Shown here one piece after another: positions 1 through 64,000 of a stretch of DNA of 64,000 nucleotides; the stretch's first letter is position 1; each line of letters begins with the position of its first letter. This DNA comes from Macrostomum lignano (Eukaryota), in the NCBI GenBank assembly GCA_002269645.1, contig NIVC01002080.1, positions 1-64,000 on the forward strand, read 5' to 3'. Under the pieces are notes generated by a model. The model was not told where the DNA came from, did no database searches, and saw only the letters and a program-made list of their open reading frames with translations. A program made the position numbers and the translations under genes.

Positions 1-143
1 GACGCACAAGGAGACGAAAGAAAAGCTGCATAATAATCATCGAAATTATCAATTAAGCTGGCTTTGCCTGGCTGACTAAAAATAAAATTACTTTGTGACT
101 AGAGATCTACGCTTTGAGAAAAAAGCTCGGCATGACAGCTACT

Positions 144-356
144 CTACTTTCAGTTCAGTAGCAAGGAAGCATGCGTAAGCTATTTCATGAAAAGAAAGCC
201 AATTGGAGCTGGAGTGATGGATGCCGTTAGTGTACATTAGTCAGCGCCGCTGAGATTCCGGAACTCCCGAGGAAGGCAATAAAAATTGGACGGCAGGTCC
301 GGGAAAGAGGCTTGGAAAAGCTTAAAATGCTTAACTTTCTACTGAACTGAAAGTAG
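144..356. mobile_element. Non-autonomous TIR element (MITE-like), copy 1
   Basis: 18-bp inverted repeat CTACTTTCAGTTCAGTAG (144-161) / CTACTGAACTGAAAGTAG (339-356); a related copy is at 56855-57188. Confidence 0.7.
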
Positions 357-903
357 CTTACATGCGTTAAATGGCCCATATAGTTAGACTCGCGATCCTG
401 CCGAATATTTTGTTAATTTTCACTCCGAAGTGCTTTTTATGGCTTACTATACATATCGGAGCCGTGCCCAACCGGTTGCAATATCGATAACTTCAGGAAC
501 AGTGGACTTCAAATTCACGAAAATTGGCCTGTGGGTTGTCGTGGGATTCACACCTGTTGAGCCAACCCTAAAGGCACAGGAAGTGCACATGCCTGACGAT
601 TAGAAAGTCGGGCCGTTGTACACCCTGGTACACATGGGACCATGGGCTGTGGGACCATGTCACCGAAGGAGTGTGCTCACAACCGTCGTGTGAATATTGC
701 TATCATTAGTTCCATTCGAGAGCATTAAATTGACATGAAACCCTCATTTTATCTCTTTACGAAATCCCTTGAGAGCCGGAGGGACTTAGATGAAACATGA
801 AACGTCTTGGCGGAATCGCTGTAGTTATAATTACAGATATGCGAGGCTTGCCAATCCAGTTTAAATTGTGGATAAAAATCCTTGAGCCCCTCTGGCCAGT
901 TAT

Positions 904-1182
904 TTAGTTATCCTCGGCCAGGTCCTCCGCCAGACAGTCAGGCAGGAAGCCGAAGCAGCCGGCCAGCCGGCCGCTGAACGGCCAAGCAGTCGCGGAGCCG
1001 CCGGTCCTCGGCGCCGGCCACCAGCAGGCGAGCTGGCTGGACACCGCGCGCGGCAGGCAGGCGGCGAATGCCGAGTCCGGCAGGTCCAGGATGGGGCGCA
1101 GCAGCTGGGCGATCATGCCGGCCAGGCTGGCCAGCCGGGCGTCCGAGTCACGCAGCAGGGAGGCGGCCTGCTCGGCGTGCAC
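904..1182 (-). CDS. ARFGEF3: ARFGEF3 terminal exon 11
   Basis: DSDARLASLAGMIAQLLRPILDLPDSAFAACLP resembles DAEAQIQVWTNMVLTVLNQIQILPDQTFTALQP. TAA stop at 904-906. May contain compensating frameshifts (see findings). Confidence 0.78.
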   Translation of the reverse strand: MHAEQAASLLRDSDARLASLAGMIAQLLRPILDLPDSAFAACLPRAVSSQLACWWPAPRTGGSATAWPFSGRLAGCFGFLPDCLAEDLAEDN

Positions 1183-1244
1183 CTGGCCGGAGCAGCAAGG
1201 GTCACGGTTTTGTCGCGTTCACAAGCTCGAAGTTTCAGTTCTTG

Positions 1245-1521
1245 TCTACCACACTCCCAGATCCTTGTCTACCACACACTCCCAGATCCTTGTCTACCAC
1301 ACACTCAGATCCCTGTCTACCACACACTCCCAGATCCTTGTCTACCACACACTCCCAGATCCTTGTCTACCACACACTCAGATCCCTGTCTACCACACAC
1401 TCCAGATCCTTATCTACCACACACTCCTAGATCCCTGTCTACCACACTCCCGGTCCCTGTCTACCACACTCCCGGTCCCTGTCTACCACACTCCCGTCCC
1501 TGTCTACCACACACTCCCCAC
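1245..1521. repeat. Minisatellite, ~23-25-bp unit CCTTGTCTACCACACACTCCCAGAT
   Basis: Tandem array abutting the exon 10 donor. Confidence 0.9.
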
Positions 1522-2065
1522 CTGCTGATGCCGCTGACTCTCGGCGGAGTAGCCGCTGGACCCGCCGGCGCCAGCAGCAGCTGCAGACGGCGCAGCGTGG
1601 CCAATATGATGACGCGACTGCTGAGGCAGACTGTGCGCCAGCTTGCGCCGCTTGTACTCGGCCATGAGCCGGCCGATGGCTTTGTCACCAGCCAGGCTGT
1701 ACACCTGCTGCTGCTGCTGCTGCTGTGCATCCGCGGTGGAAGAGGCCGGAGATTCTGCTGCTTCCCCGGACGTCGTCGCGACGCCGCCGTCCAAGCTGGC
1801 CGACGTGCCGCTGGCGATGGCCGAGGCGACATCGTCAGGCTGGGCAACCAGCAGGAAGAGCAGCGGCCGCTCGGACAGTCGGTCGGCGGCCTGCAGGCAG
1901 TCGCGGCTGGCCAGCAGGTCCAGGTAGGTGTGGGTCAGCACGGACATGGCGTGGCCAATCAGGTAGGCAATCTCCGGCTTGCCCAGCCAATCAGAGCCGG
2001 CGGCAGGCGCATGAGGGGGCTGGCCTCCAGGGCTGAGCTGGGCAGAGCGGCAAAGTCCGACCGGC
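1522..2065 (-). CDS. ARFGEF3: ARFGEF3 exon 10
   Basis: VYSLAGDKAIGRLMAEYKRRK matches IYTMAADKTISKLMTEYKKRK. CAG acceptor at 2066-2068, GTGGGG donor. Confidence 0.85.
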
Positions 2066-2084
2066 CTGCGGGTCAGGGGCGATT

Positions 2085-2575
2085 AATGGGTCAGCAGCAG
2101 GTCAGATTAATGGGGTCAGCAGCAGGTCAGATTGATGGGGTCAGCAGCAGGTCAGATTGATGGGTCAGCAGGTCAGATTGATGGGGTCAGCAGCAGGTCA
2201 GATTGATGGGGTCAGCAGCAGGTCAGATTGATGGGGTCAGCAGCAGGTCAGACTCATGGGGTCAGCAGCAGGTCAGACTCATGGGGTCAGCAGCAGGTCA
2301 GATTGATGGGGTCAGCAGCAGGTCAGACTCATGGGGTCAGCAGCAGGTCAGACTCATGGGGTCAGCAGCAGGTCAGATTGATGGGGTCAGCAGCAGGTCA
2401 GACTCATGGGTCAGCAGCAGGTCAGACTCATGGGGTCAGCAGCAGGTCAGACTCATGGGGTCAGCAGCAGGTCAGATTGATGGGTCAGCAGCAGGTCAGA
2501 CTCATGGGGTCAGCAGCAGGTCAGACTCATGGGGTCAGCAGCAGGTCAGATTGATGGGGTCAGCAGCAGGTCAGG
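2085..2575. repeat. Minisatellite, 25-bp unit GGGGTCAGCAGCAGGTCAGATTGAT
   Basis: Tandem array filling ARFGEF3 intron 9. Confidence 0.92.
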
Positions 2576-2635
2576 AGTGACTCATACAAGCAATTTCGGG
2601 CGGTAATGTTATGGAGCACGCATGAACAATTTAAC

Positions 2636-3038
2636 CTACCAAGCGAGTGCCGCACAGCCAAAGGGATGAGCAAGCCAGCCAGGTATCCCACAGCTAATCC
2701 GGCCTGCTTATAGAGATTAGCGGCCACCCTCACTCTGCAGGCCTTCTGTAGCAGAAACTTCAGACCGGGCCGCTGGTCGAACTGGCTGCTGAGATTGTAG
2801 CACTCCAGCAGTGCAGCCGCCAGCTGCATCGCGTGCGAGCCCTGCACATAGTCGGCCGCGGACACGGGCTTGGCCTGGCCGGACAGCTCGCCGACTGTCT
2901 GCAGCAGCAACTGCTGGGCCAGAAGGCCGCGTACGATGGCGCCGAGTTCGATGCGCGCCTCCGGCTCGGAGTCCTTCTCGGAGCGGTACAGCAGAAACAC
3001 CAGGGGTCGCTCGTCTTCTTTGGCCTGCAGGACCGAGT
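2636..3038 (-). CDS. ARFGEF3: ARFGEF3 exon 9
   Basis: YNLSSQFDQRPGLKFLLQKACRVRVAANLYKQA is the ARFGEF3 RPGLKxLLxK...AANLYRQ motif. Donor placed at AG|GTTAAA to fit the phase of the next exon, so the 3' boundary is less certain. Confidence 0.8.
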
Positions 3039-4049
3039 CTGATTAGGAGAGAGAAGTGTGCGATGTATGCCTGACTATGGGCTAATCCAGATTCTCAGTT
3101 GTTTCAAGAATGAGGTACCATCATCCTAGATTCTTAGAATGGACCGCCACCCCCGCAGGTTGTGGTGGTACACAGTTGCTACGGTACGAATAAGAACTTC
3201 ATATTTAGACACCGCGGTGTTTAGGAACAGCGCCGTCAAAAGACATCCTGATTTTATTTTGATATAAGTGCAAATTTCAGCGAGTCATGTCGACCATAAA
3301 AGAACCGTCATGTTAATTGAAGATCTTGGCATATGGGAATGACACTGGCACTTTTACTTTTTACTCTACCTGACGACCTGTATGCTTAGCGAAACATGTC
3401 GTGAAAAAGTGTAAAGTTTTAGTTTTATTCGCCATCAATATCTACAAATATTCGAAAACAACAGGACAGAATGGTTTCTTGTTCTTGGCCTTGTTTTTTT
3501 AACTCTATTAAAGAAAAGTAGCTTGCATCTTCTAAGCAAGCTGCATCAACTTAAATTAGCAAGGAGGCAAAAAGTCCGTGGCAAGGTCAACAATAGTTAA
3601 TGTGCTGAATGCGCCTCCCTCAGCATGCCCTTGAAGTGTTTTGCCTAACCTCTATAAAATAATATATAAGAATATATTCAATATTTTGCTTATTCCGCGA
3701 TTTTGACACTGTTGGACCTATTTAGTATATTTTCATAGCTACTACTCGTGCAGATCTTATCTTATTTCTTACGATTTATACTAGAACAGTATATTTACCT
3801 TGATTTTATTTATTTAGTAGCTAGTGCTGTTTTTGTGCCATTCGACTGCAATGTAATTATACGATAGCCATCGGTCTAGCTAATAGACCCTTATGTAGTT
3901 ATATATAACATAATGTCCTCAAGAAGAATATTTCAAACAAAATTTTAATGTCTCTTATTTGGTAATTTAAACAATTCATCCATAATCTAACAGATCTACT
4001 TTAAAGGATATATTCATTAAATAACAATCCGAAGGCGAAGATAGAGGCA

Positions 4050-5750
4050 ACAGTTCATACTTCGCCAGTTGCAAATGACTTTAACATGGTGAGCGATAGA
4101 CATCAAATGACATTTTAACGGCTGAAAGACCGTACTTAGCTCGCAGAAATGGATATCGCGCACTAAAGGACCTACTGACTACCACACTACTACCACACGC
4201 TGCTACATTAAGGTGCTATCTTGGCAGTTGGGGCCCTTTTGGAAACGATATGGACTGTCGGACATTAGTGCAAGCACAATTTAGAGTGGTGTCCACATCA
4301 CAGAAGCTCTGCTCCATCAATTTTGATGAGGTTTATGTTCTATCTTCCACTCGACTTCGTGGCTGTCACATAGTTGGGCATGCCGAAGATGACTCAACTA
4401 AGCTAGCACGTACAGTTTTGGCCATTATGGTTAGACCACTCATGGGTGCTCGTCTTATACCAATCTACAGCTTGAATCCCGTTTTTTTCACCAGCAACTT
4501 GTGCGACTTATTGCAATAATCCATGCATGTGGTGGCATTTTCCTGAGCTTTGTTTGTGATGACCACTTTACGAACCGTAATTGCTTCCAGTTGTTGAACC
4601 CATCACCTGCGTCACCATGGAAGGCAATTAATCCATCTGCCTTTACACTTTCATTGTTTCTGCTATACGGTTGCTTAAAAACATTCGCAACAATTGGCTA
4701 ACACAATGACATGGAGAAATTGATTTTCGCTGTACACCTGAGCAACCTCTACGCCGTGCCAGATGGCAGCACATTGTTCAAATTGAGCAACAGTCTCACC
4801 AACTGGTAGTTCGTTCTACCACCCTCACAGCGGTGGCATGCAATCCTGTGCCTCCTGAACGCCAGGAAGTTTATATCGTATTAAATGTGCTCAACGAAAA
4901 AAACAGTTGCAACACTGCGCATCAATGGTAATAGCGACACTGCCGAATTTGTCCATTCTGTCGCTGAATTTTGAAGATCGTCAATGTAAGATCGCCGGAC
5001 TCTGAATCACCCCAGACGAGCTCCAATTGTGTCAGATGCCTCGCATAGCTTTAAACTATCATCCTCAATTTGCTTCCAAGACGGAGCAGATGGCTGAGGG
5101 CGGGGTCCCGCACGGCAGCGTTCTCTCACAACAGAGACACAGAAAGCTGTCATTCAAATCTGGAGAGGTCTTGTGGAGCTTTCGAAATGCCTGCTATCCA
5201 AGCAGCTATTCACCTTTGTCCTTCTAGGTAAGAATAGAATAGCAAATACATAAGATAAAATAAAAAACCAAGCTAGTATTTTCACTTCCAGGTGCTTTCC
5301 AATCTGACCCCCTTAAGGGCGAGTTCTCAATCTATAGGCAAGGACATGGAGGGTGCTATTTTATCTCTGTTGAGCAAGTTTTCCTGACTGCAAAATTGTT
5401 TCGAATGGAGTTGTATGCCTAGCTTGATGCCAACATACCAGAGCAACCACAACCTGCATGTTGTAGCGAGGAAGGCTTAAAGGATGCTGAACTCACAGCC
5501 ATTGACCATTTGTCAGTTCATGAAGCTGCTGTTTCTGAGACAGAAAGAGCTGCACTTTATTATATATGCGGCTACGCTGCACGCGAGGAAGATATCCCTC
5601 TATTTGATTCTGATATTCGTCACACTGTAGAAAAAAAGGCATGCAGTGAATTTACGAGTCTTTTATCTCGTGGAAAGCGTGTGAATCCTCCCGAATGGTA
5701 GCTTGTTTTCGCTCTATTGTGCTAGTCGTATTTCAATTTGCTGCACTAAA
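4050..5750 (+). pseudogene. P-element/THAP9-like transposase relic
   Basis: INFDEVYV...GCHIVGHAEDDSTKLARTVLAIMVRPL, CDDHFTNR, LLKNIRNNWLT (alternative frame, ~4672-4705) and ALYYICGY...SEFTSLLSRG are P-element transposase motifs. Many stops and frameshifts; TIRs not found. Confidence 0.75.
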
Positions 5751-8077
5751 CTTGTTTGAATATTAATAAAATAAATAAAATAATAATTTTAGACGGATAC
5801 TGTACTTTTGACAAATATTTTGAACTGTTAAAGTCTACTTTATTTAACTTATTGATGTGTTAAATCAGAGAGCATATTTTAATGCCTATTCTGCGACAGA
5901 ATAAGCATCTTACGTTCAAGTGTGCACAGGAGAAACATAGAAAAATCGGCATCCAATGATATTTTCACCAATTCTAAGTCTTGCGTCCTTTCCTACTTTA
6001 GTAGTCCTTGCGCCCGTTGTGTTTGTGTCCCACCCCTCTGGCGCCTGCGTAAGCCGCCCGGTGCCTGATTGGCGGAGGCTCGGGCAGTGTTCCCCCTTCT
6101 CGTCTTGTAGCGCTGTCAACCCCTCCCCAACCTTTTTGCAATGTATCCCCCGGCGCTGGCTTAGCCAGTTGGCTCACTCTGATTGGCTGCGAGTCCGTCT
6201 GTTTGGCAGAACCCCTTTTTATTCCTGCCCTGGCCTGCCTAGAATATTTATATGAGGCCTCAGCGGCCCCTGCTTTCCTCGCGCTCGACCCTTTTCGGTC
6301 AACGCTGCCCCGTTGCGCCTACGTGTCCTGCGGCTGCGATTATAAATAAAGGTGACGCTCTTATTACACCGAAGCCGAGCCGACGACCGGGCCGGGCCGT
6401 TGCCCTTCAGCGAACAACAATGCCCCCGGTTGTTCAGCGAGCAAATCGTGAGCACTCCTACTGTCTGTCTTTTCGGGATTTGCTTGCCTAGAGCTGAGCC
6501 AGGATTAGGAGTGTCGTATGCTGATTCCCACCTCAATCAGCTCAGCGTCATACACCTAGCAAGAGGCCATCGTGTATTGTACGCTCGATCAGCCTGATCT
6601 CAGCCGACTCTGCGACAGCAGCGCTCAAGGAAATAAGAAGTTTCGCTTGGGATTCTTCCCTTGGTTCATCACATTAAGACTAAAGTTGATTGTGATTCTG
6701 AGAGTGAGAGTAAAAGGTCTTGACTTGGAGTCTGATTGAAATACAAGCTCGTAGAGTTAAAATATTAGCTCAAGTAGTAGCTCTAGCAGCAGTGAAGCTG
6801 AATCACAAGCCACTAAGTGCCAGGGTGCTCCATTACGAGTAAAACAGTCAGTTGACATTGTCAGTGCCTTTGGCTTTCAAAAGGAGATTGCGAAACTTGC
6901 AGCCTGCCGGAAGACTTTTGGATCTCAGCCTGGGAATCAGGCCTTTCTCAAGCTTCCAAGAAAAGAAAGTCAGTAAGCCTTTGTTCTAGTGGAATACCAT
7001 CGACAATGATGAGCATACCAACCTACCTATTCTTCTAGAGCTTCGGCTTCAATGAAGCCAACCACACTGAAGGCCTGAACACGGATCGGGTTAATTTGCC
7101 CGAAACACTTTGCTCGGGACTTTCTGCGTCAACGGTTTGGAACAGGTTACCTTAAAGATAAAATAATTAATCCAGACAAGAACTCCAAGCGTCAGAGGCT
7201 GGCGGAGGAGGCAAGTGGAGAAGTAATTGCTGCTTTTGATAATTTCTGGGGCTCCAATTACAGTTGGAACCTGGTCAAGCGGTCATTGAATTAGATGTTC
7301 TCAGACCTTAAATAGTTGATTTACTTATAATCATTTACTTATTTACTTAGAATCATTCAAGTTTCGACTGCTCACAAGTAATTAATCGTTGTCTGTTTGC
7401 GCCACAACACAACAGTTGGGAATTTATTTTATCAGCTAATATGCAGCTTTGGTTAATCTTTAAGACGCTTACCCGGCAAAAAATAATTAGGCTTTGTGAC
7501 CGCACTTCGACCGCAGTTGACCGGATTTCGCGTACCATGCCAAAAAACGGTTCACCTCGACCGTTTTTTGCGGTCAAATTGATGAGGTCAAATTACGTTC
7601 GAAATACGGTCAAAAACGGTCGAATTGCGGTCAGATTCGGTCAAGAAACGGGCCAAAAACGTTCACCTCGACCGTTTTTTGCGGTCAAATTGATGAGGTC
7701 AAATACGGTTGAAATGCGGTAAAAAAAGATCGGATTGCGGTCAGATGCGGTCAAAATGTGGCCCCAATACCATTTGTCACTTGTTCACTTTCCAACAGAT
7801 GTATCCTTGCGCGCGCTACTTTGGTTTGTACCTGCACATTGCGAGACTTATTGTCTGTATGAAAATAAATAAATGAATTGTATTCTGTAACTACGGAAGA
7901 AGCGTTCGTTTGCGCACAGCGACATATTTTGAGAGTTCCTTTTTCTCTTTTCGCTGGAACATAAGACTTATCGTAGGAGAACTATAGGAAAGTACATGGG
8001 CACGTAGGCTATATATAGCTAGAGAATGAGCAGGAGCATGAGATCGACCCGGACATTAAACATTGTTGCAGCTAAAC

Positions 8078-9400
8078 ATGGACGCACTGCCATGCGAGAT
8101 ACTGACGCAGATTTTCGCGGAGCTCGACGTTCAGAGCCTTATGCAATGCGCCTACGTGAATCGCCGCTTCCTGGATGTCGCAATGCAGCCCCTGCTGTGG
8201 CGCCGCTTGCGGCTGGATCCGGCACTTATCGAGGCCGGGGACCCATCCGCATCGGCACTATCATGTCTGAGGGTTTGGCTGGCGGCTACGGTGGAGGAAG
8301 TGGAGTTTGGCTACCTGGATCAACCGAGGGACGCCACGCTGCAGCAGCTGTCGCTCATGCTGCGCGACTGTCGCAACCTCCGGACCTCCTTCTAACGGCG
8401 ATTGATCAAACCGAGTCTGCACCCAACCCACTGGTCGCCGTTGGCCGCGGCTGTCACCGACTCCGTAGACTCCGCCTCCTGGACTGCCGAGATATGCTGA
8501 CAGCCGAGGCTCTGAGGGCCATTGTGGACGGCTGTCCAGGCCTCACCCACGTCGAGATAGACGACGTCGGAGCACTGGCGGACCCCTCTACCTGCGAGCC
8601 AATGTTCCGCAGCCTCCTTTGCCAGCTCTCATCGATACGGCTGGCGTTTGACGGGCGTTGCCGAGTTATTGACGCGGCCTTACAATCGGATTGCGGGATT
8701 TGCTTGCGCGGCCTGGTCGTGGTCGATTTATGTGGCGCTAGTGTTGGTGGGTGTTCAATACTTGCGTAGTTACTTAGTTGTTGCATAGTGATACTTTCTT
8801 GCCCACTAACTTTGTAATACTTACTTGTTTTACCACTCATCCACCCAGTATTTAAGCTGGTACTGAACAAAATACAAATTACAGAACTGCTGGCTGTTGT
8901 TGCCCAGTCTGCGAGAGTTGACAGTGGGCGGTACGGCTATTTCGGATGCACTCGCCGCGCAAATGTCTGCAGCCGTCGGCCGTAACGGCAGCCAGCTGCG
9001 TAATGCAGTCTAGAAAAGTGCGTCCGATTGACTGATCGCGGCCTCCGCTCTTTTCTCGCCGCGTGGCCTAGGCTGAGGAGCCTGACGCTGCTCCAGTGCG
9101 AGAAGCTCCGAGCTGAAGGCCTGCTGGCTACCCGTCAGCCGGAGCTTCGCGAACTGGTAATCCTGGCCAGCTTAGACGCTCCAGCCCGCCTCCACGGCAG
9201 TGTCTCGGGTCGGGCCCGCCAACCACTACCGTCGGCCATACAGCTGCTAACCGTCTCGCCCTGCCGCTTTATTCGCTGCACGGGCGATGATTTCGTGCAC
9301 GCATTGGCCAACTGTCGGGGTGAGTTACTGCAGGCCGCGGAGCTGGAGGATGCCGCTGTCGCGGCCGAGAATGCCGCTGACCCAGTCAATGCTGGCGCTG
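8078..9400 (+). pseudogene. F-box/leucine-rich-repeat (FBXL-like) region inside the transposon, frameshifted
   Basis: MDALPCEILTQIFAELDVQSLMQCAYVNRRFLDVAMQPLLWRRLRL is an F-box. AMN1/FBXL-type LRRs follow (GCHRLRRLRLLDC, GCPGLTHVEI, LEKCVRLTDRGL, WPRLRSLTLLQCEKL). One-nt frameshifts at ~8385 and ~9005; probable intron ~8745-8884. Confidence 0.8.
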
Positions 9401-11931
9401 CCGAGGAGCTCCTGAACGTTCCCTTCCACGCCTCTCTGCCTGTCACCCTGGGCGACGCGGTCTCTGAGATTCAAGTGGGCAGGCGCGACCTTGCATTGTC
9501 GCAGAATGGCGTCCAGCGCCTTCTTGTACCAGACAACGCTTGGCCTCGCACGGTCTATAAACTGACATCGTACACCAATGCGTCCACAAGTGTGTTGGGT
9601 ACGTCCAAGTGCTTCACCATCTGCAGTGCGTGTGCCAGCAATTCGACCGGCTCGTGTCGACCGGGTGATGTGTGCTCCCACTGTGGCAGTACCAACGTCG
9701 GCAACTTCTGGGTGCTCGACGTCAAGAGACAAATTAGGACGCACATCGAATGCGACGGATTGCTTGCGAACGTTACCTTCCCGGTGAATCGCATACCAGT
9801 TCCAGGTTTTACGTCTGTCACAATTATGACAGCATCATTTCGAAATAAGCGAGTATAAGCGAATAATATGGCCGTCAATGCAATCTAAAGCATTCACAAC
9901 GTCCGGCAGACAAGGAGGACGTCTCCTACACCGTCGCCTCGGTCGCTTTCCCCTACCATCGAACCACCCTATCAAGGTGTGTCCCGTGTACCTCAGTATC
10001 ACGGAGGTACATAGCAAGCAGCGGATTCGCTTCGTGATTACCCTTGGCGTCTGGGCGAGTAGAAAAGAGTTGAAGTTTTTTGCCTTCTTGCCAGTCGTTG
10101 TTGACGTTCTCAACGACCTTCGCCACAATGGAGTCGCTTACGTGGACGCCACTGGTCAGCAGAGGGTTCTGCGACTCCACCCGTTAACAGCTATGTTTGA
10201 CGCTCCGGAAAGGGCGGATGCCCTTGTATGCGAAGTCACTCCGCCAAGAAATTGTCTCCCATATGTATTTCGACAAACATACTACGTGCTGACGCTTCTA
10301 AACAGTCTTGGGTCAATCTGTAATTCCAGAATTTTACTATTATTTCGTTCCAACCTCTAAGCTCCACACAGATACGGCTGCGACAGCTGTTACGTAAAGA
10401 CGGCAGCGTTACCGGGAGGCGGTGCCACTATCCCGTCCACCTGTCCACCTCAATGCGGCGTTCTGCGGAGAGGCTTGGGTGTACGCAAACCGACTTGCGC
10501 AATATGCCGGACTCAGTGGCCCTTGCGGAGCGCCGGCGCCTTGAGGGAGCAGCACCCAACACCGACATCCTTGGCATAATGGGTTTGTCTCCACTGGCCC
10601 ACCTGTCCGGCTTTGACTACGTCCGTGGCACCCCTCCGTGCTACCTCCATCAGCTCTGCTTGGGCCTGGTCCGCTGGCACAAGTGGCAATGGTTTCTGCC
10701 ACGCGTCAGGAGACCTGATCCGAACGCCGCGCTGGGTGCGCATATTTTTCATCTCCGACAAGCGGTGGATGAGCGGCTGCGTTGCGTGCGTCTGCCCAGG
10801 TATGTACACCGCGGTCTGCAGCCGCACCTGAATATGCGATAAGACAGTGCAACTCTTTGCTCCTGTCCCAGATCTGTGCAGCGGCAGCGAGTCCGATATG
10901 GGGCTGCTGGCGTATGGGCTCATGGTACTGCATGAATTTCTGCCCGACCGCTACTACCAGCACTTCCTAGTTCTGTCGACCGCCATCTTTTGGCTGACGC
11001 TGGACTCCGGTCTACTGCGACGCGAATTGCCGTTCGTCAGAAATTCGCTGTTGTACTTCATCGCAAAGCTGGCCCAGTTGTATAGCGAACGAGCGATGAC
11101 CTACAACTCACACCAGGTAAGATGGTGAGAAGTTTATATCCAAGCATGCAACTATCACCAGGAAAAAAGGACATGCAGATGTAGCATACGTACAACGCCG
11201 CACGATTTAACGTTCCAATAGGTGTGCCAGCACATGAAGGCCTTCGCGCACTTGGTCGGTCCGCTGCACCACCAGTCAGCCGGCATTTTTGAGACCATGC
11301 ATTGCCGACTCCGCAGGCGGCTGCACGCGTCGCGCCACACAGACCTCGAGGTCTTCAATGTCGTTGAGCGAGACGTGGCAACGCAGCTGACAAAGGTTCG
11401 CAGGACTGCAGCAGCCGAACCGCGCCCAGAAGGCTTCGTCTCGGGCAACACAGATGCGTGTTGTCAACGGCGTTTGTCTTGCGACGGCACCATGGCATGG
11501 CGAACCAGTGGAGCAGTGCGTCGACGCAGTCCGGCCTCTTTATCGAGCGTTGGAATGCAACCAAGTGCATCCCACGCACTGCGTGCTCGAGCTTCGTCGG
11601 CTTCTATGGTGACGGACAGAAGGGTCTGCACTTCGCACGCGTTGAAGCTATCACCCTGTGCCAGTTGGGTGGCATCTGGCTGACGTGCAAGCTCCTGCCC
11701 GTTGCACTGCTTCCCGACCCCTTGGAGGCGTTGAGCAACGTGTCGTCGGCGGATACGGAGCACCGTGGTTGCCGCTGCTGGCATGTTTGCCGCCTGCAGT
11801 GCGACCCTTTCGGCCCTACAGAAGCCCTCGGCAATGCAGTCGATGTCAATCTGACGGACATCTTAGGCGCGTGCGACGTGTCGCCGACGTCGATTGCAAT
11901 GCTACCGCATACCCAGTTGCCCACGTCGTAA
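9400..11931 (+). pseudogene. EnSpm-type (TnpD-like) transposase, multiple frameshifts, probable intron near 11115-11220
   Basis: Motif order typical of animal EnSpm transposases: CxxC..CxxC (CSAC/CSHC), CPVYL, FDAPERA, YGCDSC, GIMGLSPL..FD...YLHQLCLG, VDERL, YYQHF, MTYNSHQ, GPL..SAGIFE. Confidence 0.82.
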
Positions 11932-12149
11932 TTGTAAACTTATTACGCAATAGCCACTGCCCTGTTTGATTCTGTTGTTCCGTTGTTTTCCTCTTTATAG
12001 TTTCAAGCCGTATGTTCAATTATTAATTTGCACTGTTTTCGCTGTGCTTACTCTCCGCTTATAAAGAAGTTATGTTTACCGTTTACCTTTACCGTTAATA
12101 AATTTATTAAAGTGCTACATGCTAACTTTCACAGCTTTTTTCTGAACAA

Positions 12150-13231
12150 TCGGACTAGCGTACTGTGGCCACAATATTTCTGCTACCTCATATTTCCGGG
12201 GCCGGGTAACGACCAGGGAGGAGGCGCTAGCGATCGCAAATCTTAGCCGTCGCGAGGTGTCACAGCCCGAGCTGCCCCGAAGGTGTCCAGCCTGCCGCAA
12301 CCTGCAGCTCGAAGTGTCCCGCGTCCGCGACCTGGCCGACGCCAAAGGTAATTAATAAGTGAACACCCGCTGTCACCTTTCGTTGTTGCAACGTCGATGT
12401 TCGTTTCGTTTCGGTCATTTATTTGTGTCACCTTTTCTGCCACAAGGGCCGAGTTGCAGCGCCGTACGGCCCAGTTGCAGGACGCAGATGCCCGTGCTAA
12501 TGAACTCCAACAACAGGTCGCTTACCTGTTGCGTCGGAGACGGCGCTGGAAGCGCTTCTAGCCGAGGAGCAGCGCCTTCGTGCCCTACAGGAGAAGCGAT
12601 GCGCACAGGCAGTCGCTCACATGCAGCGGGCAGCTTCCTCTTTACAGGCGACCGATGGCCCACAGGATCATGTTGCACCAGGAATCGACATCGATCCTGA
12701 TGCAGATTGCCGATTATCGTTTGAAGCCGAAGCTATGCTGGTCGATAACACTGCTGCCACTGCTAGTGGAGAGGGCCGGAGTGCCAACCGGGTCGCTGTG
12801 CTGCCGCACAGTACGCCAGGTGAGATCTACAAATACTTACAGAGCAATCGTTCTAACTCATCTGACTGACTGGTCACCCTCATCTCTATCCCAAACCAGC
12901 CGAGTCCACCGGCCTTGTCCCTCTGGCAGAGGACATGCCCTATGTCCTGGTAGAAGTAGGTCGGCGCCAGGAGTGCGACCACCGTGAATGCGGCTGAAGT
13001 GGAGAAACTAAACCGGCGCAAAAAAATCGCCAAGTGGGCGCTCGTGCGGACCCTCGCCGGAAGGTCGGCAACAGCCTGAGCACTCCGGCCGACTGCGCAT
13101 CACTTGGTCACATGGAGCGATTCATGCGGAAGATCGGGTGCCCACTGGAGCCACGGGAACTGCAGCGCGCCTTCGCGCGCTGCACGGCAACAGCACGCAG
13201 GCGCCTGGGCGTGCCCCGTAATAAAAGCTAA
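12150..13231 (+). pseudogene. Second transposon gene: CxxC plus coiled coil plus BEN-like C-terminus, spliced and frameshifted
   Basis: Exon-like segments ...RCPACRNLQLEVSRVRDLADAK|GTAATT, AELQRRTAQLQDADARANELQQQV...ALLAEEQRLRALQEK (heptads), and MERFMRKIGCPLEPRELQRAFARCTATARRR, with GT/AG signals at ~12348, ~12447, ~12820 and ~12900. Confidence 0.5.
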
Positions 13232-13252
13232 GACCTCCACCGCTGGTAGCAA

Positions 13253-13415
13253 TACTGGCCATGTCGGCAGCGCCGCTACAGCCTCTGCTGGCCCGTCGAA
13301 CGCCAACTATACTGGCCATGTCGGCAGCGCCGCCACAGCCTCTGCTGGCCCGTCGAACGCCAACTATACTGGCCATGTCGGCAGCGCCGCCACAGCCTCT
13401 GCTAGCCCGTCGAAC
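13253..13415. repeat. 57-bp tandem triplication in the 3' part of the EnSpm element
   Basis: TACTGGCCATGTCGGCAGCGCCGCCACAGCCTCTGCTGGCCCGTCGAACGCCAACTA, about 3 copies. Confidence 0.85.
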
Positions 13416-14853
13416 AGTTATGTGCGTGACATGCACGACTTTGAGGTGGAGCAAGAAGACCTGTTGCACCAGTTCCTAGCTTAATTGTACGTGCGCCCAA
13501 AGTGGCAGTATATTCAGGAGTTAAGTCAGTCTCAAAATTAAAGCACAACCTGAGAATTTTAATAAGCGGTTTATTTTTTCCCGTGCCTCAAAATTCTAGC
13601 AACAGTCAGCCTAGAATTCAATCAAAGCTTCAATCAAATGTCTCCAGACTGACTTTCTCCTGAAAAAAACTGCACCAAAACTGAATGCTTCTGCTTATAA
13701 ACGGCATTTATGCTCGTTTTTCTGTAAACATTGACAGCCAATATTTGTTTTAGTTTTAATTGCTTTCACTCAACTTTTGCAGTTTTCGTTTTTGTTTTAC
13801 ATCTAGCAAATACAGTGAAAGCATATCGGTGCCGTTCTTTGCCGTTCTGCTGTTTTTACCGTTCTTTTCTATCACGGTTTATGATTTAGCTTTTCATGAT
13901 TTATTCATTTGATTAACCAGTTGATTCCTCTTCCACGGATTCCTCATTCATCTTCCTTTAGGGAAAAATGGAGCTCAGTCACAGAGAGACAGAGAGATAT
14001 ACAGTACATCTGGACCACATTCTGACCGCAAAACGATGGACAAATTTGACTGCAATAAATACGCAAAAAATGGAGATTTGCGGTCAAAGGAAAACGAGGT
14101 TTGACCCCAAACGTAACTACCGGCACGTTTTTTTACCGTATTTGTTACTCTTGTGAGATAGGGCCATGCGGTCAAAATTTGCGGTCTAAAAATTTACATA
14201 TTTTTTGCCGGGTAGCCATTAGTTGCTATTTGTTGAATGTTAAACGTTGCTGTAAAAGCGTTCTATTTTTTCATGTTACTTTTAAGACGGCTGCTGTTGA
14301 GATCTGAAACCTGAAGACGGGTGTGTGTCCGTCATAGTTTTTTTATCTGCAGTGATCTTCACACGAGCTTTATATAATACTACAAAGGTTCTAGAATAAA
14401 TTTGCGGAAAAGCCTCACATAACAAATATTTTCACAATAGTTCCCCATATTAAACAGGCAACACTTGTACCATTGGCTTGCTAGCGTCTTTCATTGTGTT
14501 AGTCATTTTTTCTTTAACCATGGGTTTGTGTGACAGCAACTCAAAAAGGCATCGTGAAACTCATCTGATTGCTTAATTACGGACATGCAATTAAGTACAA
14601 TAAATTCAGAATAGTTATTTTTTGTAATTGAACGCTAGATTCAACGGTAGATCAAAGTTAGAGTTAGGGTTCAGCTAGGGGCTTTAAGGCAGGCTTCGAT
14701 GCCAAAGCTCACCTTTCTTTGTTGCCTACCCAACCGGGGTTGGGGGGGGGGGCGCAGATTGCTAGTACAAAGCCACCAAAATTGGCGAAAGTCACTGATT
14801 GACAATGTACAGCCTATAAAATCCTCACTAATCATTGATAGCTGGCAGCTCAC

Positions 14854-15142
14854 CGGAGAAGTCGAATTGGCCATCCAGCAGGAACAGCTGCCTAGCCAGC
14901 TGGTACATCCGTCTCGATTGTCCGCGCGGCTCCCGCCTGGCCGCCACCCGGATGTGGCCCAGATCGCCATAAAACTGGTCGGAATGGCGCGAGAACACCA
15001 GGCCCAGCCGGAGCAGCGGCTCCCAGGACAGCTGCAGGCCGGAGCGCAGGGCCTGGCAGCAGGCCGTCCACAGCTCGGCCGACAGGTAGGGTGTCGATGA
15101 GATGAGGAAGTGCCGCAGGCAGGAACAGCCAAGCCGGCACAC
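14854..15142 (-). CDS. ARFGEF3: ARFGEF3 exon 8
   Basis: VCRLGCSCLRHFLI...LARQLFLLDGQ matches ISRVGCSCIRYVLV...MAQQVFMLDTQ. CAG/GTGAG boundaries, phase 0-1. Confidence 0.88.
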
Positions 15143-15199
15143 CTGGCAATGGGGGTTGGATAATAACTTAATAACTAATAAGTGACTAGCTGTAGCCCC

Positions 15200-15345
15200 A
15201 GGTGGCTCAGCAACTGACACTCTGGGAGTTGGGCCCGCAACTGAGGATCTGGTAGGTAGTGGCCCAGCAACTGAGGATCTGGTAGGTAGTGGCCCAGCAA
15301 CTGACACTCTGGGAGGCTGGCCCAGCAACTGAGGATCTGGGAGGC
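15200..15345. repeat. Short ~30-bp tandem repeat in intron 7
   Basis: GCCCAGCAACTGAGGATCTGGTAGGTAGTG units. Confidence 0.75.
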
Positions 15346-15359
15346 CACATTGTAAGCAC

Positions 15360-16220
15360 CTGCTCAGAGCAGCTGGACACGCAGTCGATGAGCACATGCA
15401 GCAGGCTCTGCACGGCGCCGGACGCGAACTCAGGGCCAGCCTCGCGCAGCAGGTGCACGGCCAGGTCGGTGGTCAGCCCGCAGGCCTGCCGGAGTGCCGT
15501 CACCCGCAAAGGCCGCTCGCAGGCGGCACAGCAGCGCAGACGCTTCAACAGCTGGGGCAGCAGCAGGCGCTGGAAGGCGAACAGCACGGCATCGCAGCCG
15601 GGGCTGGCCAGGCCGGACCGCAGCAGGTCGAAGGCGGCTGTGAACGCCTGGGCAGCGGCTGGCGATTCCCAGGCGGCCGACAGCAGCCCGTCGATAAGCA
15701 GCCACCACACGGCCAGCAGGTCGGAGCTTGGACCGCAGCCTGGCGCCGAAGCGGCTCCGGCCGGCGACTCCGGGCCGTCGGACGGCAAAGCCGGGCAGGC
15801 CACGGGCACAGGCAGGTGCCAGTCGTGCTGCGGGAACCTGCGCACCAGCTGGGCCAGGCTGCGGCCCGGGGAGCCGTCGCTAACGGCGGCGGCGGCGGCG
15901 CTCGACGACGAAGCCGATTCAGCTGACGGAGCAGCGGCGAATCGATCGGCGCCTTTGAAAGCTGGCGGCGCCGGCATGCGCGCCATGTCGCCAAGGAGGC
16001 CGGCAGCCGTGGCCAAGTGGCGCAGGGCTGGCAGGCAGAGCGGCGCGGAGCTGACGGGATCAACTGACGTGCCAGTGGACCTGTTTGAGTCGAACTGTTC
16101 GCCCGTGTCCGAATCGGACTCGCTGTCCGTGTCTTCATCTGCCGCCGGGTCGCCGGCCACGGGGCCGCGGACGTAGCGTAGCAGGCAGAGCACGCAGTCC
16201 ACTAGGGCGTTGGCCAGAAC
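15360..16220 (-). CDS. ARFGEF3: ARFGEF3 exon 7
   Basis: Begins VLANALVDCVLCLLRYVRG (ARFGEF3 VFANAATSYIMCLMKFVKG) and ends LIDCVSSCSEQ. Phase 0-0. Confidence 0.85.
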
Positions 16221-16249
16221 CTGCGTGCGTTGGCGTATTGCATCTGCTA

Positions 16250-16570
16250 TGTTTACCTGTCAATCAGCAGCCCCTCCTATCTTTACCTGTCAATCAGCAG
16301 CTCCTCTTATCTTTACCTGTCAATCAGCAGCCCCTCTTATCTTTACCTGTCAATCAGCAGCCCCGCCCATCTCTACCTGTCAATCAGTAGCCCCACCTAT
16401 CTGTACCTGTCAATCTGTAGCCCCTCCCATCTTTACCTGTCAGTCTGTAGCCCTTCCCATCTTTACCTGTCAGTCTGTAGCCCTTCCCATCTTTACCTGT
16501 CAATCTATAGCCCTTCCCATCTTTACCTGTCCATCAGCAGCCCCTCCAATCTCTACCTGTCAATCAGTAG
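16250..16570. repeat. Minisatellite, 30-bp unit CTTTACCTGTCAATCAGCAGCCCCTCCTAT
   Basis: About 11 tandem copies near the exon 7 acceptor. Confidence 0.9.
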
Positions 16571-16600
16571 ACCTATTTTTACATGAAATCATTTGAAATA

Positions 16601-16879
16601 ATAATAATTGATTACACCTGCCATAATGAGCAGATGTGCAACCGACAGCTCAGCCTAGCTAAAGGCTGCGTACGGCTGTTCAGTCCAAGGACTGGGGGGT
16701 CGCCACACACCCTCAATTACCCCAGCTAATGCTGGCACCCATTTTACAGCTGGGTGAACTGAAGCAATACAGAGTTAAGTGTCTTGCTCAAAAACACAAA
16801 TTGCTCCAAATGGGCTGAGAATCGAACCCCCGACCTTTCAGTAGTGAGTCTGACTCTCTAACCATTAGGCTACAACCCT
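16601..16879 (-). mobile_element. tRNA-derived SINE, copy 1 (ARFGEF3 intron 6)
   Basis: Reverse complement of the 24808-25090 copy; A/B-box head, body and (TTA)n tail. Confidence 0.85.
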
Positions 16880-17032
16880 CTAATTTGGTAAATACTACTA
16901 CTGTAGTAAACACAGGTCTCACCTGTTCATCATTAGCAATATACAACCTCCTCTCCATCATTAGCCACATAAAACCCGTGTCACCTGTCCGTCACTAGCT
17001 ACAACCCCTCACCCCGTCAATCAGCAGCCTAC

Positions 17033-17823
17033 CTGGGTAGAATCTGTGCCAAGAAAGGCCTGAAACACGTCGCTAACAGCGGCCGCGTGCCGCTCCCCAG
17101 CAGCGGAGCCGGCAAAATCGACGCGCACGTGACGAAGCGCGGCAAACACGGGCCGCCAGCCGCTGCCCAATTCGTGGCTAAACGCTTCAACCAGTTCGCA
17201 CACGCAGCAGACCAGCTGATCCTGAGTGTCTGCATCGCACAGCTCCAAGCCTAGCAGCCATTCCACTGGCTTCAAAGCGGCCTCGTGCATGTTGAAATGC
17301 GGCCGCTCCGGTCGCCAGCGCAGCAGAGCCACAGTGCATTCGTGCAAACTGCTGACGGCCGTCTTAGCCGTGCGCTGCTCCGAGCAGGCCTTGGTGAAAT
17401 GGCCGCCAGCGATGGACCAGACGCACAGCACGTGAGCGAGCAGCCGCTCAGACTGGGTCACGCTAAGCACCAGCTGGCAGAGCCGGCTGACCAGCCCGCT
17501 GTCGCCGCAGCTCACCAGATCGGCCGACACGTCGCACAGGGCGCGAACAAAAGCTAATAAAGATACCAGAGGAAGCTGGGCCGCGTCATCAAATAGGCGA
17601 TCAGCTGCCGAGACCAGAGCGGCTACAACTTTGGTTGTCTGGGCGGGCGTTAGTAGGCTGTGCCCGCCGACTTGCCAGCGAGCGACAAGGGCGGGAATGT
17701 CCGAGCCGGCTAGCTGACTGTCCGATACGGAATCTGATGTTGACGTGGCCAATAGGCCGCCCATAGACTGGAATTGGCCGCTGCTGACCAGCTGGCGCTC
17801 CAGTGCCGCGATGTGGGTCACGC
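17033..17823 (-). CDS. ARFGEF3: ARFGEF3 exon 6
   Basis: ERPHFNMHEAALKPVEWLLGLELCDADTQDQLVCCVCELVEAFSHELGSGWRPVFAAL matches the BIG-family C-terminal HEAT region. Phase 1-0. Confidence 0.9.
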
Positions 17824-17847
17824 CTGAGCAATGGGATGAACAGCGGG

Positions 17848-18420
17848 CCGATTTTGACATGCTTTTTGAAGGCCGAGTTTGACATGCTTTTTGAAGGCCG
17901 ATTTTGACATGCTTTTTGAAGGCCGAGTTTGATAATGCTTTTTGAAGGCCGATTTTGACATGCTTTTTGAAGGCCGAGTTTGATAATGCTTTCTGAAGGC
18001 CGATTTGATATGCTTTTTGAAGGCCGATTTGATATGCTTTATAAAGGCCGATTTGATATGCTTTTTGAAGGCCGAGTTTGACATGCATTTTGAAGGCCGA
18101 GTTTTATAATGCTTTCTGAAGGCCGATTTGATATGCTTAATGAAGGCTGATTTGATATGCTTTTTGAAGGCCGATTTGATATGCTTTTTGAAGGCCGAGT
18201 TTTATAATGCTTTCTGAAGGCTGATTTGATATGCTTTTTGAAGGCCGATTTGATATGCTTTATAAAGGCCGATTTGATATGCTTTTTGAAGGCCGATTTT
18301 GACATGCATTTTGAAGGCCGAGTTTGATAATGCTTTCTGAAGGCTGATTTGATATGCTTTTTGAAGGCTGATTTGATATGCTTTTTGAAGGCCGATTTTG
18401 AAATGCTTTTTGAAGTTTGA
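17848..18420. repeat. Minisatellite, 24-25-bp unit GGCCGATTTGATATGCTTTTTGAA
   Basis: Tandem array beginning ~20 nt from the exon 6 acceptor. Confidence 0.9.
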
Positions 18421-18604
18421 TTTAGAAAATTCGAAGGCCGACTTTAGAATGAATTTTTAGTATAATACTAGCAATCTTCGCCCCCCGTTGGGGGACATCT
18501 GTATAGAACCTCTGTTCTCTACAAGTAACAAAAAGATAGCCAAAAAAGGCCTTCACAAAAAAAAACAGACAAAATACTCAAAGGAAGCAAAAAGAAATCA
18601 TCCC

Positions 18605-19040
18605 AAGACAGCAAGCATCCCCCAGATAGCAAGCATCTTCCAGATTACAAGCAACCCCCAGATAGCAAGCATCCCCCAGATAGCAAGCATCCCCCAGATA
18701 GCAAGCATCCCCCAGATAGCAAGCATCCGCCAGATAGCAAGCATCTTCCAGATAGCAAGCATCCGCCAGATAGCAAGCATCTTCCAGATTACAAGCAACC
18801 CCCAGATAGCAAGCATCCCCAGATAGCAAGCATCCCCAGATAGCAAGCATCCCCCAGATAGCAAGCATCCCCCAGATAGCAAGCATCCGCCAGATAGCAG
18901 GCATCTTCCAGATTACAAGCAACCCCCAGATAGCAAGCATCCCCCAGATAGCAAGCATCCCCCAGATAGCAAGCATCCGCCAGATAGCAAGCATCCCCTA
19001 CATAGATAGCATCCCCAAATAGCAAGCATCCACCAGACAA
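18605..19040. repeat. 18-bp minisatellite CAGATAGCAAGCATCCCC (inside Helitron-like copy 1)
   Basis: Tandem array; inverted counterpart at ~39165-40160. Confidence 0.9.
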
Positions 19041-19119
19041 TAAGTAGCTAGTGCGATAATTTCCTTAGCATTATAGTGGCTCCTTTAAAATTCGCTTACT
19101 TTTATGTTTGAAATTGTGT

Positions 19120-21510
19120 AAATTTTATGTTTGACATGGTGGCTGTTTTAAGTTCTACATGGCAACTGTTTTATGTTTGAAACGATGGCTTTTTAATGTC
19201 AGACATGGTGGCTCTTTTATGTTTGACATGGTGCCTCTTTATTGTTTGACATGGTGGCTCTTTAATGTTTAACCTGGTGGCTCTTTTATGTTTGAAACAG
19301 TGGCTCTTTTATGTTTGACACAGTGACTCTTTAATGTTCGACAAAGTGGCTATTTAATGTTTGACAAGGTGGCTTTTAAATGTTTGACATGGTGGCTCCT
19401 TAATGTTCGAGAAAGTGGCTCTTTAATGTTTTTCATGGTATAGCTCTTTTATGTTCGACATGGTGGCTCTTTTAGGTTTGACATGGTGGCTCTTTTATGT
19501 TCGACATGGTGGCTCTTTTAGGTTTGACATGGTGGCTCTTTTAGGTTTGACATGGTGGCTCTTAAATGTTTGACATGGTGGCTCTTAAATGTTTGACATG
19601 GTGACTCTTTAATGTTTCAAATGGTGGCTCTTTAATGTTTTACGTGGTGGCTCTTAAATGTTTGACATGGTGGCTCTTAAATGTTTGACATGGTAGCTCT
19701 TTAATATTCTACATTGTGGCTCTTAAGTGTTCGAAATTGTGGATCTTTTAGGTTTGACATGATGGCTGTTTAATGTTCAACATAGTGGCTCTTTTATGTT
19801 TAACATGGTGGCTCTTAAATGTTTGACATGGTGGCTCTTTAATGTTCGAAATGGTGGCTCTTTTGTTTTACATGGTGGCTCTTTAATGTTTGACATGGTG
19901 GCTCTTTAATGTTTGACATAAAGTCACTTATATGTTCGAAATGGTGGCTCTTTTAGGTTTGACATGGTGGCTCTTTTAGGTTTAACATGGTGGCTCTTTT
20001 AGGTTTAACATGGTGGCTCTTTTAGGTTTAACATGGTGGCTCTTTTAGGTTTAACATGGTGGCTCTTAAATGTTCGACATGGTGGCTCTTTAATGTTCGA
20101 CATGGTGGCTCTTTAATATTCTTCATGTTATAGCTCTTTCATGTTTGACATGGTGGCTCTTTTATGGTCGACATGGTGGCTCTTTAATGTTCGAAATGGT
20201 GGCTCTTTAATGTTCGAAATAGTGGCTCTTTCATTTTCGACATGGTGGCTCTTTATGTTTGACATGTTGGCTCTTTTATGATTGACATGTTGGCTCTTTT
20301 ATGTTTGACATGGTGGATATTTAATGTTCGAAATAGTGGCTCTTTTATGGTCGACATGGTGGCTCTTTAATGTTCGAAATGGTGGCTCTTTAATGTTCGA
20401 AATAGTGGCTCTTTTATTTTCGACATGGTGGCTCTTTTAGGTTTGACATGGTGGCTCTTTTATGTTCGACATGGTGGCTCTTTAATGTTTGACATGGTGG
20501 CTCTTTAATGTTTTACATGGTAGCTCTGTTATGTCCGAAATGGTGGCTCTTTAATGTTTGACATAAAGTCACATATATGTTTGACATGGTGGCTCTTAAA
20601 TGTTTGACATGGTGGCTCTTTATGTTTGACATGTTGGCTCTTTTATGTTCGAAATGGTGGCTCTTTTTTGTTCTACATGTTAACTCTTTTTATTTGATAC
20701 GGTGGCTTTTTTAATGTCTGACATGTTGGCTCTTTAATGTTCGACAAAGTGGCTCCTAAATGTTTGACATAGTGGCTCTTCAATGTTTGACAATGTAACT
20801 TTTGAATGTTTGACATGGTGGCTCTTTAATGTTTGACATGGTAGCTCTGTTATGTTCGACATGGTGGCTCTTCTAGGTTTGACAATGTGGCTCTTTAATG
20901 TTTCACATGGTGGCTCTTTAATGTTTTACATGGTGGCTCTTTTATGTTTAACTTGGTAGCTCTTTGTTATTTTACATGGCAGCTCTTTTATGTTCGACAT
21001 GGTGGCTCTTTAATATTCTTCATGTTATAGCTCTTTCATGTTTGACATGGTGGCTCTTTAATGTTCGAAATGGTGGCTCTTTAATGTTTAACACAAAGTC
21101 ACATATATGTTTGACATGGTGGCTCTTAAATGTTTGACATGGTGGCTCTTTATGTTTGACATGTTGGCTCTTTTATGTTTGACATGTTGGCTCTTTTATG
21201 TTTGACATGGTGGCTCTTTAATGTTCGAAAAAGTGGCTCCTAAATGTTTGACATAGTGGCTCTTTGATGTTCGAAATAGTGACTCTTTTATTTTCGACAT
21301 GGTGGCTCTTTAATTTTCGAAATGGTGGCTGTTTAATGTTAGAAATGGTGGCTCTTTTATGTTTGACATAAAGTCACTTATATGTTTTATATGGTGCCTC
21401 TTAAATATTAGACATGGTGGCTCGTTTAGGTTTGACATGGTGGCTCTTTAATATTCGATATGTTAGCTCTTTTATGTTCGACATGGTGACTCTTCTATGT
21501 TTGACATTGC
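19120..21510. repeat. ~21-bp minisatellite TTTGACATGGTGGCTCTTTAATG (inside Helitron-like copy 1)
   Basis: On the order of 100 diverged units; inverted counterpart at ~37590-39120. Confidence 0.92.
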
Positions 21511-22279
21511 GCTTCTTTTATGTTTAGAAGTTTTGTGTTTTTAAGGTGTTTTAATAAAAAAAAATCTTTTTTGCCCTACTAAGATTCGAACCCAAGTCGC
21601 TACATTAGCATTCCAGTCTGTTCGCATCTGGGCTATCTTTTTCAATTGGAGAACATAAATTGTGGCCCTTATAATTCAATTCTTACAGCAAGTCAATTGG
21701 AGTAAAAAGTTATGACATAATCAATTTCTCAGTCAGCCAGAATCAGTCTCAATTTAAGTTGCCAATATGGTTACGCAATTTCATTCAAGTCGTGTGTGCA
21801 TTTCTTCGGCACTGTTTTCAACTTGTTGTGATGCAATCTTTGTCAGAATCAGAATTCAGTCAGTCAGTTTTTTCTCTAGCATTCTTACAATGCATTTCAG
21901 GTCGAAAGAGCTGCTTGACCTTTGCAAAAAAGCATGTTTTTCGAATATTTAATCCCTTTAAAATTGAGCAATTTCTTAGCCAAGATGCATGTACCGTCCC
22001 AGGAAAATTTCTGATCGAATGGTGCAAGTTTGAAGAAAATCGGTTAAGCCGTTTTTTCTGAAATCTATCTCACAGAGACACACATTTCATTTTTAGTATA
22101 TAGGAAATTAGGTAGGTCTATTTTAGGATTCTTTTTATAATATTATTTTTTAATAATTTTTAAAGACGATTTCTAAATATTAAAGAATGAGTTTTACGTT
22201 AAATACAGGGCGATTTCTAGGAAAGCAAAAAATTCAAAATCAGAAGACTTAAAAGAGCTCTCTAAGAAGCTGCTCTCAC

Positions 22280-23029
22280 CTCGAAGCACGTGCGGCCAAC
22301 AGTCGGGAGCCCGCTGTCCGACTCGGACAGCCCGTCCGGTTAGCAGGTCGAGCGACAAAGCGGCGCACGCGTGCAGCCGAAGCGGCGTCCCAGCCGGGCA
22401 GTGACAGGAGGCGGCGGCCAGGCGGCTGAACACGGCGCCGCAGCGGGCCTCCAGTCCGAGGCGGCCAGCCAGCAGAGCGGCAATCTGCAGGCCGGTGACG
22501 GATCTGACAACAGCCTGCCTGGCGTCCTCTAGCACAGCGTCTGTGCCGAACAGTACGGCTAGAGGAGCGCCGCGCTCGCCGCGTTCGACTGTGCCGCCGA
22601 GAACGACGACAACGGCGTCCCAGCTGGCCAGCAGCAGCCAGTGCGCCCACAGCTCCTGCGGCTCTCTGGTCCGGCGCCATTCGCCGCTAGCCGAACTGGG
22701 CGTCTCCGCGCCTAATTGAGCCAGGTTGCTAAGCAATATAGAGTCCTTAGCAACGGCAGCTGGGAAGGTCAAGATTCGTTGATCGGCTACTAGGCGATAG
22801 ATCTCGCGCAGCCAGGCTCTCGAGGTGCACAGCAGCAGGCCGGAGTCCAGCACGCTAGACAGGAAAGCGGCCTCGGTGATTCGGGGGGCTCGAACCAGGC
22901 CCTGCGCCACCGCAGCCAGGCGGAGGGTCCACAGAGATGCAAAGTACACCGCGTCCGCGTTTAGAGACCCGGCGCCGCCGGAGCTGTCTGGCTGGTCTTC
23001 AATTGTGATTAAAGGGAATGGGGAGGCGG
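22280..23029 (-). CDS. ARFGEF3: ARFGEF3 exon 5
   Basis: LNADAVYFASL, SRAWLREIYRLV and APDCWPHVLR match ARFGEF3 (MNADSLYTAA, SQAWIEELYHQV, NPDCWPHVFR). TAG/GTGAG boundaries, phase 1-1. Confidence 0.88.
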
Positions 23030-23109
23030 CTAGAGGTAGGTAGGAAACTTTTAAGGGACTTTAAGGCATCAGTGCGACTCTGATATAACCAAAACAATTA
23101 CTCCGAACA

Positions 23110-23600
23110 GGACACATTACACTGGCTCACATTACACTGGCTCACATTACACAGACTAACATTACACAGGCTCACATTACACTGACTTACATTACACTGG
23201 CTAACATTACACTGGCTCACAGTACACAGGCTCACATTACACAGGCTCACATTGCACTGGCTCACATTACACAGACTAACATTACACAGGCTCACATTAC
23301 ACAAGCTCACATTACACAGGTTCACATTACACTGGCTCACTTTACACTTTACACATTACACTGGCTAACATTACACTGGCTCACATTACACAGGCTCACA
23401 TTACACAGGCTCACATTACACAGGCTCACATTACACTGACTTACATTACACTGGCTCACATTACACTGGCTCATATTACACAGGCTCACATTACACTGGA
23501 TCACATTACACTGGCTCACTTTACACAGGCTCACATTACACTGGCTCACATTACACTGGCTCACATTACACTGGCTAACATTACACAGGCCCACATTACA
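23110..23600. repeat. 15-bp minisatellite CACATTACACAGGCT
   Basis: Tandem array in intron 4; source of the spurious CNVSQ ORFs. Confidence 0.92.
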
Positions 23601-24039
23601 CTTCTCAGCATACAATACAGAATCACCGTACACAGAGGCACCAATTAGTTAAAGCGGGTTAGAAGTCCGATAGACGGTAGACAAATGAATTAATCGAATT
23701 GCAAAAATGGTACATTTAACAAAAAAAGTTGCCGTGTCTTAAAATTTATCTAAAAAAACTTCTCCCATTACGCGCGTAGGAAACGCAGGTTTGTGCTTAA
23801 ATTGAAATAAAAGTCTTTCAACGTGTGTCAAGTAAACAAACTTATCAAATTTATTTTATTACCGTTTGAAGATTCCGACAGAACACATAGAGCTGAAGCA
23901 TTGATTTGATTGATATTGTCTCGCTATGGAGCATAAACAGGAACCAGAGCCGCTCACAAACAGGATTGAGACAATTAAGCGAGCATGCACTGAGCTAGTA
24001 TAGTCAACCGGGACCAGCATATCAACAAGCCAAACTCAC

Positions 24040-24448
24040 CTGTACAAAAATCGCTGCTAAATGCCTGCAGTTGTTCGTCTAAATCGGCATCAGAGGCGGC
24101 CTCGCACAGCTGGGGCAGCAGCTGCACCATCAGCAGCACGTAATCGTTGGCGCACTGAGCCTGGTCATCCTGAGGCTGCTGCCCGCTATCCGAGCAGGCG
24201 CTGCTGGTAGCGGCAAACTCGGACGAGGCGTCACCAGTCGAGCTGTCGCCGTCCTGACAGACAGCGGCAGATGAAGCAGCCGCGGCGGCGGCGGATGCGT
24301 CAAAGAAGGCCTCGGCGATGACGGCGGGATCGGCTAGCTCGGCTAGATCGGTCTTGGCGCAGCCGGCCAGCTGCTCAATTGTGGTGAGCAGGGTGTGCAT
24401 CAGGTCTACGGATAGGTAGCGCAGGCCGCTGTCCGAGCTGCGGGACAC
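24040..24448 (-). CDS. ARFGEF3: ARFGEF3 exon 4
   Basis: ORF 23975-24448; DLDEQLQAFSSDFCTG matches EVDTALQNFASTFCSG. CAG/GTGAG boundaries, phase 0-1. Confidence 0.85.
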
Positions 24449-24639
24449 CTGTTCGGAAAATGTTCAGATAATCAAAGTATTGATCACTTAATGTGCTAGC
24501 CGATGAGAAGTGCAGGGCCGCTGTAACACCCTGAGCGAGTCCGTGTGTGTGTGTGCTCAGAGATCAGCGAAACAGGCAAGCAGCTCAACTGACTGTCAGA
24601 TGGATCTGAGAGATTGCTAGAGGCATCGAAATCAGTGCT

Positions 24640-24780
24640 AGTGGGAGTGGGAGGGCGCCACAATCAGTGCTAGGGGGCGCCACAATCAGTGCTAGGGGGC
24701 GCCACAATCAGTGCTAGGGGGCGCCACAGTCAGTGCTAGTGGGGGGGGGCGCCACAATCAGTTCTGGGGGCGCCATAGTG
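24640..24780. repeat. 22-bp tandem repeat CAGTGCTAGGGGGCGCCACAAT
   Basis: About 5 copies just upstream of SINE copy 2. Confidence 0.8.
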
Positions 24781-24807
24781 AGCCAGTCAGTTTCTCAAGC
24801 CTAGGCT

Positions 24808-25090
24808 GCAGTTGTAGCCTATTGGTAAGAGCGTCGGACTCACGACTGAAAGGTCGGGGGTTCGATTCCCAATCCACTCGGAACAATGTATCCTTGAGCA
24901 AGACACTTAACTCTGCATTGCTTCAGTTCACCCAGCTGTAAAATGGGTGCCAGCATTAGCTGGGGTAATTGAGGGTGTGTGGCGACCCCCCAGTCCTTGG
25001 ACTGAACAGCCGTACGCAGCCTTCAGCTAGGCTGAGCTGTTGCACATCTGCTCATTATGACAGGTGTAATAAAATATTATTATTATTATC
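24808..25090 (+). mobile_element. tRNA-derived SINE, copy 2 (ARFGEF3 intron 3)
   Basis: A-box TAGCCTATTGG, B-box GGTTCGATTCC, SINE2-like core CCTTGAGCAAGACACTTAACTCT...CACCCAGCTGTAAAATGGGT and (TTA)n tail. Confidence 0.85.
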
Positions 25091-25108
25091 AAGCCAATGC
25101 CAGCCCAC

Positions 25109-25879
25109 CTCAACAATGCAGTCAACAACGATGCGCAGCAGGCCCAGATTGCTTCTAGCATCCAAAGGCCGGCCAGTGTCCGGGTCGAGCTTGGGCCCGG
25201 CCAATCGGAGCAGGCCGGCCGGGCTCTGCAGCAGCGGCCGAATCGCCCGCAGTGCCGGGGCTCGCATCTGCACTGGCGGGTACAGCAGCATCCGGTTGAA
25301 CAGGGCCTGCATCGGCGTGTGCAGCGGGGCCCGGGCGCCAACCAACCAGAGGCAGCGGACGGCCAGCTCGTAGCAGGCCCTCGCGGCTCCCTCAGGCAGC
25401 TCCGGCGCACCGCTGGACACGCCGGAGCCGCGGCCGAGTGTTGGTGAGCCGCCTCCGCCGCTGCCGCTGCCGCCGCCGGGCCGTTCGCAGCGCTGATTGG
25501 CTAGCAGGCTTACAAGGCAGGGACACAGTCGGCGCCAGAGCAGCTCGGAAAATGCAACAGAATTGGCGCCAACACGGGCGGGCAGGCGGGCTAAGGCGCT
25601 GCCGAGGCCGTCTAGCAGGATGGGCAGGGAGGCCCGGTTCGATGTCGCTGCGGATTCGATCCGATCAACCAGGTGAGTCAGCAGATCCATCGCGCCACTC
25701 TCCCATTCTTCGCTGGAGGCGGACACTTCGGCGCCATTGTTGTCAGCTGTATCGGCGGCATTGTCGTCAATTCCACCGCAGCGTTCGATGTAGCCGCGCA
25801 ACAGCTGGGTCAGGGTGGCCTTGGCGGCCATCTTCACTGCCGAATCCGCGCCAGATAGGGAGAATGCGTCAACGCATGC
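25109..25879 (-). CDS. ARFGEF3: ARFGEF3 exon 3
   Basis: LLWRRLCPCLVSLL and MQALFNRMLLYPPVQMRAPALRAIRPLLQSPAGLLRLAGP match ARFGEF3 (LIWKNLCPALIVIL; LQSLYHRVLLYPPPQHRVEAIKIMKEILGSPQRLCDLAGP). CAG/GTGGG boundaries, phase 0-0. Confidence 0.9.
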
Positions 25880-25989
25880 CTGCCATGGGGAAACAGGGAA
25901 TACCTTTATAAGCTTTATAGGAACCTTTTGTTCCACTCTTCCTTCTTCACCCCTTGCTGCTATTCAATTGTCTTCGCATTGAAATCATT

Positions 25990-26900
25990 CAGATCATTCA
26001 GTCTCCTGTGGTCTCTCCTCTAGCATCTTCTAGATCTCCTTCAGTATCTTCTAGCTCTATTTCAGTATCAGCTCTCCTTCGGTCTCCTCTAGCTCTCCTT
26101 CAGCTCTCCTTCAGTATCTTCTAGCTCTATTTCAGTATCCAGCTCTCCTTCGGTCTCCTCTAGCTCTCCTTCAGTATCCTTCAGCTCTGCTTCAGTATCT
26201 TCTAGCTCTATTTCAGTATCCAGCTCTCCTTCAGTTATCCTGTCTCTCCTTTAGCATCTTCTATCTCTCCTTCAGTATTCTCTGTCTCTCCTTCAGTATC
26301 CTCTGTCTCTCCTTTAGCATCTTCTAGCTCTCCTTCAGTATCCTCTGTCTCTCCTTCAGTATCCTGTCTCTCCTTCAGTATCCTCTGTCTCTCCTTCAGT
26401 ATCCTGTCTCTCCTTCAGTATCCTCTAGCTCTCCTTCAGTATCCTCTAGCTCTCCTTCAGTATCCTCTGTCTCTCCTTCAGTATCCTCTGTCTCTACTTC
26501 AGTATCCTCTGTCTCTATTTCAGTATCCAGCTCTCCTTCAGTTATCCTGTCTCTCCTTTAGCATCTTCTAGCTCTCCTTCAGTATCCTCTGTCTCTCCTT
26601 CAGTATCCTCTGTCTCTCCTTTAGCATCTTCTAGCTCTCCTTCAGTATCCTCTGTCTCTCCTTCAGTATCCTGTCTCTCCTTCAGTATCCTCTGTCTCTC
26701 CTTCAGTATCCTCTAGCTCTCCTTCAGTATCCTCTGTCTCTATTTCAGTATCCAGCTCTCTGTCTCTTATCCTGTCTCTCCTTTAGCATCTTCTAGCTCT
26801 CCTTCAGTATCCTCTGTCAATCCTTCAGTATCCTATAGCTCTCTTTCAGTATCCTGTCTCTCTTCTAGCTCTCCTTCAGTCTCCTCTAGCTCTCCTTAAG
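25990..26900. repeat. ~21-23-bp minisatellite CTCTCCTTCAGTATCCTCTGT
   Basis: Tandem array in intron 2. Confidence 0.9.
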
Positions 26901-27224
26901 TATTTTAATAAATCAAAAAGTGAGCATTTAGACATAAGAAGCTGATTGATCGCAGAGAGCAGCTTTTCACCAGGCAATATTTCCCTTTTCCCTTCATGTG
27001 TACTGCAAGCAAAATTAGAAACCTTATACCGCATTAAAAAAACGTATTGAATAGCATTCAATTTTTAAAGCAATCAACAACTACTGCACCCAAGAAATGT
27101 TTCACAATGCTCTGTGAAACACGCCCTGGGTGGCAAGCTGATTGAGTTTCTTATTGCTGGCATTTCAATCTCCAACATTCCTACAGCTCTCCTTCATCTT
27201 CTCACTCTAAGTTATTAAACTTAT

Positions 27225-27930
27225 TCTTCCCTCTCTCCTCTCCTTCCCTACTTCCCAGTCTATTCCTCACCTCTCTTCTCCCTCCCTGCTGTCCTCTCTT
27301 TCTCTCTGTCTCTCCTCTCCTTTCCCTCTCCTTCCCTCTCCTTCCCCTCTCTCTCCTCTCCTTCCTCTCTCCTCTCCTCACCTTCCCCTCTCCTCTCCTC
27401 ACCTTCCCCTCTCCTCTCCTCACCTTCCCCTCTCCTCTCCTCACCTTCCCCTCTCCTCTCCTTTCCCTCTCCTTCCCTCTCCTCTCCTTTCCCTCACCTT
27501 CCCTCTCCTCTCCTCACCTTCCCCTCTCCTCTCCTCTCCTTCCCCTCTCCTCTCCTCACCTTCCCCTCTCCTCTCCTCACCTTCCCCTCTCCTCTCCTCA
27601 CCTTCCCCTCTCCTCTCCTCACCTTCCCCTCTCCTCTCCTTCCCCTCTCCTCTCCTCACCTTCCCCTCTCCTCTCCTCACCTTCCCCTCTCCTCTCCTTC
27701 CCCTCTCCTCTCCTCACCTTCCCCTCTCCTCTCCTCACCTTCCCCTCTCCTCTCCTCACCTTCCCCTCTCATCTCCTCACCTTCCCCTCTCCTCTCCTCA
27801 CCTTCCCCTCTCCTCTCCTTCCTCTCTCCTCTCCTTCCCCTCTCCTCTCCTTCTTCTCTCCTCTCCTTCCCTACTCCTCTCCTTCCCCTCTTCTATTCCC
27901 CTCTCTTCTCCCTTCCCTCCTCTCCTCTGA
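27225..27930. repeat. Polypyrimidine array, 21-bp unit CTTCCCCTCTCCTCTCCTCAC
   Basis: About 700 bp of almost pure C/T. Confidence 0.92.
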
Positions 27931-28429
27931 TTGTAGCCCCTTGCCTCCTTTCCCTTTTTTTTGCGTCTCTGTATCCATATCTGTTACAATAAGGTTAAAA
28001 GTTTGAGTATACGAGTACCAACATTAGCCATATTATTCAGTTTTGTTAAAATCAATAAAGTCACGAGCAAGATAGGTTAATTAAAAAAGCTAAAATATTG
28101 CATACAATCAGATAGTTAAATTGGTGTAACAAACAAGTTACCACCGCAATTGGCGTTAAATAAAACCATATTAAATAACGCGAAAGTTACGGCAAATAAA
28201 ATTTCAAACCTGCGACTGCACCGATTCCGATTGTCCGCCAGCTCCAGCTGACATGGCCCGAGAGGCTTTGTCAGCTAGCGGGACAATCACCGAACTGATT
28301 GCGTCTTTGAGCCTATTGCGAGAGGCTGCGTACACTGACACGCATAGCTGGTGGTTGGCGCGAATACAGGCTTACTGTTGTGTATTATAAAATACGGATA
28401 GACAGCTAGGCTGAAATACATGATGTAAT

Positions 28430-29080
28430 ATGGGGCTGGCGGTCACTCCCGAGTCTTGAAGCATTGCGGGGAGGTGGGGCTGGCGGTCACTCTGGAGTCT
28501 TGAAGCATTGCGGGGAGGTGGGGCTGGTGGTCACTCCCGAGTCTTGAAGCATTGCGGGAAGGTGGGGCTGGTGGTCACTCCCCAGTCTTGAAGCATTGCG
28601 GGAAGGTGGGGCTGGTGGTCACTCCCGAGTCTTGAAGCATTGCGGGAAGGTGGGGCTGGCGGTCACTCCCGAGTCTTGAAGCATTGCGGGAAGGTGGGGC
28701 TGGCGGTCACTCCCGAGTCTTGAAGCATTGCGGGAAGGTGGGGCTGGCGGTCACTCCCGAGTCTTGAAGCATTGCGGGAAGGTGGGGCTGGCGGTCACTC
28801 CCGAGTCTTGAAGCATTGCGGGAAGGTGGGGCTGGTGGTCACTCCCCAGTCTTGAAGCATTGCGGGAAGGTGGGGCTGGCGGTCACTCCCGAGTCTTGAA
28901 GCATTGCGGGAAGGTGGGGCTGGTGGTCACTCCCCAGTCTTGAAGCATTGCGGGAAGGTGGGGCTGGCGGTCACTCCCGAGTCTTGAAGCATTGCGTGGA
29001 GGTGGCGGTCACTCTGGAGTCTTGAAGCATTGCGGGGAGGTGGCGGTCACTCTGGAGTCGTGAAACATCGCTGGGAGGTG
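28430..29080. repeat. 44-bp tandem repeat TGGGGCTGGCGGTCACTCCCGAGTCTTGAAGCATTGCGGGAAGG
   Basis: About 14 near-identical head-to-tail copies with no spacers. Confidence 0.92.
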
Positions 29081-29359
29081 AAGCTGACAGCCACTTAAGC
29101 AATTAAAAAGCCGGACACCTGCCCTTATTCATGGTGTTAATAAATTTGTGGCTTCGAATCCAAACAATTCGAAACAAGTATTTTAGATCAATAATAACGT
29201 GAAATGAAATAGGTACTTTAAGAACAGCTGATAAGCATTTTTATTGTATTTCGTCACAACAGAACAAATAAACATTTTGAAGTATAGAGAAGCGTGTCAC
29301 ACAACAACTAAAACAGATTATCTAAGTAACATTCTAGCAAGCGCTTATCTGCAGCTCAC

Positions 29360-29443
29360 CTCCAGTACGCGATTGACAACCTTGCCATGCCAGACCCAGC
29401 AGCAGGTGCAAACCATGTCCAGTAACAGCCGCATCACCTCAAT
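29360..29443 (-). CDS. ARFGEF3: ARFGEF3 exon 2 (84 bp, IEVMRLLLDMVCTCCWVWHGKVVNRVLE)
   Basis: Not in the ORF track. CAG acceptor and GTGAG donor, phase 0-0; continues the ARFGEF3 motif LQ-VEVMKVLL. Confidence 0.8.
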
Positions 29444-29519
29444 CTGTTGACGGGTGTAAATGTATTCCATAATTTATATACCAGTCCTATAATTCATTAT
29501 TATACCAACGATTCCCAAT

Positions 29520-29912
29520 AGTACTACAATCCACTACTTCTTGATTCACTAATCTTATAATCCACTACTTCTATAATTCACTAATCCTATAACACAATAG
29601 TCCTATACTCCACTAATCATATAATCCACTAATCCGAAAATCCACTAATTCGAAAATCCACTAATCCTATAATACATTAATCCTATACTCCACTAATTCT
29701 ATAATCCACTAATCCACTAATCCTATAATACATTAATCCTATAATCCACTAATTCTATAATCCACTAATCCTATAATACATTAATCCTATAATCCACTAA
29801 TTATATAATACAATAATCCTATACTCCACTAATCCTATAATCCACTAATCCGAAAATCCACTAATCCTATAATCCACTAATCCGAAAATCTACTAGTTCT
29901 ATAATCCACTCT
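29520..29912. repeat. Degenerate ~16-bp repeat CCACTAATCCTATAAT
   Basis: Fills intron 1, next to the exon 1 donor. Confidence 0.8.
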
Positions 29913-29928
29913 GTTCACACCAACCCAC

Positions 29929-30378
29929 CTGCAGGTCATCAGGCAGAGAGTGCGTGGCCCACACGGCGTCCAGCACCTGCATTGGGGCCCAGTCGCGCTC
30001 CCGCTCGGACTCCATTGCGTCGCTGAACCGGGCGTCGTGCACCAGGCGTCGAATACCGCGCAGCGCGGCCGAAGCCAACGACCGGTTGCCGGACTCCAGC
30101 GCCAGCTGCAGCGGCTCGAGACAGGCCGACCTGAGCTCGTGAGCTGGCACCGAGGACTGGCTTCGATCAGCTGAACTGCTGAGCATAGCCAGCGCCTTGT
30201 CCACTGACTGGCGCAGGCCGGACACTTTGGCGCCATCTTTGGCGCACAGACTGGACAGGCAGGACTCGATACTGTCATCAGGGACTGACGATGGCGTTGG
30301 AGTTGCCGATTGGCTCGGCTGGCCTCCTTGCGGATGAGGCCGCTGCTGCTGCTGCTGAGGGCCGCTGACAACGCTCAT
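29929..30378 (-). CDS. ARFGEF3: ARFGEF3/BIG3 (brefeldin A-inhibited GEF 3-like), coding exon 1 of 11
   Basis: ELRSACLEPLQLALESGNRSLASAALRGIRRL and VLDAVWATHSLPDDLQ match the N-terminal DCB region of ARFGEF3 (LREKCLLPLQLALESKN..., ILNAVKVTPSLNEDLQ). ATG at 30378, GTGGGT donor, phase 0. Confidence 0.9.
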
Positions 30379-30669
30379 CTCAGCGGGCCCAGTGGTTCAC
30401 AAGCCATCAATATTATCGAATTCAATTGATGCCATTGCTTTACATGTCAGCCAAAGGATAGTAAAAATGCTTATAGCCTACTGAGTAGTAGAACAGTACA
30501 AATTTTCTCTCGAATTTTATAATTTTCTCTACAAGATTTCTGATATTTTACGATTCCCTATCTTACTTTCTGATGGAATCCTGTAGTTAATTTTTCATAC
30601 ACTTTTACGGCAATCTGCATTGTGTTCTTTTGACAGGTTGCGCCGTTGCGGTGGATACTTATGGAAGTA

Positions 30670-31270
30670 AAGGATTCTTATGGCAGTTTGTAGTGTAGTG
30701 GATTCTTATGGCAGTTTATAAAGGATTCTTATGGCAGTTTGTCTTGGATTCTTATGGCAGTTTGTCTTGGATTCTTATGGCAGTTTGTAGTGGATTCTGA
30801 TGGTAGTTTGTAGTGGATTCTGATGGCAGTTTGTAGTGGATTCTTATGGCAGTTTGTCTTGGATTCTTATGGCAGTTCGTCTTGGATTCTTATGGCAGTT
30901 TGTCTTGGATTCTTATGGCAGTTTGTAGTGGATTCTGATGGCAGTTTGTAGTGGATTCTGATGGTAGTTTGTAGTGGATTCTGATGGCAGTTTGTAGTGG
31001 ATTCTTATGGCAGTTTGTCTTGGATTCTTATGGCAGTTTGTCTTGGATTCTTATGGCAGTTTGTCTTGGATTCTTATGGCAGTTTGTAGTGGATTCTGAT
31101 GGCAGTTTGTAGTGGATTCTGATGGTAGTTTGTAGTGGATTCTGATGGCAGTTTGTAGTGGATTCTTATGGCAGTTTGTCTTGGATTCTTATGGCAGTTT
31201 GTAGTGGATTCTGGTGGCAGTTTGTAGTGGATTCTGATGGCAGTTTGTAGTGGATTCTTTTGGCATATTG
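30670..31270. repeat. 23-bp minisatellite GGATTCTTATGGCAGTTTGTCTT/AGT
   Basis: Tandem array ~300 bp upstream of the ARFGEF3 start, with two variants alternating in blocks. Confidence 0.9.
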
Positions 31271-31894
31271 TAGTTTATTTTTAGGGCAGTCTCAGCCCTC
31301 GTAAGAAAAGTACGGCTACACAGTCAAATTACATTGACTGTCAACAGAGATCAAAGTACTTCATAGAAAAACTGTGCCTATAGTACTGCTTTCTAGTTTA
31401 GACTGCAGTCTCTCTAAATAATGAAAATCTGCAGAAATTCAATACTTTAATCTTAAAAATTCTAATGCTCAAATTCACAAGTAGGTTAGAACTATTTTTC
31501 CTAACAAAACTATAGTACGAAAGTCTAGAAAGACAGAAAAATCAATACAATTTAAAATATAAGCAATGTAGTGTAAAAAAATTCTTAAGTCATTTTGTAA
31601 TTTCGTATTTTAATAGCACAGCCCGACAGACAAATTAGGACAATTGTGAAAAAAATAGCAGCATCACAGTAAAGTTCAGACTGTAGTTTCGCAGAAACCA
31701 TTGCAAGCAAAAATTGCGAATAGCAGAAGAAAACATAGGACGGAATTGTAGCCAAAGGGCATAGATACATTGTTACCTGCTAGCCACAAAGACTTTCTGT
31801 TTCAATTATAGACCAACTGAGAATGGCTATGGCCGAAACAGCATTGACTCAGCGCGAAGCCATCGAGAGGACTTCACGCTTGCATCCAAACTTT

Positions 31895-32712
31895 AAATCC
31901 TACAGAATTGAGATTAGTTTGGGCCATAGACAACTCGCAAATTTTCGACTAAGACACAAGAAAGTCGGCTTTAAAATTTCGTCCTTATTGGCACCAAGGA
32001 CTACTGAAAAACTCAGGACGCACAACTTACACTTGGTAGATTTTTTTCAAGGCCCGCCTCAAAGCATTGTCTATAGTAAAAAGCCTCTACTAGATTTGAA
32101 GATTTGAATTGCAACGTTTGAAGTCGTGTTGCTTGTAGGAAAGTGTATGCATCAGTCGAGTTTACCGTCTTGAGCAGGGGCGTCGCCATGGATTTTAAAA
32201 TGGGGGGGGGACAAAGCCAAGAATTCAACATGTACATGTACATGACCAGATTCCTACATTTCCATTACCTTGAGAATCGTGTTGTCAGCGCTTATTTTGG
32301 CGCCGCAGGCACTCATTTTGGCGCTATATTTCAGCGCCCTGAAGAAAAATTATTGATTACAACAACGGGTCACAAAATGGGATGGGGGACAAAGCTGGCA
32401 TGTCCCCCATAGCTTTTACTGGGGTTGCTTTTTCTGGGGCTGTCCCTCCCCTCGGTGGCGACGCGCCTGGTCTCGAGTGATTAAGTTGTCCTTGGTATAT
32501 ATATGTATTTGCTCATAGAGACTTTTTACCATAGAGAATTCTTTCAGGCGGGCCTTAAAAAGTTTCTACTAAGTTTAAGTTCTGCCTCCCGAGTTTTTCA
32601 GTAGTGTCCTTGATTGGCACTATAGAAGACGACCTACTTACTCGTTGATATATGCCCTCAGTCCGGGTTTTGTCTATGGCCCAACCTATTGTTATTCTAC
32701 AGGATTTCAACT
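31895..32712. repeat. Long imperfect inverted repeat (foldback/MITE-like), arms ~31895-32095 and ~32520-32712
   Basis: Arm 1 CTACTGAAAAACTCAGGACGCACAACTTACACTTGGTAG..AAGGCCCGCCTCAAAG and TTGGGCCATAGACAA recur as reverse complements in arm 2. Confidence 0.7.
32175..32469. mobile_element. hAT-type MITE
   Basis: TIRs CAGGGGCGTCGCCA / TGGCGACGCGCCTG and an 8-bp TSD GTCTTGAG / GTCTCGAG. Confidence 0.8.
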
Positions 32713-32748
32713 TTCTACGAAAGGATCCTGAGCTGGCAGCGATCGCAG

Positions 32749-33597
32749 TTAATTCAACAGTAGTCGTTTAACAAAAACCCCGGCCGCTTCGGCCAAAAAG
32801 TCGGCCAAAGGCATCGGACTCTGCAGCGCCGCTAATTGTTGCTGCCTAGACGAAGCCAATGCCGACCGACCGCCAGTGCTTCTAGAAGAAGAATTCGCCG
32901 CTGGCGCCGGCGGCTTAGCATTAGCCAAGGCTTCCCTCAGCGAATACGGCGACAGACTGTCCATTCGATCGAACAAACTAGCGCCGCCGCCAATCTCGTC
33001 GGGTGCGATGGCGGCATCCAGCAGCTGCAGCAGGCAGGCGCAAGCTGCCCGATTATTACTGCCGGGCTTCAAGCAGCCGGCCACAACTTCGGCATCGGCG
33101 TACAGAGCTACACAATCGGCCATGTAAGCTTTGAAAGCCAGCACGGACATCACAGCCGAATAGAATCTGCCAAATTGTACAGCCGCCTGCGGTCGAAGGC
33201 GCAGCCGTTGAAGCAGCACACCGGAGCCGCCAGGCGGAGCGTCACGCAGCAGCAGTTCCATCAGCTGAGTAAAGTGCAAGCCGCATACGGCGTATTGTCT
33301 GCATTCGTCGCGTTGCATTTGGCGCAAACAATCGAAGGCCTCTTTTACTGAGAACAGAAAGCCGGGACTCTGCCAGTTGGCCTGGGTCAGGCTATTCTTG
33401 GCCTGCTCCAAGTCGGCTGGCCGGCCCTCCGTGCTGGCAAAGAATTCGGCAAGGTAAGCCAATGGGTCGGCCGGCTGTTGGGCGCCTAACCGACCGAGGG
33501 CCTCCTTAACCAGGCCTGGCACTCCGTGGCGAGTCAGGAAGGCTTTGTCAGATTCGCCACCACTTGGCGGAGGTGGCAACTGCTGCTGCTCAGACAT
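32749..33597 (-). CDS. TPGS1: Tubulin polyglutamylase complex subunit 1-like, single exon, 282 aa
   Basis: ESDKAFLTRHGVPGLVKEALGRLGAQQPADPLAYLAEFF is the RIIa/Dpy-30-like N-terminus of TPGS1 ([39 protein letters not shown]). C-terminal PMPLADFLAEAAGVFVKRL also matches. Confidence 0.85.
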   Translation of the reverse strand: MSEQQQLPPPPSGGESDKAFLTRHGVPGLVKEALGRLGAQQPADPLAYLAEFFASTEGRPADLEQAKNSLTQANWQSPGFLFSVKEAFDCLRQMQRDECRQYAVCGLHFTQLMELLLRDAPPGGSGVLLQRLRLRPQAAVQFGRFYSAVMSVLAFKAYMADCVALYADAEVVAGCLKPGSNNRAACACLLQLLDAAIAPDEIGGGASLFDRMDSLSPYSLREALANAKPPAPAANSSSRSTGGRSALASSRQQQLAALQSPMPLADFLAEAAGVFVKRLLLN

Positions 33598-36500
33598 TTG
33601 AGTAGTTGAGCTGCTCTGAAACAGTGCAACAGAGAGGTCTAAAAATACATATTATCCTAGGCTTCAAAGCGAAGAGTATCTCATGTGGAAGTTGCATGCG
33701 ATCAAATTTTGGGATCAGACTGTATCAGAACTGAAATTTTTGTTAAGTATTATGTTTATAACTTATGAAATAAAATTTTTCATAAATTGCAATAGCAATA
33801 GTATACCCATAGCAATCAAAATCTGCTGGACTCTTTATGGATGCCTAATTTTTTGCATTGTCACTGACCCAATAAAATGTCATTTGGCATGATGCACAAT
33901 TGCTAGCTAACCAAGCCAATCCAGTTTGTATAATTTTTTGATAGCCAAATGATAAGTCACTAAATTGATAGCTAAAAATGAAAAGGAAAGGAAAGTATAT
34001 AAGTAGCACAGCAAAGCAAAAAATGCAAAATTAAAAACAAGCAAAAACCAAATAAAAACAAAGTTTCAAAAAGAGTAAACAAAATCCTATTTTCTATCAA
34101 ACTAAGTTGCATAACAAAGTTATTTTAGATATTGCATATATATATATACAATATCTTCCTTAAAAAACAAGTGAATTTGAAAATATTAATATTTTAAGCC
34201 TAGGATAGGACCATTCTATAAGCACTATTAAGGCAAAGAACTTAAGGTTTGTCATCCTAGATGACAAACTTTGGCTAGCAAGTTTTGTAAATAATTAATA
34301 ATACCAACTTTTTAGTCATTTCTACTACTACTAGGCCTATATAACCTCTTGCTTTTCTCTTATAGAAACCTATATAATTACCTAACTACTAAAGAGGTTC
34401 ATGATCTTTATGAGTATTTTTGTAATAATAGAAGCTATCTATATATATATACTATTGTAGTGCAAAAGAATAATCTATTAACCAATGTCCAATGATTTAT
34501 AAAATCTTACTTATATTTTATCTTTTCTAGGCCTATTTGGTGCAATATGAATGATCATGCTTTAGCTGTTGAATAGAATTCTATGAATTACAGTATATAT
34601 AAGCCTATAGAATGACTTGGCACTTCTATTCAAAAGCATACATGCACAACTCCCCTGATTTATACCAGTCATGCGACTTACTTTTTGACCAAAAATGCAA
34701 CTTACCTGTAAAAGAAACCCTAACGCAATTATGGGTAAATGGCAAGAGTAATTATGACTGTCTTATAAGGGCTAAATGCCTTATCATCTAATTAGTACTA
34801 CATCTGTATTCTTTAGGCTGGGCATTTTTGCGACTCACCACAATTTACAGTGGCCAGATCAGCCAGGTCGGCTAGCAGTTGCGCATGTATGTTCAAAAGC
34901 AGTCAAAATAATTTAGACTTAGTTAATAAGACTTGCCAATCAAAATTTGCTAATAGTCAAGTCTAAGTAATCAAAATTTGTTGGTAGTTGAAATAATAGC
35001 AGTCAAAATTCTAGGCCTAGTAGGCCTAGTCAAAAGCCATTAGAAATCAAATTGCAAGTAGTCAAGTTGCTAGCCTAGCAATCAAAAGTTTGACAATCAA
35101 AAGTCCAAAAGTCAAATTAGGGCCTATAATAGGCCCTAATAAAAAGAATTTTTTTTAAGACTTTAACTTTAAAGACCTAAAGAAAAAAAATAGCTATTAC
35201 TGAAATAGAAAACCAACTATCAACACACTCACACTCACACATAGACTCACAAATGTTGATAGTTGGTTTTTTAATTTTTATTCTTATTATTTGCAAAGCA
35301 AGCTCTACCTGATTTCTATTACCGAAATGGCTGTTACTGAAGTCTGAAGTGGATTGTTACTAACCATGGTATATTTCACAACTGAGTTGGGCCTAGCTAA
35401 GTTCTAGCTAATAGCTAGGCCCTAGCTAAACTTAGCAAGGCCTAACAAATAAAAAAATTCAAACTTAAAATTTTACAAGAGACCTAGGCCCTAAACTAGG
35501 CCCTAGTCTCTAGACTAGACCTTGTCAAAGAGTGAGAGTTGATATATTATATAGGCCTAGGACATCATAGGCCTAATTGACATAGTTTTTACGCCTAAGA
35601 AATTTATTCTTTTTAGGTTCCATAGGCCTATTTATACTCATATTCAGCAGGCTTAGGCCTAGGCCTACCCCTTGGCCTATCTAGTATCTATATTTCTCCT
35701 TTGTTTCTTTTTTAATTTTTGTTGAGGTCCTTGGCTTAAGTTCTTTGACAAGCCTTTTATTAGCATGTTGTAGAGATCTAAGACGTTAGGTTTATCAGAT
35801 TAAGTAAGGCAAGCAACCAACTAACCTGATTGCTGAAACATGAAAACAATTTTCAAGAGCCGTGATTTTCATCGGAGAATTTCGGGATCAAGTCAAAAGC
35901 TGTAAGCTGATCTGCCTGATCATTCTGCGTTCTGTCTAAAACTTTTTAATTGCTTTCCCTTAGCAATCAATCTTCTTCATAGAAAATATTTTCAAATACC
36001 TAGGAGTAGTCAAATTTTAAAGAAACATTTTTTGCTTTTTGTTATTTTAAAACGGCATCAAATTTGAGATGCGTGATTTGATTTGTTTTCTGTTTCAAAG
36101 AAAAATCGAGATTCAATTCAATTCCATTCAATTAGGCCTATTCTTATCAGCTTTTAGGTTTAAGTAGAAAAAAAATCGACGTAATAAACGTCCCAATGTG
36201 TTTTAAATAATAGGCCCATAATGATCTTTGCATAGACCTAGTGATCTGATAGTAGTCCTTTGACTTCGGGTAGGGCTATAGCCTGCCTATAGGCCTAGGG
36301 CATAGTTTAAATATCTTGTTGTGTAATCTTTGTTTTTCTTTAGGCCCTAAATAAAGTAATTTGTATTATAAATTTTTTGCTAATTACTTTGTTAAGTTTT
36401 TGCTCATTTTAGAGTCTAGACTAGCCCTACCCCTAGGCCCCTAGCCCCTATTTAATAATAATAATGCAGTCTTATTAGGCTTAGGGGTGCTAGAGCCTTT

Positions 36501-36973
36501 ATCATTTCTACATTTTTATGGAAAAATTTAAGCCCATGCCTATTTTATTTAGGATTGTATTGTAGGCCTAGATAGTTTGCATGCATGATTTTTTTGGAAA
36601 GTTGCAAATGATATATTACTTAAATTAAAAAGCATCGGCTGGCCTAAGACTAATATTTTAATAGGCCCTAGGCCCTAGCTTTTAAAGAAAAAAATGTTAA
36701 TTTATTAGAAATAATTATATAATTATTAATTAAAAAATAATATCATAATTTCTATTTTGCCTATCTAAATATAGCATTTTTGGATTCAATAAAATTCTAT
36801 ACAAAAAAGTAGGGCCTAATATTGGTTATGCAAAATGGCAAGACAATATATAAAATAATGACCATGATGCAAATTTTAGGGCCTATGCCTATATGAAATA
36901 TCATTGTTTTTATTCTATTGCTTGAAAAATCAAGACAAAAGTTTATTATAGGCCTAGTACTTATATTATGATA

Positions 36974-39900
36974 TCCCATATACTAAAAATGAGTTGTCTA
37001 TATCTATCTATCTAGCTATGCGATAGATTTTAGAAAAAATGGCTCAACCGATTTTCTTCAAACTTGCACCATTCAATCAGAAATTTTCCTAGGACAGTAC
37101 ATGCATCTTGGCTAAGAAATTGCTCAATGTTAAAGGGATTAAATATTTGAAAAACCTTTAAACTTTTTTCCTTTTTCAAATAAAAACCTTTTTCAAATAA
37201 AAATATTTGAAAAATAATTGTAAAAATGCAAGAGAAAAAACTGACTAACTGAATTTCAATTGTGATAAAGATTGCATCACAACAAAATGAAAACAGTGTC
37301 GAAAAAATGCATACAAGACTTGAGTGTAATTGCATACCCATATTGCTAACTTGAATTGAGACTGATACTGGCTGACTGAGAAATTGATTATGTCATAACT
37401 TTTTACTCTAACCGACTTGCTATAAGAATTGATTTATAAGGGCCATAATTCATGTTCTCCAATTGAAAACAGATAGCCTAGATGCGAACAGACTGGAATG
37501 CTAATGTAGTGACCTGGGTTCGAATCTTAGTAGTCCAAAATAATTTTTTTATTAAAACACTTGAAAACACAAATGCTAAACATAAAAAAGCACAATGTCA
37601 AACATAGAAGAGCCACCATGTTAAACATTAAAGAGCCACTGTGTCAAAAATAAAAGAGCCACCATGTGACACATAAAAGAGCCACCATGTCAAACATAAA
37701 ATAGCCACCATGCCAAACAAAAAAGAGCCACCATGTTGAACATCAAAGAGCCACCATACCAAAAATGAAAGAGCCACCATGTCAAACATAAAAGGGCCAC
37801 CATATCGAACATTAAAGAGCCACCATGCCAAACATAAAAGAGCCACTATTTCGAACATTAAAGAGCCACCATATAAGACATAAAAGAGCAACCATGTCAA
37901 ACATAAAAGAGCCACCATGTCAAACATATACGTGACTCCATGTCAAACATTTACATGACTCCATGTCAAACATAAAAGAGCCACCATGAAGAACATTAAA
38001 GAGCCACCATGTCAACATTTAAGAGCCACCATGTAAAACATATACGTGACTCCATGACAAACATATATGTGACTCCATTTCAAACATTAAAGAGCCACCA
38101 TGTCAAACATTAAAGAGCCACTATGTCAAACATAAAAAAGCCACTATTTCAAACATAAAACCGCCACCATGTCAAACATGTATGTGACTCCATGCCAAAC
38201 ATTAAAGAGCCACCATGTCAAACATAAAAGAGCCACCACGAAGAACATTAAAGAGCCACTTTGTCGAACATTAGAGAGCCACCATGTCAAACATATTAGA
38301 ACCACCATGTCAGACATTCAAAAGCCACCATATCAACATTAAAGAGCCACCATGTTGAACATTAAAGAGCCACAATATCAAACATTAAAGAGCCAGCATG
38401 TCGAACATTAAAGAGCCACCATGTAAAACATTAAATTGCCACTATGTCAAACATTAAAAGAGTCACCATGTCAAACATTTAGGAGTCACCATGTCAAACA
38501 TTTAGGAGTCACCATGTCAAACACAACATGACTCCATGTCAAACATTAAAGAGCCACCATATCAAATATTAAAAAGCCACCATGTCAAACATAAGAGAGC
38601 CACTATATAAAACATATATGTGACTTTATGTCAAACATAAAGGAGCCACCATGTCGAACTTTTAAAAGCCACCATGTCAAACATTAAACATAAAAGAGAC
38701 ACCATGCCACACATAAGGGAGCCACCATGTCCAACATATACGTGACTCCATGTCAAACATAAAAGAGCCACCATGTCAAACATTAAAGAGCCAGCATGTC
38801 GAACATTAAAGAGCCATCATGTCAGACATAAAAGAGCCACTATGTCGAACATTAAAGAGCCATCATGTCAAACACAAAAAAGCCACCATGTCAAACATAG
38901 AAGAGCCACCAAATAAAACATTAAAGAACCACCATGTTGAACATTAAAGAGCCATCATGTAAGACATAAAAAAGCCATCATGTGAAACATATATGTGACT
39001 CCATGTCAAACATTAAATAGCCATCTTGTTGAACACAAAAAAGCCACCATGTCAAACATTTATGAGCCACCATTTCAAACATAAAAGAGACACCGTTTCA
39101 AACATAAAAAGAAGTGTCATGCCAAACAAAATGGAGCCACTATAAAGCTAAGGATATTGTTGCACTAGCTACTTGTTTTCTGGTGGATGCTTGCTATTTA
39201 AGGATGGATACTTGCTATCAGGGAGATGCTTGCTATTGGAAGGATGCTTGCTACTGGGGTAACTTGCTATTGGGAGATGCTTGCTCTTGGGGGGGGGGGC
39301 TGGAGGGTACTTGCTATCTGAGAGGGGGTTGCTAGATATCTATAAGGTCTCTTTGTATCCAGGTTATGCTTGCTATCTGGGGTTTCTTGCGGTCTGGGGG
39401 ATGCTTGCTATTGCAGGATGCTTGCTATCTGGGGGATGCTTACTATCTGGGGTCTGGGGGAATACTTGCTATCTGGGGATGCTTGCTATCTGGGGTTGTT
39501 TGCTATCGGGGGGATGCTTACTATCTAGGGTTGCTTGCTATTGAGAGTTGCTTGCTATCTAGGGTTGCTTGCTATTGAGAGTTGCTTGCTATCAGGGGGA
39601 TGCTTGCTATTTGGGGGATGCTTGCTATTTGGGGGATGCTTGCTATCTGGGGTTTCTTGCGGTCTGGGGGATGCTTGCTATCGCGGGATGCTTGCTATCT
39701 GGGGGATGCTTACTATCTGGGGTCTGGGGGAATACTTGCTATCTGGGGATGCTTGCTATCTGGGGTTGCTTGCTATTGGGGGGATGCTTACTATCTAGGG
39801 TTGCTTGCTATCGAGGGTTGCTTGCTATCGAGGGTTGCTTGCTATCGGGGGGATGCTTGCTATCTGCGGGATGCTTGCTATCTGGGGGATGCTTACTATC

Positions 39901-40290
39901 TGGGGTCTGGGGGAATGCTTGCTATCTGGGGATGCTTGCTATCTGGGGATGCTTGCTATCTGGGGTTGCTTGCTATCGGGGGGATGCTTACTATCTAGGG
40001 TTGCTTGCTATCAAGGGTTGCTTGCTATCTAGGGTTGCTTGCTATCGAGGGTTGCTTGCTATCGGGGGGATGCTTGCTATCTGGGGGATGCTTGCAGTCT
40101 GGGGGATTCTTGCTATTTGGGGATCGATGCTTGAATGCTGTCTGAGGATGCTTGCTGTCTTGGGATGTTTTGTTTTTAGAGGGAATATCTTTAATTTTTT
40201 ATGAAGGCTTTATTTCGCTGTCTGTTTGTTTTTTATAAAGAACAAGGATTCTATCCAGATGTCCCCCATCGGGGGCAAAGATTGCTAGTA
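36974..40290 (-). mobile_element. Helitron/Helentron-like minisatellite-carrying element, copy 2
   Basis: Reverse complement of copy 1, with the same termini, the same two arrays and the same unique tail. Confidence 0.7.
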
Positions 40291-41680
40291 ATAACCTAAT
40301 TTACTAAACTAATTTTTATGCTTTAATGATGCTTATAATATAATGTCTTAGATTATTGATCAGGTTTAGTTATATAGAAGATTAGCAATATCAAGGGGCC
40401 AAGGCCTTAGCAAAGCCATTTCAAATAATTCCAAATAATATAGTCCAAGTCTAACCAACTTTTACCATGTTTTTTCTATTAAAAACTAGGGCCAAGGCCT
40501 ATTTTTCTCAAATCTTACAATATAAATTTGAAATTTTATTCTAAGACCTAAAAATAATCATTGATGAAAATAATTAGGCCTAGGTCTCTATGCCTCTTTC
40601 TACATTGCTCTGACTGAGCCCTTGACCCAAGTCCCAAATTCCTAGTGTATTATATTGCTATATTCTATTGAATTATATCCAATTTTAGATCAAATTTAAT
40701 TTGTTATGGCTTTAGTAAGTTGGCATCAATCTTAGAAAAAACTAGGCCTAAATAAATTTGGCATAAGGGATTTAATCAAGATGCCATAGCACTTGTATAT
40801 AACAAGAAACCTAGAATTGGACCTAATTTAAGTAGGTATTTGCTTTAGGCGTTCTAGCTTTATTTTAAAGTTTAATAAAAAAGACAAATCCTAAGTTTTC
40901 CTTGGTTATTTATGTGCCTTTTTTGCTTATCCTCCCTAGTTATGCCAGGAAGAAAGGTCAAAGGGGTCATGTCCCTTTTAGCTATGGCCACAAAAATTTG
41001 GGCCATGCTTTTTTGGCTTAATACTATGCTGGGTCTATTTCCCAATATTGGATTATTGTGCTTGTTGTAGCTTGTCCATCCTCTCAAAAATTTTTTGGAG
41101 CCACACCTGAGTTGTGCCTTTAAATAATTATTTTAGATAGTATCTATTTTTTGTTTATAAAATACTAAGGAATATTATTTGAAAGATTGTTATTAGGTAT
41201 TAAAATGCCATATTTTACTTTATTAAACTATAGACTTAGGCTAATAATATATCTAGCAGAAATTTTTTCTATGTTTTTATAAAAACTTAATCTTTCTTAA
41301 TTCAGGAAAAACAGAAAATTAATACCATTATCCTTTAAAGGCTATAGATTTTCTTCAAATTAAATTTGTCAAATTATAACACTAAATAAAGGCATGGGAA
41401 TATTTAAAAACTTTGTCTATATTTTGAATTAGTATATATATAATTGACTTTTTATAGTTTCAATACTCTTGTCTTTCAATTGAAAGCATTTGGGAAAAAT
41501 GTCTAATTTAGTAATTTGGATTAAACTAAATATTATTCTTATTTAAGATTGTCTGATTTTAGGGAAATGTTACAGTCTATAGATCATATCACTTGTATAA
41601 ACATGTAGATATAGCAATATATATAAAATTAAATGCTAAATAGTACTATAATATATGCTGTTCTCCACTTATAATTCTGC

Positions 41681-42394
41681 ATGTTGCACTGTCAGTTGCC
41701 AAGCCTAGCCGCCAAGGCCAACAAGCCATCATGCTTGAGGACAGTCATTCGAGTCTGTCTGGCCAAGCAGTCCAGCCATAGCCAGCAGGCCCCAATCAGT
41801 GCTGAGCAATTACTAGCCAATGGTCCAACCATTGTGCCTGACCTGTTGAAAAATGCCGCCTATTCAAATAGGTTAACAATCTACAAATATAAGTACATCC
41901 TGCCAGTTAACCTTGTGTCCAGCTTTAAAGTAGTTCAGACTGGCAGCGTTTTGCTGCTTTGCACGGGCAATGGGGTTGGTTGGCTGTGTGGCTTTGATAC
42001 CACATCGGCATTTACCTATCTGCTGTCGCTCAGCCTGCTCAGCCTTGGCGTGCTGGCTTACGCTTCCCTTCTGCTTCGCCGCATTGTTGGCGAGCTGTCT
42101 ATTGACGGCCGCAACTCCAACATTGTTTACCTGGCCCACGTCAGCTTCTGGGGCCGGCGGCGTAACCTGGCCGTCCATCGGGACCACTTGGTGTTCACAG
42201 AGGAGTCCGGGCATTTCTCTACGCTGGAGGTGTCGGGCAATTCGTTCCCATTCTATTTGAGCTTGCGGCCGTCGGCTGTTAGGAGCTGCATACCCGATCA
42301 GCTGGAGCAGCTGCTCAAGCCGGAGCTGCGGGTGGCCCAGCTGCTTAAAGAGGCCGCCAATAAGCAGCATCATCAAAAGCGTCAAGGACAGTGA
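41681..42394 (+). CDS. TMEM186: Transmembrane protein 186-like (mitochondrial), single exon, 237 aa
   Basis: TIYKYKYILPVNLVSSFKVVQTG, two hydrophobic helices and LLRRIVGELSID...VYLAHVSFWGRRRN match TMEM186 (MIYRFDAIRTFGFLSRLKLAQTA; FLRRLVGILYLN...LRVAHLNFWGWRQD). Confidence 0.82.
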   Translation: MLHCQLPSLAAKANKPSCLRTVIRVCLAKQSSHSQQAPISAEQLLANGPTIVPDLLKNAAYSNRLTIYKYKYILPVNLVSSFKVVQTGSVLLLCTGNGVGWLCGFDTTSAFTYLLSLSLLSLGVLAYASLLLRRIVGELSIDGRNSNIVYLAHVSFWGRRRNLAVHRDHLVFTEESGHFSTLEVSGNSFPFYLSLRPSAVRSCIPDQLEQLLKPELRVAQLLKEAANKQHHQKRQGQ

Positions 42395-42699
42395 AAGGGT
42401 GCGCTGCATAAGCAAGGCTGGCATTGGCGTGCACTGTCAAAAAATCAAGACGCTGTTGAACTGGTGCGCGCTTGCAAAACAGATGCACCCTAAGATAGTT
42501 CGCGCTTCGGTAGGCGTCCACTTCGATATTTGTCTTTAGTTTCAATGGGTTCAACTTCAAAAACTATAATTTCCACACTTTGTAGAAAGTGACTTACTTC
42601 AGTGAAAGTGTTTCTTTGAATTTAAAATTCTTGTTTAAGGGTATCGTAGTTACTGACGAGTAAAGGACACGCCCGCTCAAGGTTTGTGTCTCTTTTCAA

Positions 42700-42905
42700 C
42701 TCTCTTCTTTCCCCTCCTCTCCCCCACTTTCCTCTCCCCTCTCCTCTCCCCTCTCTCCCATCCTCTCTCCCCTCATTTTCTGTCTCCCGCTCTCCCCTCT
42801 TCCCTCTCCCGTCTCCTCTCTCCCCTCTCCCCTCTCCTCTCTCCACTCTCCCCTCTCCCTTCTCCCCTCTCCCCTCTTTCCTCTCCTCTCTCCCCTCTTC
42901 CCTCT
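42700..42905. repeat. CT-rich low-complexity tract
   Basis: CTCTCCC-type units. Confidence 0.85.
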
Positions 42906-44064
42906 TATCTTTTGACTTTTATCTCATTTTAAGAACTCGGTCGTTTCTACTGGCAACACACATACACGTAATGAGCTTCTATTGGCTAAGAGCAGTCACG
43001 TGACAGCTGCTTTGTCCAATCCAATTGTTTTGTACGCGCGTGTTGTCAGTAGAAACTTCCGAATGAATTCGGAAATTGCGTCTTCGTGTTAACATTGATG
43101 CGCATGCACTGCAGGCTTATTGAAATGCTTCCTCGTATCGCCAGATCCTTGTCTAATCTGTAATTCAATATATTTTAAGGTGCATGGCAAAAACCTGTAT
43201 TGTGTAAAGCAGTTGTCGCGAAAAATACATGTTTCGTGTTCAATATTTCTTGGTTTTCTATTTTAAAGACACAATTGGTATTATGCAATACACTGTTAAC
43301 TTGATTGAGTTTGCAGATCTGCTAACATTTATTTTATAAAAAAGTATTGTCTTATAGAAAAAAAACAGTTGATTGTGTCGATGAATTAATTTATTTGTTA
43401 TGCTGTCACAACAAGAATCAAGTCGGCACCCATTTAAACCGAGTCTATGAATCTTGCTAGCTTGAAAAGAAATCTTGCCGTTTGCACTTTCTCTTCTCCA
43501 GATCAGCATTTCGGCTAGAATTATTAACTGTTGCACGTTTCCTAGCAGTAGCAAAGTTCAGCTGGAAATACATCCTCGCTAGAAAATCTCGCACTCCTGA
43601 ACATTTTTTATTAATGCCAGCTTATTAGGACACTGCATGCGCCTTGCTAATCTTTCAAATGTCATCAGCAAGTCGATGACATCGGCAGTTTTCTTCCTTG
43701 AACTTTTAACAGATGACAGGTCTGACAGCTCTGACGAGATGAAGGCCCCGAAGGAAGCAGTTTCTGGCAAAGCAACTCTTGTCACGTGTTGTGATTGAGA
43801 AGCATCTTTGAGTCCCTCTCGATTCTGGTTTAGTAAGAGGGTTGGAGATGTTCGCTCCAGCCAGGATGTTTTTTCTTCAGAAACTGGGGTGAAAATCTGC
43901 AAGAATCTTTTTCTCTACTCTATCTCTCGCTATCGCTGTCTCCTTCGTTCTGCTTTATTTCTTTTCCTATTTTGCTAAAAATATATAGCAAATTTTAGTT
44001 TCAATATTCCACATGGACAATCTGTAAAAGTTCTCTCAGGACTAGCCCATTTTGCGCTTCGATT

Positions 44065-44660
44065 CTGGACTGGACTAGACCATTTGGTGCTTCGATTCTG
44101 GACTGGACTAGACCATTTGGTGCTTATAAATTCTGGACTGGACTAGACCATTTGGTGCTTATAAATTCTGGACTGGACTGGACCATTTGGTGCTTATAAA
44201 TTCTGGACTGGACTGGACCATTTGGTGCTTATAAATTCTGGACTGGACTAGACCATTTGGTGCTTATATATTCTGGACTGGACTGGACCATTTGGTGCTT
44301 ATAAATTCTGGACTGGACTAGACCATTTGGTGCTTATATATTCTGGACTGGACTGGACCATTTGGTGCTTAGATTCTGGACTGGACTAGACCATTTGGTG
44401 CTTAGATTCCGGACTGGACTAGACCATTTGGTGCTTAGATTCTGGACTGGACTGGACCATTTGGTGCTTAGATTCTGGACTGGACTGGACCATTTGGCGC
44501 TTAGATTCTGGACTGGACTGGACCATTTGGCGCTTAGATTCTGGACTGGACTGGACCATTTGGTGCTTAGATTCTGGACTAGACTGGACCATTTGGCGCT
44601 TAGATTCTGGACTAGACTGGACCATTTGGTGCTTAGATTCTGGACTGGACTGGACCATTT
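44065..44660. repeat. 33/35-bp minisatellite ATTCTGGACTGGACTGGACCATTTGGTGCTTAG
   Basis: About 17 copies; 35-bp variants first, then 33-bp variants. Confidence 0.92.
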
Positions 44661-45689
44661 GTTCGTTATAGCTGCTGGCCTTAGGACTTAAAGTCTCCAT
44701 TCAGCCCTTAGTTGACATTCCCTCTATAGCTAAGCAACAAAACATTCGCGTCATTAAAAGATTAGCATTTGGGTGCTTTTTCCTTTGAAAATGGAAGTTT
44801 GCATCCGTTTTTCGCGCAGCTTTACAGCCAGCGATAAAAAGTTCTAAGAAAAAAGTCTCTTCCGTCTAAGTTCTCGTTGGCTCACTCGTCAATAATGTAG
44901 GAACAGTGTGCGGAGAGTTCGTTCATGCTCCTTGAAGTTTCAGTGCGGGGTGACGCGAGTTGACTTTGAAGGCAAGGTTGAAATGAATTTAGCTCGATTT
45001 GTCGCAAAAGATGCAAAAATTTTCCTGTTCCGCGCTCTTATCTCTTAAAAACAAAACGACCATTTTTTGTAATTAGTAGCTAGCGGTTAATAAAATTAGG
45101 ATTCATCTAATTAAGCTTCCACTCAAGCGCTTTTTGCACCTGCCTAACATTTCGAGGTCAACGACGCATAGATTAGTCTAATTATAGTTTTGTTTATAAT
45201 GCTGTTTATTGTTTGTCATCTTTGTGGCACCTGCGACATTATAATTCGCAGCGTGGTCATCGCATGCTTATTACATTATGAGCTTCATGTATTTTCATTT
45301 GTTGTATCAACGTAATAACCTTAAGCTAGGCCTTAGCTTAACAATTGATAGCATTTTAAAGACTAGGTCAACAACCATATAAAAATTGATATTGGTAAGC
45401 ATTGTCTATATTTAATCATTCAGACAGGTCTAGGAATAGCTACTAATATATGCATGCAAATGGAACTATGCCTACAATAATGGCTTAAGAGTAGCTGTAT
45501 GCAACAATTTTATTACAAAAATTTCACTTTTGTGTATTTACAACTTAGACTTGGACTTATGAAATATAAACAAAATGAAATGGAAATGAAACTTTTACAA
45601 TACAACAGAGTAACATCCTGTGCATGCTAAATTAAAGAAATGGTAATCTTCAGGAAATTTGCCTAAAAACGAAACGATTTTGAGTTTTG

Positions 45690-45925
45690 AGTCGCACGTC
45701 CTGTTATACTCCAGTGGTCCTTGGTAATGCATCAAATTTTCTGGAGTTGTCGAAGTCGGGGGTCTTCCTCGAGCGTCACTCGAACCAGACGAAATTTCGT
45801 CAACCAATCAAACACAGAATTGTTTTTCGCATATGCACTACAGTCAAAGGCTAGTCAAAGTCGCTTAAAGCTTTGCGACTGCGGCAGGCCACTTTTATAG
45901 TCATACTTGAATTAAAAAATCATGG
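45690..45925 (-). pseudogene. Tc1/mariner transposase N-terminal HTH remnant
   Basis: Across frameshifts and stops it reads MIF..YDYKSGL..QSFKRL.LAF....SVFDWLTKFR..RVTLEEDPR / GRPPTSTTPEN, the mariner HTH plus GRP linker. Confidence 0.65.
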
Positions 45926-46556
45926 CTGTCCAGTTGAAGAGTGCCAGTTGCCAGGTAGGTGGACGTTTAGAATCAAATTCTGATGCATACGTAGATTGAT
46001 AGTGCAGCCTTTACATTTGGTTTGTAGGCTCGGAATATCTACATGCTCGTAATTTACCTGGATGTGTGCAATTTTTTTTGCTGCGAATCCTGGATGGCCC
46101 TTAAACTTATTGAACGCCCTCGAAAAACACAATTGCCAAGGAAGTACACGAAGCCATCTGAGCTCTACCGCGGGAGAAAAGCTTCATATGTAATCAACAA
46201 TTAATATTTAAATGCTGAATTTAATGTATTTCGCTTTCTGTGTGCAGCAGAGAAATCTTTAATCAAATTGATAATGAATCATGAATTTCCATGCAATCGA
46301 GCCCGGCCGCTGCTTTGATCGAGTCAAGCTAGACACGCAAATGCGCGAGCACTGTACTGAGGCGGATTTCTCTAGGGACCTCACTGCAGGATCAGCTTCA
46401 TTATCCAATGATTACCAGCCTCTGACTGTCATTGGCCACGATCGTCTGATTGCGAACGCTCTAAAATCAAGATGACACGTCTCTATCGGAGCGTTGCGGA
46501 TGCCTTGCTGGAATTATTATTTTTTCAGGGTCAATACTGTCAGTATCAAAAAATTT

Positions 46557-46671
46557 ATGGACTTGGATATCATTTACCGACTGGAGCACCTGCCAGGAGC
46601 TGATGACGCCAATAATGCAACGTTGGCTGCGCGTGAGCACCTCGGCTTGTGGTTTGTGCGTCATTATCCGA
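46557..46671 (+). CDS. Melatonin-receptor-like class A GPCR, exon 1 (extracellular N-terminus)
   Basis: MDLDIIYRLEHLPGADDANNATLAAREHLGLWFVRHYP with an N-glycosylation sequon (NAT). GTAAGT donor, phase 1, compatible with the next exon. Confidence 0.65.
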
Positions 46672-47141
46672 GTAAGTTGTTTACGCAATTTGTTACGCTG
46701 CAAATTGGTATGTGCGCGCTCCGCGTTTTTTTGCATGTTGTCTTTATCCTTCATCCCGGACTTTGAGGGTAGTGCATGCAGCTTGTGTGCGTCATGCTTA
46801 CAAACGCGGAACATCCTGATGGTCTTTCGATAAGAGCTATGTACGAGCGCGTATAGTATTTACCTGATTTATTATTCAAATTAAAGCAACGAGTATATCA
46901 CGGACGAGCGTATACGTAATTTATCAGCAGTTTTCTATAGTCCTGTCACCAAATTACTGACATTCCTGTCGTCAAAAAATATTTTCCAATTATTATTCAA
47001 CCTTATTACACCCATGGAGACACAGCTATACAAGTACACAGCAAGGTTCCTTTAGGTTGAAAATGATTTTTACATGTACATGTGACATGTAGCAAAAATC
47101 AGTTGTTATTATTACTGAGTTCATTTTATCTCCGTTGGCAG

Positions 47142-47224
47142 TTTACGTAGTACTAATGTGCCTATCGGCCGTGCTTGGTACCTTCGGTAACATCCTGGTG
47201 ATTTCAAGCGTGCTCACGGTTAAG
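47142..47224 (+). CDS. GPCR exon 2 (TM1)
   Basis: IYVVLMCLSAVLGTFGNILVISSVLTVK carries the TM1 GN motif. CAG/GTTGGT boundaries. Confidence 0.8.
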
Positions 47225-47328
47225 GTTGGTAACTAATCGATTAATTTAAATGAAAAGCATTTGAAACCTTCTCTACATGTACCTTCTAATGCAGATCGGC
47301 GTAATCTTATAAATGTTTTATTTTGCAG

Positions 47329-47422
47329 AAGCTTCGCTCCGCGACTAACAATAAATTCATAATTAACCTGGCCTTTGCTGACGTCACAGTCACCGGCATG
47401 GTCATCCCGATGAATATTGTTG
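47329..47422 (+). CDS. GPCR exon 3 (ICL1-TM2)
   Basis: KLRSATNNKFIINLAFADVTV carries the TM2 NLAxAD motif. CAG/GTAAG boundaries. Confidence 0.85.
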
Positions 47423-48015
47423 GTAAGTCTTTCCTAGTACTTAAGCCCCAGAGCTTCATGCTTGCTGGCGAGAGCAGAAAAGATTTTCAGATTGCCATCT
47501 GGTTAACTGTGCTAAGAATTTAAGTCGGTCATAGTCAGCAGTTATTAAATCAATAGCGCATTTGCGAATGGCCAAGACGGGAAAGGCTCAAGTAGACTTC
47601 GAACTGATTGAAAGCGACAATTGCAAGGAAGTTGAAGAACAGGTGACAGGATCGGGAAATAAAGGAAATGTTTTTAATGAGAACACTCTTGAAAACATCC
47701 GATTAAACATGAAAGCAGGGCAGCCGTGCTAAATCGATGTGTCAATATTAATTTGGCTAAATCATTAGCTTTTGTCGCATTGAATTAGAGCATGGGCAAG
47801 GTCACAGTCTCATGACAGAACTCTCAGGAAAGTCTCAGGAAGATTCCCCACGGGTAAACACCTGTAAGCATGCAATAAACTTGCATAGGTAAACACCTTA
47901 TCATAACGCTCCCAAGGACTACTAGACTATATAACGAAGTGTTCCTAGTGGTCCTTGAACGCTCCCTTTATGATTCCCAGTCTATTTCATCAAGAAAAAT
48001 AATTACGTCAAACAG

Positions 48016-48237
48016 GCGTCTTCTACGGTGAAGAGTTCTTCGCAGGCTTGCCCGGCTTGTGCTCGACCATCGGCTTCTTCTGCCTGACCTCGTGTTTCTG
48101 CTCCCTGCTCAACATTGGCGCCATCGCGTTCAACCGCTACATCTGCATCTGCCGTAATGCTAGCTACGGGCGAATATTTAGCAATAGAAACACTAAAATA
48201 GCCTGCTTCTCATTGTGGATCTTCAGCGCGATTGCGG
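48016..48237 (+). CDS. GPCR exon 4 (TM3-TM4)
   Basis: CSLLNIGAIAFNRYICIC has NRY in place of DRY, the melatonin-receptor-family signature. Phase 1-1. Confidence 0.85.
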
Positions 48238-48419
48238 GTAAAATTGTGGATTTTTTGTGTCAAACTTCGACAACATTGACAACATGTAGCTGTGCTGAAT
48301 TTTATGTGACAATTGTAGTGGACACTGGCCTTTTCAGTACAAAAAGTCAAATTAGTTTTACAGCGTAATGTATATGAGATTTTTATGATGTACATGGATG
48401 GAATAGAAACTATCAGCCT

Positions 48420-48725
48420 GTTGTCTAGGGGAATTCCAGCCTAGTGACTGAGGGGATTCAAGCCAAATGTCTGAGGGAATTCCAGCCCTGGTTTCTGAGG
48501 GAATTCCAGCCTGTCTAACCTAGTGCAAACCTAGTGTCTGAAGGAATTCCAGCCTAATGCCTGAGGGAATTCCAGCCTGTTTTCTGAAGGGATTATACCT
48601 AATGTCTGAGGGAATTCCAGCCTAATGTCTGAGGGAATTCCAGCCTGTTTTCTGAGGGGATTCTAGCCTTATGTCTGAGGGAATTCCAAGCTAGTGTCTG
48701 AGGGAATTCAAGTCTGTTGTCTGAG
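48420..48725. repeat. ~23-bp degenerate minisatellite TGTCTGAGGGAATTCCAGCCTAA
   Basis: In GPCR intron 4, ending ~50 nt before the acceptor. Confidence 0.85.
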
Positions 48726-48773
48726 CAATTCTCTTGGGGACCATTTTCGATGGATCTCCTATTCGATTTGTAG

Positions 48774-49336
48774 TTTCTCCGAACTTTTTCGGCTGGGGCG
48801 CCTTCAGCTTCGACGACAAGCAGTTCGTGTGCGCGTACGACCGTCTCGCCGACTTCTCCTACACACTGTTCTTCGCTGTGGTTGGGATCTACATCCCCCT
48901 GCTGGTCATTGGCGTGTCCTACGCCAGAATCTACCTGTTTGTGCGCAGATCGCGCCAGCGCCTCTCATCTTCATCAGCTTCGCAATCCACTTCGAGCTCC
49001 GGCCTCTTTAATTCAACGTCTACCACTGGACACCGCAGGCTCCGCCGTGAACTGGTCATGCTCCGAACTTTCTTTGTCGTGTTCGTGACCTACGCATTCT
49101 GCTGGATTCCCTACGCAACCATCGTGGTGACTGACGTGTCCAACAGTTTCCCAGTGCAGGTGCACGCGTTTGCTGTGTTGCTGTGCCACTCTAATTCCTC
49201 GTTTAATTGCATTATCTACGGCCTCTTTAATCGGCAGTTTCGAGACGCTTATCTCAGTATAATCTGCAGGGTGCGCTGCTCTGGTAAGTTCAGAATCTTT
49301 GAGTCAGCTGCATGCACTAGTAGTGAGTGCCTCTGA
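48774..49336 (+). CDS. GPCR exon 5 (ECL2, TM5-TM7, C-terminus)
   Basis: FVVFVTYAFCWIPY (TM6 CWxP) and HSNSSFNCIIYGLFNRQFRDAY (TM7, NPxxY-like) as in melatonin receptors. Total spliced CDS is 358 aa. Confidence 0.88.
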
Positions 49337-50084
49337 GTCCTCATCAGCAAACTCACTTCATCAAACCAATCCTTCCAGTCGTCAGGCCTCGCCAAGCCGG
49401 TCGCGTGATGGCCAACAACCGCCATGGTGGCGCCGCTTCTTCGGCCAACGATGACAACACGGGCTTGCTGGAAATGCGCAGGGTTGACGGACAGGTCGGA
49501 ACTAACAGCGACTCGCGCGACTCATGAGTGCCGATTTCTGTCGACAATTGTTTTGACAATTGACTGTGCCGTCGACCGCACTTTGACTGAAGAAAGTACA
49601 AGTGCGCTCGTGTTGGGGCTCGTGTGTGCACGAAGTTCGTCCGGACGGTTTTCGTGCGATTCACAGCCATGAGGACCAACCCCCAAGGCGCACAGAGTGT
49701 ACATGCCTGGTGATTAGACAGTCAGGACCGCTGTACACCCTGTGTGAGCGTGTGCATGAGTGCTGTGCCTGCGTACAGTATTGGCGCGCTTGTATTGTGC
49801 TCAGGAGCCAGCGGAATGGGCAGAATTGCCGTCAGCGCTGGTTGTTAGACGATGTTGCCAAAGGCATTGCGCGAGGGTGCCCGCAGCCCTCTTGTAAATA
49901 TTTATTAATATTATTATTAACGTGTGTGTAGCAGTGTCCATGTGTAGCAGTGTGTATGCATCGACTTATTCGAGACTGAATGGCGTTCCATTGAGCAACT
50001 ATTGACGATCCTAGAAGGGAAACTAAAGTAACAGTCCTTGTAATCTTAAAGAACAGTAAATACTCTATTATATATGTATATGAC

Positions 50085-51253
50085 CAGTGTTGGGCAAGTT
50101 ACTCAAAAAAAGTAACTTGCGTTACTGTAACTTAAGTTACCACTTTTTAAAAAGTAACTTACGTTAGCCTAGTAACTTTGAACAAAAACCCGGTAACTTT
50201 TAAGTTACTTCCGTTACTTACTTCCGTTACCTATGTTATAAACAAAATTTTCTGCTTTTTTAACATTGCAAATGTGCTGGAACAGCACAAATGATCGCGA
50301 AAGCCAGAAGGAAAAATACAACAAAATTAATTTCAGTAACTGTATTAAATTTTAATCACTTTAGGCCCTTTCCGTAAAAAGAAGAGAAGCTGAAGGTCAG
50401 AAACGTTAAAGGCAAAACGCAATTTAATTTTTAATAACATTATAAGTTATAATACACAAGGACAACTTAACGTAACTTCAGTTGTCCTTGATAATACATC
50501 GCTCGTAATAAGTACCTGGCTTTACTCCACTCTACAGTCTGCTTTACTAGTCTTTTTATTTTCAATTATTTGAAATTTTTTTCAATTTTTTCAATTATTT
50601 TTCAATTCATTAATATTAAATTATTGTGCAGTGCAGTGCAGTGCCAGTGGACTTTAGTGGTGTAGCCAGGGAGGCCGCCTTAACAATCGTTGGGGCGGCA
50701 ACTTCACCCCACCTGCAAGACACCCCACCAGGGGGGGGTGGGGTTGGGCGTGGCGGGTGCATGAGGCATGGCCAGCCAGGCCAACCCCCCCCCAATTAAA
50801 ATTCCTGGCTACGTCGATCACTGAGTGGATTTGTGGAGACTACAGATGAATTTCTTTCTTTGGTTGTTTGTTTCTAAGAACTAAACAAAATATTTTTATT
50901 AACTTAAAAACGAAAAGCAAAAATATTTTACCGAAAATAACAAAGTAAAAACATGTTTCAAGTATTTCTTTATTAATTACAGCGTAATACTGTATGATAT
51001 TATTCACTTAGTTTTGAATTTAAGAATGAAAAATGCTAAAAATGTGACAACTGGCGTAATAGCTAAGCATATCAGTTTTAAATTTAAATATTGCGATTGT
51101 TGCAAAGTAACTGTAACGGACTTCCGAAATTTGAGTAACTTACCGTTACTCCGTTACCAAAATAGGAAAGTAACTTGCGTAAGGAACGCTTTACGAAAAA
51201 GTAACTTGCGTTACCATTTACAAGTTACTCGGTAACGGAAGTGCCCAACACTG
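50085..51253. mobile_element. hAT-type non-autonomous element
   Basis: TIRs CAGTGTTGGGCA / TGCCCAACACTG, perfect 8-bp TSD TATATGAC, and subterminal GTAAC/GTTAC repeats at both ends. Confidence 0.88.
50655..50823. mobile_element. Small hAT-type MITE nested in the 50085-51253 element
   Basis: AGTGGTGTAGCCAGG / CCTGGCTACGTCGATCACTG ends, with approximate 8-bp TSD AGTGGACT / AGTGGATT. Confidence 0.6.
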
Positions 51254-51449
51254 TATATGACATCACCTATTTGTTTAAGTTTTTGTCCTGCGGGCTGCGC
51301 CCACTAAATCGTTCACGAACACACACACACTTATTCACCCTGATACGCTTCTAGGATGGATAAAATGGCAATTTTTCGCTTTTGGCATATTTTTTTGAAA
51401 CTGCACATTGACAGAGCAATATGCGTCGTTATAGTTTTACTTCTCTTCT

Positions 51450-51505
<56 letters not shown>
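51450..51505. repeat. (CT)n microsatellite
   Basis: Direct reading. Confidence 0.95.
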
Positions 51506-51508
<3 letters not shown>

Positions 51509-52302
51509 GTGGCAAAAACTTTCTGGCAGAGGCTAAAACTTCATTTTCTCCCCCCCCCCTCTCTCTCGTGTTTCTCCTTTCTCTGTCCTGTCAAATGCGA
51601 CGGTGCAAGAGAAGGCATGCAGCTTGAAGAACAAAAGACCGCTTGAAATAGTTGGGGCTGGTTGGACTTTTTTATTAGCTAAGGCGAGCTCTCCAAACAG
51701 CTCAAAACCATTTATTATTATTTTTATATTTTTCAAACCACGAAAGGTGAAGCTGAAGCAGAACTCAAGCTGTGGCTTCTGTTTCGCAAGCTTTTCGAGC
51801 CGGCAGGTAGCAGGACGGCTAAGAAGGCAACATTTTAAACCGTACACCAACATTGATTATTCATGTACGACCAGCCGCTGTGTAATATTTACTGTCTCAA
51901 CCTCTGCTGTTAGCATTAGAATAATAAGTATTCAATTACTTTAAGTATAAAACAGGCTATAAAGCTTTCGAGTTAAGAATGAAAGTACAAATCGTCTTTC
52001 TGATCTGATACAGTCACGTGACATCTGGCTGCAGCATCCAACTCCCCTAAGCGTCGCCTGACATAAAACTCAGTCAAAAATGAATTTATAGACTTGGGGT
52101 TAATGATGCACAGCTTAAATACTTGTGCCCTCGCAGTGCTGGCGGTACTTTATCAACAAAATTGAACAGGCAAAGTTGCCCAGCTCCATAAAAGACAGTC
52201 AATGCGCATTTTGAAAGTTTTCTATCTCACTACCCTCCTTTCAATTTGACAATGCCTGGGGTGGCGCAGACTACTTAGTGGCAGGAATTTGTTGAGATAT
52301 CT

Positions 52303-52742
<440 letters not shown>

Positions 52743-53194
52743 GATGCCGGCTATTCCATGGCCTGAGCACACTCTCTTCGCACGGCACAGCCCGGCCGCA
52801 TGCAAGCATATTTCAATGCGTGGGTGAAGCTGCCTCAGCTGCAGGCTTCATTTTTCTGTGCCCAACGAATCCACCCGCACCTCCCCCTCTTCGATAATAA
52901 GCTGGGACAGCTGAGCTCTTCCTTCGCCATCCATTTTAGTCGCAGGATTGCGGCGGCCCGCCTTGGTATTGTGACACGCCCTCCACCCCAGCCTCCACTC
53001 TAGCAGATGCAGCTACGCCCAGCGCTATTGCCGAGCGCAGCACAATAGAAAATTTAAACGCAGTGGACAGGAAGGCGTGGTGAGCCCACCGCGCAGGCAG
53101 TGCTGCCCTCTCGGGCCCACCCATTCGCCCGCTGCAGCCGCCCGAACTCAGAGTTGGTTTCGGGGGGGGGGCAGCTGCTCAGAAAGATAGATAG

Positions 53195-54424
53195 ATGGAG
53201 AGCCAGAGCCTCAGGCAGGCAGGTTCAGAGACTCCCCGCCCGGCTTTGGCTAGCGAAAGCAAATCGAAAAGCCAGATGTCGTCCTCGCAGGCCAGCTCAA
53301 CCGTCGAGCGGAAGAAGATTCTGCGCGCCCGTGTAAAAGTTTGGGGCCGACTCACCCTGCGCCCGGAGGAGGTGTTCAACGTTGACAAGGCGGAGCAGGT
53401 CATTCACAGAGCGTTGGACGGCAAGCACAATGTGCAAACCTCCGTCAAGCTGTACAATGAAGGCCTGCGCATTGGCGACAAAGGCGTCCTGGCCACTCTG
53501 GCCGCCGAGTTTATCCCATACATCAGCGTCTCGGCCTTCATCTCACTGCGGGAGACGCCAACCCTGCTGGCTCTGTGCAACAAACTTGGGAATAAATCCA
53601 ACGTGACGGTACTGCAGTTCAAAGACGTCGCCGCTCTGGAAGCTGTTTGCAACGTCATCGACCGCCAGCGCCACCTCATGGCCAAGGGCAGCGGCGCCGC
53701 CACGCCCAGCCATCCGGCCAGCTCCCTGAGCCGCTCAGAGGCGCCGGTCCAGCAGCAGCGACAGCAGCCGAAGCTGCAGCAGCCACCGCCGGCTGTTATA
53801 GTTACGGAGGTCAAAGACGAAGCACTGGAGGAGAGCACTGCGACTGAGGCGTCACCGTCAACCAGCGCGAAGATCACCGCCACAACTACGACTTCGAAGA
53901 GTGTCACTCAGCCAGAAGACGTGTCGGTTGTGGTTGCCAGCAGCAGCGGCAACAGCGGTGACGGCGGCAGAGTTGAGCTTTTCGAGAAGCGACCGTTCGC
54001 CACCGACATCACGCAGCCGCCGTCGAGTGCCGCGGTCACCGCCGTTGTCCACTCGCCGCTGGCGCCGTCGAACTCGGAGACGAAAATCGTTACTGTCGAG
54101 GACGAAGAAGACTTCCGCACCAGCATCGTGTTCGGCGAGGAAGTGCGCTCACTGGAGGGTCCCGCCAATGAGACAGTCGTGACTGAGTCTTCGGAGCGGC
54201 AGCAGCGCATGGAGGCGTTGCTGCAGCAGCGCTCCAACGGTCACGCAGTAAGCGAAACCACCAGCAAGCGGTCGTCAAACGGCCCGATCGAGACCGTCAT
54301 TCTCAACTACGACGAAGTGGACACCGAGGGCACCCACGCCGTGTTCGACACGCCAGACGGGCCGCCGATTCAGCTGAACGAGAGCGCGGACAATGTTCGT
54401 TTGAGACGACCGCAGAGCTTGCTG
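53195..54424 (+). CDS. Uncharacterised protein with N-terminal PTB/PH-like domain and long low-complexity tail, exon 1
   Basis: 423-aa ORF with host-like codon usage. Residues ~40-160 (RVKVWGRL...SVKLYNEGLRIG...IPYISV...NVTVLQF...LEAVCNVI) follow the PTB-fold secondary-structure pattern. GTGAGC donor at 54425. Confidence 0.65.
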
Positions 54425-54651
54425 GTGAGCAGCCCTGAGCTACTAGCTGAATTGAGAGTTGAATGAATTGAATTGAGACTGACGTATGAGTAGTAAAAAA
54501 GATGATGTAGGCTTAAATACTCATTGTTGGCCTATACTGATTGAGTCCGAGTCTCAAAATCATCATGGCTCTGGTAATGATAATCGCTATGGTAGGCCTT
54601 ACATAAACATCAATGATAAGACAGTTTTGCATTAATCAAACTAAAATGCAG

Positions 54652-55071
54652 GTGACAGCCAGCAGCAGCTCGAACTCCGGCAGCGCCAAGCAGACCAGCG
54701 CCAGTCGCTGCGTGGTCACCAGCTTTAGCAGCGGCCGTTCGGACAGCCCGTCGGACGGTCAAAGCGTCCACCTGCGCTCCTCGCCGAATGCTGATCGGTC
54801 CTTCCGGACATCAACCGTGATTTACCGGGACTCGCTGGACAGTCCGAACGAACGGCCGAGGGTCACCTACATGTCCGGCGGCCAGCAGCAGCGGGTGGTA
54901 TACGCTGGTGCGCCAAGCCCGCAGCAGCAGCAGCAGCAGCTGGTGAGGCTGGTGCCGGTCGGCTCAGCCAGGCGCAAGGTTGTACAGACGCGCCATCAGC
55001 CGCAGTTGTACACTATTCAGCCGGTGGCAGCTAGCGGCAGGGAGAACGGCGTCTACCCGAACGCTAAATAA
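54652..55071 (+). CDS. PTB-like protein, exon 2 (Ser/Gln-rich C-terminus)
   Basis: TGCAG acceptor in phase 0 with the 54425 donor; open to TAA at 55069-55071. Confidence 0.55.
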   Translation: MTASSSSNSGSAKQTSASRCVVTSFSSGRSDSPSDGQSVHLRSSPNADRSFRTSTVIYRDSLDSPNERPRVTYMSGGQQQRVVYAGAPSPQQQQQQLVRLVPVGSARRKVVQTRHQPQLYTIQPVAASGRENGVYPNAK

Positions 55072-56854
55072 GCCCGAGCTAAATATAAGCCTTGATGACG
55101 GTTTTGAGAAAGAAATGCTCAAAATTGTACTATTTCAGTAATTTAGAACCTCCATTTTTATTGCTTGATGTGCGCGTGGGCGTTAGTATTGAGTCAGTGT
55201 TTAGAACTCTACTAGTACTTACTAGTAAGTACATTACTCGTAGGCTGCAAGAGTCGCTCGGTCCAAGAACTTCTTAAACGCTGGCCACACCTCACAGCGA
55301 TTGCTCAGCTTCTAATAAAAATCCCAAATTATTTTTATGTATGAGATCTTAGGGAAGCCCCGACAACCTGTTCACGACTCAGCCTTGAGTCGTAATCCTT
55401 TGCCAGCGCATGTGAGCGGCAGTCATTCTAATTTTCGAATCGTCTTCAGCCGAGGATCGAATCGCTTGCGAGTTCAAATTAATTAACCAACCGCTTTTGC
55501 GTGCAAGCTTTGACAACGCACTGGACTACACTCGTAGGATTTGTTTTCGAAGCCCTTACTCTGTCAATATTTACTGCGATGATTCTCCCCGCCTCCTGCG
55601 TCATCATGTTTTTCCCCTATTCAAAAACATATCATCTTCAATTCAATGCGCTCGCTGTAATTTATGCGCTGGTTAGATTAAATAGGGCCTTTTTATTCTT
55701 GAGTGTACTCATTCCAATTATTAATTTATGACTATTTTACCGGTAGACTAAAGCAACTCAATATAGAGGATTTCGGCCGGTTGCACCTTTGTCTACTTAA
55801 TTCTGGCTGTTTTTTCCATTACAATTGTTTTTATTTTTAAAATTGTCTCTATTACTCCAAAAAATCGTTTAAAAAAGCCACCTTGTTTTCAATTTGGTGC
55901 CGAAAATGTCTAGCTAAGTACTTTTAAACCCGAGAGTTGCGCGAGTAAAAATAATTACTATTCTATTTGGTTTGTTATCGAGCTGTATTGTTTTTGGTAT
56001 AAGGACACTACTGCTGTACTGTGTGATAAAATAAACTATTTTATTCAACTGTTTTGCTGCCACCCTACTATAATTAGTTAATGGTTAGTTTTATTTTTTG
56101 ATTTGATTGATTTTCATCTACTTTTAGGCGAGGCCAAGTAGTTGAGTTACGCCCAGCTTTGCAAACCCTAAAGTGCACGAACGTCTAAACTACTACTTAA
56201 AGTAGGCGCTTTCAAATTCTAATCTTATGAGACGCTCCTCTCGTGGGCGCGAATTGCCCGACCAACAAGCCTCAGAACAGGTTAATTTTCGAACACAAAA
56301 TACCCCAGTTTCATGCATCTGGCCGAACGAGGAATCGAGCTCAGGTACCGTGCGTACTCGTATTCCATAAGAGATAATATTTTAACAAAAATAAAATTTC
56401 GAACTCGTTTTGTTAAATTCACTACTCTACACGCTAATAAGCGACACAAAGATGCCATATAGATATTTTTATTTTTGTTCATTTCCAGTCCGAATTTTAG
56501 TGTAAGAATTCTACAAATTAAAATAAGATTTGAGGAGCCAGTTAACAAGCATTGGGATAAAAAATTGACCCTTTGATGTATATGGCATGGAGCAGTCATC
56601 AAGGCTCCTTCACATAGTGCTTGGATCTAGTTTGAACGGATGTAATTAATAATTAATGATGAAGCCTGGGAGAGGTAGAGAAAAAATATGTACAGAGGGA
56701 CAGATTAATAGATTATCAGTGTTTAGGAATGCGAATCACCCATCGACATGATTTGTTACACCCAAATGTATCACTGCGGACACACAGGACATGTACTGTA
56801 GTATTGGCTAGATGACAGGCTAGGTCAGTTATATCGGCTTGGCCGATTGTTTGT

Positions 56855-57188
56855 CTACTTTCAGTTCAGTAGTAAGGAAGCATATGTAAGCTATTTTATA
56901 AAAAGAACGGCAGCTGGAGTGACTTCCAGCCGGTAAACGGCTTGCTATTGGCGCAGCCGTTAATGTACATTAACCAGCACCGCTGAGAATGTACATGGCA
57001 GGCAGCTTTAGGTTGGAACTGCGAGAAAGACAAGTAAAAATTGGGCGGCGGGCCGGGGGGGGGGGTAGAGGTTTGGTGGGTAAAGGCGCGGGGGGTTACG
57101 AGGCTAAAGAAGGGGGGCCAATAAACGAGTCCTGTCATAAAATACATTAAAATGCTTTTTATTTTACTTTCTACTGAACTGAAAGTAG
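56855..57188. mobile_element. Non-autonomous TIR element (MITE-like), copy 2
   Basis: Same 18-bp inverted repeats and homologous interior (AAGGAAGCAT..GTAAGCTATTT, GTACATTA..CAGC.CCGCTGAGA) as 144-356. Confidence 0.7.
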
Positions 57189-58689
57189 CTTATACGCAAT
57201 TTGCGCCGATTTTTGTCCGCCCATCCAGTAAGATATGATGGCATCTGAGATTTTCAAGGTCCTCAGGATGTTAAAACGATGTTAATAAGACATATACTAT
57301 GCCTGTGGCTCCTCGATTTTGGGCGCAATAGCAAACATGTCAAAGGAGGTGGGAATTTATTCCTTGGTATTTTTCCTCAGCTTAGCGTGGTGATAAAACG
57401 CGTTAAATGACAGGAACCATAATAAATGAAGCAGTTTTTTTCGCCAAGTACATGAACATTGAGAATTTTTTAAACAATTAAAAGCCCTTAATACTCGTAT
57501 AATGATTAATTTGAGCTCTTTAGTATCTAATAAGCTAGCTATAATTCCAAGATGTATACTACAATAATGACGCTATTCATCATGTAGTAATTTACTACTG
57601 TCATAAATAAAACTAAACATCGCATGAAAATCAGTGCAGTAGTGGTGTGACTGGCAAGATAACTATTTAAAACGGTTACTTAATGGGAGAAAAACAAGCA
57701 GGCTATAGGGAATTCTATCGAAGGGGGAATAAACCAACGCGTGTCTGAATACAGTTTTGCGCTATTTTCGGAACGAATGCTGAGCTAGACAGATAAACAC
57801 GGAGAGAGATAGAGACAGGTTAATGACAAATATGCTGCTTTCAATTAAATGAATGATGGCACAGAAAATGCATTCGTACTACTTACTGGTAGTAGAACGG
57901 GTGCCCACGTGAAACAAGCAGAGAAGAACTGGTCACGGATTTGTATATAGTGCTTCGGAATTTTCTGGCTTGCAGAAATTGAAATTCAAAAGATAAAATC
58001 GAGTTTTTATAGTGCAAAAAAACTGGTGCCCGCAATAATGCGAATGGGCTTGACTAGATGTTACTATCTATAACAATCAATAGATCAATCACAAAGATAA
58101 GGATGCATTCTCTGCGCATGGACAGCTGCAGAAAAGGAAAAAATATTCATCATCGACATAAAATATCGATGGCTTACAACAAACTAGAATAAAATAAATT
58201 GGTATTGCAAGAATCAGCTGGAGTTAATCACAAGCGCGCAAGTTCTTATAAGTACCAAAATCACTCGCTGCAGCCAATACGCTCGGGTGCGAGTGGCTGA
58301 CACGAACGCGAGCCAATGTGGGTGCAATATTAGCAATAACAGGTGATACACTGTCTAAACAAAAAAGTGAAATAGAATAATATATCCGCTTTTAAAAATG
58401 CCCGTCTCTACTAACGAAAAATAGTGGACTGAGCTGCATGAAAGTAAAACCCACAAAAATTGTAAAAAAAATATTACAGCAAAATATTGCAAAGGACACG
58501 ACCAAAGTCCATAAAAAAGCATAAAAACACGGAACTGTAGCTGACGGACAGCCCGAGCCTAGCTAACTAATATGATCAATTAGAAAAGAACAAATCGTTT
58601 TAAAATTTAAAATTCTGGTGTAAGTTGGGCATTTGGATTGTTAGTTCCCCATCAAAAAGCGCCTCATTAAAAAGTGACCTGACCGTAGC

Positions 58690-59160
58690 AACACCACTGG
58701 GACTGAGCCATATAAAGCATCGACCACTCCACTGCGCCTAAGTCATATAAAACACCCACCACCCCACTACGCCTGAGCCATATAAAGCATCGACCACCCC
58801 ACTGCGCCTGAGCCATATAAAGCATCCACCACCCCACTGCGCCTGGGCCATATAAAGCATCCACCACCCCACTGCGCCTGAGCCATATAAAGCATCCACC
58901 ACCCCACTGCGCCTGAGCCATATGAAGCATCCACCACCCCACTGCGCCTGAGCCATATAAAGCACCCACCACCCCACTGCGCCTGAGCCATATAAAGCAC
59001 CCACCACCCCACTGCGCCTGAGCCATATAAAGCACCCACCACCCCACTACGCCTGAGCCATATAAAGCACCCACCACCCCACTACGCCTGAGCCATATAA
59101 AGCACCCACCACCCCACTACGCCTGAGCCATATAAAGCACCTACCACCCCACTGCGCCTA
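58690..59160. repeat. 35-bp minisatellite GCCTGAGCCATATAAAGCATCCACCACCCCACTGC
   Basis: About 13 tandem copies just 3' of the SLC4 gene. Confidence 0.92.
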
Positions 59161-59278
59161 AACGATACAAAGCCCTCACCACTCCGGTCGATAATACCGG
59201 TCAACAAAGAGGAAAAATAGAAGAAAATGAATTTAGTTCCAATCGACGATCAAAAGGAAATAAAAAATTAATCAAAGC

Positions 59279-59498
59279 CTATATTTGAAAAAGTAAATAA
59301 CTTCTACAACTCAAAAGTTGATTGAATTTCTCAGGCGTTCGATTCCCTTCGCTCCGGTGTGTTGCTGCCGATGGCGGCTCAACAACAATGGCCGGCGCAT
59401 TCAGCAGGCTCTGGCGAACCTCTTGACCGGCTGGGTCTTCGGTGGCCCCCTGCTGTGATCGGTTCTTGCCGGCGGCGGCCGATGACTTTCCGCGGCCC
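59279..59498 (-). CDS. Probable terminal exon of the SLC4 transporter
   Basis: GC-rich island with a CCGCAG acceptor in phase 2 matching the 60534 donor; reads (K)GRGKSSAAAGKNRSQQGATEDPAGQEVRQSLLNAPAIVVEPP... to TAG. Not in the ORF track on this strand. Confidence 0.65.
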
Positions 59499-59699
59499 CT
59501 GCGGAATAATCGGCGGGTAGTCAGCAGGGAATCAATGGGGAGTCAGCGGAGGCATTTGCGAGTAGTTTTAATGAACCAACGGGGAATTGTTTCAAAAAGT
59601 CAGCAGGAATTCAGCGAAAAAATAGCTGGCAACTAATAGTATATTAGTAGAAATTTCAGTATAAGTCAGCGAGGAATTTGTAAGGGGTCATGCAGAGGG

Positions 59700-60497
59700 A
59701 GGCAGCAGGGTGTTCAGTAGGGAGTCAGAGGGGAATCAGCAGGGTGTTCAGTAGGGAGTCAGAAGGGAATCAGCAGGTGTTCAGTAGGGAGTCAGAAGGG
59801 AATCAGCAGGTGTTCAGTAGGGAGTCAGAAGGGAATCAGCAGGTGTTCAGTAGGGAGTCAGAAGGGAATCAGCAGGTGTTCAGTAGGGAGTCAGAAGGGA
59901 ATCAGCAGGTGTTCAGTAAGGAGTCAGAAGGGAATCAGCAGGTGTTCAGTAGGGAGTCAGAGGGGAATCAGCAGGGTGTTCAGTAAGGAGTCAGAGGGGA
60001 ATCAGCAGGTGTTCAGTAGGGAGTCAGAGGGGAATCAGCAGGTGTTCAGTAGGGAGTCAGAAGGGAATCAGCAGGTGTTCAGTAGGGAGTCAGAGGGGAA
60101 TCAGCAGGGTGTTCAGTAGGGAGTCAGAGGGGAATCAGCAGGTGTTCAGTAGGGAGTCAGAGGGGAATCAGCAGGGTGTTCAGTAGGGAGTCAGAGGGGA
60201 ATCAGCAGGTGTTCAGTAGGGAGTCAGAGGGGAATCAGCAGGTGTTCAGTAGGGAGTCAGAGGGGAATCAGCAGGTGTTCAGTAGGGAGTCAGAGGGGAA
60301 TCAGCAGGGTGTTCAGTAGGGAGTCAGAGGGGAATCAGCAGGTGTTCAGTAGGGAGTCAGAGGGGAATCAGCAGGTGTTCAGTAGGGAGTCAGAGGGGAA
60401 TCAGCAGGTGTTCAGTAGGGAGTCAGAGGGGAATCAGCAGGGTGTTCAGTAGGGAGTCAGAGGGGAATCAGCAGGTGTTCAGTAGGGAGTCAGAGGA
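59700..60497. repeat. 33/34-bp minisatellite AATCAGCAGGTGTTCAGTAGGGAGTCAGAGGGG
   Basis: About 23 copies filling the last SLC4 intron. Confidence 0.93.
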
Positions 60498-60534
60498 AAT
60501 CAGGCGATCAGGTGCATATAAAATGGCTACTCAC

Positions 60535-60942
60535 TTAGCCTTCTTCTTGTCATCGGCACCGGAGCCGGCCGTGAGGTTTCGCCAGATGGAGGTCTGCCCC
60601 AGCTCAACGGACACGTTGAACTGCCCCTCACCGGCTTTGGGCTCGCCAACAGTGCTCATGGGGAGTTCCACGGTGACTGGCTGGTCGCCCCCGACTCCGG
60701 CCGAGTCGGAAGTGCCGGGTTTCTGCTTCCGGCCAAGATGCATGGGCGGCATGATGTCGTCCAGCCATTTCAGCTCCGTCTGGTCAAACAGGTAGTCCAG
60801 CGCCTTGCGAACGAAGCACATTGCCAGCACCATGATGGGGAACAGGATCGAGATCTTCTTGATGGCCTTCACCACCCACAGTAGCACCAGGCATAGCACC
60901 TGGATGATGGTGAACTTGTGCACCTGGGTCAGCTTCACGTGT
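60535..60942 (-). CDS. SLC4 transporter exon (last TMs and cytosolic tail)
   Basis: HVKLTQVHKFTIIQVLCLVLLWVVK...ILFPIMVLAMCFVRKALDYLFDQTELKWLDDIMP. GTGAGT donor at 60534. Confidence 0.92.
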
Positions 60943-61009
60943 CTGAGAATTGGGTGGGCGAACGTTCAGTTTTTTTAGTTTTCATCCGGCAGTTATAATT
61001 AAATGTCTG

Positions 61010-61765
61010 GAAAAGATAAAACGGATACTAGGGTGGAAGGATAGATATCCGGTGGGAGAATAGATACTAGGGTGGAAGAATAGATATCCGGTGGGAGAAT
61101 AGATACTAGGGTGGGAGAATAGATATCCGGTGGGAGAATAGATACTAGGGTGGAAGAATAGATATCCGGTGGGAGAATAGACACCATGGTGAGAGAATAG
61201 AAACCCGGTGGGAGAATAAATACTAGGGTGGGAGAAGAGATATTCGGTCCGAGAATAGACATTCGGTAGCAGAATAGATACTAGGGTGTGAGAATAGATA
61301 TTCAGTGGAAGAATAGATATTCAGTGGAAGAATAGATATTCTGTGGAAGAATAGATATTCAGTGGAAGAATAGATATTCAGTGGAAGAATAGATATTCTG
61401 TGGAAGAATAGATATTCAGTGGAAGAATAGATATTCAGTGGAAGAATAGATATTCAGTGGAAGAATAGATATTCAGTGGAAGAATAGATATTCAGTGGAA
61501 GAATAGATATTCAGTGGAAGAATAGATATTCAGTGGAAGAATAGATATTCAGTGGAAGAATAGATATTCAGTGGAAGAATAGATATTCAGTGGAAGAATA
61601 GATATTCAGTGGAAGAATAGATATTCAGTGGAAGAATAGATATTCTGTGGAAGAATAGATATTCAGTGGAAGAATAGATATTCAGTGGAAAAATAGATAT
61701 TCAGTGGAAGAATAGATATTCAGTGGAAGAATAGATATTCAGTGGAAAAATAGATATTCAGTGGG
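61010..61765. repeat. Compound minisatellite: ~40-bp dimeric units grading into the 19-bp unit GAATAGATATTCAGTGGAA
   Basis: Fills an SLC4 intron. Confidence 0.9.
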
Positions 61766-61872
61766 AGAATAGACATCCGAGTGACTAGAATTTTTTGAAT
61801 AGTCCACAATTTGAGAAGCCAAACAAAAAAAGAAAGGACAATTTAGACAACTAAAGAGCGCCGCCACCTCAC

Positions 61873-62079
61873 CTGAGATAGATGTAATCGGGCTGGTACT
61901 TCTGCGGCATGAAGAACAGGCCGATGCGCTGCACAAGCTGAATGCCGTTCAGCGAGGAGACGCCCATGAAGAGGAACACGCCGTAGAGCACGGGCATGGG
62001 GATGTTCTGCAGCACCGGAGTCATGAATACGGACAGCCCGATGAGCAGGAATATCATGAATCCCGTCAGGCGGTTCTCC
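61873..62079 (-). CDS. SLC4 transporter exon
   Basis: [11 protein letters not shown]...[26 protein letters not shown]...[10 protein letters not shown]. Phase 2-2. Confidence 0.93.
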
Positions 62080-62107
62080 CTGCGTGTTGGAGCGGGGAGG
62101 CAGACGC

Positions 62108-62552
<445 letters not shown>

Positions 62553-63512
62553 CTGCAGCCAAGGAACTTTGGCCGCTCTCCTGGCGCGGTCGATTCGCTT
62601 TCGATCTTCAAGGACATCACGTGATTGATGGACAGCACGGTGGCGGCCACGAACCAGGGGATGCCCAGCACGGAGTTGACGCCAATTAGGACGGCGACAA
62701 CCAGCAAATCCAGGTGATAGCCCAGCCCCTTCTTCAGCTTGTTCTCCTTCCTATTGACAATCACAGCCGTGATCTGCTGGTCCATAAAGATGAGGATCGT
62801 GGCCAGCAGAGCTGGGAACAGCGCAATTACGATGGTGTACCAAGGATTCTGGTTGCGGCGGCCCAGCGGAGTGATCAGCCAGCCCCGGGTCTCGTATCCG
62901 AGCGTGGGCTCAAAGATGGTGGGCACGTCGAGCTTGGGAGTGTGCAGCCCCATCAGCCTGTCAGCCAGCGTCATGAACACTATGGCCAGCATCACGGCGA
63001 AGTCGCTGATCAGCGAGCGGACAAAGTTCGGGAAGAAGCCGGAGTTGCGCATCATCTTCAGGCCGTAGCTGATGGCGAAGGTGCCAATGAAGAGCAGGCA
63101 GGAGAAGAAGAACACGTCCGGCACAGCGTAGGTGCCGCAGCCGCTGCCAAGCCACAGGCCCTGGTTCTGGGTGCAGGCTTTGTTGATGGAGAACCAGTCC
63201 CAGGTCCAGTAGTTCATTGCCGAGTAGTTGGCGAAGTAGCGCGGCTCGGCGGCCTTCTGGCTGGCATTCGCCCGCCAGGCTGGGTAGCTGGGCACGCGCA
63301 GGTTCTGGCCTGGCGGCAGCGGCTTCAAATTGGACTGGTTCACCTCCGGATCCTGGATGCAGGAGCAGTTGAAGTCCGGCCTGTAGTTCGGGTGCCAGCC
63401 GGTGTTTACCGGATAGTGGTTCTCGATTTTCAGCAGCTTCTTGAATGCCTCCACTATGAAAATGAGAGCGATCAGGCCGGCAAAGGACTCCTCGGTGAAG
63501 CGGGTGATGTAC
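62553..63512 (-). CDS. SLC4 family bicarbonate transporter (SLC4A7/8/10-like), internal exon
   Basis: YITRFTEESFAGLIALIFI, ILIFMDQQITAVIVNRKENKLKKGLGYHLDL and GIPWFVAATVLSINHV are HCO3_cotransp hallmarks. Phase 2-2; upstream exons lie beyond the window. Confidence 0.93.
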
Positions 63513-63714
63513 CTGAGTAGCAGTGGGGGTTGAGATCAATGCGACCTTTGCTCACTGCATTAACTCGCGAAATTTGGCGGTGAGAGAAGTTTGATTTCTT
63601 ATTTTTCTAGGGGGTGAGTAGCCTATAGAAGTTGCAGTCATCTATGTGGGTCTCTCTCGGATCTCATTCTTGGGAGTCTCTCTTGATACCTCACTCTAAC
63701 ACAGTATCTTAATC

Positions 63715-64000
63715 TCAAATCTCACTCTCAGATCTCACTTTTAGATCTACTCTCAGATCTCACTTTCAGATCTCACTCTCGGATCTCACTTTCAGATCTC
63801 ACTCTCAGATCTCACTCTCAGATCTCACTCTCGGATCTCACTTTCAGATCTCACTCTCAGATCTCACTTTCAAATCTGACTTTCAGATCTCACTTATAGA
63901 TCTCACTCTCAGATCTCACTTTCAGATCTCACTTATAGATCTCACTCTCAGATCTCACTTTCAGATCTCAGTTATAAATCTCACTCTCAGATCTCACTCT
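63715..64000. repeat. 13-bp minisatellite GATCTCACTCTCA
   Basis: Runs to the window end. Confidence 0.9.

Follow-up and report, generated by a model that had tools for sequence, protein, structure and literature searches.

The window, a stretch of 64,000 nucleotides of Macrostomum lignano DNA (contig NIVC01002080.1), contains a 6.7-kb TIR-bounded element at positions 7470–14214. An earlier note on this DNA had placed the element at 8078–11931 and had described perfect TIRs around an F-box and a transposase. Such a pair is present (14 nt each, perfect), but it encloses a longer element that also holds the remnant of an accessory gene. The features of the element are listed below; L001 and L008 are two related elements, and P0001 is the transposase of L001.

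7470–7483, plus strand: 5′ TIR TACCCGGCAAAAAA with the core CCCGGCAAAAAAT, homologous to the termini of L001 (CCCGCTGAAAAAAT) and L008 (CCCGATTGAAAAT)
7484–7770, plus strand: 5′ subterminal repeat region with GCGGTCAAA / CGGTCGAA motifs and two direct repeats of ~110 nt
7771–8077, plus strand: AT-rich spacer (41% GC) preceding the F-box ATG; TATATATA motif at ~8013–8020
8078–8745, plus strand: FBXL exon 1, with the F-box at 8081–8215 followed by the first cysteine-containing LRRs
8746–8884, plus strand: FBXL intron 1, 37% GC between exons of 61–62% GC, 3′ end ...TTACAG
8885–9319, plus strand: FBXL exon 2 (LRRs), ending '...ANCRG' in phase 1, an exact match to the L008 homologue
9320–9333, plus strand: breakpoint GTGAGTTACTGCAG, which comprises the GTGAGT donor conserved in FBXL intron 2 and a few further bases and is read through in frame
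9334–11931, plus strand: CMC/EnSpm-type DDE transposase pseudogene, homologous to P0001 from 9403 (P0001 residue 108) to 11928 (BLAST)
12241–13231, plus strand: accessory gene remnant, a coiled-coil region and then a C-terminal domain ending ...PRELQRAFARCTATARRR
13252–13422, plus strand: 57-nt tandem repeat in three copies, directly 3′ of the accessory gene remnant
14018–14200, no strand assigned: 3′ subterminal repeats with GCGGTCAAA motifs in either orientation
14201–14214, minus strand: 3′ TIR, perfect reverse complement of 7470–7483

The termini are homologous across the window element, L001 and L008, and subterminal arrays also occur in L001 and L008. At the two ends of the window element 11 matches to GCGGTCAAA-type subterminal repeats were counted vs. 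1.4 expected. TA is found on either side of the CCCGG core and could represent a 2-bp TSD or belong to the TIR; over 3 bp the flanking sequences differ (GCT vs. GCC). No duplication is present in the flanks of L001 (AT/CC) or L008 (AG/TC), and a TSD was verified in none of the three elements. Readings of the ends as piggyBac-like (TTAA) or as flanked by a TA TSD were rejected, since L001 and L008 give no support. The GC profile of the window separates predicted exons (56–62%) from predicted introns and spacers (37–42%), and the AT-rich spacer at 7771–8077 may be considered a candidate promoter. The genome is repeat-rich, and many minisatellites were seen.

The ATG at 8078 opens an F-box, which corresponds to residues 7–51 of ORF 8063–8395 in the Pfam analysis (F-box-like PF12937, E 5.9e-13, 48.8 bits vs. 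a cutoff of 24.3); the F-box model PF00646 also matched the window FBXL (6.7e-06). The stitched downstream frames were aligned by phmmer to PDB entries, yielding FBXL2 (6o60_C, E 1.8e-12) with five LRR stretches, FBXL17 (1.6e-4) and SKP2 (0.008). Both the F-box at 8078 and the FBXL-type LRRs of the earlier note are thus confirmed. Of the three Pfam models it had named, F-box-like matched, while those for LRRs remained below threshold for the window FBXL and Transposase_21 gave no match in the window copy. An AlphaFold model of the stitched FBXL protein computed from the single sequence was uninformative (pLDDT 38).

The FBXL gene of the window is not intact, as it carries two frameshifts and its last exon is missing. 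A 1-nt deletion at ~8386 in exon 1 leads to a stop at 8393–8395 in the F-box frame, and a 1-nt frameshift at ~9005 in exon 2 is accompanied by a stop at 9007–9009, which forms the 5′ bound of ORF 9028–9858. The homologue in L008 has an intron equivalent to intron 1, located before an 'L..LTV' repeat, and it possesses a terminal LRR exon and a stop codon that the window gene lacks. A word-index protein homology search with the stitched FBXL query, a method too insensitive for a decayed copy, revealed neither homologues nor a host parent gene. Metagenome scans with the FBXL and transposase alignments gave pattern matches, none of which was confirmed.

For the stitched transposase 1318 homologues were found. 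The best of them (4.3e-119) is P0001, an intact transposase of 863 aa inside the TIR-bounded 9.9-kb element L001; the best transposon relatives occur in M. lignano and, together with a PH_trem domain, agree with a Macrostomum-like flatworm as source. Exact-protein look-ups with three ORFs of the window (8026–8769, 32749–33597 and 53195–54466) recovered no further copy. The word-index search, too insensitive for a decayed copy, returned P0001 alone. The motifs of the window copy follow the order DAPERADAL (D2), RYGCDSCY (C(2)C), NSHQVCQHM (H(4)H) and GIFE (E), which matches P0001–P0005. The first catalytic D is lost (DVSYTVASVAF in the window vs. DLSYSICSDGF in P0001). A loss of the catalytic E (PPCYLHQ for P[DE]YMH) was considered as well and rejected, because the E of the CMC motif follows H(3-4)H and is present as LFE/IFE. 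The start codon and the first ~107 codons present in the relatives are missing, and the coding sequence runs through frames 1/0/2/1/2/1 with at least four frameshifts, for which introns are no explanation. An intron lies at 11126–11221, and the stop codon at 11929–11931 is followed by AATAAA/ATTAAA at 12097 and 12106.

Intact relatives (P0001–P0005 and the P0151 cluster) start with their own Met, which is followed by an N-terminal region of 110–250 aa that changes from basic to acidic and contains no F-box. The F-box was absent from all ten relatives scanned against Pfam, and similarity to the FBXL protein was found in none of the 161 relatives compared. Pfam Transposase_21 (PF02992) gave no match with P0001–P0007, with the stitched sequence of 617 aa or with the fragments from the window; above the gathering score it matched P0009, P0013 and P0014, which align to the window transposase with E values of 1e-21 to 1e-19. 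Membership of EnSpm/CACTA by Transposase_21 would be given by transitive homology only. The EnSpm/CMC transposase reported before is borne out by its homologues, with the reservation that the window copy is frameshifted and without a direct Transposase_21 match.

ORF 9028–9858 (276 codons, TTG-defined) comprises LRRs (CVRLTDRGL and WPRLRSLTLLQCEKL) and subsequently ELLNVPFHASLP...PRTVYKL...CSAC...CSHC...VLDVKRQI, with no stop or Met between them, as had been described. The F-box and the first LRRs lie in another frame than this ORF, and the frameshifts at ~8386 and ~9005 as well as the intron at 8746–8884 intervene. Due to the two frameshifts the ORF is out of reach from the F-box ATG. Along the way from F-box to transposase the frame is broken at 8393, 9007 and 9856 and repeatedly afterwards, and the stop of the ORF (9856–9858) precedes the DDE core. 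No homologue was found in the word-index search with ORF 9028–9855 as query, which is too insensitive for a decayed copy.

FBXL is truncated at 9320–9333, where transposase-derived sequence starts. The exon end in the window (TGT CGG G/GTGAGT) equals that of L008 (TGT CGT G/GTGAGT) in position and phase. Since FBXL ends exactly at this conserved phase-1 'CRG/GTGAGT' boundary, the read-through represents intron sequence at a deletion breakpoint. ORF 9028–9858 is a deletion scar, not a working fusion. As the joint frame is a scar in a dead copy, its annotation as a fusion protein, or its use as evidence for fusion, is unwarranted.

The accessory gene remnant is frameshifted at ~12530 and ~13060. 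It is homologous to ORF3 of L001 (E 0.002) and, as judged by motifs, to its counterparts in L003, L005 and L008; the gene is located 3′ of the transposase in the window and in all four of these loci. No Pfam or PDB similarity pointing to TnpA was found, and the helper is a coiled-coil protein, possibly BEN-like.

Locus L008 of M. lignano contains an element of 13.9 kb (L008:9053–22906) that is bounded by perfect TIRs of 14 nt, has GTCGGCACT arrays at either end and was reached via its transposase and not via FBXL. Its genes are arranged in the order transposase, FBXL, accessory gene, and the transposase is apparently intact. The FBXL (Pfam F-box-like 4.5e-11) is a separate gene located 1.6 kb 3′ of the transposase stop and adjoined by a stray transposase fragment. 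It is collinear with the window FBXL (34% identity over 379 aa, E 2e-40) and shares its intron positions; intron 2 is followed by an LRR exon of 160 aa and a separate stop codon, neither of which has a counterpart in the window. An FBXL homologue as a separate gene inside a complete M. lignano element is a new observation. Like the window FBXL, the L008 gene carries frameshifts; those in L008 may be assembly errors. Because of the frameshifts in both copies there is no direct sign that FBXL stays functional.

An 11-nt TIR-like match inside L008 (18245) permits an alternative parsing of this locus. A TIR-like match of 11–12 nt at L002:16245 had been considered as 3′ end of the M. lignano element and was rejected, since extension of the locus placed this end at L008:22906, where a subterminal array of 500 nt and a perfect TIR of 14 nt are present. 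FBXL is absent from six other related loci, namely L001, which has the closest transposase, L003, L004, L005, L006 and L007. The FBXL-bearing sample consists of two elements, that of the window and L008, with one copy each. FBXL is positioned 5′ of the transposase in the window and 3′ of it in L008; one or both of these arrangements must therefore be derived, unless FBXL was captured independently. The earlier note had allowed for the F-box region being an oddity of a single copy, and had also proposed that a captured FBXL gene resides in the element. The TIR-bounded L008 element speaks against the former and supports the latter.

In our view the region 7470–14214 is probably a non-autonomous, dead CMC (EnSpm-like) copy with an FBXL passenger, and its joint frame was generated by internal deletion or rearrangement. 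Intact members of the lineage would encode a coiled-coil accessory protein and a DDE transposase that starts at a Met of its own. At least two sub-lineages, represented by the window and L008, would carry in addition an FBXL2-like gene that is separate, contains introns and has the same orientation. The join between FBXL intron 2 (9320–9333) and the acidic linker ~85–107 codons into the transposase would result from an internal deletion or rearrangement, and a chance match of frames at the join would have produced the 276-codon ORF. With its presence in two elements, an FBXL-type gene is a recurrent passenger of this transposon lineage, and it may be inherited or repeatedly captured. We lean towards inheritance within the lineage over two independent captures.

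Independent captures of the Pack type are a rather unlikely origin. Here, the 5′ region of the element would have been replaced during gap repair after excision by a genomic copy of part of a host FBXL gene, extending from its promoter through exon 1, the intron and exon 2 into the start of intron 2. The L008 FBXL would have been acquired separately, and the passenger would have no role for the transposon. The FBXL piece is indeed genomic, as it contains an intron; it ends arbitrarily within an intron and replaces the 5′ end of the transposase, a pattern typically seen where non-autonomous elements contain captured or filler DNA. The differing positions of FBXL in the window and in L008, its absence from the six relatives and the stray transposase fragment, which marks internal rearrangement in L008, also agree with such an origin. 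Nevertheless, two related lineages would each have to capture a member of one FBXL subfamily (34% identity, E 2e-40, shared intron positions) and to do so in the same orientation, and the L008 FBXL is a complete gene with a stop codon, no fragment. Furthermore, the divergence of FBXL (34–38%) resembles that of the transposases (30–38%), as predicted by co-inheritance, and the word-index search with the stitched FBXL found no host parent gene.

As one of two readings, the earlier note had proposed an F-box-LRR-transposase chimera encoded by the family as one polypeptide, in which case the frameshifts in the window would be mere decay of a fusion gene. This we regard as highly improbable. The frame does run from the LRRs into the transposase without stop and without ATG, and a single TIR pair encloses both modules, which share a strand; yet the junction is a conserved FBXL splice donor, the last FBXL exon is missing, and so are 107 or more N-terminal transposase residues which every intact relative possesses together with its own Met. 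FBXL similarity in the 161 relatives and an F-box in the ten relatives scanned with Pfam were likewise not found. The sole relative with both genes, L008, keeps them in opposite order as separate genes with separate start and stop, and a separation of this kind between LRRs and transposase is what the earlier note had named as refuting the fusion. There is just as little chance that a host FBXL gene or pseudogene lies fortuitously between transposon fragments outside any element, for which the repeat-rich genome with its many minisatellites and the lack of a TSD confirming a single insertion could be cited, since the ends share a 14-nt TIR and a subterminal motif in correct inverted orientation and enclose transposase and accessory remnants in canonical order, the decay of FBXL equals that of the transposon genes, and a second TIR-bounded FBXL element would arise by chance with a probability of ~1e-4 for a single-copy host gene, as estimated from locus vs. 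genome size.

The original proposal amounted to a novel type of transposase, which the evidence speaks against. The remaining result is smaller and consists of two diverged TIR-bounded elements of one lineage with the same F-box/LRR gene family in each. To our knowledge, recurrent passenger genes in DNA transposons are rare in animals. In plant elements ULP-type proteases are passengers that are suspected of countering host control. If intact, the FBXL protein would be expected to serve as substrate adaptor of an SCF ligase; its F-box would contact the SKP1 of the host, and the target would be selected by the LRRs. A macrostomid CMC-type lineage might keep its own FBXL-type SCF adaptor as a third gene and hijack the host SKP1-CUL1 ligase, which we consider unlikely. 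If true, the hijacked ligase would e.g. degrade a PIWI/piRNA or chromatin silencing component or control transposase turnover, and the lineage would represent the cellular-transposon counterpart of viral F-box silencing suppressors. Transgenesis and RNAi are established in M. lignano.

The window element resembles the CMC superfamily (CACTA/EnSpm-Mirage-Chapaev) in its short TIRs with subterminal repeat arrays, in the helper-type second gene 3′ of the transposase and in the Transposase_21 matches of distant homologues of its transposase. In contrast to CACTA elements, which have CA.../CACTA ends (5′-CA...TG-3′), its termini read CCCG..., and ends of the type 5′-CA...TG-3′ (CACTA/CACTG) were found neither in the window ((TA)CCCGGCAAAAAAT) nor in L001 (CCCGCTGAAAAAAT) or L008 (CCCGATTGAAAAT). 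A TSD of 2–5 bp is expected for CMC elements, whereas none was verified for the window element; the closest relatives of its transposase stay under the Pfam Transposase_21 thresholds, its helper is a coiled-coil protein without detected similarity to TnpA, and an additional F-box/LRR gene is present. With FBXL2/FBXL20-type proteins the window FBXL shares the order of its domains, an F-box at the N-terminus and then LRRs that contain cysteine (L..L.L..C..LTD.GL), and FBXL2 is its best structure match. It differs by low identity, sub-threshold Pfam LRRs, frameshifts and the loss of the last exon, and orthology to a specific host FBXL is not established.

Gene-capturing DNA transposons of the Pack type are known from plants as Pack-MULE, Pack-CACTA and Helitron captures (PMC8903248, PMC13317346). 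In common with these, an intron-bearing host-like gene or gene fragment is located between the TIRs of a DNA transposon, and the window copy is non-autonomous, with a chimeric ORF that reads through the junction left by capture or deletion. However, the elements occur in an animal, a flatworm; the passenger gene is almost entire in the window and entire in L008, where it sits beside an apparently intact transposase; and the same gene family in two diverged elements is unpredicted by one-off captures. Among viral F-box proteins, P0 of poleroviruses binds SKP1 and eliminates AGO1, an effector of silencing (PMC6593998). That a selfish element encodes its own F-box protein is the basis of the anti-silencing analogy; P0 has a minimal F-box-like motif, no LRRs and no homology to the flatworm FBXL, which is known from sequence alone.

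Several fungal DNA transposon lineages, including EnSpm-like ones, carry TET/JBP dioxygenase genes as recurrent passengers, which are patchily distributed across related families and for which an anti-silencing role was proposed (PMC12730594). The flatworm elements are similar in that a host-type non-transposase gene recurs as a passenger with patchy distribution. The passenger is a DNA-modifying enzyme in the fungi and a ubiquitin-ligase adaptor in the flatworm, and the fungal association comprises many families and copies, whereas that of FBXL comprises two elements. Finally, host F-box genes with captured transposon domains were described as F-box::Mariner-HTH in Caenorhabditis and as F-box::CxC7 of KDZ elements in zebrafish (PMC12062965). 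They share with the window element the combination of an F-box and transposase-derived sequence in one frame, and F-box families located in TE-rich DNA. These host genes are expressed and selected, and they arose when an F-box protein gained a TE domain. In the flatworm the direction is reversed: the F-box gene resides within the mobile element, and the joint frame is a dead deletion product.

A perfect 14-nt inverted repeat (TACCCGGCAAAAAA) is present at window positions 7470-7483 and 14201-14214, and its arms stretch to 35 nt at 80% complementarity. Subterminal repeats of the GCGGTCAAA type occur at both ends (11 matches vs. 1.4 expected), a count reached in 0 of 100 shuffles. Because of this TIR pair and the subterminal repeats at both ends, the mobile element was delimited as 7470-14214 (6.7 kb). 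An element had been claimed in an earlier note for 8078-11931 and indeed lies there, but its extent is wider. It contains three gene remnants, all on the + strand, and GC content amounts to 56-62% in predicted exons and 37-42% in predicted introns and spacers. A 57-nt tandem repeat (3 copies, 98% identity, 13252-13422) lies inside the element directly 3′ of the accessory gene remnant.

The window DNA is eukaryotic and rich in minisatellites, and one of its host genes encodes a flatworm/trematode PH-like domain. Relative to the host genes around it, the element appears to be intergenic:

14671-18088, − strand, exon for a Sec7/BIG/Mon2-like HDS domain (E 4.6e-7)
32749-33597, − strand, TPGS1-like ORF with Dpy-30 motif (1.5e-17)
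53195-54466, + strand, ORF for a trematode PH-like domain (6.3e-8)
62540-63454, − strand, HCO3- transporter exon (2.3e-82)

Two minisatellite blocks (18602-21525 and 37578-40122) are mutual reverse complements in mirrored order. The first consists of an array of the 18-mer CCCCAGATAGCAAGCATC followed by an array of the 23-mer CTTTTATGTTTGACATGGTGGCT (x105), the second of a AAACATAAAAGAGCCACCATGTC array followed by a ATGCTTGCTATCTGGGGG array. The mirrored arms reach up to 496 nt at about 80% complementarity, are about 16 kb apart and enclose several ORFs and the TPGS1-like gene. One explanation would be inverted duplication of a large segment; alternatively, the blocks could be the two ends of a very large element.

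The stitched transposase translation, joined across frameshifts, retrieved 1318 homologues among 1.84 billion representatives. The top match (P0001, 4.3e-119) comes from the Tara Oceans contig L001, where it is encoded by an intact gene of 863 aa. L001 carries a complete element, made up of 33-nt TIRs starting CCCGCTGAAAAAAT, subterminal arrays, and the transposase plus two more ORFs; proteins of Macrostomum lignano and of JGI metagenomes rank next. Pfam Transposase_21 was matched neither by the window transposase nor by its closest relatives; homologues at E ~1e-20 match it above the gathering score. The catalytic motif series DAPERA ... YGCDSCY ... HQVCQH ... IFE is found in the window transposase, with the first catalytic Asp substituted. 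This copy is a pseudogene. Its homology to P0001 (9403-11928) runs through frames 1, 0, 2, 1, 2 and 1 and starts only at P0001 residue 108. All intact relatives start with a Met of their own, after which 110-250 residues form first a basic and then an acidic stretch; no part of this N-terminus was found in the window transposase. One genuine intron (11126-11221, after ‘...TYNSHQV’) has the position of an intron in the M. lignano locus L003, between residues 683 and 684 of P0151, while the otherwise closest relative L001 is intronless.

P0151 belongs to the M. lignano Mlig001703 family (P0151-P0161), for which at least five near-identical (≥90%) copies of transposase and accessory genes exist. 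These are located on separate contigs, and their near-identity and intact frames point to recent activity of this sister family, which lacks FBXL. In older gene models of the family the transposase is fused with the accessory gene, or unrelated N-termini of up to 1805 aa are attached.

Upstream of the transposase, the ATG at 8078 starts a clear F-box (Pfam F-box-like, E 5.9e-13, 48.8 bits). The stitched sequence 3′ of it matches FBXL2 (PDB 6o60_C, E 1.8e-12, F-box and several cysteine-type LRRs) and was also aligned with FBXL17 and SKP2. The F-box frame runs into a stop at 8393-8395 because of a 1-nt deletion at ~8386; another frameshift is located at ~9005, and an AT-rich intron spans 8746-8884. 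The coding sequence ends with ‘...HALANCRG’ at 9319, directly followed by GTGAGT. Metagenome scans with alignments of FBXL and of the transposase gave no confirmed match. A tblastn search of the fetched loci with the window FBXL protein matched the M. lignano locus of the transposase P0004 (E 1e-17, 3e-16). This locus, L008 (NIVC01002297.1:73966-97554), bears a complete 13.85-kb element at L008:9053-22906 (NIVC01002297.1:83018-96871), in which transposase, a short stray transposase fragment, FBXL and accessory gene follow each other:

9053, 5′ TIR CCCGATTGAAAATC, its perfect reverse complement ending at 22906
9068-9270, GTCGGCACT arrays, with inverted arrays at 22369-22875
10001-13589, transposase
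~15226-17371, FBXL gene (Pfam F-box-like, 4.5e-11)
19106-21312, accessory gene

Thus the F-box region is not confined to one copy, and the alternative of a captured FBXL gene resident in the element is supported by this second, TIR-bounded element. L008 was chosen via its transposase; if FBXL were a single-copy host gene, a homologue of one given gene of 2 kb would be very unlikely to lie there by chance (by our estimate of the order of 1e-4). FBXL is absent at six other related loci (L001, L003, L004, L005, L006, L007), among them the locus of the window’s closest transposase relative (L001), and lies on opposite sides of the transposase in L008 and the window. FBXL is thus patchily distributed, and one of the two arrangements, if not both, must be derived. 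Within L008 a 34-aa stray transposase fragment (13843-13956) is situated just past the transposase stop, and about 870 nt past the FBXL stop there are 11 nt matching the 3′ TIR (TTTCAATCGGG, 18245-18255) but no subterminal array. Taken together, these oddities hint that the element was rearranged internally or that its FBXL-bearing segment is of nested or tandem origin.

Termini of the form CCCG(N2-3)(G)AAAAAT, and not the CA...TG usual for CMC elements, are common to the three related elements compared:

window element, 7460-7483 and 14201-14224
L001, 87-129 and 10011-10053
L008, 9043-9066 and 22893-22916

No convincing target-site duplication was found at the ends of any of the three; TA on both flanks is seen for the window element alone. 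The label EnSpm/CMC, proposed before, is reasonable because of catalytic-domain homology, although the CCCG... termini (not CA.../CACTA) and the lack of a convincing target-site duplication depart from the classical definition.

Reading of the ORF at 9028-9858 bore out that it passes from the LRRs into the transposase without stop or Met. From this an F-box-LRR-transposase chimera had been proposed. The stitched FBXL proteins of window and L008 are collinear (34% identity over 379 aa, E 2e-40) and share a phase-1 exon end, ‘TGT CGT G|GTGAGT’ in L008 and ‘TGT CGG G|GTGAGT’ in the window. Past this donor the L008 gene continues with a 165-nt intron and an LRR exon of ~160 aa with a stop codon, and no counterpart of this last exon was found across the window. 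Judged by the shared donor and the absent exon, the window FBXL breaks off in its second intron, about 14 nt past the exon end (GTGAGTTACTGCAG, 9320-9333). It adjoins the acidic linker of a transposase without its start, and the apparent fusion frame is read-through of an intron over a deletion or rearrangement breakpoint. This ORF is out of reach of the F-box ATG, and its stop (9856-9858) precedes the DDE core. A chimera is thus not supported, since FBXL ends at a conserved donor, the transposase lacks a start and the frame stops before the DDE core.

The third remnant (12241-13231) encodes a frameshifted coiled-coil protein, whose C-terminus (...STPADCASLGHMERFMRKIGCPLEPRELQRAFARC...) matches ORF3 of L001 (tblastn E 0.002) and which shares motifs with genes 3′ of the transposase in L003 (P0155), L005 and L008. 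It represents the helper-type gene of the transposon family. Comparison of the accessory genes (window 12241-13231; P0155; L001 8575-9342; L005 5097-6365; L008 19106-21312) revealed a shared layout, in which a coiled coil precedes a C-terminal domain that has the pattern ‘L..LF..EEL..S..G[RK]...’. This domain gave weak but concordant BEN signals (Pfam BEN E 0.019), and BEND6 (E 0.47) was the sole PDB match of a four-sequence profile. The protein may be a BEN-type DNA-binding helper recognising the subterminal repeats.

F-box, LRRs, transposase, TIRs and open frame were all found, so that the earlier sequence observation is largely real. In the best-supported reading the element is a CMC-type transposon copy that is dead and has been rearranged internally. 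On this reading an FBXL-type gene is a passenger of the transposon's lineage, and the chimeric ORF arose accidentally at the breakpoint. Two independent captures of FBXL are a less probable, still sizeable possibility. Inheritance within the lineage is somewhat favoured because subfamily, intron positions and orientation of FBXL agree in both elements and the divergence between them is similar for FBXL (34-38%) and transposase (30-38%); we infer it from one FBXL-bearing copy each (window element, L008). The importance of the finding hinges on the existence of intact, multi-copy FBXL-bearing elements.

F-box/LRR proteins bind SKP1 via the F-box and choose the substrate via the LRRs, and any function of the transposon FBXL would be derived purely from this known behaviour. 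One speculative idea is an anti-silencing role, for which the viral F-box protein P0 (PMC6593998) is a precedent and fungal transposons carrying TET/JBP (PMC12730594) are a conceptual one. The published F-box/TE-domain fusions, with HTH in C. elegans and CxC7 in zebrafish (PMC12062965), are host genes that acquired TE domains, which is the reverse of the case of the window element.
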